This document shows, one piece after another, positions 1 through 64,000 of a stretch of 64,000 nucleotides of DNA. The notes under the pieces are model-generated. The model made no database searches, was not told where the DNA came from, and saw nothing but the letters and a program-made list of their open reading frames with translations. The position numbers and the translations under genes are program-made. The first letter of the stretch is position 1, and every line of letters begins with the position of its first letter. Origin of the DNA: Lepidodermella squamata. Its lineage: Eukaryota > Animalia > Gastrotricha. Location of the stretch: positions 3,100,001 to 3,164,000 of the forward strand of contig JBLDXI010000001.1 in assembly GCA_047495785.1 (NCBI GenBank). Direction: 5' to 3'.

Positions 1-870
1 TATCATTCACTCGCTCCCGTTTCGCGTAGCATTCCGGGAACGCAGCAAAGTGTTCCAACACGCAGCATTCGTCCATGAAAACCTCGCGATGTTTCACAGA
101 CATGAGACGGTGAATGTTGACCTCTTTACAGTATTGGTTGAGAGGTAGGTGACGTAGTCGAGTTAAACTGGATGATGGCAGCGTAGTATTAACCCGGTTA
201 CTGAATAACTGTAGATGCAATCGTACCAGAGGAGCTAAAAACAGCGAGACGTTGACCCATTGATCCCACCTATTCCATGCATCACCAGACTCACTTCGTT
301 GAGTGTAAATTGCGATGAATCGCGAAGCGTGGTCGATTGTGGGCTAGCAGCATGTCTCAATCTCGCGAAAATCGACATGAAAATTATCACTGGCGTTATA
401 GGCGATCCTTGGGAACGCGTATGTTCGATCAATCAAATAGTACGATTCACGCACAGCAGTAACATCGAGAACAGAAGTGTTGAGCTGTTGCTGTTGTGCA
501 ATCGTATCAAGTCGGGTCGACTCATCAATCGGATTTTGAGTGCCACACACAGCGACATTGCTAGCGATGGAACTAGGGCGGAAAAGCGGTTGAGTAGGCA
601 CGAAGGGCGGCAGTGGTGAAAAGCGAGGTTGAGGAGATACGGTAGCATCACGCGGCGCAGTGGCAACTTTGCTAGTCGCAGTGGCACGAGTAGGCCCGGC
701 GGGTGTTCTATCATCAATAGCCTAATTTAATATATTATGAAATTGAGTGTAAAATGAGTGAATAAAAATATAAGCGAACCAGATGAGTAGTAGCTGCAGG
801 CGTGTGAAACACCTTCACATCATTGACGACAGAGTCGGATAAAACCGAGGCGCATTTTTCACGGGGAAAA

Positions 871-1190
871 CTTTTTTCATCCGACCAATGTCTTTTTTCA
901 TCCGACCAATGTCTTATTTCATCCGACAAACCAAAATGTGACTAAAACTTGCCGACTTGCTTTCTCATATTTTCAAAAAATTACTGTAAAAAAGTGACTA
1001 CTCGGATCACCACAAATCTTTCACCCTAAAATGTTGCCGGTTCAGGGTCCAAATTACGGCGCATAAAAGGTGTAAGCCCCTACGGAAAAATCGAACTCGG
1101 GAAATTCGAGAAAATCGATATTTTCATGTCGGATGATTTTAGTCACATTTTTGGTTGTCGGATGAAATAAGACATTGGTCGGATGAAAAG
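871..1190. mobile_element. MITE-like foldback with ~55 bp inverted arms and a short 21-bp tandem repeat
   Basis: ATCCGACCAATGTCTTATTTCATCCGACAAACCAAAATGTGACTAAAA (~900-947) recurs as a near reverse complement at ~1137-1184; CATCCGACCAATGTCTT is tandemly repeated at 878-927. Confidence 0.6.
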
Positions 1191-1490
1191 AGTCACACCC
1201 TTTTTCACTTTTTACTTTTTTACGGTGTGAACTTCTTCAGAAACATAGGTATGTCATCCCCTATCAAACGACATGTTTGCACAAAATTAAGCTGAAATCA
1301 AGACTTTTAGTATGAAAGAACCTTCTTAACCGCTTTGTTGTCTACTACTTACAAAAGCCATTGATTATTTTGCGTGTGATCAATTTTTTTCATTAGTTAT
1401 CGATCCGATGCTTACTCCATTCATCGTCTACTATCACGCACGCGATTAAAATCAATCTTAAAATATTCAAACCATTGAATTTGATCTTTA

Positions 1491-1679
1491 GGGTGTGTTT
1501 TTTTATTCACCCCGGAATTACGGGAAGCTCAGGTGTAGGCACAGGATGACAGATTTTTCGATGTAAATACCAGAGGTTTACGGGTAATAAAGTTCTCTGC
1601 ACAGCTCCAAATTTTCATTTCAAGATGAGCTTCAGAAGTGGGCGACCCGAAAATTCGGGGTGAATAATAAAACACACCC
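1491..1679. mobile_element. MITE with ~33 bp imperfect TIRs (GGGTGTGTT...AACACACCC)
   Basis: GGGTGTGTTTTTTTATTCACCCCGGAATTACGGG at 1491 pairs with CCCGAAAATTCGGGGTGAATAATAAAACACACCC ending at 1679; non-coding interior; no clean TSD. Confidence 0.7.
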
Positions 1680-2053
1680 AAACTGAGAGAAGCGCCTTTT
1701 CACTCTTTCACTTTGCTAAAATCATTCGCGTTGTTATGAATAATTTGTTTTCCACGCAAAATAAAAATAATCGAACAAATAATTGGTTTTATTTATCCAA
1801 TAAATTTAAAATGCTGGACAGGAATTCGCCTGACAATAATACTAATAATTTGCAACCCGTTGATAACAACCTGTGATAAGGTTCATTTTATCTTGCCTCG
1901 TTGCGGAAAAAATGCGCTTTTGACCGTTTATGACCGTATAGACTTACATTTCTACAGAAGTCTCTCAAATATACATAATCAGCTCGATGAAAATAAAGAT
2001 TGAACCCTTGAATTCGTCTCGCCCTATTTTCCAAGCTGTGGTGTGAATTTTAG

Positions 2054-3834
2054 ATGTTTAATATTTCAATGGATATTCTATCACTCGGCACAGCAAAATC
2101 GTATTTTCTCGCCATCGGCGGTTTATGGTTGGGTTTCAATGGAATTACTGCCGCCGCCCTATTGTGGCTAGGTCCCCTCGGCCTGAGCCAACTGATCGGC
2201 GACCATAATGAGCCAGACTACGAGGATCCATCTGGTTACGAAGCTGAAGATTCAAAAACCGACGATTCCAGCAATATTCGAATTTATTTCGTGAAAAAGC
2301 TCAGTTTATTCGGCCACTGTGCCATTTATGTCGAACGAGAGTCGGTGAATAGTGCCGGTGCCATTCGGCGGTACATGTACGAAACTAGGTCATGCGATGA
2401 CCAGGGCCACGGCGAAGAGGCCTTTCACCCAGTCAATGAATCGGTAAGTTGTTTTACTGTAAAAATTTAAAAATGTAAATTCAAGTCCACGTCTGAATTC
2501 GCCGCGTTGATAGAAGTTGATAGTTGATTGTGAAGGGTTCTACTTGCTTCATCACCCAAAAATCCAAGTCTAGAATAAGCTAATTCGCTCAAAAATGTAA
2601 TTTTGAGCAATCTATCCTATAGATGCAGCGCATTTTTTCACAGCAGATTATGGATTGGATAATTAGCTTTCGAGTGGTCAAAAAAGGAAATTATCATAAC
2701 CTGAAGGGAATCGAAGCCTCAAATGCCGTCCCGATGAAGTAAAAATGGGCCATTGTTTGGTTTCTTTTTAGTTGTCGATAACTTATGGGTCGGCTCCTAG
2801 CTTCGATTTCGCAGGAATTGAGACAAACGAGGTTTGAAAGGTTCATGAAACCGACAAATATTCCGAATTTGAGATCGAACGAGATGAACATAAGCAATTT
2901 GAATTGGCTTATTCCAACCATTTGAATCGCTCTTTCCAACTAAGTGAAGTGTAAGTTTTACGCAGTTTCAGTTCGCTATAATAGAGGCTTCATTGAAAAC
3001 ATAACGATTTCGTAAACAGCTTCGTCTGTTGCCAGTTTGCCACCGTATAGTCAGCGATCGGCAGTTTTTAGAGCTACAGCAATCGTTGCCTTGCCGAGTA
3101 TAAAACATAGAGCATAGGACCATATGTTTTAAAACCCAGTTGGGCGATTGTGGGTAAGAATCAACGGAGAGAAGAAGGTCTGTAGAATTGCCATTTGCTC
3201 GTTGATATAGGTGATTAGGTTTTCCAAAATCTGAGCAGACGAACCAGGGAGTGCCCCATTGCAAAGCCGCGTTGAAGCCTCTTCCTCGCTCAGTTTCTTT
3301 TCAGTAGCAGCATATCTTCAATATAATCTCCAGGTCAACTTCGCGAAGCTAGAGAAAATTAATTTTCTCGTTATGTAATATAACTATTATTTTTTGTTTT
3401 AAACCTCATTTTCTCCCTGTTTTATATAGGTCTTGAATCAATGGAAACCAGGAAGTGGTGACAAAATCCTTGTTGGATCTCTAACTCGTTACAGCTGGTC
3501 CAAGTTCCTTGAAAAGCTGCGAAAGCCACGCCTGTCCTGCTACTCGCTCGTCGACTGCAATTGCCGCAATTTTTCGCAGCTCGTTCTCGACGATTTGAAG
3601 CGCGAATTCCACGATTCGGCCGAGTGGAACGACTGGTCATCTGGAGCTCAGCTCATTGAGCAAACGCAGCGGAAAGAGGGCCGATTGAAATATATCATAT
3701 TTCCGGCTTTAATCGTTTTAAAATATCTCAGTCGGCCGGCGGAACAGATGCCGAGTTCGAAGAAAAAACGGTCGATTTTTTCGTTTCATACTCCGGTTGT
3801 TTTCCGGCGATCCGGGAAAATTTCCAAAGAATAA
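2054..3834 (+). CDS. Two-exon permuted papain-fold (PPPDE/DeSI- or LRAT-like) thiol enzyme, ~264 aa; exons 2054-2443 and 3430-3834
   Basis: A phase-0 intron (TCG|GTAAGT 2444 ... TATAG|GTC 3429) joins the two ORFs in frame. The His motif GHCAIYV precedes YSLVDCNCRNF, matching the H...YxLxxxNCxxF order of permuted NlpC/P60 enzymes. N-terminus is hydrophobic. Confidence 0.7.
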
Positions 3835-5811
3835 TTTATTGAGCTGAAGTGGATTTGTTTGCCTAAAGCTTTATGAATGAATTACGTGTCTGATTGCGTT
3901 TGAAAATAAAACATTTAAATTTATCATCGTCATATCTCTTTTTTAGTCGAAATCTTGTCTGGAATTTTGTCATGTCAATGCGGCGGAGAGAACAAAATGG
4001 GTAGGCCAGTGTATCGTTTTGCGCGTGCACTTACCTCCGCTGGGCTCGCGGGCATCGGCAGGAAGACCGAGCGCGAAGATCGATGATAGATGATAACAGG
4101 CGCGGAAATCGAGGCCCATACTATGGCCAAATTCAGTAGGTCCACATTGGACAGCCCAATTCCGGCGCCCCTAGTGCGGCGCGCGCGAGCGCTCAACATT
4201 AGCATTGGTTGCCGTTGTTTTCCGCCTTGTGCAGTGAAGCGAGAGCTGTTAAAATTCTTTAAATTTGCAGTGAAGTCGCATATACGGCCATGTTTTAGAG
4301 CGGGTAAAGTAGCGGGATAATAAGCAGTAAGCTGGTAGCTGGTGTCGGTTTCTTTGCGCCATCAAATCAGCAAATGACGTCATCAAATTATGAGCGAAGT
4401 TTCTATGTAGCCAATATACAAATTGGTAGTTGAAGCAAATTGAATAATGATTAACGATTCATCTTGCAAAATGCAAGATAATTCATTATGCATTATTATC
4501 AATTATCAAGTTTTGGTTATCAACACACATCTTCAAACTCAAACCACACGCTACGCCCCATAGAAATTCTGCAAAATATTTTTTCTCCCACAGATGAAAA
4601 ATGTCCTCATGAAAGGGCTAAAACTATCACTTTGACAGGCCAAAATGGGACGACTTTGGCATAAGCACATCTTTATAAGGTGCCTGGGCGAAAACCATGT
4701 AAGTAAATTACCGTTGGAAAGCTTTAGAAAAAGCATAACCGATGGTAAATTATGACATCGACTCGCCGAAAAAAAAATCTAAAAAGACATCGACTCGTTG
4801 CATAACCTGAGAGGATTAAAGCTGGTCAAGTTTCAGATGAAGTTCAATTTCAACGACGCTATGATGACTCGAAAGTTAAAGAGGTGCAATTAATATGAAA
4901 AACTTCTTCAATTTAAAGCAGAGCCCTTACTCCAGGATTCAGGCTACCTGAATGTAATGGCTCTTACAAATAAATAAATAAATAAATATTAATATATTTC
5001 CTAACGATAGGTACCCGTCTATGAGCATGCTTAAAACCGATTTCTTTGAGATTTTCAATTCCATTACATTTTTCTTATCTTCGCTTAATTGACCCCATTG
5101 ATTAGGTAACAGATCAGAAAATTTTTGCTACCGGTGTTTGTCGGCATGTTACGATAAAAAGCGTCCAGCTTCCGAAAACGCACCCGTTTTTATCCGTCAC
5201 GTGCACTAGACTTGGAGAGATAAAAATGAAGATCCCCGTTCAAAAAAGATATCCGCAAAAACCGCGCGTTACACTAGTGGTCACTTTCTTGGTAATTTTC
5301 TTATCAGATATCTGTCTCGCTCTGCTTCAAAGTCATACCGACTGAAACTGAGGCGTATAAATATTGCCACAAGTTTCTGGCATGTACGCAATTAACACCC
5401 ACGCTTTGATAATTGGTGCTTTTTCAAAAATAACTGGCGAGCTATGCGCACCCGGCTAATCATCACCATCGCTCTGGTCGCGCCTGCTTTTTTGTGTCAC
5501 CGAAATCGTTGCCGGTCGCGCGCGCTCGCATATCTAAGGCGTGAATTTTTATCGCAATACACGCACGCATAATAAATATATATATAGGTATATCGCTGAG
5601 ATAAAAAAAAATAGGCTTAGAACTTTTGGGCGGTATATCGCTTGTTTTTCGCCCGAGATATGCCCACCCGGCAACCTATTTCATGTACACTTATTCACAC
5701 GTAGGCGTCACGGCTCACGTATTATTATTTCGCGACTTTCGTAACTTTAATAAATCTGATCTTCTCTTCCCGAATTCCAGGATTTATTGTTTAAATTGAG
5801 ACCTGAGGAAA

Positions 5812-8800
5812 ATGGCAGCCACCGCACCGGCACCAGGCGTTGTTGCCGATGTGGATCACTTGTTTACGACTGTGAGAACAGCCGACATGCCGCAAGACTC
5901 GCCGCTGCCTATCTGCGCCTATGATAAATTCGTTCGCAGCACCGAACAGACCATCACTCCGATCAGGCTCGTCGGCTATGCTAACCAGGGCATTACGTTA
6001 TTCGACCGAAAACCTCCAAACGTAAATAAATGTTTATTTTTTTTTAAGGAGGTGTTTTTAAATTTTAATAATTGTTATTTTTAGGGAGTTTTGGAAGGCT
6101 GGCCGTGGAGTTTCGTGAGTGAAGTCGGCAGTTTCGCCCCGAACCATCCGACATTCAACAACATTTTAGCGGTGACGACGAAGGACGGCAGCAAACCAGC
6201 GCCTGAAGTGCACATTTTTCAAGTTGTTGGCCAGCCGGTAAGCAATTTAAACTAGGTCACACACACGTGTGCATCAGGTCACGTTTTTGTGCTTTTATAG
6301 GCCGATCAACTTGCGAATGTTATTAATGCCATGACGTATCAAGCTCGAGCTTCGTCTGTTAGTCAAGCCCCTCAAGTTGTGCCAGATCCTGTTCCGAGGC
6401 AGACGGTGGCCCAACAGCCGGACCCTGCGCCAAGGCCAACTGTGGTTCAGCCAGCCGAAGCTACGATTTTACCGCCGCCGCCACCACCTCCAGCCGCGAC
6501 AACCCAGCCTTTACTGGAATCTTTAACCCTCAACCAGACCATTAGCCCCCAGACGCGCGCGTCGAGTGGCCGGCGAACGGTTCGTCCAGTTAAAATTCGA
6601 ATTGAGCCAGAGATAGAAACGAGGATTTTCAACAAAACCCTCGACGAAATTGAATTTTTCGCCGACACGCGCCTGCCGCAGTACATGCAAGCCATCGGTG
6701 AGTTGGCGATCCTCGACCGACGCGCCTCAGAGCTTCGCGTGACTGTCGACAACAAAAAGGCGAAGAAAAAGGAGCGGAAAGACGCCAAGGAAGAACTTGA
6801 CCAAATCGAGGCGAGAAAAATTGTTCTGCGCCAATTTATCGAGGCTGTTATTCCGACGCCGGAGGTTTTCGCGCAAATCTTCCAGAAAATTCGCCTCGCC
6901 ATCATTCTGGTCGTCCGACTCAAGCCGTATTTGATGCGATCGCTGCCGCCAGAAACGCCACTGTCATCACTGGTCGACGGGTTAACCATTCGATTTCTGC
7001 TCATTTCAGCCGAGGCAAATCGCATGTACCCGCCGCCGTTCGGCGTCATTAATTCCATTAATCAGCCGCTATTCAACCGCGAAGATATCAAGTTTTTGAA
7101 CTCGGAGATTGAGAAAAAGGGCGCCGATGCTACTGCTTTCCTACAGCAGTTGAACCAATTTTGGCGGATTCCTGTGTAAGTTGCAATTTTCCGATTATTT
7201 TCCGTTAATTTTTGCCTGAATTTTAGCGAAGAATGGCCAGGGGAAATTCCGTTTTACAAACCAGTTTTCCCTCCAGATCCGCCGGTTGAACTTCGCTTTT
7301 TGAACCCTGAGGTTATCCGCCAATGGATTGCCGCTGCTGCCCAGAGGGAACAACAGGCTCTGGCAATTCAGTTAGTTTCAAAATGTTTGCAATTATAAAA
7401 TCAATGTTTTCCCCTATTTTAGAGCTCGCATGGAACCTGCTAATCAGGAAAGATTCCGGCAACAACTGATCGACGAGGGGAAACGTTTGGGAAAAGTCGT
7501 CGATCCGCGTCCAATTGATCGCAGCACTCAGCTTTCAGCCGAACTTGGCGAGTACCTGGAAATCAACGGCGAGGCAAGCGACGTCCTTTTCCGTGTTCGC
7601 AACGTCAATGGCGAGACTGGAAATGTCCCGAAAGTTGTTATTGAGGAGGAACTGCCGCCAGCTAGGGAGCCGTCTCTACCGGAAGAGCCAGAACTTGAGC
7701 CTTTGAACGAGCAGCAGAATGAGGCGTTCAAAGATCAACTGTTGAGGGAAGGGAAGCGTTATGGCGTCGCCATGAGGGATGCTGTGGAAGAGGGTGAGGG
7801 TGGTCTGAGGGTCCAGCCGGGTGAATTGTTGGAAATCATGCGAAATATCGGCACCGATGAGTTGCAGGTACGCAACGCCCGCGGCCGCATAGGAATTATC
7901 GAGGCTGCGGTAATTCATGAAGCAACGGATGATCTATCACCGGCTGGCAGTGTAGTAGGGCGGGGGAGCTGGCGACCGCAGCGGACGCGTACACCGTCGC
8001 CTCCTTCGGTTAAGGAGGAACCGATTCCAGTGTCGCGGAAGAGTAAGCGCATGACGCAGGCGGAGCCGCCGATCGACGTCGCGCAACAGGAAAATGAACA
8101 ACTTCGGCGACAGGTGGAACAGCTAGAGGAACAAGTTAGTTCAATGTAAGTTGAGCTATCTAAAAATTTGGTCTTAATTAACACAATATTTCCTGTTATC
8201 TAGGGGCCAGCCTTCACGACTCGAAGTGTAAGTCCTTTAACATTCGTCTTTGTTACTCTTGAAGTTTTGAAAATCCTACATTCATTACCGCCAAAAAACC
8301 TTGGCCTATCGAATCTCTAAGGTGGTTAAATAAAGACCTTTTGATTAGGGTACCGTTGGATAGCGTGGAGAAAAGGCAATCTGGAAATGGCCCATAATTT
8401 ACCTTTAAATAGTCATCGAAGTTCTTCCGAAAAATATAAATTTTCAAAAGGTTTCCCACATATTTACTCTCTATCTCATGTCCTGGAACTGGTTCACCAA
8501 AGTCACCCAATTTTGGCATGTTTGAGTGCCACACTGAACCCTAGTTAAGGCTGGTTTTTTATTTTAAGGCTGTCTATTTTGCGAGAACAAATTAACTTAT
8601 TTTTCAAGGGAATCCTGTTAACTTCGGATTTATTTTCCACCAAATTTCCAAGCAGTTCCAAGCTTTAAGTTTCCAAGCATAAAACGTTGGGATGAAAAGT
8701 TGGGAAATCTATTTTAAATCTTTACTTCCAGCAAAAGTGAAAAGTTGGAAAAAAATAAAATATTTTCCTTTATTTTTAGTCCGGTTCCGAAGGTTATAAT

Positions 8801-11800
8801 CGAGCCGGCCGTTATCCGAATGAACCCGACAACCCAGGATGCATTCAAGAGGAAGCTCGTGCAACACAACAGCCGCTACGGCATAGTAACTAACGCTCTG
8901 GCTGTCGACGCCACCGGCGAACGGGCGCCCGTGGTTCAAGGCGAAGTTGTCGAGCTGCTGTACGACGTTGGCGAATCGTCGATTCGTATCAAGAACTGCG
9001 ATGGTGAAGCTGCAACCATTCCAATCGCTGCTATTACCGAGGTTTCGCCGCCCCCTGCAGCGCGAGAGACAGTGTAGGAAACTCATAAAAAATCCATTTT
9101 TGCTATAAAATTGAGAATATCAATTCAATTCTAGTGACGCTTCGAAACAGCCCCCGAGAAAATCAAAAGCAAGGTGAGATTTTCTCAATTAATTTTTGAT
9201 TAATTAATTGTTAATTTTTAATTAATTAAATGTAAATTAATTAAAAAATAACATTTTTTAATTTATTTTTAAATCGATTTTTATTTTTCTTCAGTAAGCC
9301 TCGTAGCAGTGAAGCTCCAGTGGAGAAAGCTGAAGAGTAAGTCTAGCAATTGGATTAAATACCGGTTTTTACCACATTTTCTGATCGCCAGGCTTCAGCA
9401 GTCTGGCAAGGGCCCGTCTAAGACCCATCTCAATGAGCAAATTCAAGCCGCTTTCCGCGCCAAACTGCTAGATGAAGGCAGACGGTCCGGCGTTGCGACT
9501 AAAGCTCTTAAAGATGCCAACACTGGTCTATCGGTTGAGCCTGGCGAAACGGTTGAAATTCTCGAGGATATCGGCGAGGGTTACATTCGAGTTGCAAACT
9601 ACGACGATATTGCCGGCGTTGTCGAGCGTAAAGCAATTATTTTCTCATCGGGACAAACCATACGGTCGATTAATAATACTACGAAGAGGTTAGAAAATGA
9701 TAGCTGGGAAAATTCTGATTTTTTTTTAATAATTTTTTAGCATTCCAAGTGAGCTTGAACTCAAGAATCAACAGGAAAATGAGGAGTTGCGGCAGCAATT
9801 GGTTGAGCTTCAGGGCAAATTGCAGGCTCAGAGGGTCGCGGCTAGACGAGGCTCGCGATCTTTGTCTTCAAGGTTAGTTCTTCAATAAATAATTTCGATT
9901 TCAAAATGTAAAATTTTGTTAATTTTTAGCGACAATGACAAGAAAAAGAGTAAGAAAAGCTCGGCTCGTGCGTCAAAGGAAAATTTGATCGAACCTAGGC
10001 TGAGGTGAGACATAAAAATTATGATGAATTTTTTGAATTTTTGATGAAAATTGTAACAGCGCAAGCCGTCAAAATGCTCAGCCACCTTTACCTCCTGTAT
10101 CGGCCACTCCAAGGCCGAGGTAAATTAAATAAAAAAATATTTTTTGAATTTAAAATTGGTGTTAATTTTTCGAATTTTTAGCATGATTCCATTGACGCCT
10201 CAGCAATACCTGGATATCCTAATTCAACGTGGCGATAGGGCTGGGCGTGTTGTCGAACATTTCCGGAAGTCGCGTTCCAACGAACTCGACGTCAATCTGG
10301 GTGAAATTGTTCAAATTGTCAGCCAGACTGCGGATGGCTTGACTCGTGTCATCAACTCCGAAAATAAAGCTGGTTTCATCCCGACGAGAATTATTATCGA
10401 AATACCGACTACAGCTCCAGTTTCAGCGCCTCCTTCAACAAGGTAATAAATTCGAAATTTCAGGAAAAAATCGGAATTTTTATTTAATTTGTTTCTATAT
10501 TTAGGCGTCGCAAGTCTATTTCTCCTTCCTCATCACGCGAATCGTCTCGAGAAACGTAAGTTTTAAATTAATATAATATGATTATTACTTTAATTGGTTT
10601 TTTACGAAATTCAGGCAAAAAAGCCGCCGACGAGGGAAGGAAGAAACTCCGAGCGCTACTCAACCGTGAGTTAAATTTTCAGCGGTCTTTTTAAATCCCG
10701 CCAAAATCGGCCTTTACACTAACGAACCTTCTTTTGAAAAGCTATAATCAAAATTTGTTATAACAATCAGTAAATCTCGAATTTGGCCTGTAATTTTGAA
10801 AACCCTATTTTCTAATTAAATAACCGCGATTTGGCTACTTCAATATTCTGGGAAAACTTTCCTTATCATATCGATTCAAAATCTTAACTATTTAATCTAA
10901 AAAGATGGTTTAAGATGTCCCCACAGCGTGTCCCAAAAGTAACGCAAGCAAAGAAAATGCACAGAAAAGGGTTCAGAATGAGAGAAGTCTCATAGCCAGA
11001 AAAATTTTAGAAAAATTAAAAAAAAAATCACGAGAATAGCAATCTAGTAATTTGGTAATGGGATAAAAAGTCTAGAGAAATTTGGTCCAGCCGGGTAAAA
11101 TGTCGAAAATTACCGAACCAGTTACCATCAGGGTTTTCCAGGTTTTTTCAGTTAAATTTAAAAAAATTACAGTGAAACTCCGATTTCGCGTCCTTTTATT
11201 TTCCGTCTGACAATCCGGGTATGCAAAAGATAAGGGGGTGAAAAATCTTATTTTTCCCCGCAGCATCGAATTGCATGTAAATTGGCCTGGATTATCCGTC
11301 TTTTCGGATTTCCCGCGCGAATTTTCGGCCGGGCCATAAGATGACGCCAAATCGGGGTTTCACTGTAGTTCAAGTTCCTTCAATAAAAAAATTAAAAAAA
11401 TAAATGTGCGACTTCTGGGACACGCTGTTTAAATACCCTATCAAAGTGATCGACCCCCATCCCAAGACTTGCAAACTGGTAAATAATTTATTTTCAATCA
11501 TTTTTAGACGTGCTTTGGTTATCCCTGGCCAACGCAAGGATGAAATCTTAGCCCGAGGCAATCGTGCTGCAACGGTCATCCGCGCCTACCAAGCCGCTGA
11601 TTTCGACGATGTTACAGTCAGCGCCGGCGAAGTTGTCGAAATTTTGACAACCGCCAACGGCTTCGCCCGAGTCGTCACTGCCGAGTCGAAAGTCGGCTAC
11701 ATCCCCGAGTCGATTTTGCACGAAATCCGCACGAGCCGCCGCGCGCCCAGCTCGGAAACCGTCCCCGAATCGCCTGTTCGAAAATCGCCTGATGATGATC

Positions 11801-14800
11801 GATTCGACCGAGCGCAGGAGTCATTCATTCAAAAGGTCAAAATTACGAATGGAGTTTTGTGCCGAGTCGTTAAAGAATACACATCTGCCTCGGTAAAATT
11901 TGCTCATTTTTTTGAGAAAAAAACAAAATTTGCTTTCGATTTTTTTAAGGAGGGATTTTCAGTTCGAAGAGGAGAATTTGTTGAAGTCCACCGCGGCAAG
12001 TCACGAGATGGCATGGAACTTGTGTCCAATTATGAAAGTGCTATGGGATACGTGCCGAGTTACATTCTTTCCGAGCCGATTTCCGGAGGGTATGGCGAAA
12101 TTTGAAATATTCTCGAAAATTTCTCAAAATCTCGCATTAATTCCAGAAAAATCGATGTTGTTGATTCTGCCAAATTGATTCAACCTGAACCAGTTAAGGT
12201 TAAGGAGGAGAAGGTTAAAAAGGCTGAAAAGAAAACTGTGAAAAAGCTGAAGAAAAAGTACGTGAATTTTGGGTGTTTTTCCTGGATTTTTAAACCAATT
12301 TCGTTTCTAGGAATAAGTCGCGCGATCGAAGCTCAAGTTCGAGTTCAAGCTCAAGCTCCAGCAGTTCGGATAGCGAAGATGAGAAGGACAAGAAGAGCAA
12401 GAAGAAAAAGGATCGCTCACGATCGAAATCGACCGATAAGTCAGTTCATTTCTTATCCCATTACAACCTTAATTTAAATATTTAAAAAATCAGGAAAAAG
12501 AAGGAAAAATCCAAGAAACGTGACAAATCCAGCGATAAATCGAGCGGGGACGAAAAGAAGCACGCCAAAAAGGAGCACAAGAAGAAAAAAGTACCGCCAG
12601 TTGACTACGACGATTTCCCGTAATTTTTCATTTTTCATTTCTTCCGAAAAATTCGATTTTTTTTTATTAAAAATTAACAGGGCCCGATGCAACCTGCCTG
12701 AACAGACGAAATTTTTGGAGCTGATTCGCCAAACCGGCGGCAGGTTTTGCCACATTCGCGAGCCTTACGAAGCTCAGTTCGGCAACGAACTCAGCGTCTA
12801 CGCCGGCGAGACGGTTCAGATTTTGAACGAAGAACCCGGCCGCGAGGTTAAACTCGTGCGAGTCGCGGACGGCCGGGCTGGCTATGTCCCGAATAAAAAT
12901 CTGACCGAGCCGATCGGAGGGGCTGCGAATAGCGAGCAGTTGATTTCGCCCTTCTCAGGCGCTGGTAACCTAATGGCAGCGCCGCCTAGAATGCCGCTAG
13001 TGACTAATGGCTACCAATCAGTGCCGACTGGCTACAACCGGCCTCAGGTCCGGCCGCCGATCCCGTTTGGCTCCGGAACTGTTCGGGGCGTCCCGGCTGA
13101 ATTGCGGTACGCGCAACGCCAGCCAGCTGCGATGGACCCGAATTTTCTGGAAACTGTAGCAAGCCGAGGCCGACGGGCGGCGCCGGTTGTCGAGGATTAT
13201 GGAGGTTATGGTCCTAATGTAAGTTATTACTACAGCTACTACTAGAGACGGTAGACAGAAAATTCCACGGACTTTTATGCATTGTGAATTTCGAGTAATG
13301 AAATCGTTATCTATAATGACACGCTTGCTCGAATAATTCTCTCATGAGATTGCTATTTATGATGCTGATTTAAAAATAAAATTGAATAAAGAAAGGCGTG
13401 GAGTTCTCATTGGTCAAAGTAATAAATTAATTTCGATTTTTTTTTACAAAAAAATAATTTTGAAATTTTAATTTTGAAATTCAGGAACTCTCGGTTTTCG
13501 CTGGCGAGGCGGTTGAAATTTTCAGCGAGGAGGGTGATCGCGTTTTTGTGGCCACCCAAGCCGGAGATATGGGCTACATCCCACGGAGCATCCTAGGAGA
13601 GCCTATAGCCACCCAGCTTAAAGAAAGGCAAGTTAAAATCCTGCAAAATGCTTTGCCATTAATTTTAGTTTTTTTCGCAGAAATAATGAATCGAGGGAAA
13701 ATATTGGTGTGGATTTGCGTTCGGACATTGCTCAGGAGGCGAATCGGCGAAATGCTAGGCGCCAGCAGCGCCAGGCGTCCCCGCCACGCCGCGCCCCATC
13801 ACCCGAACCCCGCCGCGCGCCTGCTCGCGAAATATCGGAAGACGAGGAAGCGGCGCCGAGACCGCGAGTTCGCTCACCCCGCCGGCAGGTCGACGAAGTC
13901 GAGAAAGACTACAAAACTGATCCGTAAGTGAAATCAATTTTTAATCATTTTTTTTAGTTTATTAGTCAATTTTTTTCTAGGTTACGCTTGGCTCCGGAAA
14001 CTCAAACTTCTTTCTACCGCGATATTTTACACAACGGATCAAGGTATGGAGCGTCAAGATTATACTTGATGAATGATGAATGCTGACTCGGTCTTAAGTC
14101 GGCGCAACCTAATTTTAACTAATTAATTACTTGATAATTCCTTAAAATTAAAAAATTTAAAATTAATTAATTAACACATTTCAATCATAAATAAATTAGT
14201 TTCGGGGATTATTTCGGTCCGCGAAAAAATTTTCAAATTCAAATTTTGATTGATTCTTAATTTTCTGAGCGTGGGAAAAAATCAATTTTGAAAGCCTTTC
14301 TGATTTTTTAATTTTTCAATTTTTATTTCTTTTAGAGCGTGTGAGGTCGTTCAATTCCGAGAAGCCGAGGAAATGAAAGAATTGACAATTTACGAAAAAG
14401 AAATTCTCGAACTCCTGGACGATTCGCGTAAATGGTGGCACGTGCGCAATGCCGACGGCAAAACCGGCTACGCGCCTAATAATTACCTGCGCCTGCTGGA
14501 AAGCCGCGGCAAGAACCCGCGCGCCGCCGCTTCCCTGCTCACGCCAGCCGATGAGCAGCGCATTCAACCGAAACGGCAACAGGCCGTGCAAAACGCGCCC
14601 CCGCCGCGGCCGTTTCCGACTGAATCGCTAACGGCGGAGAGTCACGCAGCTCGGGGCCATCGTGAAGTCCTACCGCCAGATGTGCACCGTGAGTTGACAG
14701 AGAGTTTGCGCTGGAAACGACTGCCGAAGTTTGCGACCTTAGATCAGAAGCATAAGGATCAACAGCGGCGTTATGTTATTTCGGGTGAAAGTACGCCCGA

Positions 14801-15565
14801 GGAGGTCGCCAGCTGGATGCGTCAAAACAACTTCTCGCCTCAGTAAGTCAAGCAAATCATTACGATTAGGGTGCTTCAAAATTCTTTACGTCATTCATCA
14901 GAAATTTTGAAATTTTTGAATTTAAAAAAATTGAAAATTTTATTTGAAATTTTGAAATTTTCAACAAAAGGACTAAAATTGAGGTTCCGGCAATAAATTT
15001 TTCCGATTCTTTGCGATTTCGACTTTTTCTGTACTTGGTCGATACTGATGCCACCTCGCATTTTTGATTAAGCTACTGGTGGAAACATTTTCAAGACTGC
15101 TAATATCGAAAAATCAATGATCTTAAAATCGATAATCGATATAACTTGGAATCAATTTTAAATTATTTTCCAATTTTTTCCGATTTTTCCAGCAATGAAT
15201 TATTTCGATTTTAAAATCGAAGCCAATGGTGGAATCATTTCCTATATTTTCCTATAATTCCTTTTAATTCACGGTGCCGTTTCGCATGTTTGAACATTTT
15301 TCTAAAATTATTTTATTATAGGGCTATTCAAACGTTTGGAACGTTCAGTGGTAGCGAGTTGATGAATCTGTCGCGGGACGAGTTTATCAGCAACCTCGGT
15401 CCTTACGAGGGCCGAATGCTGTCGAACCTGATCGAGGGCCTGCGCATGAAAGCCGGCTACAGGGACCCTCGAATCGGCGCTAAAGCCGAACTCGACGCTG
15501 TTCTAGCCCTGAAATCCGCCCGCCGAGGCCGCGATGGCGAAACAGAATCGGAATATACCAATTAA
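5812..15565 (+). CDS. EPS8: EPS8-family adaptor/actin regulator (multi-exon): PTB - central EPS8 domain - ~10 SH3-type modules - SAM/PNT effector region
   Basis: PTB motifs DVDHLFTT...NILAVTTKD...PEVHIFQ (exons 5812-6021, 6085-6237, 6301-). Central region IFNKTLDEIEFF...FAQIFQKIR...PLFNREDIKFLN...EEWP..IPFYKPVF. Canonical EPS8 SH3 KELTIYEKEILELLDDSRKWWHVRNADGKTGYAPNNYL (~14373-14490). C-terminal STPEEVASWM...FSGSELMNLSRDEF...EG. Many short introns; some micro-exon boundaries are uncertain. Confidence 0.9.
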
Positions 15566-16314
15566 ATACTTGACTTATATTACACGAAATATAGCAATTT
15601 TACCGTAATCTTTATTCTTGGCATTTACAGCTATTCACGCGAAAAATGGATAGAGCACCTTTTGATTTAACATATTAATGTAACTATTATATGAGATCAA
15701 AGTTATTTTATAAATCTTAACGTATGCAAACTTGTATCGCCATGTTATAATCGACTTCTGCCGGCTTATGTGATTTGCTTGTTTCATGTCAAATTTTATT
15801 CGAGTCTATGTGTATGCGGGAAACAATGTGCAAGAAGGTGCTCGCTTGGCTGTACCAACTTTTCAAAAGCGCTGTGCTAAACCTGTAAAATGAGCTAATA
15901 TTTCTTCAAGCAGCTATGAAATAAAAGAATTCTGGAGAAAATCAGATGACTCACATTTCGAATCGCTGATCAATTTCGGCGCTATTTTTTGCGCAAAAAA
16001 TGATCATTCCACATTTTTTCGGCGTCGTAAGTAAACACGACTTTCGTCAAAAATTGTTGCGAAATTAATTTTCACTGGTAGGTGGTATAGGCGAGTTCAT
16101 CTGACGTATTTGTCAATATCCTGATATTTTTCCATCACGACTAGCCGCTGATCGAGGCACGGAAGTACTTCTGTTAACTCGAAATTTGAATAAAATTTTT
16201 TTTATTGTTGCTTCCGTTAACGGCTGAAAAAATATTTAGTTTGAGGGGTGGAGTAAATACAACTTCAGATTCGCAGTATTTTTGCTGATCAAATCGGTCA
16301 TAAAAAAAGGAGGG

Positions 16315-18425
16315 ATGAGGATTCCACGTATGCTTCTCTCGGCAAGTTGGGCCGTGATATTTTCAATCATTTTTGAAGGTATACATTGACAATTTATTAA
16401 AATTGTCTTCGAAGTATTTTGTATTCGATTGCTTTTGTAGCATTAATATTCCTGCGACCAGCGACTGCATGTCAAAGTCTCGGGTTTCCAAACGACACTA
16501 TCGGCGAGCACTTGCAGTATTCAACTTGGTCATCAGAGCCGTCATGGATTTCGGCGAATAATGATAACTGGCCATATGGATTTGCGGGTAAAATTGTGTG
16601 TGCAGATGGCCGGAGTAGTAACGTAGCATATTGTCCAATGTTCGGTGACTGGAATGACACGTCAATATTAGCGTTTGTCTGCTGCGATGGGGGTAAAAAC
16701 TTTTGGACACTTATGAAATCTCATCTTCTAACTTTTTATAATTGAAGTCAACTGTGGGTCGAATGGTCAATGTTGGCGCGGGATCTGCAACTGCACCAAC
16801 AACTGGACTGGCCCGTCTTGCGACATTCGTAATTGAGTGACCATAGATTTAAGAATGAGATTAACCTTTGAATTGAAAGCTCCACCTACAACAGTTGCGA
16901 ATCCATCAAATCCTTCGCCAACTCAAGCTCAGCCAGCACAATCTGATTCACCGCCAGCAATTTCACCAGCATCACCGCCGAGTGAGGTAGTCAGTGGATC
17001 CTTGAATCTAATCAAGAACCCTGCGAACCCAGCGGATGGGATAACGATTCCTTCACTGAATCCAGTTCAAGCAGCTCTGTCAAATTCAATTACTGTTTTA
17101 CCACCAGCTCTGCCGAGCTTAGACGTAGTCAGTGGAGCCTTGAATCTACTCAAGAACCCTGCACAGACTCCGATAAAATCTATCAATCTACAATCGCTCT
17201 TTTCAGCACGTATGAAAATTCCTAATGCACTAATAATTTAAATTAGGTTGATCACTTAGCTGTTCAACCGGGAGTTTCCATGTCGCTCAACGACTTGTTG
17301 GCTCAAGTGATGCCTGTGATCCCAGCTGAGAAACCATCCGCGCCATTTGTAGCCTCTGAACTCGCGAAGGAATGCGCGGAAATAGCCCCGGGAGCTAAGC
17401 CAGCGCCAGAAAATAACGGTAATCCCAACAAAATTCGAGCGCTTCTCCTCGGAAGTCGATTGGACAAAATCAGCGACATGGAGGAGAGTGCTACTCTGTT
17501 GGCAACCTTACTGCTGTCTTGGCAAGTCGACACCTGCAAATTCAAAATGTTTCAGAATAGTAGTGAATATGTATCGGAGCGGCTGTTCGTCGTTTCACCA
17601 AGTGAGGTTTGGGTACCAAAGATGTTGTTCACTTCAAGTACTACTGACGTCTATATGGCTGAGGGTTTCGGTGATGATTTGCTCGGCACCATAGAGAGAC
17701 AGGGCTCGTCAACTAATTCTACTTTATCTTTCTTCTGGACGAGGCAGGGGTTCTTCAAAACAAGCTGCAGTGTCGAGCTGCGAAAATTCCCATTCGATCA
17801 GCAAACTTGTCATTTCATCTTTGCTTTGCAGCGATCAGCTAATCTCGTTGATGTGCAGGATCCCAAGTTCATCTGCGCCCTTGATGAATCGACTGAATGG
17901 TCATTTCCGCAGGAAAGTTGTTCGGTATCGATGAACTACTCACGGGTGAATGGCAACTACCCGGGAAGTGCGGTTGTCAGCTTCAGTTTGAAGGTTAACC
18001 GCCGTTGGAACTTCTACATTGCTAACCTGGTTGCTCCGAGTCTTGTTTTGACCGGATTGGAACTTGGAGCATTCCTCATGCCACCTGAACTCCCTGATCG
18101 TCCAACCTTCGCTGTGACTATTGTCTTGGCTCTAACAGTCGCTCAGGCTGGTGTGCTGCAGGGTGTGCCTAAAACATCGGAAAGCATTCTGTTGAGTGAT
18201 TACATTTTCCAGCTGTCGATGTTGGCTTGCGGATGCACCTTGTACGAATTGCTAGCTTGCTGCTTGGCGAATGGCGCGATGGATGTTAAAACAGGGATGA
18301 GAGTGTTGAAAGTCCGGGGTCTGAAAGTAACCTTCATACGAGCGGTCGATATGCTTGTTTTCCTGGTAGCAGTTATCGGGCTCATCTCAATTCATCTTAA
18401 CGCCTATATCATCATTAAGAGTTGA
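16315..18425 (+). CDS. Cys-loop ligand-gated ion channel subunit A with N-terminal signal peptide, Sushi/CCP-like domain, EGF domain and Pro/Ser/Thr stalk (5 exons)
   Basis: Exons ~16315-16378, 16441-16692, 16748-16828, 16880-17209, 17260-18425, joined by phase-1 GT-AG introns of ~50-62 nt. EGF NCGSNGQCWRGICNCTNNWTGPSC; WVP loop-A motif; Cys-loop CSVELRKFPFDQQTC (C-x13-C); four TM helices. Confidence 0.85.
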
Positions 18426-20441
18426 CAAGTTTATCTAAGCGTACCATAGCTGTTTTGAAAATATTTACCATTTTTGCTATTGAACAAATCTATTCTACAA
18501 ATCTTGATTGATCTACCAATGATGTGTGAATTTATATCGTTATACTGTAAATTATAACAGCTCTCAGCTTGTTTCTTTCAGTCAAATCACAATTGCTGGG
18601 TTGCCGATCAGTTATCGGAAAGCATGAATTTCAAACAACAAACTCGTCATGAAGGAGTTATCCTGTTATTTAAGATTTGGATGCTATTGTGCGTGCTGTA
18701 TTAAAATACAATTTAAATTGAAATTTAAAATTGAAATAAAAGTGAACACAGGGTCGTCACATTTCATAGATGTTATTGTTCCATTCTCATCGAATTAATC
18801 TTCAGCGTTTTTCAGCATTTGATACTTGTTGCTTCGAACGAACTTCCGGGCTACCCGCAACGCCGAGAGAGTTGGTCGCTCCTATTTTGATGCACCGGGT
18901 GTTCGATCGGATTTGTTATCTCATGAGCCACTTTTACCAGTCAGTATGGAAGCTTCGCTTACTAAAATTATGAGACGATATTATATTAGGATATTATTAC
19001 GATATTAGGACGATATTAGGATTATACAAGCATCTATCAGCATGAGACACTGGAAGCCTTTGTTCAACATGGCGATAAGACGGACGTCTAGGCTTGTCAA
19101 GTCCAACTTTTACAGGGTGTGGTCGTGCGTTCGTGAGGGTGCGAGCGGTCCGGCTAGTGGAATCGAACCATCGAACTCCTCTAGGCAGCATCAGCATCTA
19201 CAGCCGCATGATTTCGCGAATCCACGACCGTGATCATGATTTAACAGCTAGCGAGTTTGATCCAGATTTCGAGTGAAAAATTCAGTTTTCTTCCGAAAAT
19301 AACCGTCCATTGGGAACAGGAATCTTGAACTTGTGTTTCGGACGTAAACTCGCTTTCAGCCCTTGAATATATCCATTCCAAGCCTTGCTTCGAGTCTGGA
19401 CAAACGGATTCTTCTAGCCTCAGCAATACAGGGCGGGATATTTCCCGCTTTGTCAACCCGGAAGCGATGGTTGGGTTATGTTGTTAAATATACTCAGCCC
19501 TCGACTGCCCAGCAGCTGCCGACGTCATGATACCCTTCAGGCAGTACCGAACTTTCCCAGTAGGAAATTTTTTTAGGGCTTCAGGCAATCTTCATCTTCG
19601 AGGGCCCCTATACATTTGGTTGCTATAAATGACTAGGTTATACCACCTGAGAGCAGTGTAAGGAATTGGGTTTGATTTGATACCTCGAAGCAAAGCACGG
19701 CTTGTTCAAAGCAAACCATGCTCAAAACAAAACGTCAAAACATTTCCTCAAAACTTGTCAAACCAAAACTTGAAAATTTCCAAATTTCGGAATCTATTTA
19801 GTAAAAATTGCCCCCAAACCCTCTCAAAAATTATCTCTATAGCCTTTTATCTTGAATTTCGCCTGTAAACTTCAAAATTTCGGTTTTCACATTGTTAACA
19901 TGCAGGAATAACATAATAATTTAACTCTTATATGCCAACAGTAAGATATCGTTTGATTGAAGTTTGATTGAAGTTCAGAGTTTATTGAATCATTTTATAG
20001 GTTTTCATGCTTTCTGCATGCACAATATTTGAACAACCCTGCGCTTCGAAACACCGGATGTTTCAAGCGCCGAGAGAGCTGCGTGGCGTATGGCTGTAAA
20101 AAATAAAATCTCGACATGCCAATCGGCTTTTCGAATTCGGCGCTATTTTTCGCGCAACTTAATATTTCGGCGTTATGTGTAAACACGGCATTCGCCAAAA
20201 ATTGTGGCAAAATGAATTTTTATGTTAGTAGGTGGTATAGGCGAGTTGTCTGGCGTATTTTTCAATATCCTGAAATTTTCAATCATGGTTAGCCGCTCAT
20301 CTAGGCACGGACGTACTTCTGTTAGCTTGAAATTAAAAAATCTTTCTTCAGTTATCGACCAAAAAATATTTAATTTTGGCGTGAAGTAAATCAAGCTTCG
20401 AACTTGCGGTATTCTTGTCTATCAAATCTGTCAAAGAAGAT

Positions 20442-22560
20442 ATGACGATGTCACTTATCCTGGCAAGTTGGGCCGTGACATTTTCAATACTTATTGAAGG
20501 TACGTTGAAATTTCTAAAACGCTTTCAAGGTTTTATGTGTTCGATTGCTTTTGCAGCATGTATATTCCTACGATATGCTGCATGCCAGACGTTATGTAAC
20601 GGGATCGGTGTTCCGAACGACACTATTGGCGCGTACTGGCAGTATTCTTATTGGGAGACGGTATCATCATGGACTCCCGCCAGCAATGATCACTGGCCAC
20701 CTAAATACGCAGCCAAAATTGAATGCGCAGATGGTCGAAGCAGCAAGGCGTCGTATTGTGATGAATACGGGATCTGGAATGACTCGTCAATATCAACGTT
20801 TGTCTGCTGCGATGGGGGTAACAAATTTTACAATATACGATCTACTCATATATTAAATTGTTATTGGAGTGAACTGTGGGACGTATGGGAAATGTTGGCG
20901 CGGGATCTGCAAGTGTACCGACAACTGGAGCGGCCCGTCTTGCGACACACGTAATTTAGTAACATATTATTAAAGAATGAGCTTAACCTTCGAATTGAAA
21001 GCTCCGTCTACAACAGTCACGATTGTAACAAATGAGGTAGCGATTCCTTCGCCGACTCCAGCTCAGGTGGCAACTTCAAATTCACCACCAGCAATCTCAC
21101 CACCATCACTACCGATTGAAGTGGTCAGTGAAGCTTTGAATCCAACCACCAGCCCGGCGAATCCAGCGAATGGAGCATCGGTTCCTTCACTGGATCCAGC
21201 CCGGGCGGCGCTGTCAAATGCACTGACGATTATACCAACATCGCTGCCGAGCTTAGATTTAGTCAGTGGAGCTTTGAATCTGACCAAGCGCCCTGCGCAG
21301 GCTCCGATTAAAGCGATCAATCTACAATCACTCTTTGCAGAAGGTTTACAAATTTCCTGATTTTACTTGAAAATTTGAATGATTGCTGATAAATTAGCCG
21401 TAACACCCGAAGTTTCATTGTCGCTAAACGACCTATTGGCTCGGGTGATGCCTGTGATCCCAGCTGAGAAGCCAAACCCGCAATTCGTAGCATCTGAACT
21501 CGCGAGGCAATGCACGGAAATAGCCCCGGGAGCTAAGCCAGCGCCAGAAAATAACGGTAATCCCAACAAAATTCGAGCGCTTCTCCTCGGAAGTCGATTG
21601 GACAAAATCAGTGACATGGAGGAGAGTGCTACTCTGTTGGCAACCTTACTGCTGTCTTGGCAAGTTGACACCTGCAACTTCAAAGTCTTCGAAAACAGCA
21701 GCGATTACGTTTCAGAACGATTGTTCGTCGTTTCCCCGAATGATGTTTGGGTACCGAAGATGTTGTTCACTTCAAGCACAACTGACGTGTATATGGCCGA
21801 GGGCTTCGGCGATGATTTGCTCGGCACCATAGAAAGGCAGAACTCGTCGACCAACTCTACACTATCTTTCTTTTGGACGAGGCAGGGGTTCTTCAAAACA
21901 AGCTGCAGTGTCGAGCTACGAAAATTCCCATTCGATCAGCAAACATGTCATTTCATCTTCGCTTTGCAGCGATCAGCTAATCTCGTTGATATTCAGGATC
22001 CCAAGTTCATCTGCGCCCTTGATGAATCGACTGAATGGTCCATTCCGCAGGAAAGTTGTTCAGTTTCGATGAACTACTCTCGGGTGAATGGCAACTACCC
22101 GGGAAGTGCGGTTGTCAGCTTCAGTTTAAAGGTTAACCGCCGTTGGAACTTCTACATTGCAAATTTGGTGGCACCAAGCCTTCTTTTAACCGGAATGGAA
22201 CTCGGAGCATTCCTCATGCCACCTGAACTCCCTGATCGTCCAACCTTCGCTGTGACTATTGTCTTAGCTCTAACAGTCGCTCAGGCTGGTGTGCTGCAGG
22301 GTGTGCCTAAAACATCGGAAAGCATTCTGTTGAGCGACTACATTTTCCAGCTGTCGATGCTGGCTTGTGGATGCACCTTGTACGAATTGCTAGCTTGCTG
22401 CTTGGCGAATAGCTCGAGCGATGGTAAACCAGCAAGAGTTTTGAAAGTTCGGGGTCTGAAAGTATCATTTATCCGAGCGATCGATATGCTTGTTTTCCTG
22501 GTAGCAGTTATCGGGCTCATCTCAATTCATCTGAATGCCTATAGAATCATTCAGAGTTGA
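20442..22560 (+). CDS. Cys-loop channel subunit B, tandem paralog of A with the same Sushi-like/EGF/stalk architecture
   Basis: Same intron positions as A (e.g. 20500-20556 and ~21344-21397). EGF NCGTYGKCWRGICKCTDNWSGPSC. Channel domain nearly identical to A. About 300 bp of upstream sequence (~20130-20400) is also duplicated from ~15960-16270. Confidence 0.85.
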
Positions 22561-22934
22561 CAAGTTCATATATAATTTCAGCATGCAGTATCGATTTTTT
22601 ACAGCTGATTTAGAGAATGCTATAATTACAATTTTTCATTGTCATATTCCACAAATGGCATTCTAAAATAATGTGCCAATTTGTTTCGTGAAACCTTCTT
22701 CCGATCTGATCCTACTTTTTTCAGATAAATCACGATTTTCTATTGTGCGCTATCGGTTATCGCAGCATGGTAAACATTCTAAAATTATGGAAATAAACTA
22801 GACGGGCCCCTTGAGCACATATTAAAATGTCGATAAATAAGCATATGCTGTTTGCCCTCTTTCTGATATCAAATATTGAATTCGAAGAGATATTAAGGGT
22901 TTTACCGTAGATTTCACATGTGAGTGATATCGAA

Positions 22935-24107
22935 ATGAACTTCCTCTTTGCTTTATTTCTGGAAAATGTTCTTGTGTGGCGTATTCTCTATTCGACATCT
23001 TTTGAATTCCAGCCGCCCAATTTTAGAAGCCTCGAGCTTATCCACTATTGCCCGAACGTTTCCTTCGAATCTTACACTCCATTATGCGTATCCAGTAACT
23101 TCTCAACAGACTCATGTCCGAAAGTAGAATTCATGGCCTCGCTACTTGCAGATCAATTGGAGCAAGTCAGTGATGCTGATGATTCAATGACACTAACAGG
23201 AGCTTTTTTCATTGAATGGGTAGTGAACTGTGCCAATTACACGCCATCCAAGCCCAATGCAATGTTTATCGGCGATAAGGACATCATTTGGACACCATTC
23301 ATACTGCATCTGAATTCAAAAGCCCCATTTGGCATCGAAATTGGATTTCAAAGACGCGTAACTGTTCGAACTGAGAATAACGGCAACCTGAGATTTCAAC
23401 TGCGAATATCTGGCGCGTTTATCACGGCTTGTGACATGGATTATGGGAAGTTTCCCTACGACACAGCTTACTGCAATTTCATATTCTCCATTCAAACTAC
23501 TTCTCGAATGGCACGAGTTTGGTTTAGGACAGACATGCAACAGTGGGCCGAAAACTGGGGTAATGATTGGCAACTAAAAGCGTGGAATGCCACGGTTGAG
23601 CGAGCAGCCTTCGCTTATTGGACCGCCGCTAAATTTGAACTAATCGTAGCGAGAAATCCGACTTATTTTGTGCTAAACGTCGCTTTGCCAATCGTTTTCC
23701 TAACTTGCCTCCAATTAGCTGGATTTTTGTTGAACCCTCGTGATGGAAACAGAACTGCATACATGGTCATGATTCTGTTGGCCTTAACTGTAGCCCAAAT
23801 GGACATTCTAAATCGGGTGCCTGCGAAGCCTACAACAACGATGCTTACGGACTACAACATGTCTTGTAATTTCTTATCAGCTGCTTGTTTGATCTATGCT
23901 ATGGCTATATCGGGTCTTAGTGAGTCTTACAAACATTGGTTCTGCTCTGAACTTAAATTGATAGGTGGAATCGGCTTCGTTATAACTCGAATCAGGCTGA
24001 TTGATGCTGCTGTTTTCATCATCGCCCTGACATCTTTGATTGGTATAACTGTGAACTTTTTCTGCTTCATGGAATCAGAAAAACTTTCGTGGCACAAATA
24101 TTGTTAG
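22935..24107 (+). CDS. Divergent Cys-loop channel subunit D, apparently single exon, no N-terminal extension
   Basis: Hydrophobic N-terminus; IWTP loop A; Cys-loop CDMDYGKFPYDTAYC; RNPTYFVLN pre-M1; M2 NRTAYMVMILLALTV; four TM helices; AATAAA at ~24173. Confidence 0.85.
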   Translation: MNFLFALFLENVLVWRILYSTSFEFQPPNFRSLELIHYCPNVSFESYTPLCVSSNFSTDSCPKVEFMASLLADQLEQVSDADDSMTLTGAFFIEWVVNCANYTPSKPNAMFIGDKDIIWTPFILHLNSKAPFGIEIGFQRRVTVRTENNGNLRFQLRISGAFITACDMDYGKFPYDTAYCNFIFSIQTTSRMARVWFRTDMQQWAENWGNDWQLKAWNATVERAAFAYWTAAKFELIVARNPTYFVLNVALPIVFLTCLQLAGFLLNPRDGNRTAYMVMILLALTVAQMDILNRVPAKPTTTMLTDYNMSCNFLSAACLIYAMAISGLSESYKHWFCSELKLIGGIGFVITRIRLIDAAVFIIALTSLIGITVNFFCFMESEKLSWHKYC

Positions 24108-24405
24108 ATTTATTTAATTATAGCAAAGCAAAGCCTGCTAGAAAGCTTTGGGATAATTATGTTAGATTACTAAATAAAAGACTCAATTCTTTTGTCGACC
24201 TCTTTCTTTCACCAGCCCGTTCTGGCTGTTTATTTTTAGCACACATAAATATTTGAGAAGAGAAGAAACATTAGATTGTATTTTAACGAAGTCTTTGCCT
24301 TGAAGACCGATGCCTTCAAACAAATATTTGATTTACATGATGGCATAAGGAAACTCGAGGGGAACTTGAAAAACACATTAAAAATCGCTCATCTTCCAAC
24401 AGAAA

Positions 24406-25563
24406 ATGCGATTTATCGAAATAGTTATAATTGTTACTTCAAGGATCCTGTTCGCTTTTTGCCTGATGCAAAATTTCAGAAGCTTGGAATTAATCGCTCA
24501 GTGTCCCGAAGTTTCCGCCGAGTCATACACCCCTCTTTGTACTTCAAGTGATTTCATAACCAGTGAATGCCCGAAACTTGAATTCACAGCTTCTTTCCTC
24601 ACGGACTATCTTGATGAGGTAAGTGACGACGAAGAATCAATGACTCTCGTTGGAGTTGTATTCTTCGACTGGGTGGTGCGATGTCCGAATTACAACGCTT
24701 CGATGCCGAATGCGATGTTTATCGGGAACATGGACCTCATTTGGACTCCTTTTATCGCTCATGTGAACTCAGAGGGCCCATATGGACTGGAGGTTGGTTT
24801 CCAGCGCCGGCTAACAGTTAGAACCGAGAAGAATGGTGATCTCAGATTTCAACTGAGAATTTCCGGGGCATTCGTAACCGCTTGTGACATGGATTACGGA
24901 AAGTTTCCTTATGACACTGCTCGCTGTAGCTTCCTTTTTTCAATTCAAACGACGGCTAAATTGACAAATGTTTGGTACAGAACAAATATGTCTGAATGGG
25001 CTGAAACTGTAGGGGATGAATGGAGACTCAAGTTGTGGGAAGCGTTTATCAAGGAAGCGGCTATGCCCTATTGGACTGCAGCTAGCTTTGAGCTCGTCAC
25101 CGCAAGGAATCCTCTTTACTTTGAGCTAAACTTCATTGTGCCGATCATTTTCCTATCGTGCCTGCAGCTCGCTGGATACGTGCTGAGCCCACGAAATGGC
25201 GACAGGACCGCATATATGGTGACTATACTCCTCTCGCTCACAGTAACTCAGATGGATATTGCGAACCGAGTTCCTGCGAAACCTACAACAACATTTCTGA
25301 CGGATTACATCATGGCATGCAATTTCCTGTCAGCTGTTTGCATGGTGCACGCCATGGCTATGTCTAGCTTATGCCTCTCTTATAAACGGTGGTACTGCGC
25401 CGAGGTTCAACTTTGTCGGAAGATTAGTCTGAAGATAAGTCGAGCGAGGCTAATCGACCTGATTGCTGTTTCAATCGCATTAATTGCGTTAGTTATGATG
25501 ACTGTGCGTTTTTTCTGCTTCACTGAAGTTGGTGATCTGTCGTGGTATCAGTATTCGTGCTGA
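24406..25563 (+). CDS. Divergent Cys-loop channel subunit E, single exon, paralog of D
   Basis: Cys-loop CDMDYGKFPYDTARC; M2 DRTAYMVTILLSLTV; colinear with D along the whole length; AATAAA at ~25612. Confidence 0.88.
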   Translation: MRFIEIVIIVTSRILFAFCLMQNFRSLELIAQCPEVSAESYTPLCTSSDFITSECPKLEFTASFLTDYLDEVSDDEESMTLVGVVFFDWVVRCPNYNASMPNAMFIGNMDLIWTPFIAHVNSEGPYGLEVGFQRRLTVRTEKNGDLRFQLRISGAFVTACDMDYGKFPYDTARCSFLFSIQTTAKLTNVWYRTNMSEWAETVGDEWRLKLWEAFIKEAAMPYWTAASFELVTARNPLYFELNFIVPIIFLSCLQLAGYVLSPRNGDRTAYMVTILLSLTVTQMDIANRVPAKPTTTFLTDYIMACNFLSAVCMVHAMAMSSLCLSYKRWYCAEVQLCRKISLKISRARLIDLIAVSIALIALVMMTVRFFCFTEVGDLSWYQYSC

Positions 25564-26053
25564 CTAATGTGATTGAGAAGTTTTCATAAATACTGCGCTT
25601 CATAATTACGAAATAAATCGTCATCTATTTGAACTGTTCGTTCGAGCCAAAACGGTGTCTACTTAAATGTAATAAAATGAGCTAATCGGCAAAAGTATAG
25701 CCTATACCCGGTCAAGAAGCCATGGTTTTTAAATATAGGTTGAAATCGGTCATGTGTCGAATAAAAAAATTGGCTTATTTTATATATTTTTGGGAAGCAT
25801 GATTTTGAAGAAGGCTATGCGCATTGTTTTTCTACATAAATATCTTTTTGTCACTCTTCTATTCACAGAAAAACGCGCGTTTGCCGTTGTTGGCTGAGGC
25901 GCAAAGGAAATTGCGAGAATTTTGATATTACACCATCGGAAGATAAAAAGCGCTATGTAGGTAACCGACTAGAGGCGGGATTATTTGTTATCATTTCATT
26001 CAAGCCCGCCGAATCTGCACTTTCGTAGCTGTCAAGTTTTGGGAGTTAAGGCT

Positions 26054-28050
26054 ATGAGCTGGCACGATGAAAAGCGCTGGAAGCTTATACTTATCGTTAT
26101 TTTGAAAGGTTGAAATTCTCGACAATTCTCAGCAATCGAACTTCAGCTATGTTTTATAGCATCGCTTTACATCGATGCAGCGGCGGCTTGTAGCGTACTT
26201 GATTGGCAAAACGATCAAGTTGGAGTTGTATGGTGGAAATCACCAGTAACCTCATATGCTCTTATTGCCGACGGCAATTCGTGGAAATATACACAAACTG
26301 CAAAAATTCAATGTGCTGACGGGCGCTACAAAGAATCATATTGCGGTTGGAGTGATTGGGATGATACGTCGATAACAACTTTCAAATGCTGTAATGGAGG
26401 TTAGTATAAATGCTTCGTATAGAATCAACCTTATTTCAAACATTTCGTTGCATTCCTGGCTTCTTGTAATCCTCGACTATATTTTGTGCGATTTTCATCC
26501 AAACATGATCCACATCTAATTAATGTTCAGTTAACTGTGGACAATACGGAACTTGTTGGCGCGGAATTTGCAATTGCACGGACGGCTGGACAGGGTCATC
26601 ATGCAACATATTATGTGAGTTATTTATCGTCAATTACGCAACATGTAGATTTAGAAAACACTAAGCGCCACCGACAAGTTCAACAACATCCACAATGCTA
26701 CCAACGACTTCAACAACAACTACAACGACTACTATGATCCCATCGACATCAGCTATTCCAACAAAAACGCCGGTGATGCAAACGAACGCACCCCCTGCGG
26801 TCAATCAAGGGCCTTTCAATTATTCAAATTTTAAAACAGGTTCTTGAGATAACTCGCCTTTTCTCCTCTGCGCATAACCCACCGTTTTAGATGTCCCAAG
26901 TAGCTCGCTGTCAAACAATGATTTATTGGCACGAGTAATGCCTGAGATTCCGACCGAGAGACCATCCGCCGAATTCGTTGCATCTCAGTTGGCACGCGAA
27001 TGTACGGAAATCACCCCAGGAGCGAAACCTGCGCCAGAAAATAACGGCAAACCCAACGAAGTTCGGGTATACTTTCTGGGAAGTCGGCTGTCTGATATAG
27101 ATGACATGGAGGAGAGTGCGTCTTTACTTGCAACCCTACTTCTCTCCTGGCAAATTGACACATGCAGCTTCAAGAGTTTGGGAAACGGTTCGTCAAACAT
27201 CAATGAACGACTTTTCGTCACAACTACAAACGACGTATGGGTGCCTAAGGTGATGTTCACGTCGAGCACGGGTGACGTTTACATGAGCGAAGGTTACGGC
27301 GATGATTTATTGGGCACAATAACGAGGCGCTATCCATCTCCAAAAATTACGCTCACATTTTTCTGGACAAGGCAAGGCTTTTTCAAATCGGCGTGTGCTG
27401 TTGGCTTGCGAAAATTCCCATTCGACGAGCAACAGTGTCATTTCGTTTTTGCGTTTCAGCGATCTTCGAGTCTTGTCGATGTTCAGGATCCAAAATTTGT
27501 CTGCGCCCTTGATGAATCAACTGAATGGTCCTTTCCGCAGGACAGCTGTACGGTTTCAGTTAACTACTCACGGGTGAATGGCAACTACCCGGGCAGTGCG
27601 GTTGTCAGCTTCAGTTTGAAGGTTAACCGTCGTTGGAACTTCTACATAGCTAATCTGGTGGCTCCAAGTCTTGTTTTGACGGGAATGGAACTCGGAGCAT
27701 TCCTCATGCCACCGGAACTCCCTGATCGTCCAACTTTTGCTGTGACTATTGTCCTGGCTCTAACAGTCGCTCAAGCTGGTGTGCTGCAGGGTGTACCAAA
27801 AACATCACAGAGCATTCTGTTGAGCGATTACATTTTCCAGCTGTCGATGCTAGCTTGCTGTTGCACCTTGTACGAACTGTTGGCTTGCTGCTTGGCGAAT
27901 GGCGCGAGCGATGGCAAACATGCTAAGGCGGTGAAGATAGGTTGCGCTAAAATCACCCTAATTCGAGCGGTCGATGCCATCGTTTTTCTGCTAGCCGTTG
28001 CAGGGTTGACTGCCATTCATTTGAATGCTTATTTTATCATCACCGGGTAG
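26054..28050 (+). CDS. Cys-loop channel subunit C with Sushi-like/EGF/Thr-rich stalk, a more distant paralog of A/B
   Basis: Exon 1 MSWHDEKRWKLILIVILK (26054-26108). Exon 2 has ...AKIQCADGRYKESYCGWSDWDDTSITTFKCC. EGF exon from 26531 NCGQYGTCWRGICNCTDGWTGSSC. Thr-rich stalk ~26665-26840. Channel exon from 26891 with CAVGLRKFPFDEQQC. Confidence 0.82.
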
Positions 28051-29188
28051 CAAGATTCAATTTATGAACAAAAAACTGGCCTTAAAAAACCGAGCGTGAG
28101 TCGTATATAGTTGATAGGTGAATTCTATCTAACATTTCGAATTTCGTATCCTGCACTCTTTTGCTTTGCTTATAGATCTAACTATTTCTCTATCTGTTAA
28201 ATAATAGCTAAATCAGTAAAACTATCGTTTGGCACTTTTAATGATTTTTCGAGTGATTTTTCGAACTTCAATTGCATGAAGATTAGCTTTTCTAGCTCAC
28301 TAATCTTTAGGGTCTAACTGAAGGCATGTTGAAAATCGAAGGTCATCGATATCATCCGAATTGCGAATTAATGCGAATTGACTATGTTTAGAAAGAATAT
28401 CGCCGGCTTCAAGTTATTGAAAAACAAATTTGTAAAATTTGAAATCGAAAAGGTGGATTTGCATGGCCGGTTTGCAGTGCAAGGAATCGAACCCCAAATG
28501 TGTAACATTTTTCCAGTGGAATGAAGTAACCAAGCCACAAGGCCCACCCAACACATAGGCGTGTTAAAAGTGCTATATATATGCGGCGATATATTGATCG
28601 ACAGCGGAACGTGGATGATTCATCTTTAATGCATTCAGTTATTCAATGAAATATATTGAATCAATCGCGCAAAGCGTCTGGTAATATTCCCATTGGCAGC
28701 AAAAGTTTGTTGACTTGGAATAGGACGAACTTCGAACTTCAAGAAAAGCTGGATTCGGATCAACACATTTGCGACGAATATTTTTCATTTGGAAATAAAA
28801 AATATTGGCCCAAAAAGTTTGCTCTTTTGAGTGGGTAATTCGTTTGCTCTATTGTGCGATTTTCTCAGCTACGGTAAAAAGTGGCTGCGCTATGGGCTAA
28901 ATACAAGAATGAAAAATATGGTGCACCATGAGGATTCGAACTCCGAATCTTGGAATAATAAGCCATGTTTTTTTATCCCCTACTCCAAGCATGCCTATGC
29001 CATTAACAGTTTCTAGAAATGGACGCATTAGCGAAATATGGATTTTTTCGGGGCGGTTTCCTCAAGCCATTGGCGTTGTGGATGAAAAACATGCGCATAA
29101 ATGGAAAATCACCAGATTTTCATACTTTTCCAACCGCTTTTGCTGATTCATCACAACGTCTGGCGCCATCCAACGCCTAAAAATTGAT

Positions 29189-29497
29189 AGTGCCATTGTG
29201 TTTGAGGTTGTAAGTTGAAAAAATCCGCACGCTGATTGGTCAGTTGGCTCGTATCCATGACTCCGCCTTGCTACTTGATCGTACGATCTATATAATTTGT
29301 GGCTTTTATTATTTTTATGAAGGCCGTATCGTAGCACGCGTTTCCAACAAATGCGTAAAACCATTCATAAAAAGATATTTTTTGCAAACATTTTATGGAT
29401 CGCACGATCAAGTAGCAAGGCGGAGTCATGGATACGAGCCAACTGACCAATCAGCGTGCGGATTTTTTCAACTTACAACCTCAAACACAATGGCACT
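29189..29497. mobile_element. MITE/foldback element with ~100 bp near-perfect TIRs
   Basis: AGTGCCATTGTGTTTGAGGTTGTAAGTTG...GCTACTTGATCG (29189-~29282) is the exact reverse complement of ~29405-29497; this explains the mirrored ORFs 29062..29364(-) and 29244..29501(+). Confidence 0.85.
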
Positions 29498-30605
29498 TTA
29501 AACATTGAAGGTGTACTCTAAACGCAAAAATATTGTTAAGGTGACGGGTACTCGCGATCACGGGATGATGACCGACGACCCGACTTTTATTTAGGCTAGT
29601 ACGATTAAGCAAAAACACGCCCGAACGTAGGAAAACTAAGGCTTTTCATTGAAGGCTAAAGCTAACTAATTTAAGATCTCCGAAACGGTAGATGATGTTT
29701 TCCAGTAAAATTGGGCTTTTTATAGCCACTTCAAGGCAACAGGTGCTGCGCCGTAAAGATGTGGCTAAGACAGTAAACAGGGCGGTGGCGTCACACATAT
29801 CGTTTGAAGTCAACTTTCAACATTGAAAGTATATTCTCTCCAAAGAGCATGGTGGCGCGTTGCTCAAGTCAATGTGCTGTGAAACCAAGGCAGCGCGGCC
29901 TGTAGCTGTGAGGTATGCCAAGTACATGACACGTGAAAACGACGAAAGGCCTTTGAGTAAATTGCTGATTGTAAGGATTCACCTGTAGTTATTTAACTTG
30001 TAATCACTATCTGAGGATAATGCATGATTAGGCCTAATTTTGCTCACCGCTCTAAGATGTACTTTACACAACTAATTCTGTTGAAAGTACACTTTAAACG
30101 AGTACACTTTCAACGTTTAAAGTGCACTATCAATGTTTAGAGTGTACTTATTTCAACGCAGCGCTCATGTTGAAAGTACACTTTACATGGCGGTCAACTT
30201 TCAATGCAACATGAATAAGCCCAGTGGTTCCTTCAGCCGCGCTGCCAACGATTTGGTATATTTAGTCCAAGGAATCTCACTTTTATCAATGGTGACTCAC
30301 GATTGCATCATCTTGAATCAGATTGCATCATATCTTATCTAGAAAGTTCTGCCAAGCCATAAAACGGCACAATTTTTATTAGAAATCTCATTTTACTCTT
30401 AATGTCTCTTGTGTTATGTCCCCTTTATTTGATATTATCAGCTAATCATATCTACAACTCCAGCTTACACCTCCTCAATTAGTTATATATGCCCGGTGAC
30501 AACTGCCAACACTTATAATTGAAATAATACATACAAATAATAGGTACCTAATATTATTTTAGGTTTTTTTAATTTCGGAGATTATATTAAACTTAGCGAG
30601 GCGAT

Positions 30606-30998
30606 ATGCCTTGGAGTGATCCGGTGAAGTTGGACGAGGGCTTCGCAAAAAAAGTCCCCGCCAAGCATGGTGTGTATGAAATCGGATATATATATGCCGG
30701 AGAATTCATACGGAGGTACATCGGTCGCGCCGTTGGGTCGAACGTAACTTTGCGATCACGCTTCAAAGACCATGCCTCTGGAGATGGAAATCAAGAAGTT
30801 GGGCGACATCTCGAGAATCGTATCAATAACAACCTACATTTCAGATATATGTGTCGCAATAATCCTGCTTGCTTTGAAGCTAGACAACTCAAGAAACATG
30901 GTTATGGTGAAGAAAATACTCGTTACCCGTGGAACAGTAGATCCGAATCCACGGAATTTTGTAACAACCATAGATGTAAATGTAAATATTGTAAGTAG
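30606..30998 (+). CDS. Stand-alone GIY-YIG nuclease-fold protein, copy 1, with Cys-rich tail
   Basis: Motif order GVY-x13-YIG, LRSRFKDH, FEA, YPWN matches the GIY-YIG conserved Y, Y, R, H, E, N; tail CNNHRCKCKYCK; AATAAA at ~31008. Confidence 0.8.
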   Translation: MPWSDPVKLDEGFAKKVPAKHGVYEIGYIYAGEFIRRYIGRAVGSNVTLRSRFKDHASGDGNQEVGRHLENRINNNLHFRYMCRNNPACFEARQLKKHGYGEENTRYPWNSRSESTEFCNNHRCKCKYCK

Positions 30999-31596
30999 TA
31001 ATTAACGAATAAAATTGTATTATTATGATTGGGTTCATTTTTTAAACCAAGATTTCTAAAAGTTCAACTTGGGCGTCAACCTAAAAATTTTAACAGTTTA
31101 CAAAATAAAGGTGGGAAAGATGAGGATGTGTCAAGCGAAAGATTATATTGCTGCTTTCCGTCTCGAAGAAGCGACTCACAATTTGCTCTTCTTTCTACGA
31201 CATATACTATTCGCTTCCAAAGATTCTCACTTTTGCATCAATCCTGTGAGTCATCATTTTGCATCATCTTGAAATGGATTGCATCATGTCTTCTAGAAAG
31301 TTCCTCCTCTAGAAAGTTCTACCAAATCTAATTAAACCGCATTTTCCTCTTAATGTCTCTTATGTTTGATTTCTCCTCTATTTGATATTATCAGCTAATT
31401 ACATCTAACTCGAGCTAACACATTTTCCTAAATAAGTCTCTGAATTTGTTGTTACATGCCTGGTGGTGACTGGTGACACCTGTCGACATTCATAATTGAA
31501 ATAATTGAAGTAGCACATAATAGGTAATAATATTATTTACAGATACTTTCAGATTTTCTTGAATTCTAGAGATTATATAAAAGTTAGCGAGGAGAT

Positions 31597-31968
31597 ATGC
31601 GTTGGAGTAAACCGGTGAAGTTGGACGAGGGCTTCGCAAAAAAAGTCCGCGCCAAGCAGGGTGTGTACGAAATCGGATTTATAAGGGCCGGCGATTTCAA
31701 TCCGAGGTACATCGGTCGCGCCGTTGGGTCGAACGTAACTTTGCGATCACGCTTCAAAGACCATGCCTTTGGATCTGGAAATGAATACGTTCGGAACTAT
31801 CTTCGCTCCGCTGTCCGCAACAACCTGTATTTCAGATCTATGCGTTGCGCTGATCCTGCTTGCTTTGAAGCTCAACAGCTCGGGCAATATGATTATGGTC
31901 CAAATACTCGTTACCCGTGGAACAGTAGATCCGAACCCACGGATATCTGCAATAACCTGCAACTATAG
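31597..31968 (+). CDS. Stand-alone GIY-YIG nuclease-fold protein, copy 2 (tandem duplicate)
   Basis: Same motifs as copy 1. The ~1 kb unit (~30290-31180 vs ~31250-32170) is duplicated with its flanks; AATAAA at ~31998. Confidence 0.8.
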   Translation: MRWSKPVKLDEGFAKKVRAKQGVYEIGFIRAGDFNPRYIGRAVGSNVTLRSRFKDHAFGSGNEYVRNYLRSAVRNNLYFRSMRCADPACFEAQQLGQYDYGPNTRYPWNSRSEPTDICNNLQL

Positions 31969-33076
31969 ATGTGAAGATTGTCAGTAATAATTCTAGCAAT
32001 AAAACTATAATATGAATATTAGGTTTATTTTCTAACCAAGTTCTTCAATGGTTAATTCAGGCGTCAACCCAGAAATGTTTAATATGTCACTAAAACAAGG
32101 TGGGAAAGATCATTGGCCATGCGGAAGATAATATTGATGCACTCCGTCTCAAAGACGGCAAGCGACTCACGGCTGATTTCTGACTGTTTAGCAAAGTTTG
32201 TTGATTTTGCGAGTTTTATAAGAATGTCAACGTTCCTCAATCGACAGTTTCAGGTGTTATTATACAATATTCGAGTTATAAATCTGAGGTTGATATCACG
32301 ATAAATATCAGTCTGAAGGCTGAAGGCTGACACCCGGATATGGTTGTTATCCGGCGTCAAATCCGGATAACAAGGATATTTATTAATTTTTTTTTTAATT
32401 TTGCTATTTATTTCGGTGATCTAATATTCCTTCTTTTTATCAAGACCATCGAACTCAAAATAATATTGCACGTGTTTTTTAAGCGATTTGTTATTATTTA
32501 TCGGTAAACAAAAACAAAATGGCGCTAATCATACCAGAAGTGCAAGAACAAGGGGCGCCAAACACTCGAATCAGAACTCACCTGTTTATTTTGCGTTTCT
32601 TTTCACCAGTCACCTATATCGCGGTATGATTCCGCGTGTAATTAATTTTGCGCTAAAATATTGACAGGTGTAAGTATACAGTACAACTACCTAATACACA
32701 CCTTATGGATGTATGTTATTGTTTTCCACGAATACAAAATCGACCATGCGCAGTTGGCAGGCTGCTGTGAATAAGCAAGGCACGCGTTGCCAAGACGCCA
32801 TCGATAATAAGCCATCGATAGGCTGCGATCGATTGGCTGCTGTGTAAGAATGAGATTCCCCTTTTCATTACAAAAACCCACCGCCTTTTGTTCTCTCGCA
32901 AAAGTATTTCATCTCTGTGTGTTTTATCACACTTGATGTTGTTTTAATTCACCTTAAAAAAAAGTATTGCTCTACCTACTCATCGTTTGAAGGGCTCTTC
33001 TATAGCAATTATTTGATTAATCTTGTAGATAGAACAATGGATATACTTATGTTTTCAATTAATTGACGGTTCAACA

Positions 33077-35537
33077 ATGAGTGGTGTCGCAGTGGCTGCG
33101 AAGCTGGCAACTGCGCAATCGCGGCAATTTAATAATAACAGCGCCGCGCTAGCTGCTAACAAGCCTGTTATTGTTATCAGTAGCGATTGTGGCAGCGCGC
33201 AATTGACGCCGAATTCGCGCGTCAATACCAATAACAACCAGAATAACGGCAAAAGTGTGCGGTACATACAGATGGGTAGTCGACAGGACGCGAATTCGGC
33301 TTTAAGCCTGGTCAGTGGTGGGGCTGGCGATGCGAAAAGCGTGTCTAATTTGGGCGACTTCGAGCCGAATAATAATAACAATGAAGTGTTTCAGTCCAGA
33401 CGTGGTAGCGATCTTCCATCTCAAAGGTAAGGATTCAGGACATTTTAAAAATTACTTTCTGTTTTTGCTCATTATAAGTGGAAAAATCCCATGGTATCGA
33501 ATTTCCAACTTTGCCAAACATTTATTTATTCTTCTAATTAAAGAAAACCCAGGATTTTTGCTTCAATAATATCTATGAAAATTTAGATTGGTTGTATATA
33601 CTCTCCATCTTGACTCATATGTTTTATATTGAAATTTGAGAAAAAAAATCAGGGTTCTAGCGCTAAATTTGAGGCTCCGGCACCTACTAATTTGCCCACA
33701 ATTTTTTGACCTACTTTCGAATTTAACCAATTTTTTACTGATGCCAACAACGAATTGGAAAAAAATCACCAACCAATACATTAAAAATCGGGTTTTTAGC
33801 TTGAGAAATCATCCCAATGAGGGCCCTGTGAGAGTCCAAATTCTCAGATCTTCAAAATTTATCTGAAAAAACGAAAACAATCACCCCAATTTTGGTAATC
33901 GGTTTAGGGTGATTTTTTCTGGTATATGTATACTAGTTTGCTGGCGGTCGAATAAGTAAGGTCTGCTAATTGAATGTTTTGCAGCTTCGGAACCTTAAAA
34001 TCACCTGAAAGTTAGCCCTGGATCTTCAATTTTAATACTACCTATACAGGGTGTTCAAGAAATAATAGGTAGTTATAAATAGGATTGCTACTTTTGGCAC
34101 GCGCTTTAGCTGAACAACTGCCTATTATTTCTTGAACACCCTGTAGTGAAAACTGAAATTCAAAATTTGATGAGAAATTATGGGGACGTAATTACAAAAT
34201 CTCATCAAGAATGAGTATAATCTCATCATTCAGCCAGATCCGCCCAATTAAAATTTTTAATTTTTAATTTTTTCAGGAGTTACTTGGGTTGCTCGAGTCG
34301 CTACTCGCAAAGCCGATCGAACAGTTTGCTCAACAATCGGCCGAGCACAACCGGCCACACTACAACAGCGCCGCCTCCCTCAATATCGAAGCACCAACTC
34401 TACTACAACCGCGTACTCAGCGGCCGTATGAAGCCGGCCGTCGACGAGATGTACGCAAGGAGCCAGCGCATGAGCCTCATCGAATCGATAAACCGCGGCC
34501 TCTTCCAACACACGATTTTCATCCTGTCATGCCGGCCCGACGACATCCACAGCCGAGATGAGCGGCAACGCACCCCCTTAATGCTATGCGCCTATATCAG
34601 CGATACTCAGTGGCGCGTGTCGATGGCTCGAACTTTGCTACAAAATGGAGCTGATCTTCACCACAGTGATATCCAGGGGAAAACCGCGATGCATCATACC
34701 TGTGAGTTGGGAAGGTCGGAGCTATTGACCCTACTGCTCAAAGCAGGCGGTCACGCTCTACTGAACCGGCACGATTCGACCGGGAAAACGCCGGTTGATT
34801 ACGCTAAATTCGACCGGTTATGTTCCAGGGTGATTGAAGAACATTCGCCGGGCAGTTCGGCGATCGAAAACGCGAAGAGGAAGCTGAAACTACGGCCGAA
34901 ATCAGCCGCAGCCTCCTTAATGACCACACAGGCGCCAAAATTGGTTCAATGGAGCGTTTTCGAGCAGAAAGGCCGCGTGCCCAGCTTAATCGACGCGCTG
35001 CCTTTCGTGTCAGTTTTGCGGGAAAATTTGGATGTTCAAAACGTGGACGACGGTGATTTGCCGACTTCGACGTGTTATTACACCAAGGATCAATTAGCGC
35101 AACGTCGGCGGCATAGTGCGCACCCTGTGGCGCCCTCGAGTGCCCTGGGTGATCTGACAACAGCTTTTGATGGGAAGTCTCACATTGCGACGTTGTTAAT
35201 GATGCATGGCGAGCAACAGCTAGCCAGTTTCCGGCCGACTGTCAAGCCCAGTGAGCAGCAGGATGCGATGTTTAGGCTGTTGCGGGCCACCCTGGAGTCG
35301 CAGCAGCAGTCGACGGAGGAGAGCCTGGCCGGGTCGAAGCAAAAGGTACGTAGCACGCCCAGTGTTGCTGCGGACACCCCGCTTCCCCTGAAATCGCCAC
35401 TGAAAAATAATGTCCCCATGTGTTTTTGCGTTGATTGCGCTGAAAAAATGCTTGCTACCTGGAACAACCTTAATAGCAGCAATAACGCAAAAAATGGCCA
35501 TCATACGCCTTTGCATCATACTAATAGCTCATCATGA
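33077..35537 (+). CDS. Ankyrin-repeat protein (ANKRD34/ANKRD63-like architecture); exons 33077-33426 and 34277-35537
   Basis: A phase-2 intron AG|GTAAG (33427) ... TTTCAG|G (34276) joins the ORFs in frame. Ankyrin motifs RTPLMLCA, LLQNGAD...GKTAMHHTC, GKTPVDYA; long low-complexity flanks. Confidence 0.8.
34047..34143. mobile_element. 97-bp Tc1/mariner-type MITE in the ankyrin-gene intron
   Basis: TA|CAGGGTGTTCAAGAAATAATAGG ... CCTATTATTTCTTGAACACCCTG|TA: perfect 23-bp TIRs and a TA target duplication. Confidence 0.9.
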
Positions 35538-36305
35538 ATTTTTGAAATTTTCGATTCATTCGCGCGATTTTATTTTTCGAATATTTTTCCAGAGATTTAT
35601 TTTTGAGGTGGTGTTAATTTTTATTTTAATCTACCTGAAATGATAATTCTTCAGTCGAAGCTATCAAGTAATATTGTGCACAATTAAAACGCGCTGCTTT
35701 CTAGTCGAAAAAACTAGGCTGTTTGCTGTTGTTTTCTCGTGTTTTCATTAGCGTGTAGCCCGAGTGCGATTTTACTGTTCCGATCGAACGAAAAACTGCT
35801 GCAATAAAACTGCGATAATTTTAGAGAGTGTTTTAATTTATATATTATATATAACCTGAAATTAATTAATGAGGTTTGTGCGTGATGTGATAAAGAAAAA
35901 GAGGTCAAAGGCAGCGTCCAAGGTCGAAAGTCAACGCACGTCGCGCATTGACAGCAGCCAGCGGTCATCGAGCCGCTTATCAACATTCACGACAGATTCG
36001 AGCCGATATTAACCCAAGGTTGAAAAAATGAAAAAATTCGTCACATTCCAGCACAATTATTTTCGAATCGAATTTCACCTGCAATTAATTTTAATTGTTT
36101 ATAATTATTTAAAAATGCACAAAACCAGCCATCTGGTGGCGGCAATATGTTGGTAGGTCATCTACGTGAGACGTGTTTCGTGTGAAAATTTTATTAATTT
36201 ACTGAATTATATTTTTTTGTAAAATTGTTGTAAAATTATTTTTTAATTTCTTTCAATTAATTTTCGCAATTTTTAATATTTTTTTCATGAAATTTTCAGA
36301 CAAAA

Positions 36306-36665
36306 ATGTTCAGCGCGAAATTGTTGGCGAAATCGATGTTGCAACGGCACCGGGCTGGTTCAATCAGCTCGAACGTGAGTCGCACCCAACTTCACCGGTT
36401 ACGTTCAAATGTCTCGGAGAGTGTGACGAGCGAGGACGAAGGCGCGCCGCCGCTCTATTCGGCTACCTCGACTTCATCGTCGTCTGGGCACAGCCACGAC
36501 GCCAGCACGAGTTTTGTGACGGCGCCGCCTCGAATATCGCTGTCGAGCGGTGGGTTGCTTTCGCCGCGCAATAGCATCGTACCGGCCGCAACGCAAGTCA
36601 CTCCGAGCCACATTCACAACCCACTACAACCCACTACAAGCAATAGTGCAAGCAATAACTTATAA
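36306..36665 (+). CDS. Small Ser/Pro-rich, probably disordered hypothetical protein (119 aa)
   Basis: GC-rich island in AT-rich context, preceded by the acceptor TTTTCAG (36299) and AAAATG, followed by AATAAA (~36796). No recognisable domain. Confidence 0.45.
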   Translation: MFSAKLLAKSMLQRHRAGSISSNVSRTQLHRLRSNVSESVTSEDEGAPPLYSATSTSSSSGHSHDASTSFVTAPPRISLSSGGLLSPRNSIVPAATQVTPSHIHNPLQPTTSNSASNNL

Positions 36666-37339
36666 CACCTCGATATAGTTGAATTTTTTATGAAAATTAT
36701 TTGTGGTCTGTGAGATTCCCGTAGCTCATCTGTTTGTTTAATAATTTAACATTTTTATCGTGGATGTAATTTTGAAAATGTTGGGAATTTTCGAAAATAA
36801 AATTGTTTATTGACTATTTATTCTCTAGTGAATTCTTTCATCCATCCAGAGTTTAACGATTAATATATGACTGGCAAGAATGAAAATCTTCAGAAAAGCT
36901 AGATTTACTTCATTTCCCAGCACCCTGAATTTTTAGGGTTCGAACACACAATTTCCGCAGGCTGTTTTGAGCTTTCAGTGCGAAGAGCGAACATCGAAAT
37001 TTGTTACCCTTCCTAATTTTTATTGCGGGTGAGTAAAGTCCCTCCCCAAAATTAAAAAGTTGTTGTTTATCACTGTAATAAGAAACCAGTATCGCCTTTA
37101 TTTTCAATCGACTCGAACTACGAAACCTGAGTATAGACAGCGAAAAAGCTTTCTAAAAACTTTTAGCGCTTGAAATTCTAGTAAAATTGACCTGTCGATG
37201 AGTTCCGGAGCCTGATTTCACCCACATAGGTATCGCATTCATATTATTGCAAACATAATGCAAGGGCGAAAAATCGATTGTAAACCTCAGATATGAAAAT
37301 GCTTGAATAAACGCATTTGAAAAAAACCATAAGTACACC

Positions 37340-40300
37340 ATGATAATAGGTGTATTCGCTACTTTTTTGGTAATTTTATTAAGCGCCAGTGTGACCTTGG
37401 CGCAAAATGACCAGATTCGTCGAAAAAATGGTACAGTCGCTATGCTGGCGCTCATACCGCAAAATGACGATTTCTACGGGCCGGTATGTCGCGAGGCGAT
37501 TCAACTCGTCATCGACAAGATCAACCGAGCGACTAATGTCCTACCCAACGACTATATCGAAATAGAATACGGCAATGATCAATGCGATGCGAATGTTGGG
37601 GTGAGCGAATTCTTTCGGCTAACCCGTCTGAAGAAGAGACCAAGTGCTGTTCTGATCGGTTCAACATGCGACAACGTTTGCGAATCAGTCGGAGTGCTGC
37701 CGCATCTATTCTCGATGATTGAAGTCGCCGCAGGGTGTGCCACGCCTGTAATCTCACCCGGGCCGCTGTACTATGCATTCCACCGAGTTGTCACGCCGCA
37801 AGATCTGATATCCCGTGTTCGATTCTGGTTCATGAAGCTAATGAAATGGCGATATGTTGCTGTTGTAGCTGAATCCCGCGATTTAACCATGCGTGACGCT
37901 GTCAACTTCGTCAGAGCTGCGACGCCTGAAGGAATATCGATTACCTCCACTGAAATATACGCCGAGGCCGATATAGCTTCTGTGGTTAAACGATTGAAGC
38001 TGGCCAGCCCGCCTGTCATCCTACTGAATTGCGGCCCATCAACTTGCCACGAATTTTTATGCCAGGCCTTCAGAGTAAAACTCTACGGCCCTGAAGTCGT
38101 TTTTATCCTTAACAACTGGGTCAGAATTGATGTAAATCGCTCGTTCACCGATTGCAGACCTCAGGATTTAGCTGAAGTAGTAGATGGCGCGTTATTCATG
38201 GGGAGCATTAACGAAGACCCAGACGTCTTCACCACCTTGGGCTACAACTTATCTACATTTGACCAAGAACTAATTCAGAGACTGAATGGTAGTAACAAGC
38301 GACCGGCTGCGTGGGACGACCGAACACTATGCCACGATGCTGCTTTATTCGGCGCCCACGTTCTTCACTACGCTAATATCGACATGAGACAAGCAAATCG
38401 ATCGCTAGGAAACTTTTCGGCGAAAGATCCTAGTGTACTGCCTTTCATTATGTACGCTGCTAAAAAAGTTAACGTGATTGGGCTGAGAGGTCGTCTGAGT
38501 TTGACCCCAAATTACACGCAGGAAATGCTGACAACTATGGAGGTTGTTCAAATTCAAAATGGAACGAAAAAGCGGGTTTTCCTCTACTATCCTAACAATG
38601 ATCGAGACCCCAAAGTTTTCGCGCCTTTAAAATGGAAAACGTCGGATGGGAAGGCTCCTACAAACACTCCACCCCCAACGGTTTCAACAGCCCGTTATAC
38701 CTATCCTACATTTTCTTATGGTGCATACACGCCTACTACAACAACAGTTCGAAGTACGACTACAACACCGAGACCTACTACACCTGATCCGCCTGGTCCG
38801 AAGAATAAGACTGCGACAGTCTTCATGCTTGCAATGGTGCCTCAGGACTTGACCAGTAACGGGCCTGTTTGTCGGGAGGCGATGCAGCTAGTCATCGATA
38901 AGATCAACACGAATCCTGACATACTCCCCGGGCATAAAATAGACATCGTTTACGGGAATGACCAGTGTGATTCGCTTACTGGGGTTGGTGAGTTGATGCG
39001 TTTGACCCGTCTTAATCGTCCGGCGAGTGCTGTGCTGATCGGACCAACTTGCGATAATGTCTGCGAATCGGTCGGAGTTCTGCCACACATGTTTTCAATG
39101 ATTGAGGTAGCAGCTGGATGTGGAACTCCGACGGTTTCACCCGGGCCGCTTTACTTCTCCTTTCACCGAGTTACAGCTCCGCAAGATCTGATCGCCCGTG
39201 TTCGATTTTGGTTCCTCAGCCGGATGAAGTGGCGTAGGGTTGTAGTGGTCTCGGAAATACAAGAAAACCTACAACATGACACTGTCAACTTTGTCAGAGC
39301 AGCATCATGGGAAGGCGTTGAGATCTTATCGGTTGAGTTCTACTCCTCAGACCCTGCGCCTGCCGTCAATAAACTCAAAGCTTCTGATCTAGCTGGTGTA
39401 GTTATTCTGAATTGCGGACCAGCTACATGCGCCAACTTCTTCTGCGAGGCCTTCAAAGCGAAATTGTATGGCAATGTGGTATTCATAATGAATAACTGGG
39501 TTAAGCTTGACTTCAATCAATCGAGAACTGATTGCCGATCTCAAGATCTAGAGAAAGTCATCGAGGGGGCACTATTTATGGGAAATATTAAGGAGGACCC
39601 TGAAGTCACTACGTCTCTCGGTTACAATCTGACAGGCTTCGACCAGGAACTTGGTCGTCGGCTTAATGGCAGTACGAAATGGCAATCTTGGGAGAACAGA
39701 GCCTTATGCCACGATGCAGCTTTGTTTGGAGCGAACGTCTTACACCACGCTGAAATCGGCATGCGACGCGCTAATCGGAACATAGCGAACTTTTCGTCAA
39801 AAGATCCAACAGTTTTGCCATTTATTATGGACGCTACGAAACGGGTAAACACAGTTGGCTTGCGTGGTCTTCTTCGAGTGAGCCCGAATTACACGCAGGA
39901 AATTCTCACAACGATGGAAGTTGCTCAGATGCAGAACGGTAGTCTGACTCGGGTTTTCTTGTACTACCCAAACGGAGATCGGCAGCCTAAAGCTCTTGCG
40001 CCTCTGAAGGTGACGTGGGCCGATGCATTTCCTCCAATGAGGAGCACTGCGTCAACGGCTCGTTACACCTATCCGACTTTTCCTCCAAATATGTACACAC
40101 CGCCTACCCCTAAAACCACACCTAGAACAACAACTACCCCAGCACCTACCACAATTGATCCCAACGCCCCGAGGAACAAGTCTTTAACCGTTTCTTTACT
40201 TGCTTTAATTCCTCAATCGACTCCGGTTTGCCGGGAAGCGATACAGTTTGTGGTTGATAAAGTGAATGCTAATCCTTATGTCCTACCTGGCTATAAAATT

Positions 40301-42759
40301 GCCATCGAATATGGAGATGATCAGTGTGACTCGGACGTTGGAATCAGGGAGTTCTTTCGCCTAACTAAACTGAACCGCGCTCCAAGCCCTGTTTTGATCG
40401 GATCAACGTGCGATAATGTCTGCGAATCGGTCGGAGTTCTGCCGCATTTGTTCTCCATGATTCAAGTAGCTGCAGGCTGCGGCACTCCGACGATTTCCCC
40501 CGGCCCTTTGTACTTTGCTTTCCATCGCGTTGTTACCCCTCAGGACTTAATATCAACAGCAAGGTTCTGGTTGCTTAGACGATTCGGCTTAACAACAGTC
40601 GCTGTGGTCGCAGAATACTCCGAAGTAATGCAAAGAGATGCCATCAACTTTGTAAAGGCCGCATCTGGATGGGGCGTCTCTGTTTATGACACAACGCTTT
40701 ATGATATCAAAAACGGCGGGCTGGTTGGACCCTTGAAAAAGATAAAATACAAAGGCATTCAAGTCTTTCTATTCTTCTGCTCTGCAGCAAGTTGCCATAA
40801 GCTGTTCTGCGATGCGTTCAAAGCTCGTATCTATGGTCCGAGATACGTCATCATCTCCAACGATTGGATCACATTGAACTCAAGTGATTCGTCAACCTCC
40901 TGCCGATCACAGGATCTCGAAACCGTCTTCGAGAACGTTATTCTGATCGGGCCGGTTCGTGAGATCACTGACCCTGGGCTGATAACTACCTATGGCTACA
41001 CCCCCGCGGAGTTTGATGTCGAACTAACTCGCCGATTGAACGGTTCGAAAAACAGCTCGAAAGATTGGCAGGACAGAATTTTATGCCATGATGCAGCCAT
41101 GTTTGGAACGAGGGTACTTCACCATGCCGAGATCTTGCTACGTCAAGCAAAGCGACAGATTTCGAACTTTTCCGCAAAAGACCCTACTGTCTTACCATTT
41201 ATCATGTCAGCGACTAAGCAGGTCCGTTTGTATGGATTGAGGGGTTACCTAGCCCTGACCCCTAATTACACCCAAGAGATGTTAGAGCCGATGCAAGTCT
41301 CACAAATTCAAGGCGGTAAGACAGTTCGAAACTTCATCTATTATCCAAACGATGACCGCAATGCACGAGAGTTCTCGCCCATTAAATGGAGCGCGTTAGG
41401 CAAGTATAGTTTCACCTTGAACTCCTTATAAAATTTATCTTTTTGCAGATGGAAATCCTCCAGCCTTGAAAGCTCTAGACAAAACGTACAATGTAACTTT
41501 GTTGGCTCTTATCCCTCAAAACGGAACTTTTATGGGTCAAATCTGTCGCGAGTCCATCCAAATCGCCATTGATAGGATCAATGAGATGCAGGAACTTCTT
41601 CCGACTCGCAAAATCGAGGTTCTCTATGGCAATGACCAATGCGACCCTGTAGTTGGCTCGAAAGAGTTCTTCCGCCTGCTGAAAATGAAGAGAATGTCAA
41701 CCCCAGTTATCATCGGTTCAGTTTGTGAGGACGTTTGCAGATCGATTGGCACGCTACCGGGGAGTTTCAACATGCTGGAGATAGCAGCAGGTTGCTCGTC
41801 ACCTCTTATCAAACCTGGGAAAGGATATTCGTCTTTTTTGAGGGTTGAAACCCCACAGCATTTGGCCTCTGTAGCCCGGTTTTGGCTCTTCAACAAAATG
41901 GGCTGGAAACGAATTGCAATCCTTGCTGAGGAGGATAATTCACTGTTAACCAACGACCTGTGGTATTTTTACAACCAATCATCAAGCCAGGGTTTATCTG
42001 TCATCTCAGCCGAGTTCTACAACAATCGGAATATGGCTGAGAAGATACAAAATCTCAAGGCGAAAGACGCTAAGGTTGTTATGTTGAACTGCGGACCTGC
42101 AACCTGTAACCAGTTCTTCTGTGAGGCCTACAAATCGGGATTTTACGGCCCTCAAATCGTTTTTATTCTCAACAATGGCGTTAAGCTGGACGCATCTGGT
42201 TGCGGTAAGGAGGCTATGGAGGGTGCTTTAATGATTGGAACTATCAAAGGCCCGAATGAGCCGTCTTGGATGACTCATTTAGGATATTCGGTCGAAGAAT
42301 TCGACGCCTTGTTGAGGGGCCGAATTGACGGTGAAATCAACGAGGAAGCTTGGCAAAATCGAGCGCTATGCCACGATTCAGCTGTATTTGCTGGCCATGT
42401 CCTTCACTTGGCTGAGATTTACCTCCGATTGAAGCAGAAGGATGTTAGAAGTTTCAGCATGACTGATCCAGCGGTTCTTCCTTTGATCCAAGAGGCGGGC
42501 AAAAAAGCTAGGATTGTTGGTCTACGTGGGCTATTGACGCAGAGTAAAGATTTTCCTGGCGAAATGCTGCTCCCGATGGAAATTTCGCAGTTCATCAATG
42601 GCAAGGTGTCAAGGGCTATGATTTACTACCCAAATAATGATAGAGAGCCTGATTATCTTGCTCCTATTGATTGGAGGGGTTAGTTTTAAATGATTTTGCT
42701 CTTTATTCCGCATATCACAATCTAATTTTTTCTCAGGATCGAAGCCACCTATGGACTAG
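37340..42759 (+). CDS. Predicted secreted protein of four tandem GABA-B/ANF-receptor-type Venus flytrap domains, no 7TM (~1770 aa); exons 37340-41399, 41449-42678, 42737-42759
   Basis: Signal peptide, then four repeats of CRE(A/S)xQxxxD(K/R)xN...LP...YG(N/D)DQCD...FC.A(F/Y)K...YG...CHD. A GC-AG intron (41400-41448) restores W.x.x.DG.xP; the last exon gives WRGSKPPMD-stop, the motif that precedes the stalk/7TM in GABA-B receptors. AATAAA at ~42909. Confidence 0.85.
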
Positions 42760-44489
42760 TCACTTTTCCCATTCAACTGACCATATCTAGCTTGAACTTT
42801 GATTTAATTCAAAATATTTTTCGTTGTGCTACTTTTTCGGTAATATATAAAATTAGAAAATATATATTATTGGAAGTACTGTCAGTGGAACGTCACCTTT
42901 AATCTATAAATAAACACATTCGTTGCATTGAATCATAATTTTTCTCCACTCTCGTCGACTTCAGTTATTTTCGTATGTCTGAACTTAAAGCCTGGAATAT
43001 GCTACGGTATATTGAAAAGATTGCCAAATCACATGTGTGAGAGAGAGAGAGAGAGAGAGCGCATGAATCGAGGTTGTCGGGTCATTGCGATGCGTGAGAA
43101 ATAAAATAAATTCTCTTGCAATGAAAAATTCCGCAACAGGCGCGCAAACATTCAACGATGCCTTAAACATTCAACATATAATTCCTCCATAGAGATTTTA
43201 ATCTCCGGCTCGGAAACCGCATCAGCATCATCATCGTCAAATAAGCAACGACTTTATTCATCTTCCGGAATGCGTCCCAATTTTGCGGCGGCGAGGGCTC
43301 GCAGGCCTTAGATATTCGGCCAGGCGGTTCGTGACTACGTACACCGGGCGGTCAACTGTTACGTACTCTAATTTCGGCCGCTCATAAACAGCCAACTCGT
43401 ATTTCGGTCGTTTAAATGAAGCCTGGGTGATGGTTCGGTCGTAAATTACCAGTGTAGGTAGGGCGGCTTTTGAAATGGTGTCGCAGTCATTGCTGAGCGT
43501 TCAAATTCGACCAGAACATACTTGGGACGATCATCCACAGCCAGGCTTGTAGGTAACTGGCGTTTTAATCCAACGCCGCCACCCGACATTACGTAAAATG
43601 TCTAGTTATAACACGAAGGACACCAGAAATTTAAAATAAAAGATGCGTTTTAAATAAAAAATCTGATCACTAGCGAATTGAAAATTCGGTTTTAATACGC
43701 GGTGGAAATAAAAAGACGACGACAAGTAGCAAATAAAAATACCTAATACGGCTAATATAAAGTGATTCAGCCCCAAATCGTTCTTAATTTTTATTACCTA
43801 AACCCATAATTTTCAAACAGCGCCGCCGTAAAAATGTTCAAGTTTTCAGAATTTCCAAAACGATCGTTATCTATTCGAGGGCGTGGCGAGGAGATGTGAC
43901 GCTGACACAACCCGGCTGAAACGGAGAGGTAAACCCACTCTCCTCGCTGTACCACCTGTATTTCGCCCTCCTTCACGCATCAACAATGGATGAAGATTTA
44001 TATTTGAAATAAAAATTCCGAAAAATTCCAAAACGTTTTTTCGTATTTTTTTGTAAATTTCACGAACATTTTTATTTTAAATAAATTAAAATTTTTTAGA
44101 AAGTATGACACCTGCGTCGACGAAATCGATCTTATGCTACTGGTTGCTCTTGAGCTGATCCAACGATGTCAAAACCAGACTGCGGCTGTTGGCGAGGGCC
44201 AAATAACCAAATTGCTATCAGCTCGATGGCGAAAAGCTGCCGCAGCTGCAACTTGAGTAGTCGCCGACGAAGTTTTGTTTGGCTTTAAATTCGACGGAGG
44301 CGCCGCTGTTCTCGGCGATAGACGCGTGGAGACGACCGATTTAGCCGCGGTCAAATCGATGTACCAAGCGAACCGACCGATTACGCCGCCGCAATACTCT
44401 TTGAAAGCGCCGTCTGTGAATTTACATGGTGCGCCACAGCGTATCGAGCCGCCGCAATCTTCGAGTTGCGATTACTGACGAAGGATCGC

Positions 44490-44848
44490 CGTCGATAACC
44501 TCGCGGTCCTGAAAATAAATGTTTAAAATCGGTTGAAATTTTGATTTCGAGTAAAATTTACGGTCATGTCATCTTCGTAGCTGAAATCAAACACCAATTT
44601 CTGGCCGAATTTCATGGCGTGGATCACTCGGTTTTCATAATCATTTGAAAAAGCGTATTTTTCGGGGGTCGATCTGCGTTGTTTTCAGTTCGAAGTTTCA
44701 AACGCTCTTGGTGCGCTTTCTGACGCTCAGCCTTCTTCTTTTCATCGTTGATTCGGGTCAGCTCTTTTTTGCGAAAAAACGAATGCATTTTCGTGCGAGC
44801 GCCCTGAGACCGACAGGCTGGTAACTGCAGCCACTGGTCAGTCGTAAT
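44490..44848 (-). pseudogene. TRMT10C: Frameshifted, intron-containing fragment of mitochondrial RNase P protein 1 / tRNA m1R9 methyltransferase
   Basis: Minus strand reads ITTDQWLQL...FFRKKELTRINDEKKK...KNTLF (frameshift) RVIHAMKFGQKLVFDFSYEDDMT | intron 44509-44561 | DREV. This resembles the TRMT10C segment AMQFGQPLVFDMAYENYM as I recall it; similarity is lost after that. Confidence 0.7.
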
Positions 44849-45861
44849 ATTTTAAGCATCTTTAAATATTAATTGAGTTGTGATATTGATATCTCACTAT
44901 TAGTTTCCCAAGCTTCACGGAAAATATATCTTGGACAAATAATTAGTAACAGGTTATGATTATTGGCCCTCAATCGGCGCCATTAACAAACAGATATAAG
45001 TATACGTCAATCAGGAATAATAAAACCTGAACTGCACGCAACAGTAAAAATGTATCTAACTCTAGCAGCCAGATTGGTAGTTTGTGCTGTGAATTGGCGA
45101 AACTAATCAATTCCCCGAAAACCGAAGTAGGTACACAGTACACACTTCAATGCGGTCAAATCACAGTCAATTCAACCACCACAATCACCACGGAGTCTTG
45201 AGCCAGCTAAAAGCTCAGGGACAGTATGATTTCTCGCAAAATATCCATCCACCGTAAAAAAGCATCTTTTTAAGGCTGACCACGTGACTAATATCAGCTT
45301 TTAGTTTTGAACCGTAATATCAACAAAATTATTTTTATTCTTTATATTATGTTTTTTATTCTAATGCTCAACATGTTTTGTTTTGGCGGGAATTTTTCAA
45401 ATTTTTGAAAATTTGGAGCAGACCATCGCTTTGGGACCATGTCAGCTGATTTGTCGCTTTTCGAAATTTTCTCAGTCAGCGATGAATTTCCGGCAAGTTG
45501 AAAGCCAGGCAATCATCAGCCTTCTTGCTGAAGTGAGTTTGCGCATACATAGAACTTGAACGCGATTTCCTTCGATTTGTTGATAGGATGCTTTACCGTC
45601 AAACATTCTGGTTCTTGGACCATCTAGCTCGGGAAAATTTTATACTGTCGAACATTGTTCTGTTTCAAACGCTTTTGGATCTCCAAGCAAAATCGGCAAT
45701 AGAAACAACAGCAATTCTATTCCTTGCCGCTGTACTGGAATTCCTATCTATAGCTTTCTAAAATTGTTAGAAAAATACTTATTTTCCGTTTTTAAGCCTG
45801 TGTGGATTTCTGACAGCTCCCGATCTCCGGATGAAAACATTGGGTCTATTGATTCATTTAG

Positions 45862-46505
45862 GATTTCTCCTTCAGTCTTGTTTGTCCCTCAATCGCCAAA
45901 TCAGTCGATAAATCAGAAGATCGACTGACTCTGATTCGGCCAAACCGGCGAAGCGAGGTCGTGGTCGCCCAAAGAAAGCAAAAGTCGATCAACAAGCAGC
46001 TATGGCAGATCCTGCGAAAGGTTTCATTCTTCAATCTGCCGCTGAATCGGTAAACGACCTTGACAACAACGAACCTGAAACTCAAGCAAAACCGAGAAAG
46101 CGTGGTCGCCCGAAAAAGATTCTGGTTGCACTCAGTTCGATGTATCGACGGGTGCTGCATCTCATTCTGCTACCGCTGAAGAAGACCTCGCAAACCCTTC
46201 CGACCGTCTAATATTCAGGCCTGTTGGCGCGGATTGGCAAATCGAGGCTGTTGAAGTGCTTGGTTGCGATTTAGTCGAGGCCCACAGCGAATTCGATGAA
46301 CGAGATCCTGTGAGTATTTCCAGGACCCAAGCCCCTGGCGAAGTTCTACCTACCGAGGCGACCGGATCCTGCTTCTTCCAAGCTGCAGGGTATTTCATTG
46401 CTGGCTCGAACCCGCTCAATGACAATACAGTTGCAAGCAAAGTAAGTATAAATAAATATCTTTGTACTTTACATGTTATAATAATTTTCTTAGCTTCGAG
46501 ATATG
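45862..46505 (+). pseudogene. Disrupted transposon-associated ORF with an AT-hook and an OTU-like protease start
   Basis: KPRKRGRPKK (AT-hook); VLPTEATGSCFFQAAGYFIAG...|intron 46442-46493|LR resembles OTU xxGxCxFxA...LR; frameshifts and a stop. Confidence 0.45.
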
Positions 46506-46567
46506 TGACCACGTGGGAGTCAACAATTCTATTTTTCTCCCTGTAAACTACAAGAGCAATGCTAAAC

Positions 46568-46857
46568 CAGGGGCGTAACCAGGAATTTTTTTTGGTAGTT
46601 GTTATGGATCTGATAGTGAAATTTTCATTTTTCTCAGGATAATCCAAAGTCGGAAAGCGCCGATTTTCAATAGGAACTATTGACAATGTCGGGATTTCGA
46701 GCGAAGCGAGAAATTTTTTGATAATTTTGCCAACATTTCGTCTACTTTTTAAGCTATTTAAGCCATTTTCTCCAGAAAATAGGTCGAAGAGGGGTTTTTG
46801 AGTTTTCATTTTGGTAGTTGTTTGAACAACCAAAACAACCAGCTGGTTACGCCCCTG
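46568..46857. mobile_element. hAT-type MITE (290 bp)
   Basis: 15-bp TIRs CAGGGGCGTAACCAG / CTGGTTACGCCCCTG, flanked by the 8-bp TSD TGCTAAAC (46560-46567 and 46858-46865). Confidence 0.92.
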
Positions 46858-47729
46858 TGCTAAACGCTATTTATCCGCGAAAAGAATGCGAAAGTTGTCG
46901 TCGTTTGCGACCACAGTCGAGGTGCAAGCCATGTCTGATATGTTCAATGTACCGATTTACATTTTTGCCACTACGAACCGGTGATTTCAATGTAATATAG
47001 TTGATGAGGTTAAAATGAGATGAGAGAGTAATAAAAAAAGTTGAAGAAGCTTGATAAATGCTAAAAAACCTTAAACTATACCATGGAAGTTTATACTTAT
47101 TACTTATCCCATTACTTGTAAGTGCATAATAACGACTTGAAGGTCACATTAAATATCGGATACCATGCATATGATAAGGTCTAATGTCAAAATGAAATAC
47201 ATGTCACGACTCAGGACACGATGTCACACAGGTCTGTCAGGTGTCACGAGGGTCCGTTGTCACATGGTCTGCCAACTTCCTAAAAGCTGGTCATTTTGGA
47301 ACTTGGCAGACCACCCCATGTGGAGCCATACAATTTTGATGCCATTCGATGTGACACGAAAGTCACCTTAAGAAAATCATGTGTCACACTACATTAAAAG
47401 CTGGTAATGCTTGTCCGTTGTCAGTCACAGAACATGGTCTGCCAAGTTCAAACACGTCATCGACCTTGTATTCCAATCAACTTTTATTGCATTTTCAGTA
47501 ACAAAATAAAATAAAATATATTTTTCTTTAACAGTAATTAGAATTGTGAAAAGTCGGTAGTTTTTTCAGCGGCGGCGAGGCGAATAGTCGGACTTAGAGG
47601 GTTAATACGTTTATTACTTGATATTTTCTAGATTGCCTGCTCCGCCCCCGCACTTGTTGCAGTGGTACCTCGCCTACCCCAGCCCGCGCCATCATTGCTA
47701 GCAGCCCCTGTCGAAGGGCCTTGGTAAAT

Positions 47730-49002
47730 ACCGAATTCACTTTTGTCGACTAAACGACGACCCCTCAAAGTTCTTGACGGCTATATGTATCGTCATGCCT
47801 ACCTAATGGAGAATGGTTCTTCGACTTACAGATGCAACAGTTCAATCTTCTGCAAGGCTAAATTGCGAGTAGGCGCTGATGGCGGGATTTTTCAAAGCCA
47901 GTCGCCAGTTCATTTCGGCGGGATCGACTTTTTACTTTTTACTGCCCTACACGTTCTGATTGGACGTCATCATTAGGTCAGATCAACAACTTTAAGGATA
48001 GTCCATCTCTTGAAATAATATGGCAAGAACAATCTTTCTCATCGTTTTCTTGTAGAATAGAGTGTATATTTGTATGATATAGTACGAGTATTTTATTTAT
48101 ATCTGAGATTCGTAGCACGAGATGACCAAATCGAGTGCGGAGAATCCAGATAGGAATGAATTACGAGTGCTATATCGTAAAATATTGCATGAGCATGGGT
48201 ACTAACAAAAATTGAGAGTTGCGTCTCGTCAACAAAAAGTGAGTAATTTAAAAGTTTTAAAATTTGATTAAATTACTATTCGAGGAAGCCACATGTGATT
48301 TCGAAACTGGACTCTTAGCTGCTCTAAAGAAGCTAAAAGGGCGGAACGGCCAGTTCATCCGCATTATCAAGTGTCATTTCCATTACAGCCAGGCACTCAT
48401 AAAATGGCTGCGTGATCATGGGCTAATTAACTACTACCGACGCAATTCGTCCTTCCGAACATTCATACGGCGATTTATGGCTTTACATTTTCTACCCCTA
48501 GCCGCAGTGAAAGCCGCCGCTTAGCTCTTGTGTTCCACCGCGCCGCCAATTTTGGCTGAATTTGTTGAATATTACCGGAACACCTGGCTTGAGAAGTTCG
48601 AGCCCGAGATCTGGAACGTTCATGGCCGCGACATTCGAACTAACAACTTGGTCGAGTCGTGGTATCACAGAATAAATTGCAAACTAATCGCGCCCCATCC
48701 AAGTTTTTGGAAATTCGCCGAGCTTCTGATCGGCGAGGTTGCATCTATCGACTCTATTGATCTCTATTGATCTATTGATCTATTGACATTAGTTGTTGCA
48801 ACAGGCCGGCGGCCAGAAATTGGGTCTAACAGAAATCGAGAAGAAAAATGAGGCCATAAGTTTCATCACCGTGCAGTATAACAGCTCAATGAATATTCTT
48901 CAAGAACAAAAATTGGACGCTTTAAGCCATTCTTTCCGCTTGCGTGCAATTACAATCGATTTCCTTGTTGGCATCGGCGTTCACTTATGCGACTTGATTT
49001 AA
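47730..49002 (+). mobile_element. Degenerate Mutator-like (MULE) transposase with FLYWCH-type zinc finger
   Basis: 47743-47915 has LDGYMY...TYRC...CKAKL...H (FLYWCH-like). 48290-48770 has CDFETGL...KCHFHYSQA...FIRRFMALHFLP...FVEYYRNTW...IWNVH...RTNNLVESW, typical of the MULE DDE C-half. In-frame stop at 48522; the middle part is missing. Confidence 0.85.
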
Positions 49003-49419
49003 ACAAATCTTGATGATTTTCTCTTCTTCGCCTTGTTTCAATTTAGTTCACTTACTGATGAAAAGTCGCAACCTATCCAGCTTCAACCACTTGTCCAACA
49101 GCCCATTCAATTAAGCCCCACCTATTATTACGGTTCTGCCCTTTATTATTTCACATGATCATCACCCTCTGCCCTTTATTCCGGTTCTGCCCTAAATTTC
49201 GATCCTGCCTAAATATTCGTAAAATCGGTAGATTTCTTAAATTCAGCGTAATTCAAAGAGCGACCTTTTGCTTATCTAAATTAGGTTCCGCAACATGCAC
49301 AATTAATTCCCCAAATTCATTCATTCAATGCCAAATCCCGTGAGGGACATACAGCCCACGACATATTTTCGTAGTTCATAGGCAGAAAACAGATAATACA
49401 GGTAGTTCAGATAGAGCAG

Positions 49420-51037
49420 GTTATTAGATGTTATTAATTTTTTCCCGCCATGCCTCTCGTTGTTTGGCTAGCTTAAGCGCCTCCGCCCAGCTGAGATTGA
49501 GCGACTCGAGATCTTTTTGTACGGTTGTCCTCCAAGTGGTCTTCGGTCGACCCCGGAACCTCTGGCCGATGGGCTGCCAGTATAGTGCCACTTTTGGAAT
49601 GCGATCGTACTTCATGCGAAGGACATGCCCGAGCCATTTCAACCGCCGCAGTCTGATCTCCTGAGATAGAGGTCGACAGCCAACCAGCCGGTGCAATTCG
49701 TAGTTGCTGATGACTTTCGGCCAGTGGATGCCACATATCCTGCGCAGGCAGCGATTGTAAAATGCATCGAGTTTTGCGAAATCAGCGGTTGTGTATCGCC
49801 AGCATTCTGCTCCGTATAACAAGATTGCTTTAACGATTGCGTTGAATATGCGGATCTTGATTTTGCGGGTGAGTTCTGTTGACCGCCAGACGTTGTTGAG
49901 GGTTGCATATGCCGCTCTAGCTTTCTTTAGCCTCTGTTTGATGTCAACACCAGTGCCGTCTAGGCTTATGACACTTCCCAGGTATTGGAAGTCACGCACC
50001 TCTTCCAGCTTCTCGTTGTCGATTTTCAGGCTGTCACCGATATCTGGCAGGTTGACTCGCATTACCTTGGTTTTCGCTACATTTATCTGGAGACCGACGT
50101 TTTCTGCGGTTTGTTTGAGTTTGTTGGTATTTTGTTGGAGATGTTTCGCACAGGTAGCGAGTAGAGCGATGTCGTCAGCAAAACCGAGGTCGTGTAGTTG
50201 TGTGAAAACAGTCCACTGGATCCCACATTGCGCTTTGTCGTTTGTGCACCGCATGATGAAATCCATGGCGATGCAAAATAATATCATCTTAGGCCGGATT
50301 TTGCGGAGTCAAAGTCCAACTACGTGTTGCTCTGATGGTCGATATGATAGCATCAATGGGATCAATGGGGCTTGGCAGCACGCGATTCTATCAATTGATT
50401 AATATAGTATGAAAAAAATCACACCCACCAACCCGACCAGCCCCACCATCGCGACCGACCCAGCAACAAGTAGTTGGACTTTGACACTGCATATCCAGAC
50501 TAAGATGCATCGGCGATATAACACAGCCTTGACGGACCCCCGAGTTCACGGCGAATTTATCCGACATGTCACCATTGCCGGTTAGAACGCTGCATTCGTA
50601 ATCTTTGTAGAAGATCGCGATCATGTTAACGATCTTGGCAGGAATGCCGTAGGATCGCAGGATTGCCCAAAGTGTTTCCCGATGGACGCTATCAAACGCC
50701 TTCTTGAAGTCGACGAAATTTATGATAGCGGGTGCATTCCATTCGAGGCATTGGTCAACTATGCACCTGAGCGCGAATATCTGGTCTATGCAGCTGTGTA
50801 GTTCGCGGAAACCGGCTTGTTCCTCGCGTATGAGTTCGTCTATTTGCTTCTTCATTCGATTTAGGAGAATTCGACAGAAAACTTTGCTTGGTATTGAAAG
50901 CAGGGTGATTCCGCGCCAGTTATCGCAGTTCGATAGATCGCCTTTCTTCGGTATCTTCACGATCAGGCCGTGGGCCCAGTCGTTTGGGATTTGTTCTTCG
51001 TTCCATATTCGTTTGAATTCCCCAAATAATATTCTGT
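49420..51037 (-). mobile_element. 5'-truncated RTE-like LINE (reverse transcriptase), split by an insertion
   Basis: IPKKGDLSNCDNWRGITLLS...EEQAGFR...FVDFKKAFDSV...GVRQGCVISP / FADD...FQYLGS...RRLKWLGHVLRM...GRPKTTWR. Confidence 0.92.
50285..50507. mobile_element. MITE inserted into the RTE reverse transcriptase (between SP and ILF)
   Basis: Imperfect ~45 bp TIRs CATCTTAGGCCGG...GTCAAAGTCCAACTAC / GTAGTTGGACTTTGAC...CCAGACTAAGATG; the RT reading frame resumes on the other side. Confidence 0.8.
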
Positions 51038-51512
51038 TTATTAAGGGTTTTGCTAAAATTCGCGAAAGTTGAGGAGATTTTATAACTTCTCAGCGGCGGT
51101 ATAATCGCAGGCCCAGTCATTAACATGGGCGATTATATTCCTGCTCGTACGCGACTATACGACCTGGTTTAGTCTATCAGTGATATAGCGGGTTGAAACT
51201 AAACTATACGGCATCAAAGCCAAGAACAGGTAAGCCACCGCCAAATACTCAATTTGACCGTATTCTTCCACTCATGTCTGCTCTTCACCCTCTTTACTCT
51301 TTGAGATTGGGCAGAAATTTCGCCGATTCCGCACCATTCAGTGTTATTCCTTTTCTCATCTGATCTCGTCTGAAAACTTGACAATAAGAAATTTCCATAA
51401 CAGCTAAAGAATTCCCCTGGATACTATTTCAATTTCTGAAATATTCGTTTGATAAGCTTTTTATAAGTATAAATAAGTATTGGCCCTAGCGTATCCCTAG
51501 CGTATTCCGTCC

Positions 51513-51710
51513 GTCAACTGAGTCAACTCAGCCATGACTTCTCAGCCTGCGACAACTCAGCCTTTATTTAATCGTGAAATTACTTAGCCCTATTACCATG
51601 CGAGCGGAGCGAGCATGTGATCCTGACTAAGTATTTAAAAGGCTGGGTTGTCGTGGGCTGAGTTGTCGTGATATCATTAGAATTAAGAAAAGGCTGAGTT
51701 GTCAAGGACT
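51513..51710. repeat. Small foldback element built of CAACTCAGCC / GGCTGAGTTG units
   Basis: About three direct copies on the left, three inverted copies on the right, central GCGAGCGGAGCGAGC; related units at ~63325-63530. Confidence 0.6.
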
Positions 51711-52389
51711 CAAATGTCTGTGGACCGGCCCTAGGGTTACTTCTCATAAAATATAAAAAGCTTATAAAATTTGCCAATTTAGAAGGATCATGAGACGTAC
51801 TATAGGACGCCGCGGCTTCGAAGCTCCCGTTACATGGGCCTCTTGAAGGCCGCGGACTGTGCATATCGGAATGTGCATACGAATTAAATTTTAGTCCAGT
51901 AATTTCGAAATTAAAGAAATTTTAATTTATAAAATTTTAATTTTTTAAATGTCAATAATTAAAAACTGATGATAATTCTTTTACAGCAAAAGATCGGCGT
52001 GACGCTGTGTAAAGATGTGTTGATCTCGTTGATCTTAAGCAAAAAAGAGGCTTGAGATGATTGCAAAAAGTGTAATGAGATGATTCATTGGTCGAGTTGG
52101 ACTTTGGACCTCATTAAAAATATCCCGCTTTTTCTGATTTTCTGCAAGCCACGGCGTCCTATAGTACGTCTCATGAGAAGGATAACTCGCTGTTTCTTAG
52201 AAGAAATTTCTATCGATAGCTGATCGCGCAATTCGTCAATGGCCAAAGAATCAAGGCAAACAGGAAATACCCGTTGATGCAATGAGCGTTCGAAAAATCG
52301 CAAATTTTGCCTACAAAAACAATGCATTTTGAAAAATTCAAATTTCGAAAAATGTTAGGTTGGAGTTTTTCATTTCAAATTAAGAATTA

Positions 52390-52645
52390 ATAGCGCTTCA
52401 AGGCCGATGCGCGAATGTTCTCTCTGATCATTTCGTACTCTATCGCCTGCCCCATCGCGAGCCTCAAGCAAGTGTTTCAACTTGTACTCCAGTACCGGAA
52501 TTTTATTTTATCCAGCGACTTCGGTCGGCCGTTTTCGTGAGCACAAATTCTTGTGCAGACGCGGGCCTTCAACCCGTGCCTCACTAGAACCACACTAGCA
52601 TACCCCATGCTAGTTGCCTGACCACTAGGCCACTGTGTCACCAGT
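52390..52645 (-). mobile_element. Possible tRNA-derived SINE remnant
   Basis: Minus strand has an A-box-like TGGCCTAGTGG (~52621-52631), a hairpin CTAGCAT-GGGGT-ATGCTAG and a degenerate B-box GGGTTGAAGGCC; no full cloverleaf. Confidence 0.35.
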
Positions 52646-52751
52646 GTCCTAGTGTGTCATTTGTGTCATTTCGTTTGCTCTTATATCGTTGCTCAAAAGC
52701 CCTTGCTCTATTTTCGTTCTTCAATTTTCGTTTGCTCAATTAGCATAGAAC

Positions 52752-55700
52752 TGTTGGTAGGTCATCTACGCGAGACGTTTTTTGTGTGCGAATTTCATTA
52801 ATTTAACTGAAATATAATTTGTTTGCAAAATTGTTGTACAATTATTTTTTAAGTTAATTTCCATTTTTACACAATTTACAAATCAAATGCAATTTTTTTA
52901 GAAATTTTTCAAATTTTTAGAGCGAAACAGTTGGCGAAATCGATGTTGCAACGGCCCCGAGCTGATTCAATCAGAGTCGCACCCAACTTCACCGGTTACG
53001 TCGACTTCATCCAACACTGAATATCCCCGAAACAGTGTACTTTGAATTTTCAGTTCGAAGTGCAAATTTGTATCCCTTTTTAATTTTTATTGCGAATGAA
53101 ATCCCTCCTCAAAATTGGAAAGCATTTGTCTATTGCTGTAGAAACGAATACCGCCTTGTTTTAGAACTACGAAACCTGAGTGCAGTTAGCTTTCTAAACA
53201 CTTTTAGCGCGTGCAATTTTAGCTAAATTGACCTGCCTATGAGTTCCGGAGCCTGGTCTCACCCACATAGGTATCACATTCATATTAATACAAACATAAT
53301 GCAAGGGCGAAAAATCGATTGCAAACCTCAGATATGAAAATGCTTGAATAAACGCATTTGAAAAAACTCATAATTACACCATGATAATAGGTGTATTCGC
53401 AACTTTTGTCGTAGTTGTTTCAAACGCCAGTGTTACCTTGGCGCAAAATGACCAGATTCGTCGAAAAGAGGGTACAGTCGCTATGCTGGCTCTCATACCG
53501 CAAAATGACGATATCTATGGACCGGTATGTCGCGAGGCGATTCAACTCGTAATCGACAAGATCAACCGAGCGACAAATGTCCTACCCGGCCTCCATATCG
53601 AAATAGAATACGGCAATGATCAGTGCGATGCAAATGTTGGGGTGAGCGAATTCTTTCGGCTAACCCGTCTGAAGAGAAGACCAAGTGCTGTTTTGATCGG
53701 ATCCACATGTGACAGCGTTTGCGAATCAGTCGGAGTGCTGCCGCAACTATTCTCGATGATTGAGGTTGCCACTGGATGTACCACGCCAACTATCTCACCC
53801 GGGCCGCTTTATTATTCATTCCACCGAGTTGCCACGCGGCAAGATCTGATATCGCTAGTTCGAATCTGGTTCATAAAGCTAATGAAATGGCGATATGTTA
53901 CAGTTGCAGCTGAATCCAGCGATTTAACCATGCAAGACGCTCTCAAATTCATTACTTCCTTTCACATTCATCTTGATAACATATTTACTGACCATTCTGA
54001 AATATACAACCCTGATGATACAGCTAGTGTGGTTGAACGATTGATGATGGCCGACTCACGTGTCATCCTACTGAACTGCGGCCCAGCAACTTGCCATGAA
54101 TTTTTATGCCAGGCCTTCAAAGTCAAACTCTACGGCCCTGATGTTGTTTTCATCCTCAACAACTGGATCACAATTGATGTCAACAACTCGTTCACGGACT
54201 GCAGACCTCAGGATTTAGCTGAAGTAGTAGAAGGTGCATTGTTCATGGGGTCCATTACCGAAGACCCTGACGTATTCACCACCTTGGGCTACAACCTATC
54301 TACATTTGACCAGGAACTTATTCAGAGACTGAATGGCAGTAACAAATGGCATGCTGCTTGGGTCAGCCGAACGCTATGCCACGATGCTGCTTTATTCGGC
54401 GCCCACGTTCTTCAACAAGCTAACTGGGACATGATGAGAGAAAATCGATCGCTTGTATGGGACTTTTCTGTGGAGGATCCTAGTTTTCTGCCTTTCATCA
54501 TGTCCGCTGCTAAAAAAGTTAACGTGACTGGGCTGAGGGGTCTTCTAAATTTGAGCCCATCTTACAAGCAGGAAATGCTGACAACTATGGAGGTTGTTCA
54601 GGTTCAAAACGGGACGAAACAACGGGTATTCCTGTACTATCCTAATAATGATCGAGACCCGAAAGTTATCGCGCCTTTGAAATGGAGAACGTCGGATGGG
54701 AAGGCCCCTTCAGACTGTTGTACCTTTCCCACAGTGCGAAGTCAGACTACAACACCGAGACCTACTACACCTGATCCGCCTGGTCCGAAGAATAAGACTG
54801 CGACAGTCTTCATGCTTGCAATGGTCCCTCAGGATTTGACTACTAACGGGCCTGTTTGTCGGGAGGCGATGCAGCTAGTCATCGATAAGATCAACACGAA
54901 TCCTGACATACTCCCCGGGCATAAAATCGACATCGTTTACGGGAATGACCAGTGTGATTCGCTTACTGGGGTTAGTGAGTTGATGCGTTTGACCCGTCTT
55001 AATCGTCCGGCGAGTGCTGTGCTGATTGGACCAACTTGCGATAATGTCTGCGAATCGGTCGAAGTTCTGCCTCACATGTTTTCAATGATTGAAGTAGCTG
55101 CTGGATGTGGAACTCCGAAGATTTCACCCGGGCCGCTTCGCTACTTCTCCTTTTACCGAGTTACAGCTCCGCAAGATCTGATCGCCCGTGTTCGATTTTG
55201 GTTCCTCAGCCGGATGAAGTGGCGTAGGGTTGTAGTGGTCTCGGAAATACAAGAAAACCTACAACGTGATACTGTCAACTTTGTCAGAGCAGCATCATGG
55301 GAAGGCGTTGAGATCTTATCGGTTGAGTTCTACTCCTCAGACCCTGCGCCTGCCGTCAATAAACTCAAAGCTTCTGATCTAGCTGGTGTAGTTATTCTGA
55401 ATTGCGGACCAGCTACATGCGCCAACTTCTTCTGCGAGGCCTTCAAAGCGAAATTGTATGGCAATGTGGTATTCATACTGAATAACTGGGTTAACCTTGA
55501 CTTCAATAAATCAAGAACTGATTGCCGATCTCAAGATCTAGAGAACGTCATCGAGGGGACACTATTTATGGGAAATATTAAGGAGGACCCTGAAGTCACG
55601 ACGTCTCTCGGTTACAATCTGACAGGCTTCGACCAGGAACTTGGTCGTCGGCTTAATGGCAGTACGAAATGGCAATCTTGGGGAAACAGGACATTATGCC

Positions 55701-56131
55701 ACGATGCAGCTTTGTTTGGAGCGAACGTCTTACACTACGCTGAAATCGGCATGCGACGCGCTAATCGGAACATAGCGAATTTTTCGCCAAAAGATCCAAG
55801 AGTTTTGCCATTTATTATGGACGCGGCGAAACGGGTAAACACAGTTGGCTTGCGTGGTCTTCTTCAAGTGAGCCCGAATTACACGCAGGAAATTCTCCCA
55901 ACAATGGAAGTTGCTCAGATGCAGAACGGTAGTGTGACTCGGGTTTTCTTATACTACCCAAATGGAGATCGGGAGCCTAAAGTTCTTGCGCCTCTGATGG
56001 TGACGTGGGCCGATCCATTTCCTCTGAATATGTCCACACCGCCTACCCCTAAAACTACGCCTAGAACAACAACTACCCAAGCACCTACCACAATTGATCC
56101 AACAGCCCCGAGGAACAAGTCTCTAACTGTT
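52752..56131 (+). repeat. Segmental duplicate of ~36148-40191, with deletions
   Basis: TGTTGGTAGGTCATCTACG at 36148 and 52752; a deleted remnant of the Ser-rich ORF at ~52920-53010; upstream region and CDS colinear up to AACAAGTCT.TAAC.GTT. Confidence 0.9.
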
Positions 56132-56185
56132 ACTGTTACTGTTACTGTTTTTATTGTGGCATTTTTTTCAACATTTAGCAATTAG
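53381..56185 (+). CDS. Two-domain Venus flytrap protein (934 aa), truncated paralog of 37340-42759 with a novel hydrophobic tail
   Basis: Intact single ORF with a signal peptide; domains 1-2 colinear with the first gene; ends SLTVTVTVTVFIVAFFSTFSN. Confidence 0.8.
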   Translation: MIIGVFATFVVVVSNASVTLAQNDQIRRKEGTVAMLALIPQNDDIYGPVCREAIQLVIDKINRATNVLPGLHIEIEYGNDQCDANVGVSEFFRLTRLKRRPSAVLIGSTCDSVCESVGVLPQLFSMIEVATGCTTPTISPGPLYYSFHRVATRQDLISLVRIWFIKLMKWRYVTVAAESSDLTMQDALKFITSFHIHLDNIFTDHSEIYNPDDTASVVERLMMADSRVILLNCGPATCHEFLCQAFKVKLYGPDVVFILNNWITIDVNNSFTDCRPQDLAEVVEGALFMGSITEDPDVFTTLGYNLSTFDQELIQRLNGSNKWHAAWVSRTLCHDAALFGAHVLQQANWDMMRENRSLVWDFSVEDPSFLPFIMSAAKKVNVTGLRGLLNLSPSYKQEMLTTMEVVQVQNGTKQRVFLYYPNNDRDPKVIAPLKWRTSDGKAPSDCCTFPTVRSQTTTPRPTTPDPPGPKNKTATVFMLAMVPQDLTTNGPVCREAMQLVIDKINTNPDILPGHKIDIVYGNDQCDSLTGVSELMRLTRLNRPASAVLIGPTCDNVCESVEVLPHMFSMIEVAAGCGTPKISPGPLRYFSFYRVTAPQDLIARVRFWFLSRMKWRRVVVVSEIQENLQRDTVNFVRAASWEGVEILSVEFYSSDPAPAVNKLKASDLAGVVILNCGPATCANFFCEAFKAKLYGNVVFILNNWVNLDFNKSRTDCRSQDLENVIEGTLFMGNIKEDPEVTTSLGYNLTGFDQELGRRLNGSTKWQSWGNRTLCHDAALFGANVLHYAEIGMRRANRNIANFSPKDPRVLPFIMDAAKRVNTVGLRGLLQVSPNYTQEILPTMEVAQMQNGSVTRVFLYYPNGDREPKVLAPLMVTWADPFPLNMSTPPTPKTTPRTTTTQAPTTIDPTAPRNKSLTVTVTVTVFIVAFFSTFSN

Positions 56186-56545
56186 TAAGGCGCCCCACCA
56201 CAGATCTAGCGTATTTTCGCAGATCATCAGCATTTTTCTTTACATAATTAATGAATACGTTGTGCGCACTGGTAATAATAGAAGAAGTAGGTGGTTCCAA
56301 GCGCCGCGAACGCGTCTCACGAAAGAATATTGAAAGTTCATTTTCCTGAACTTTTTCATTACAATAGCATGTGCTGGCAGTCGAGCGTTTTTCGGATATT
56401 TCGAAGAAGTTCGAAAACTCGGCATCAATTAAATTGTGGTAAAGCAGATCAAGCGCCGCATTTCAAGGGTAAACATTCCCAGTTTCTCCAGCCTCTCCTC
56501 ATAGGAAGCGCCTTCAATCGGTGTGTAATACGCGCTACGATATAA
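56126..56545 (-). mobile_element. 3' remnant of a CR1-type LINE with (AACAGT)n tail
   Basis: Minus strand encodes SYEERLEKLGMFTLEMRR and FQYSFVRRVRGAWNHL (CR1 RT C-terminal motifs), then AATAAA and four hexamer repeats at 56126-56149. Confidence 0.8.
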
Positions 56546-57579
56546 TGGTGCGCCCACAAACTAACTTCGGAGAGGGTGACTTCGGAGACCGAACTTGAAA
56601 CTTCGGAACACTCAAGCGAAATTTCGGTGACGTTATCAGTGGCAATTTCCGCGCGCGCGCGCGGCATGAGTCGTTCGAAGTTTCTATTGTTTGCGCGCCG
56701 AAGATTTCGAGTGCGCGCTCAAACTAGAGAAGGGACCGCACGGTAGAAACACATTTTTTTCAATTTCACTTTAATTCTCAAAATTCCTAAATAATAAGAT
56801 GCGAAATGCGACGACGATAACAAAAAGCTAAATTTCGACGCGAAATTCACCATTTTTCAGAATATATCAAAAACTAAATACAGGGTGTTTCAGAACTCAC
56901 GCACTATGAATAACCTGCGGCAAATGCGCGCGCTCTCCTTACCCGCGCACTGTTTACAGTTATATTAGCATAGATGCGCGTATACGAGCGTGTACGCGCG
57001 TGTATACTAGCCTATACAATATGCGTACACATGAATGTACAGCACACATAATAGCACATAATAGGCGAAAACCTTCGAGCCTCGATAAATTTGAGCTAAA
57101 TTTCATTAAGTATCTTTTTTAGTTCGAGGATGATGTCGTGTTTTTCTGAAAAATGCTGATTGAATGGGCTTTGAAGCTGAAGGTTTCGAAACAATTTCTC
57201 AATTTCTGTGGCTGGATATTTCAGAAACTAATACTTTCTGAGAAAATTCTGATTTGGCTTGATGTTGAATTTGTCGATAAATCGTTGAGAAAAAATGACG
57301 TAGTTTAAACCACTGGCGAATTTTCTACATCGAGTAAGGACAGAAAATCGAGGTTTGCAGTTCATTACGCGGAATTAAGGTAGCAGTTTGATTTCGTGAA
57401 AAACTATGCGAAATTTCCACGAAATTAATGCCATGACTACTAGGACAAAATGATGAAGGATAAAGAAAAAAAATTCGTGGCTGGAATTCTTAAAAGATTC
57501 TGAAGACCCCAGAAACAGTGAGAAACAGAAAGCGTTTTCCAGCCTTCAGTCTCCGAAAAACCGAGGATGGTAATTGCGT

Positions 57580-58200
57580 TTTTTCATATCATTAAACAGC
57601 CCAAGGGCTGCTCTACACGGTTGGTCAGAAGCGTCGAAAGTCTAACCACGAGAATCGCATAGGGACGCAAGTCAAATTTCACAAAAAGGGTCGTGAAGAG
57701 GCCGTTTTTGGTGAAAACGGGTTAACTTTGCGACCCTCCCTCTAGAAAACCCGTGGATGGAATTTTATTATCTTGGCATCGTTAGATAGCCTGATAGCTA
57801 CTCTACAAGGCTGGTCGTAAGCGCCGAAAGTCTATCCACGGAAATTGCGAGGGGACCCAAGTCAAATGTCGCGATAGAGAGGCTGCAATTTGGGCCAACT
57901 TGGCGACGTTTCTTCTCAACTCTCAACAACCCGTCGATAAATTTTTGATTTCTTGATATCGTTAGGTAGCCCAAGATGTGCTCTACAAAGCTGGTCCAAA
58001 CCGCCGAAATTCTTACCACGGGAATCACAAAGGGGCGCAAGTCAAATGTCGCAGTAAGGCCGCTTTTGGCTGAAATCGGATAAACTCAACGGCCCTCTAT
58101 CTTGAAAACACGTGAACGGAGTTGTTATTTCTTGGCATCGTTAGATAGCCTAAAACCTAATCCACAAGGCTGGTTGGAAGCGCCGAAAGTCTATCGTGGG
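57580..58200. repeat. ~180-bp tandem repeat (~3.4 units, alternating A/B), probably internal to a non-autonomous DNA element beginning TA|CAGGGTGTT at 56881
   Basis: CTTGGCATCGTTAGATAGCC-like anchors at ~57582, 57772, 57952 and 58131; CAAGTCAAAT recurs each unit; an inverted related copy at ~58715-58765. Confidence 0.75.
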
Positions 58201-59373
58201 ATTGCTTTCATTAGAGTGAATACAAATTAATTTAAATTTTTGAAGTCAAACCAGCTGATTACAACCCACTAGTTGAAATAATTTGCATAATATCTGTTTT
58301 GCAAATTCGAAATTAACTAATAGCCGCATTGAGAAACTGTCCGCTTTGAGATTTTCTTCATCGGTCAAACGGCTTCCTAGATATTTTGCAAGAGGACGGC
58401 TTAATTCTTAGCAATATTCCCATTTCTGACTGCAGTAGCGTTACAGTATTATCGTGTTTGATGTGCGTATGGCGCATATATCCGCTTGCATGCAATATAA
58501 AACGTATAACGCCATAACTGCACATTGTGTACGCATTACATTTCGTACACTCATGGCGGTGGTTGCGCTAACGATACTAGGAGTTACTAATATCGCCCAG
58601 CGGTTAGGAGCAGACTGGATGGAATGTCAACTGTCCTGGGCGAAAAGTTTTTACTACTTTTGTGACTTTTCTACATGAGATTCACCGTGGAAAGAACCAT
58701 TTGCTTAGTTCCCATCTGTAGAGCGTTTCCAGTGCTGTCCAACGATACCAAGGTATCAAAAATCCACCCAGTGGTTACAAGCCGTTGATGGACCGAATGT
58801 CACCCGGTTGAGAGAAAAATTGCATATCGTGCATATCGTAGTATCGCCATTCTAAGACATTTTAAATTATAAATCATATTATGTGCGAGCGAATCGAGCT
58901 TAAATTTATTGCGGAATTATCCGCTGGGGAGACTCTAAAAAATTGATTCAAATCAAATTTTCCGCATGTGGTCTATCCTGTAGAGCAGGTCTTGAACTGT
59001 TTAATGCAGTGGTTTTCAAATCAAGCCGCATACGGCCGGCGAGGCCCACTTTGGCGGCCGGCAGGGTCTGCCTATCTCTTGCATTGCGTGCGGCCGGTCG
59101 AAGGCAATAGTCTGGGATATCACAAAATGAGTGCAAATTTCGAGCAAAATTCCACTTATCCGGATGAAAAATAGCCACGATTTTCAGAAAAATGTCTAGC
59201 TGCGCTCACTTCAAAATCTTCCAATTCTTTTCGGTTGGAATTCGACAATTTAGAGAGAGATACCGATTTATTGGTGGTCTGCGTTACATAATTCTTAGTA
59301 ACATTGCCTTTAAGACACAGAGATATGAATTAATTTCAGTATAGGTGATATTTCTTAATAATAAGTATTGGTT

Positions 59374-61545
59374 ATTAATGTTGGTTGGAATATAGATTGT
59401 GGTGAAGAATTCGAATACTGTCTTTGAGGGCCTGTGAAGCGATATCGATGGCTGTGCCGGCGCTGATTCCATAATCGCGCAGAAGTTTTAAGTTTTACGG
59501 CTTCTGTTGTCAGGGATCCGCGGGCACCGATATATAGTCCATGTACTTCTATTGAATCTAGGTTGTATGCTTCGCAAATAAACTTGCTACACTGCTCGTA
59601 TATTGCGCGTTTTTCCGCATCGACCAATTCGAATTGGTTTTGCGAAGACTCGCATCTGATAGTTGGATCAATAATTATTCCTGTTCGGCTTCCTTTTCGG
59701 AGGGCTAGGACATCAAAGCGTCGAGAAGAGCCGTTGCTGGCTACACAATGTCCTTCCTCAGTGACATTATATCCCTGGCCGCGCAATTCGCTCGCTATTT
59801 TCTGGCGAATTTTGTTATGTCTCGAAGTGATTAGCAACGAGTTGTAGGGGCAGGCGCCAAGGACGTGAGCAAGAGATTCAATCTCAGCGCCGCATCGACG
59901 ACACTGGTTTCCGTCCTGACTGACACCTGGTACCCCTCTAACCGGAGCCGTGTTTGTAGACATTTTGATCGCCATGGTCCATTCAGCAACGCTTAGCCCA
60001 TTTCTCCGAAAAACCCAATTGTTTGTTTTGGGCACGCATTTGAACTGGGCAACTCCTCTCCCTTTTTGATCCAAGCTGCACCATGTTTCAAATTCTCGCA
60101 GTCGAAGAGCGCTACGTATAATTTTAGCATTCGGAGGAAGATTTTTCTCCGGGTCGAATCGATCATCGTTTTCCAATTCCTCATCCAGATTCTGATCAAG
60201 CTCATCATTTTTAAGGTCAACATCAAGTTTCGCTAGACATTCTTCCATTTCCTTCTCAAGGTTTCTGCAGGCCAGTACCAGGGGTTCGCCGTTAACTAAC
60301 AATTTTCTACAAATATTATATATTTGAAGATAAGCTTCCCAAGTAGCTTTCGGAAGGCCAAGACCATGATGTTTACGAGCAGCATAGAAGAAGCTAGTGG
60401 GCGTGCTTGTAGGCAAACCGACGCATTCTTTAACGACGCTACGCATAATGACGTCAACGGATTCCAAAAATGTTTTCCTGATCGCTTTAATTGGCGCCGT
60501 TTGAAACGGATAAATAAGCTTTGGCCAGATGAACTGAGTCAAAATAGTCAGTTTTTGGTCTGCTAGTAATAGGTTCGAATTTGCTAGCAGTTCTAGTTGT
60601 TCCTTCAGTTCAGAGAAGACGGCTGCTTCGTCGAACACAATTTCATCATGGAAGGTGACGCCAAGATACTTGATCGTTTCATCGTTTTTGATTGCCGGAA
60701 TGGAATCTCCGTTGCTTAAAATCAAAGGATCGCAAGATAAAACACCATTTTCCACGATAATCGCTGCGCATTTCTTTACGTTAACTTCCAAGCCTATTTG
60801 AGAGAAGAGGTTTCGAGCCATTTCGACGAGTGTTGCAGCGGAATCACGACTATTTCCTACTGGGGTTGTGTCGTCTGCAAAGCCGAGCACTGAAACGTTT
60901 GCTAGTTCTGATGAAAGCTTAAATAAGCCATAGGCATCAGCTACTTCTTTTTCTGACAATTCACGAAGGACAAAATCGATACAAAGGTTGAAGATGGTTG
61001 GTGAGATTGGCGAGCCTTGCATAACTCCTCTTTGAAATGAGATTTTAGAAGTTTTGTGACCATTTGCCTCGATCTGAGTGGAATTATGATTAATTAGCTC
61101 CAGAATCATTTCACGCAGGTTGCTTGGTATCGGTAATGTTTCCAGAGTGCGCTGAATGTGCTCAAAGCCAATGTTGTCAAAGGCTTTTGCCAAATCCAGA
61201 AAGGTTACAACGCATGTAGACTTTTCTGCCTTCGCTTTTCTTAGACAACCGGAAACAATCGACGAGTTTATATGTGTACCGGCGCATGATGTAAATCCAC
61301 GCTGGTTAGACGAAAAACTTACGTATTCTCGTAGTCGTCGATCAAGCATTCGTTCGAAAACCCTTCGAACAAGTGAGGTTATCGTAATTGGACGGCAGTT
61401 GTTTGGGTCACCCAAATCTCCAGATTTGTCGATCAACACTGTTCTTGCTAATTTGAGGCTCCTCGGAAGCATTTTCCTTTTCAGCATGGTGTTGTATATA
61501 ATGCACTCAACACGGACTTGCAAATTTCGGGTATACCGAGCCCAG
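59374..61545 (-). mobile_element. 5'-truncated RLE-type (R2/NeSL-group) non-LTR retrotransposon: RT + CCHC knuckle + restriction-like endonuclease
   Basis: RPITI...NQRGF...FLDLAKAFD...GVMQGSPISP...FADD...KYLGV; CRRC..ESLAHVLGAC; RHN; RRFD...IIDPTIR...EKRAIY...IGARG. A 7-bp duplication at 59484-59497 frameshifts the C-terminus. Confidence 0.9.
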
Positions 61546-62949
61546 TTTCAGCAGTCACGCGTTCTCGCATTCTCGAAGCTCGAAGCTCGAAGTGCTCGAA
61601 GCTACGTAAGTGGTCTGCTGGCCCTTTCTGTCCGCGAAACCTTGGTTTTTAAGTAAAAATTATTATTCTTATTATCAATAACAAAAGTTGACGTTTCCCG
61701 AGTTGACGTTTCCAATATTCTAGGGGAATTCCCAAATTAAAAATTAAAAAAATGCACGATTTTAAGGTCAATAATTTCCAATAATGACCAATAATGATGT
61801 TTATTTTGACAAGCTCGAAGCTACATTTTTTCCTAGAACTATCAAAGTTGAACTAAGCCATATTTATATATTCAATAAAGTGAAAATCAATAACGCGACA
61901 ACGTTTGAAGGTGCTACGGTTTATTAAGCAAACATACACTGGTTAGCTTTATTGGAAAAATGATTTATTATTCTCAATAGAAATCGTAAAAGCACCCGAA
62001 GCAGCGTGAAATCATTGATTGAAACTATTTTCACAAGATGCATCCGCGTGATTTTTTCAAACGACAAAAGCCATACTTTGCCGTTTTCAGCTCAATTTTT
62101 CTGTTCGCTATTCTTAATCTTGTAATATGGGGCAACAACCATTCGCCGTATCTAATTAATTTCATCGTCGCCAACTTCAATCCGAACTTTATTTTTCAGC
62201 AATAAATAACAAATAATGATATCATACCTGAGCTATTCCACAGCCGTTTTTTGGCGTCTAATTATGCATCATCCGGATGTTTTCGGACCTTCTTGTGGCC
62301 GAACTATTTTCTTGCCTCACTCTCAATTTTGGCATAATTGCATTGAATTTTGGCCGATGCAAGGCATTGCATTTCCACTTACGAGTAAATGAACCCTCAA
62401 GCCCTAATTTAATATCCAATGTTCCCTATAAACTCCAAAACTCCGGTAAGGTCCTATTTTATCATTACAAGCGGCCGGTTGAGGGTTCAAGAGGCAAAGC
62501 AGCCGGAAAGGTCGCCAGCCGACCGCCGTTTTTAGCCGGAAGCGAAAATAGCTTGAAAACCACTGGCCACTGGTCTAATGATTCCAAGAAATCAAAACTC
62601 CACCAGGAGTGTTAAGCATACGGCGGACCAATGTCACCCGGTTTGCGGGGAAATGGTCAGTTCACATCACACGTCGACAATGGGTGCGTTTCTTTATCTC
62701 AATTTTATTTCATTTTTTTAAATAAAATGAAAATAAAATGGTCGTTTCATCGATATTCATTGTTTATAAATTTTTTGTGTTTTCACGTTTCTATTCATCA
62801 TTTTATTTTATAAAAGAGCGTAAATAAAGCACGCGTTTCATCGGAAAAATCATTTTTTTCAGCTCAAGGAAAAACAGGGGGGTGAGCTGATTTGGTCTTA
62901 TTTCACGCTTGACTTCTGAGGCTTTTCTGCGGAAAAAAGCTCAATTTTA

Positions 62950-63722
62950 TATCGTCCTATATAACATTGCGCTAGTAAAAGAGTTCAGCAGAACTTGGTT
63001 CTTTCTGGCAATGTTTGAGCAGTGACACTTCAGCAACTGCCACTATAGCAGTTGTGTTATTCAGCAATACAACTATAGAGCCCACGTCATTTCAGTTGAG
63101 GTCATAAAAGCTAAGGACATCTGCTCCGTGTGGAGCGTTGTTTCGAAAATAACATGAAACCAGCGAAATATCAGCAGATGCCAATTTAGCAGATAATTAT
63201 AATATAATTATGCATTGAAGTGGAAATTAGCATCAAACTTAATTTCGCTCTGCGACATTTGCCCCATCGACATTTGCGCCCAAGGCAACTGAAACAAAAA
63301 TAGTGTGAAACTACATTCGCGCTGGCGACAACTGAGCTAATTATAAATTAAATATTAATTAGTGGTGAACCTTGGCTATGGCGAGCGGAACTAGCATGCC
63401 CAGCTCCACCTCTATAGCTTTTTGAAGGTCCAATATATTTCAATAATAATAACAATAATAAAAATGAATTTAACTGAGTTGTCGTTGGCTCGAATGTCTG
63501 GCTAAGTTGTCGCTTGGCTCAGCGCAGTTGGCGCAACGATATTAGAGCCTTTAATTCGACGAATGTGGAAAACTTCTACTGCCCAAATATATTATTACAA
63601 ATCTTTTGCGGAAGTGGCAGTTGCTGAAGTGTCGCCTGCTCAATCGGCAATGCTGAGGTGAAGTCGTTGAACTACGTTCTACTGAACTTTCCTAAAATCT
63701 ATAATGTTTCGATGGGACGAAT
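62950..63722. mobile_element. Old TIR element with a nested foldback
   Basis: GACACTTCAGCAACTGCCACT (~63024-63044) is inverted at ~63610-63630 within ~100 bp imperfect arms; GACAACTGAGC/GAGTTGTC-type units inside. Confidence 0.6.
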
Positions 63723-64000
63723 TTAAGATCGGCGCTTCCCCGGACGCTCTCATGCTCCTATGGGCTTAGGGCAATCACGTTCATACGTTCAAACTACGCT
63801 CAAAACATTCATTTTTTTCATTTCTTTATCAGTGCGTAGTTTATAAACAGCACGTGTCGTTTCATTCACATTTTCTTTTCCAAAATCATGAAAAAAATGT
63901 GATAAAGAAATGACGTTTTATTTTATAAAATAAAATGGAAAAAATCGAATAAAGAAATGATCAGTGTTCCGAGTGCGGGGGGTACGGGGGTGGCGCGTAC

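Follow-up and report, generated by a model that had tools for sequence, protein, structure and literature searches.

An EPS8-family gene with ten helix-SH3 modules in the gastrotrich Lepidodermella squamata

The window analysed here, a 64,000-nucleotide stretch of the Lepidodermella squamata genome (GenBank assembly GCA_047495785.1, contig JBLDXI010000001.1, positions 3,100,001 to 3,164,000 of the forward strand), contains an EPS8-family gene with ten SH3-type modules. According to a splice model obtained by dynamic programming, positions 5812-15565 of the plus strand can be read as a single gene with 27 exons in one frame, encoding a protein of about 2,019 amino acid residues. This protein shows PTB-like exons followed by an EPS8 spectrin-like domain, ten units of about 75 residues and a C-terminal SAM_3 region. 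The ten-module EPS8 is a real and old variant of a known protein, and on predicted structures its nine extra units are SH3-type modules that lack the tryptophan pair (WW) of the binding groove. We consider it probable that this is one EPS8-family gene whose module was duplicated to ten and which is made as a single long chain, in which the Trp-less beads and their linkers would form a spacer or scaffold. The features of the gene are collected in Table 1.

Table 1. Features of the EPS8-type gene, in positions of the window
Feature	Position	Strand	Basis
Putative ATG at 5812 and two PTB-like exons	5812-6021, 6085-6237	+	splice model; weak Pfam PTB match
Exons with Pro-rich stretch and EPS8 spectrin-like domain	6301-7175, 7227-7370	+	Pfam PF22975
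Exon with units 1 and 2, Gln/Glu/Leu heptad-like stretch at its end	7423-8145	+	alignment, AF2
Exon with unit 3	8780-9073	+	alignment; independent profile, E 1.6e-11; no Pfam match
Exon with unit 4	9392-9688	+	alignment; independent profile, E 5.9e-13
Exon with unit 5	10182-10442	+	Pfam SH3_2, 23.9 bits; independent profile
Units 6 and 7, with 57-nt phase-0 intron 11893-11949	11508-12089	+	Pfam SH3_2, 31.9 bits (unit 6); AF2; splice model
Three Lys/Ser-rich linker exons	12147-12257, 12311-12439, 12494-12619	+	in frame, good splice sites
Unit 8, Pro/Gly-rich linker, unit 9 split by a 266-nt phase-0 intron	12681-13627	+	alignment
Arg/Pro/Ser-rich linker exon	13681-13923	+	splice model
Unit 10 (helix exon 13981-14043, then WW SH3 14337-14510), linker, start of SAM_3	13981-14842	+	Pfam
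Last exon with remaining SAM_3, stop TAA 15563-15565	15322-15565	+	Pfam PF18016
Units 1-4	7430-7654, 7700-7927, 8820-9044, 9426-9647	+	alignment
Units 5-7	10183-10407, 11509-11730, 11794-11892 + 11950-12087	+	alignment
Units 8-10	12682-12918, 13120-13218 + 13485-13610, 13982-14043 + 14336-14510	+	alignment

An earlier note on this DNA, made from the letters alone, had assigned the gene to EPS8, and the domain searches agree. The EPS8_2nd domain (PF22975) scored 42.1 bits (cutoff 27) over residues 97-281 of the open reading frame 6331-7176, and was also recovered by the family search of the own genome. SAM_3 (PF18016) scored 27.1 bits (cutoff 22.6) in the last exon, and this is the only SAM_3 match genome-wide at E<=0.001. 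The last unit scored 23.5 bits (cutoff 22.9) with SH3_1 on an exon piece. The PTB match, of 17 bits against a cutoff of 27, covers only the exon piece 6091-6252 of a domain that is split by introns. Pfam searches and folding were carried out exon by exon, and the joined spliced protein was used locally for frame, phase and composition only.

Splicing was inferred from canonical sites. All sites of an earlier splice model were GT-AG, and the final model contains one GC-AG donor, in the intron 13628-13680. Introns are mostly 51-63 nt long, and no stop codon interrupts the ~6 kb of modelled coding sequence; the array reads as one frame that is continuous through all units, with the Lys-, Arg-, Ser- and Pro-rich linker micro-exons expected between them present and flanked by canonical sites. 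The exact boundaries of the linker exons are uncertain at 12147-12619 and 13628-13736; in the latter region the exon starts at 13681 or, with a GT-AG intron, at 13736, and the frame is kept either way. Word-index protein searches with the exon of units 1-2 and with the exon that holds unit 8 and the first part of unit 9 returned no transcript-derived or annotated relatives, in an index that may omit the records of this genome.

Alignment places all ten units on the plus strand where they had been proposed, and the phase-0 introns at 11893-11949 and 13219-13484 are likewise as described. Furthermore, a hidden Markov model based solely on the ten units found in another species (contig L015, see below) and run against the 2,072 six-frame open reading frames of the whole window matched exactly these ten places, with E values of 5e-15 to 5e-5 for the SH3 parts, and matched nothing elsewhere in the 64 kb or on the other strand. 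The units show only ~13-41% identity to unit 6, so they are not recent copies, and the residues conserved among them are mostly at core positions. The WW pair is present in unit 10 only, as had been noticed before; units 1 to 9 have L, E, S, Y, L, F, M/E, K and V, respectively, in place of the first groove tryptophan, and units 2 and 4 have also lost the proline of the 3-10 turn. Pfam SH3_2 exceeded its cutoff (21.8) in units 5 and 6, Pfam SH3 scores of units 2, 4 and 8 were below cutoff, units 1 and 3 gave no Pfam SH3 match at E<=1 in the exon-wise search, and the split units 7 and 9, searched as open reading frame pieces, gave no separate Pfam SH3 match over cutoff. The units are acidic to neutral (net charge -7 to 0). 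Linker net charge ranges from -4 to +22, the maximum being that of the 12147-12619 linker, and is positive in eight of the nine linkers between units; the majority of linkers are basic, and Ser, Thr and Pro are abundant in many of them.

The proposal that the extra repeats fold as SH3 domains holds in the predicted structures of the three units modelled. AF2 models of units 1, 2 and 6 show a helix of ~13 residues followed by a five-strand SH3 barrel. The model of 7430-7927 (pLDDT 93.4) consists of two such helix+SH3 beads, and in Foldseek it matched the tandem-SH3 structures of sorbin, STAC3, CRKL and p47phox, as well as the EPS8 SH3 domain 7tzk_A with an rmsd of 1.5 Å over 58 alignment columns. 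Unit 6 (pLDDT 87.9) matched SH3 domains including 7tzk_A and 1i0c_B with VIA Z values of 11.0-11.4 and rmsd of 1.0-1.5 Å; the Z value with the EPS8 domain 7tzk_A was 11.0. The six remaining extra units align throughout with the modelled ones.

In a phylogenetic tree, unit 10 groups with the conventional EPS8 SH3 domains of other animals (support 96/91). A scan of JGI metagenomes with the canonical SH3 gave six loci, each with one conventional EPS8 helix+SH3, on short contigs that are usable as an outgroup; the same scan with unit-8 patterns gave no relative. The N-terminal helix is therefore an EPS8 trait, since it also precedes, in one copy, the conventional EPS8 SH3 of other animals, and the repeated unit is this ancestral module in full, helix and SH3 together, duplicated in tandem to ten.

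The ten-unit gene also belongs to a local family of helix-SH3 genes. A neighbouring paralogue at G000:C1:2993375-3002100 shares the EPS8-like head and the Trp-less type of helix-SH3 unit; however, it carries five units before a protein kinase, in place of ten units and a SAM_3 tail. The kinase domain begins in the open reading frame that holds the fifth unit, another unit, with a single W, follows ~5 kb beyond, and no SAM_3 was seen at this locus in the own-genome search at E<=0.001. The strongest EPS8_2nd locus of the genome is C1:502255 (129 bits), with the gene of ribosomal protein S16 immediately downstream. Neither helix-SH3 nor SAM_3 was detectable in ~16 kb around it, and for this reason the search for a second, conventional full EPS8 in this genome, which the earlier note had recommended, did not demonstrate one.

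The search for multi-SH3 EPS8 in relatives was successful. The metagenome contig L014/L015 contains an orthologue with exactly ten collinear units, and it adjoins CDC73, which is found upstream of the EPS8-type gene in both species. The order is PTB-like, EPS8_2nd, an open reading frame with three units, another with six, and then the WW SH3 and SAM_3. The six-unit frame is interrupted by a single intron only, whose position is shared with the Lepidodermella gene; the unit-9 intron is 63 nt long in L015, in phase 0 and at the same position as in L. squamata. The diagonal sum of unit scores between the two arrays was 972, while permutations averaged 527 (sd 76) and none of 200,000 reached the observed sum; after removal of the three strongest pairs, it was reached by 69 of 200,000. 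Units 7, 8 and 10 pair across the two species in the tree (U7-R7, U8-R8, U10-R10), and unit 8 shares 48% identity with its counterpart. Between strain variants of the orthologous gene, six codons differ synonymously and two non-synonymously. These comparisons indicate that the ten-unit array is old and that each of its units has been retained in both species.

The order of putative PTB-like head, spectrin-like domain, WW SH3 and C-terminal SAM_3 is that of human EPS8 and C. elegans EPS-8, and the solved EPS8 SH3 structures match the unit fold. Human EPS8 has 821 residues, so the Lepidodermella protein is roughly 2.5 times as long; EPS8 and EPS8L proteins have one helix-SH3 module, whereas here there are ten, nine of them without WW, joined by long, mostly basic linkers, many of them rich in Ser, Thr and Pro. 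Multi-SH3 adaptors such as intersectin, sorbin/CAP, CIN85, Tks4/5, p47phox and STAC likewise combine several SH3 domains with flexible linkers; however, their SH3 domains give strong scores with the canonical Pfam SH3 models, whereas nine of the units here are without the WW pair. None of the best 150 multi-SH3 proteins in a library of 1.84 billion contained an EPS8_2nd, PTB or SAM_3 related to the Lepidodermella gene. Each modelled unit also resembles the helically extended SH3 of ADAP type (hSH3, PF14603) in having a predicted helix directly before the barrel. PF14603 gave weak matches to units 2 and 5, the best with 20.6 bits, and membership of the units in this family was rejected because the scores are below the cutoff of 25.7. 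The architecture was not found to be catalogued already: the search of the 1.84-billion-protein library gave only unannotated metagenome fragments of the orthologue, a paper search on EPS8 with multiple SH3 domains yielded nothing relevant, and neither EPS8 nor SH3 is mentioned in the paper on the L. squamata genome.

Exon skipping is possible because nearly all introns of the array are in phase 2, and the full-length ten-unit form may be one of several isoforms in Lepidodermella. That the units serve mainly as alternatively spliced cassettes, the products being mostly shorter isoforms with one or a few modules and the gene a source of varied linker lengths or specificities, is in our view unlikely. 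Between 7423 and 14842 the unit exons or exon groups are multiples of three, flanked by phase-2 introns and skippable in frame, and the 57-nt intron of unit 7 is itself in frame and free of stops; however, serial exon duplication also leaves a uniform phase, and the presence of an own orthologue for each unit fits with all ten being needed. In addition, the units of the second species must be co-translated, since three and six of them share open frames, which argues against mutually exclusive modules and against the separate genes that had been raised as a possible refutation. A string of separate genes is one form of a broader objection, namely that the array arose as an artefact of assembly or amplification or is a decaying pseudogene. 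The published L. squamata assembly, if it is the one analysed here, does derive from multiple-displacement-amplified DNA, with chimeric reads screened in that paper; but units so divergent and free of stops in the modelled coding sequence, the recurrence of the array in another species, across independent metagenome assemblies, and the excess of synonymous over non-synonymous changes between the strain variants of the orthologue make this explanation very improbable. An artefact of assembly or amplification was rejected because the units are old and the second species carries them.

The loss of the WW pair does not prove the loss of binding. The nine Trp-less modules could each bind a non-canonical ligand of its own (a protein motif, lipid by way of the helix, ubiquitin or actin itself) and so form an active multivalent adaptor, an assembly platform comparable to other multi-SH3 adaptors, a reading that we regard as possible, if somewhat doubtful. 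The founding member of the helically extended SH3 family is a lipid binder, and the weak Pfam matches to that family point in this direction; so does the greater likeness of orthologous than of non-orthologous units across the species, including the helix of unit 8, which suggests unit-specific constraints. Nevertheless, conservation is mostly confined to the core, the first groove tryptophan is absent in all nine units, and two of them are also without the 3-10 turn proline.

The preferred explanation, of one long chain with a spacer or scaffold, starts from the ancestral helix+SH3 module, whose tandem duplication has placed ten copies between a PTB/spectrin-like head and the SAM_3 tail. The protein would be made as one chain of acidic-to-neutral SH3 beads separated by disordered, mostly basic linkers. 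The last SH3 would still bind a proline-motif partner, the normal task of EPS8, and the SAM_3 tail would still bind actin. The nine Trp-less beads with their charged linkers would serve as an extended spacer or scaffold, possibly a multivalent one, and would thereby determine how far apart or how clustered the membrane-side head and the actin filament end are. Domain composition and the knowledge of EPS8 in other animals suggest this function, and a role as spacer for a specialised actin protrusion, proposed in the earlier note, is putative. We consider it quite unlikely that the ten-bead protein is the only full EPS8 of gastrotrichs and that its array is functional in its own right, as a ruler or condensate scaffold with the number ten under selection; in that case, the bead-linker array could govern how large some actin-based structure found only in gastrotrichs becomes, as a ruler or by self-association.

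EPS8 acts at the tips of microvilli and stereocilia, where it caps and bundles actin, and the one SH3 domain that it has lies at the centre of its role in signalling. A tenfold SH3 module, with the groove tryptophan gone in nine copies and the array kept in two species, is a ready-made natural experiment. With it one can ask what SH3 domains can turn into when they are freed from peptide binding, and whether the length of the linker between a membrane head and an actin tail matters. Furthermore, it is a case of exons duplicated serially, with introns of uniform phase, in a phylum for which hardly any molecular data exist.

The assembly that holds the window is eukaryotic (121 Mb in 151 contigs), and most of its introns are 50-60 nt long. 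Reading and alignment of the + strand ORFs between 7430 and 14500 showed a repeat unit of about 75 amino acid residues, in which an N-terminal segment (F..xL...G.R) is followed by an SH3-like core (L.V..GE.VEI...V.N..G..G..P....E). A non-circular profile, built from the ten units of another species, was run on every six-frame ORF of the window (64 kb, 2,072 ORFs) and gave ten matches precisely at the ten unit sites, with E values between 5e-15 and 5e-5 in the SH3 parts; outside these sites, it found no match in the ORFs of either strand. The recurrence of the unit at all positions listed in the earlier note is therefore borne out by ORFs, alignment and independent profile, and the ten-unit alignment agrees with its claim that WW is limited to the last unit.

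A splice model generated by dynamic programming over donors, acceptors and frames joins all units in a single continuous frame with canonical sites, from the ATG at 5812 to the TAA at 15563-15565. The final model, to which two more Lys-rich exons, both in frame, and a likely GC-AG intron were added, comprises 27 exons with 6,060 coding bases for 2,019 amino acid residues, and 20 of its 26 introns are 51-63 nt long. Introns of the array are in phase 2 throughout, except for one phase-0 intron in unit 7 and one in unit 9, the same two that had been named before. Exon boundaries are uncertain for the linker exons at about 12147-12619 and 13628-13736, and the frame is kept in every alternative; the likely GC-AG intron would restore the uniform phase-2 pattern, while the GT-AG alternative has weaker sites. 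The unit 7 intron (11893-11949, 57 nt) is in frame and stop-free, and its retention would add 19 residues in the RT-loop region with the protein unbroken.

According to Pfam, the gene shows an EPS8_2nd (EPS8 spectrin-like) domain (42.1 bits, cutoff 27), SH3_1 on unit 10 (23.5 bits, cutoff 22.9) and SAM_3, the EPS8 C-terminal region, on the last exon (27.1 bits, cutoff 22.6), the latter being the genome's single SAM_3 match at E<=0.001. The PTB match is weak (17 bits, one exon piece). Searches and structure models took the exons one at a time, and the joined protein served for the analysis of frame, phase and composition. Among the other units, 5 and 6 passed the SH3_2 cutoff, units 2, 4 and 8 scored under the Pfam cutoff, and Pfam gave no match for units 1 and 3. 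The AlphaFold2 model of unit 6 (pLDDT 87.9) shows a helix at residues 6-16 and five strands, and that of units 1-2 (pLDDT 93.4, pTM 0.59) shows two helix-plus-barrel beads with a linker of lower confidence between them. Comparison with Foldseek and VIA-align matched unit 6 to solved SH3 domains over about 60 residues (Z 11.0-11.4, rmsd 1.0-1.5 A), with the human EPS8 SH3 (7tzk_A, 1i0c_B) among the joint best, and the units 1-2 model to tandem-SH3 structures and EPS8 SH3. The degenerate units 1, 2 and 6 are thus predicted to fold as SH3 domains, as the earlier note had proposed for the repeats, and the remaining six align with the modelled ones along their full length. Of its interpretation, it is the architecture that is supported, by gene model, Pfam domains and the SH3 folds of the tested units.

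Among 1.84 billion representative proteins, a search with the profile ranked P0001 first (658 residues, six matched stretches) and also listed P0059 (329 residues, three matched stretches). The next-ranked matches were ordinary multi-SH3 proteins with canonical domains, as checked with Pfam, and none of the other proteins among the matches listed showed an EPS8-type head or tail. P0001 and P0059 adjoin on two ENA metagenome contigs, L014 and L015, which carry, in order, a PTB-like ORF and an EPS8_2nd ORF, one ORF with three units, a second ORF with six units, and the WW SH3 with the start of SAM_3. This gives exactly ten units, so that a multi-SH3 EPS8 does exist in a relative. The six-unit ORF is broken only by a 63-nt phase-0 intron in unit 9, at the position of the window intron 13219-13484; co-translation of the units is necessary in the relative. 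CDC73 lies upstream of the array gene in both species (58-92% identical), which makes L014 and L015 orthologous loci from a related species. In L. squamata, CDC73 (G000:C1:3084039-3088915) is about 17 kb upstream on the same strand, in microsynteny with the metagenome relative. Downstream, the relative has a RhoGEF-BAR gene. Two identical matches to it, at C1:3357166 and C1:3449724, point to either a recent duplication of the segment or a duplicated stretch in the assembly.

In a 10 x 10 score matrix between window units (U) and those of the relative (R), units 1, 2, 4, 7, 8 and 10 were reciprocal best on the diagonal. None of 200,000 permutations reached the diagonal sum of 972 (permutation mean 527, sd 76); with the three strongest pairs left out, 69 of 200,000 reached it. 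Identity between orthologous units is 27-48%. The maximum-likelihood tree pairs U7-R7 (88/78), U8-R8 (97/92) and U10-R10 (95/87), and puts unit 10 together with the SH3s of conventional EPS8 proteins from other animals (96/91); the other units stand on long branches without resolved placement. Between two strain variants of the orthologue, six codon differences are synonymous and two non-synonymous. Unit-for-unit orthology and the strain variants together show that the array arose before the two species diverged and is maintained.

Conventional EPS8 SH3s from JGI metagenomes show the same helix ahead of the SH3, each in single copy, thus the repeat corresponds to the whole ancestral helix-SH3 module, and the phase-2 uniformity of the introns is consistent with a serial duplication of exons. 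The unit profile also matches other genes of the same genome. The paralogue with a kinase contains a PTB-like exon, EPS8_2nd, five Trp-less helix-SH3 units and a coiled-coil-like stretch, its kinase domain starting in the ORF of the fifth unit; about 5 kb beyond these units there is one further unit with a single W. Each C54 tandem gene ends in its helix-SH3 unit and also contains a heptad-like stretch and an EPS8_2nd-like piece with a weak score (17 bits). The strongest EPS8_2nd locus is directly followed by a ribosomal protein S16 gene, and no helix-SH3 or SAM_3 was detectable within about 16 kb of it; this check thus turned up no conventional full EPS8.

Location of the likely GC-AG intron and of EPS8-related loci in the genome assembly (G000; C, contigs; L, sub-loci with their own coordinates)
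Feature	Location	Strand	Details
Likely GC-AG intron	13628-13680 (53 nt)	+	donor AG/GCAAGT, acceptor TTTTTTCGCAG
EPS8-like paralogue with kinase	G000:C1:2993375-3002100 (L005 3375-7711; L010 1525-2148)		unit profile
Shorter EPS8-like gene	C1:2818953		two units, one with WW
Two-unit gene, single ORF	G000:C1:3030615-3031127 (L007 4615-5127)	minus	single-W SH3, then Trp-less helix-SH3
Two tandem one-unit genes	G000:C54:3949557-3953148 (L008 5557-9148)
Strongest EPS8_2nd locus of the genome	G000:C1:502180-502734 (L009 6180-6734)	minus	129 bits, C1:502255

The ten beads are acidic to neutral (net charge -7 to 0), and the linkers between them have a net charge of -4 to +22, positive in eight of nine, many being Ser/Thr/Pro-rich. 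Gln/Glu/Leu-rich heptad-like linker stretches at 8080-8145 and 9741-9872, with a weak bZIP_1 match (14 bits), could be dimerisation coils. The array exons are symmetric and may be used as cassettes in splicing, or the units may bind their own, non-canonical ligands. The beads lie between the EPS8 head and the EPS8 actin-binding tail, and the groove Trp is found in the last bead only. As a long beaded spacer, the array would hold the EPS8 head and tail apart, or cluster them, and binding of the usual proline-motif partner would fall to the last SH3.

What the first reader, a model, noticed from the sequence alone, without database searches (positions are those of the whole stretch)
37340..42759. 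Secreted 'string of four Venus flytraps' derived from a GABA-B-type ectodomain
Seen: signal peptide, then four complete flytrap domains (~37430-38660, 38810-40020, 40180-41460, 41480-42756). The first three are joined by Thr/Pro linkers sharing STARYTYPTF. The ORF stops right after W.G..PP.D, followed by a polyA signal, and no 7TM, cyclase or channel follows. The Ser-rich ligand motifs of GABBR1 (GCSS, YGSSSP) are replaced by TCD(N/S)VC/VCEDVC and AGC(A/G/S)(T/S)P. Known: class C GPCRs, iGluRs and receptor guanylyl cyclases carry this domain once, attached to a membrane effector. Inference: a soluble multivalent small-molecule binder (carrier, scavenger, decoy or mucus component), analogous to AChBP for Cys-loop receptors.
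Basis: partly seen in the sequence, partly recalled or inferred. Interest (0 to 1): 0.82.

Follow-up and report, generated by a model that had tools for sequence, protein, structure and literature searches.

The report
Secreted protein of four GABA-B-type flytraps
An unidentified small-intron animal has an intact, selected and probably transcribed gene for a secreted protein made of four complete receptor-type "Venus flytrap" ligand-binding domains in a row with no membrane or signalling part, most likely a free-floating multi-pocket binder for the still unknown ligand of a sister receptor family.

Summary
At 37340-42759 (+) lies a three-exon gene. It encodes a signal peptide, then four complete ANF_receptor/Venus-flytrap domains. 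Domains 1-3 are joined by Thr/Pro-rich linkers that share STARYTYPTF. The protein ends ...WRGSKPPMD*, about where TM1 starts in its nearest receptor relative.

By sequence and by fold the best matches are GABA-B R1 and R2 ectodomains. I found no 7TM sequence anywhere in the 64-kb window. One probable-RNA contig splices the last intron exactly as predicted and runs past the stop codon. The domains differ at 36-55% of residues, with saturated dS and low dN/dS, so they are old and under selection.

The only close public relative (50-60% identical) is an ordinary flytrap+7TM receptor. It shares the unusual pocket: Asp/Glu where 67 of 69 related flytraps have Ser/Thr.

The soluble multivalent-binder reading fits the sequence, but no binding or secretion has been tested.

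Undescribed tandem-flytrap 7TM receptors exist in protist data. A 7TM-less flytrap protein (SmGBP) is published.

Earlier notes of this scan record secreted flytrap-only genes elsewhere in this genome. None of the notes I retrieved describes a four-domain chain.

A truncated two-domain duplicate lies at 53381-56185.

The parts
37340..37402 (+). Predicted signal peptide MIIGVFATFLVILLSASVTLA, with likely cleavage before QND
   Evidence: It is the only 19-residue stretch above the Kyte-Doolittle 1.6 threshold (2.48) in the whole protein. Small residues sit at -3 and -1. The paralogue and the receptor relative P0001 also start with a hydrophobic leader. No signal-peptide predictor was available.
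37340..41399 (+). Exon 1: signal peptide, flytraps 1-3 and two mucin-like linkers
   Evidence: Open frame. ANF_receptor x3, E 1.5e-71.
37424..38662 (+). Flytrap domain 1
   Evidence: tblastn, alignment A1. AlphaFold2 model has pLDDT 94.4 and pTM 0.92. Foldseek TM is 0.86-0.89 to open GABA-B R1/R2 ectodomains.
38663..38803 (+). Linker 1, Thr/Pro/Ser-rich, contains STARYTYPTF
   Evidence: Translation; 58% T+P+S.
38804..40024 (+). Flytrap domain 2 (64% identical to domain 1)
40025..40174 (+). Linker 2, Thr/Pro/Ser-rich, contains STARYTYPTF
   Evidence: Translation; 54% T+P+S.
40175..41399 (+). Flytrap domain 3 (56% identical to domain 1)
41400..41448 (+). Intron 1, 49 nt, GC..AG (inferred)
   Evidence: The frame changes between the two ORFs. 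The ends are GCAAGT ... tttttgcag. Splicing restores the conserved W..DG.PP motif. One DNA haplotype has a 2-nt deletion inside it. No RNA contig covers it.
41449..42678 (+). Exon 2: flytrap domain 4 (45% identical to domain 1), joined to domain 3 by only about 12 residues
   Evidence: ANF_receptor E 1.4e-29. GABA-B R1 E 1e-25.
42679..42736 (+). Intron 2, 58 nt, GT..AG
   Evidence: Sequence. A contig of run X1 skips exactly these 58 letters, with 25 letters on its shorter side.
42737..42759 (+). Exon 3: (G)SKPPMD then stop TAG at 42757-42759
   Evidence: It contains no GT, so it offers no alternative donor before the stop.
42909..42914 (+). AATAAA polyadenylation signal
   Evidence: An X1 contig lies at 42806-42856, and X1 depth is zero after 42913.
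53381..56185 (+). Paralogue B: truncated duplicate with signal peptide, flytraps 1-2 and a short hydrophobic tail
   Evidence: ANF_receptor x2. Translation. The duplication joins 36148-40200 to 52752-56140. dN/dS against gene A is 0.37-0.41.

Best explanation
Gene A (37340-42759) encodes a secreted, heavily glycosylated protein of about 1,770 residues. It consists of a signal peptide and four complete bilobed Venus-flytrap domains of the GABA-B receptor type. Flytraps 1-3 are spaced by mucin-like, probably O-glycosylated Thr/Pro linkers of roughly 50 residues. Flytrap 4 is attached closely, by about 12 residues. The chain ends roughly ten residues before the point where TM1 begins in the nearest receptor relative. 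I infer that each flytrap still closes on a small ligand. That ligand is not GABA. The pocket is the one used by a sister subfamily of orphan GABA-B-like 7TM receptors, with an acidic Asp/Glu in place of the near-universal carboxylate-binding Ser and a Cys-x4-Cys loop in place of Tyr250. The protein would therefore act outside the cell as a multivalent buffer, carrier or decoy for that receptor family's ligand, a return to the free binding-protein role of the bacterial ancestors of this fold. Shown here: the architecture, its completeness, its ancestry, purifying selection, the absence of a membrane part, and one spliced contig at the 3' end. Inferred: secretion, glycosylation, ligand binding and the physiological role.
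For: Four ANF_receptor domains and no other Pfam family. The profile of the domains hits GABA-B R1 at 1.3e-33, R2 at 2.5e-22, and T1R/mGluR only at 1e-12 or weaker, over almost the full domain length. The domain 1 model has pLDDT 94.4 and superposes on open GABA-B R1/R2 ectodomains at TM 0.86-0.89. The only hydrophobic segment is the N-terminal leader. Each domain has exactly 10 Cys, and there are 24 N-glycosylation sequons. No 7TM was found: tblastn with ten 7TM queries, including that of the closest relative, gives only noise in all 64 kb. The ORFs between genes A and B are reverse transcriptase. No open stretch has two or more TM-like segments except the antisense of that element. An X1 contig splices 42677/42736 (58 nt, GT..AG) and continues past the stop to 42771; another lies in the 3'UTR; depth is zero beyond the AATAAA. 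Domain 1 against domain 2 gives dN 0.27 with dS saturated and dN/dS about 0.06. The other domain pairs give dN 0.37-0.55 with dS unmeasurable. The closest relative P0001 (50-60% identity) is signal peptide + flytrap + TM1, followed after a short GT..AG intron by a 7tm_3 exon. P0001 shares the pocket motifs. The S130-equivalent is D/D/D/E here and D in P0001, but S or T in 67 of 69 other GABA-B-like flytraps.
Against: No ligand, binding or secretion has been shown. The RNA evidence is one low-depth contig with 25 letters on its shorter side, below the tool's own 31-letter rule, from a run whose RNA nature is only a guess. Intron 1 and the 5' kilobase have no RNA cover. GBR2-type flytraps bind no ligand, so an intact fold does not prove a working pocket. 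Domain 4 differs at several pocket positions: E for D, G for Trp278, E at the His170 position. No orthologue with the four-domain layout was found in any public collection searched, so conservation of the layout across species is unknown.
Confidence: 0.55

Rival explanations
1. A receptor-associated subunit rather than a free binder. The soluble flytraps dock onto the flytraps of membrane GABA-B-like receptors, or onto flytrap-less 7TM partners. They would then deliver ligand, cross-link receptors or silence them, as class C flytraps dimerise by nature and as bacterial binding proteins dock onto chemoreceptors.
For: Class C flytraps are obligate dimers (established knowledge; GABA-B R1/R2 structures are the top fold matches). 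The pocket is shared with a 7TM receptor relative. Earlier notes of this scan report a very large family of orphan GABA-B-like receptors in this genome (unchecked).
Against: Nothing here tests an interface. Four domains on long glycosylated linkers are not needed for a one-to-one partner.
Confidence: 0.2
2. A structural or adhesive matrix or mucus glycoprotein in which the flytraps act as protein or glycan interaction modules and no longer bind a small ligand.
For: Mucin-like Thr/Pro linkers and many glycosylation sequons. The GABA-binding residues are lost.
Against: The cleft-lining motifs (TCDNVCESVGVLP, AAGC.TP, LCHDAALFG) are the best-conserved parts of all domains and are shared with a 7TM receptor. 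That pattern points to a conserved pocket.
Confidence: 0.15
3. The gene model is incomplete. The four flytraps are the ectodomain of a membrane receptor whose 7TM or anchor exons lie outside the window or are used in another isoform.
For: Predicted tandem-flytrap 7TM receptors exist in protists.
Against: The stop follows ...PPMD directly. Exon 3 has no GT that could serve as a donor. A contig reads exon 2, exon 3 and the 3'UTR in one piece. An AATAAA follows. A retroelement and a second gene with its own signal peptide lie downstream. There is no 7TM in 21 kb downstream or 37 kb upstream.
Confidence: 0.06
4. A decaying relic or assembly artefact of a tandem receptor array.
For: The neighbouring copy B is truncated and evolves faster: dN/dS about 0.4, and its domain 1 sits on a longer branch.
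Against: About 1,770 codons are open, and every domain keeps 10 Cys. dN/dS between domains is far below 1. An independent DNA run holds 99% of the sampled words, and its contigs cover the whole stretch, including two contigs without a single difference across 40414-41406 and 41466-42470. The domains are 36-55% different, so they cannot be collapsed or duplicated reads.
Confidence: 0.04

Closest known systems
GABA-B receptor subunits (class C GPCR; human GABBR1/GABBR2, Drosophila GABA-B R1)
   Same: The flytrap fold and sequence family match: profile E 1.3e-33 and fold TM 0.86-0.89. There is no cysteine-rich domain between the flytrap and the next part. The domain-closing motif W..G..PP.D is kept.
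   Different: There is no 7TM and there are four flytraps instead of one. The residues that hold GABA are changed: S130 to D/E, S153 to A/G/S, H170 to V/T/E, Y250 to G/S, E349 to D/N. Sequence identity in the structural alignments is only about 18%.
P0001, an unnamed flytrap+7TM receptor on an ENA metagenome contig (L001)
   Same: It is 50-60% identical to the four domains. It has the same TCD.VC / AGCGTP pocket motifs, the same cysteines and the same W.T.DGK.P end motif, and it comes from a genome with similarly short introns.
   Different: It has one flytrap followed by TM1 and a 7tm_3 exon, so it is a normal receptor.
SmGBP, truncated mGluR-like glutamate-binding protein of Schistosoma mansoni (PMC3206071)
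   Same: It is a class C-derived flytrap with no 7TM, expressed as its own full-length mRNA, and it binds its ligand (abstract).
   Different: It has a single flytrap of mGluR type and is tightly membrane-associated. It is not a four-domain chain and not GABA-B type.
AChBP of molluscs (secreted homologue of the Cys-loop receptor ligand-binding domain)
   Different: The fold is unrelated. AChBP gains valency by forming a pentamer of single domains, whereas here four domains are chained in one polypeptide. The function of the present protein is untested.
Tandem-flytrap proteins: bacterial BvgS/EvgS sensor kinases (PMC4352136, PMC5573083) and undescribed 2-3x ANF_receptor + 7tm_3 proteins of Rhizamoeba, Flabellula and metagenomes (P0094, P0045, P0034)
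   Same: They carry several flytraps in series in one chain.
   Different: All are anchored to a membrane signalling module. BvgS/EvgS are described in those papers as periplasmic sensor-kinase flytraps, a family I did not compare by sequence here. The protist proteins are only distantly related (E about 1e-23 to 1e-28) and have not been studied.

Membership tests
ANF_receptor / class C GPCR Venus-flytrap domain (PF01094), GABA-B branch | Match to PF01094 above the gathering score, for each domain | tested here: met
   Exon 1 scores 241.7 bits in 3 stretches; exon 2 scores 103.7 bits; the cut-off is 25.4.
ANF_receptor / class C GPCR Venus-flytrap domain (PF01094), GABA-B branch | Complete bilobed fold closest to GABA-B ectodomains | tested here: met
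   The profile aligns at positions 6-388 of 407 to 4mqe_A residues 6-389. The model has pLDDT 94.4, and the top 36 Foldseek hits are all GABA-B R1/R2 at TM up to 0.89.
ANF_receptor / class C GPCR Venus-flytrap domain (PF01094), GABA-B branch | No cysteine-rich (NCD3G) domain after the flytrap, as in GABA-B | tested here: met
   Pfam reports only ANF_receptor and Peripla_BP_6.
Class C GPCR (receptor proper) | 7tm_3 heptahelical domain in the same gene | tested here: not met
   No 7tm_3 in the gene. No TM-like segment after the leader. No 7TM similarity anywhere in the window.
GABA-binding GABA-B R1 | GABA-contact residues S130, S153, H170, Y250, W278, E349 (GBR1b numbering, from my knowledge of the 4MS3 structure) | tested here: not met
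   The aligned residues are D/E, A/G/S, V/T/E, G/S, W (G in domain 4) and D/N.
7TM-less soluble or peripheral flytrap proteins (SmGBP type) | Flytrap encoded as the whole mature protein with its own stop and polyA signal | tested here: met
   Stop at 42757, AATAAA at 42909, and a spliced contig that reaches the 3'UTR.
7TM-less soluble or peripheral flytrap proteins (SmGBP type) | Demonstrated ligand binding | not testable with these tools
   Needs recombinant protein.
Secreted protein | Cleavable signal peptide, no anchor, disulfide and glycan signature | tested here: inconclusive
   Hydrophobic leader and TLA|Q site, a hydrophilic C-terminus, 10 Cys per domain and 24 sequons. No SignalP, GPI predictor or proteomics was available.
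Mucin-type linker | Thr/Ser/Pro-rich repetitive segments | tested here: met
   Two segments of about 50 residues with 54-58% T+P+S and a shared STARYTYPTF. O-glycosylation itself is not testable here.

The most novel reading that the evidence does not exclude
A new class of animal extracellular binding protein: receptor flytraps chained four to a polypeptide and released into the perireceptor space or body fluid. It would work with a large orphan GABA-B-like chemoreceptor family as a ligand shuttle or buffer, the class C counterpart of odorant-binding proteins or AChBP. It would bind a non-amino-acid ligand, possibly a cation or an amine, through the acidic residue that replaces the universal pocket serine.
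Probability: 0.3. Interest if true: 0.8.

Novelty: new variant of a known kind. Interest (0 to 1): 0.6.

Why it matters
Class C receptors (GABA-B, mGlu, taste, calcium-sensing) are built on one flytrap per subunit fixed to a 7TM. A natural, selected protein that chains four such domains and drops the membrane part shows that the module can return to the free binding-protein role of its bacterial ancestors. It also gives a soluble, expressible handle on the ligand of an orphan, greatly expanded GABA-B-like receptor family that has been proposed as chemoreceptors in several early-branching or small invertebrates. The shared acidic pocket residue makes a testable prediction about ligand chemistry. 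Finding the ligand of the soluble protein would probably de-orphanise the sister receptors.

Tried and rejected
Both word-index protein searches with exon 1, once whole and once restricted to residues 28-440, found nothing. A third search with domain 1 alone found only P0001. The metagenome contig scan gave one distant locus at 23% identity. An exact look-up of the 1363-aa ORF product found no record. The ESM Atlas feature search returned only single-flytrap clusters. A paper search for tandem flytraps found only the bacterial BvgS/EvgS/CdgH cases.

I considered three alternative junctions for intron 1. A GT donor at 41394 with the acceptor at 41448 breaks the frame. A GT donor at 41394, or the GC donor at 41400, with a weak acceptor at 41463 keeps the frame but loses the conserved DGNPP motif. 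I kept GC-AG 41400-41448 because it has the only strong polypyrimidine acceptor and restores the motif.

I rejected the possibility that the ORF at 49761-50399, which has three hydrophobic stretches, is a 7TM remnant. It has no Pfam hit and lies antisense to a reverse transcriptase.

I did not fold a two-domain piece, because the tool returns no coordinates or contact information from which packing could be judged.

All searches used exon 1, exon 2 or single domains by reference.
Full report
**Observation**

The stretch 37340-42759 is not one ORF. It holds two long ORFs in different frames, 37340-41431 and 41466-42683, plus a 23-nt last exon.

Reading the DNA gives two short introns:
- Intron 1 is 41400-41448, 49 nt, with ends GCAAGT...tttttgcag.
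- Intron 2 is 42679-42736, 58 nt, with ends GTTAGT...ttctcag.

After splicing, the domain 3/4 boundary reads ...PIKWSAL-DGNPPALKALDKTYNVT..., and the C-terminus reads ...PIDWR-GSKPPMD-stop (TAG at 42757-42759). AATAAA follows at 42909-42914.

Every search used exon 1, exon 2 or single domains by reference.

**Domain content**

Pfam finds ANF_receptor three times in exon 1 (E 1.5e-71) and once in exon 2 (E 1.4e-29). The only other family reported is the related Peripla_BP_6.

tblastn with domain 4 finds six flytrap copies in the window. Four are in this gene, at 37424-38638, 38804-40006, 40175-41389 and 41451-42677. Two are in a second gene at 53381-56185.

Domains 2, 3 and 4 are 64%, 56% and 45% identical to domain 1.

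The two linkers, roughly 50 residues each, are 54-58% Thr+Pro+Ser and both contain STARYTYPTF. Domains 3 and 4 are separated by only about 12 residues.

Each domain has exactly ten cysteines, and there are 24 N-glycosylation sequons. The only segment above a membrane-helix hydropathy threshold is residues 2-20, which ends in TLA|QN and looks like a signal peptide.

**Ancestry and fold**

A profile of the six domains hits solved chains in this order:

| Target | E-value |
|---|---|
| GABA-B R1 (Drosophila 9jqx_A) | 1.3e-33 |
| GABA-B R1 (human 4mqe_A) | 8e-31 |
| GABA-B R2 | 2.5e-22 |
| T1R3 | 1.5e-12 |
| mGluR1 | 1.8e-10 |

The human R1 alignment runs over profile positions 6-388 of 407.

An AlphaFold2 model of domain 1, built on a 76-row alignment, has mean pLDDT 94.4 and pTM 0.92. 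Its 36 best Foldseek matches in the PDB are all GABA-B R1 or R2 ectodomains. TM is 0.86-0.89 to apo or antagonist-bound (open) forms and 0.70-0.75 to agonist-closed R1.

So each unit is a complete GABA-B-type flytrap, modelled in the open state.

**Absence of a membrane part**

- The gene has no 7tm_3 domain.
- tblastn of the whole 64-kb window used ten 7TM or C-terminal queries, including the 7TM exon of the nearest relative. It gave only chance-level hits at E up to 10.
- A hydropathy scan of all open stretches of 60 or more codons downstream of gene A and of gene B (42760-53380 and 56186-64000) found one candidate, 49761-50399. It has no Pfam hit and lies antisense to a reverse-transcriptase element at 49424-50960.
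- Exon 3 contains no GT, so no alternative donor can bypass the stop.

**Read evidence**

Run X2 is DNA and holds 99% of the sampled words. Its contigs cover the entire stretch, including two contigs without a single difference across 40414-41406 and 41466-42470. It also contains the paralogue's version, so the tandem domains are not an assembly artefact. One X2 haplotype has a 2-nt deletion at 41405 inside the proposed intron 1, which fits non-coding sequence.

Run X1 is labelled "RNA?", which is only a guess, and its depth is low.
- It has small contigs over parts of domains 1-4.
- One contig skips exactly 42678-42735/6 (58 nt, GT..AG) and continues to 42771, past the stop codon.
- Another contig lies at 42806-42856 in the 3'UTR.
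- Depth is zero after 42913.

The limits are real, though. It is a single contig with 25 letters on its shorter side, under the tool's own 31-letter rule. Intron 1 and the first 1.0 kb of coding sequence have no X1 cover.

**Selection**

Domain 1 against domain 2 gives dN 0.27 with dS saturated and dN/dS about 0.06. For the other domain pairs dS cannot be estimated, and dN is 0.37-0.55. The repeats are old and have been kept under purifying selection. That rules out a recent artefact or a decaying array.

**Relatives**

The exhaustive profile search of 1.84 billion representatives found 1,540 hits but only one close one, P0001 (499 aa, E 1.7e-187). The next hit is at 6e-42. The word-index searches agree.

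P0001 is 50-60% identical to the four domains. It lies on an ENA metagenome contig and consists of signal peptide, flytrap and TM1. A short GT..AG intron follows (about 64 nt by my reading), then an ORF with 7tm_3. It is therefore an ordinary receptor from a similar small-intron genome.

In a maximum-likelihood tree the topology is (D4,(P0001,(D3,((D1,B1),(D2,B2))))). Support is 94/94 for P0001 grouping with domains 1-3 to the exclusion of domain 4. Either domain 4, which has its own exon, is older than the split from that receptor lineage, or it has evolved faster. Domains 3, then 1 and 2, arose by later internal duplication.

**Pocket**

I mapped the GABA-contact residues of human GBR1b (numbering from my knowledge of the 4MS3 work) through the HMM alignment and the 76-row alignment:

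| GBR1b residue | Domains 1 / 2 / 3 / 4 |
|---|---|
| S130 | D / D / D / E |
| S153 | A / G / G / S |
| H170 | V / T / V / E |
| Y250 | G / G / S / G (inside a Cys-x4-Cys loop) |
| W278 | W / W / W / G |
| E349 | D / N / D / N |

The S130 position is Ser in 62 and Thr in 5 of the 69 other GABA-B-like flytraps. It is Asp in P0001.

So the ligand is not GABA, and the unusual pocket was inherited from a receptor subfamily rather than invented by the soluble protein. An acidic residue at the site that normally binds a carboxylate suggests a ligand without that carboxylate, perhaps an amine or a cation. That last point is inference.

**Mechanism**

The best reading (about 0.55) is a secreted, glycosylated, four-pocket binding protein. 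It would capture the ligand of the sister receptor subfamily in the extracellular or perireceptor space, as a buffer, carrier or decoy.

The rivals are:
- a receptor-docking subunit that pairs with membrane flytraps (0.2);
- a matrix or mucus protein whose flytraps no longer bind small ligands (0.15);
- an incomplete gene model with distant 7TM exons (0.06);
- a relic or artefact (0.04).

**Comparison with what is known**

The protein belongs to the ANF_receptor family on the GABA-B branch. It is not a class C GPCR, because the 7TM was looked for and is absent.

A 7TM-less class C flytrap has been characterised: SmGBP of Schistosoma mansoni, an mGluR-type, single-domain, membrane-associated protein (PMC3206071).

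Flytraps in series are described for the bacterial sensor kinases BvgS and EvgS. I also found them in undescribed predicted proteins:
- 2x ANF_receptor + 7tm_3 in transcriptomes of the amoebozoans Rhizamoeba saxonica and Flabellula baltica;
- 3x ANF_receptor + 7tm_3 in a metagenome cluster of eight members;
- 3x ANF_receptor without 7tm_3 in Cymbomonas.

I found no protein, described or predicted, that combines several class C-type flytraps with secretion and no anchor.

Earlier notes of this scan, which I did not check, report many orphan GABA-B-like receptor arrays and several secreted flytrap-only genes on other pieces of the same genome. The scan has met soluble flytraps before in this animal. 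None of the notes I retrieved describes a four-domain chain.

**Verdict**

I class it as a new variant of a known kind and score interest at 0.6.

Noticed in passing
window 53381-56185 (+), duplication 52752-56140: This is a truncated paralogue of the four-flytrap gene. It has the same leader and flytraps 1-2. It breaks at the first residues of domain 3 and ends in a hydrophobic tail, TVTVTVFIVAFFSTFSN*. Divergence is mosaic: the domain 1 part has dS 0.32 and 80% aa identity, while the domain 2 part has dS 0.07 and 94% identity, which suggests later gene conversion. dN/dS is about 0.4. Its linker 1 lacks STARYTYPTF. One X1 contig end matches sequence just after its stop.
   Followed up: partly
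window 17280-28050 (+): Five tandem ORFs of about 380 aa each match Neur_chan_LBD and Neur_chan_memb (Cys-loop channel subunits), upstream of the flytrap gene. Other readers have already noted them.
   Followed up: no
window 49424-50960 (-) and 59355-61523 (-): Reverse-transcriptase (RVT_1, DUF6451) retroelement ORFs lie between the two flytrap genes and after the truncated copy. The second may mark the event that truncated paralogue B.
   Followed up: no
P0094, P0045, P0034, P0101, P0089 (public proteins): Predicted receptors carry two or three ANF_receptor domains in series before a 7tm_3 domain. They occur in Rhizamoeba saxonica and Flabellula baltica transcriptomes and in metagenomes. A 3x flytrap protein occurs in the green alga Cymbomonas. 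I found no paper describing this architecture in the text search.
   Followed up: partly
alignment A2, column of domain 1 residue D83: The pocket serine that is S or T in 67 of 69 GABA-B-like flytraps is Asp/Glu in all six flytraps of this window and in the 7TM receptor P0001. This marks a distinct receptor subfamily with a probably different ligand chemistry.
   Followed up: partly
window 41400-41448: The only frame-preserving junction that uses the strong acceptor needs a GC-AG intron (AG|GCAAGT). No RNA contig covers it.
   Followed up: partly
window 36148-36665: A Ser-rich ORF (36306-36665), entered by an apparent splice acceptor, looks like the last exon of the upstream ankyrin-repeat gene (34284-35537). 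Its first part was copied along with the flytrap gene, to 52752-53001.
   Followed up: no
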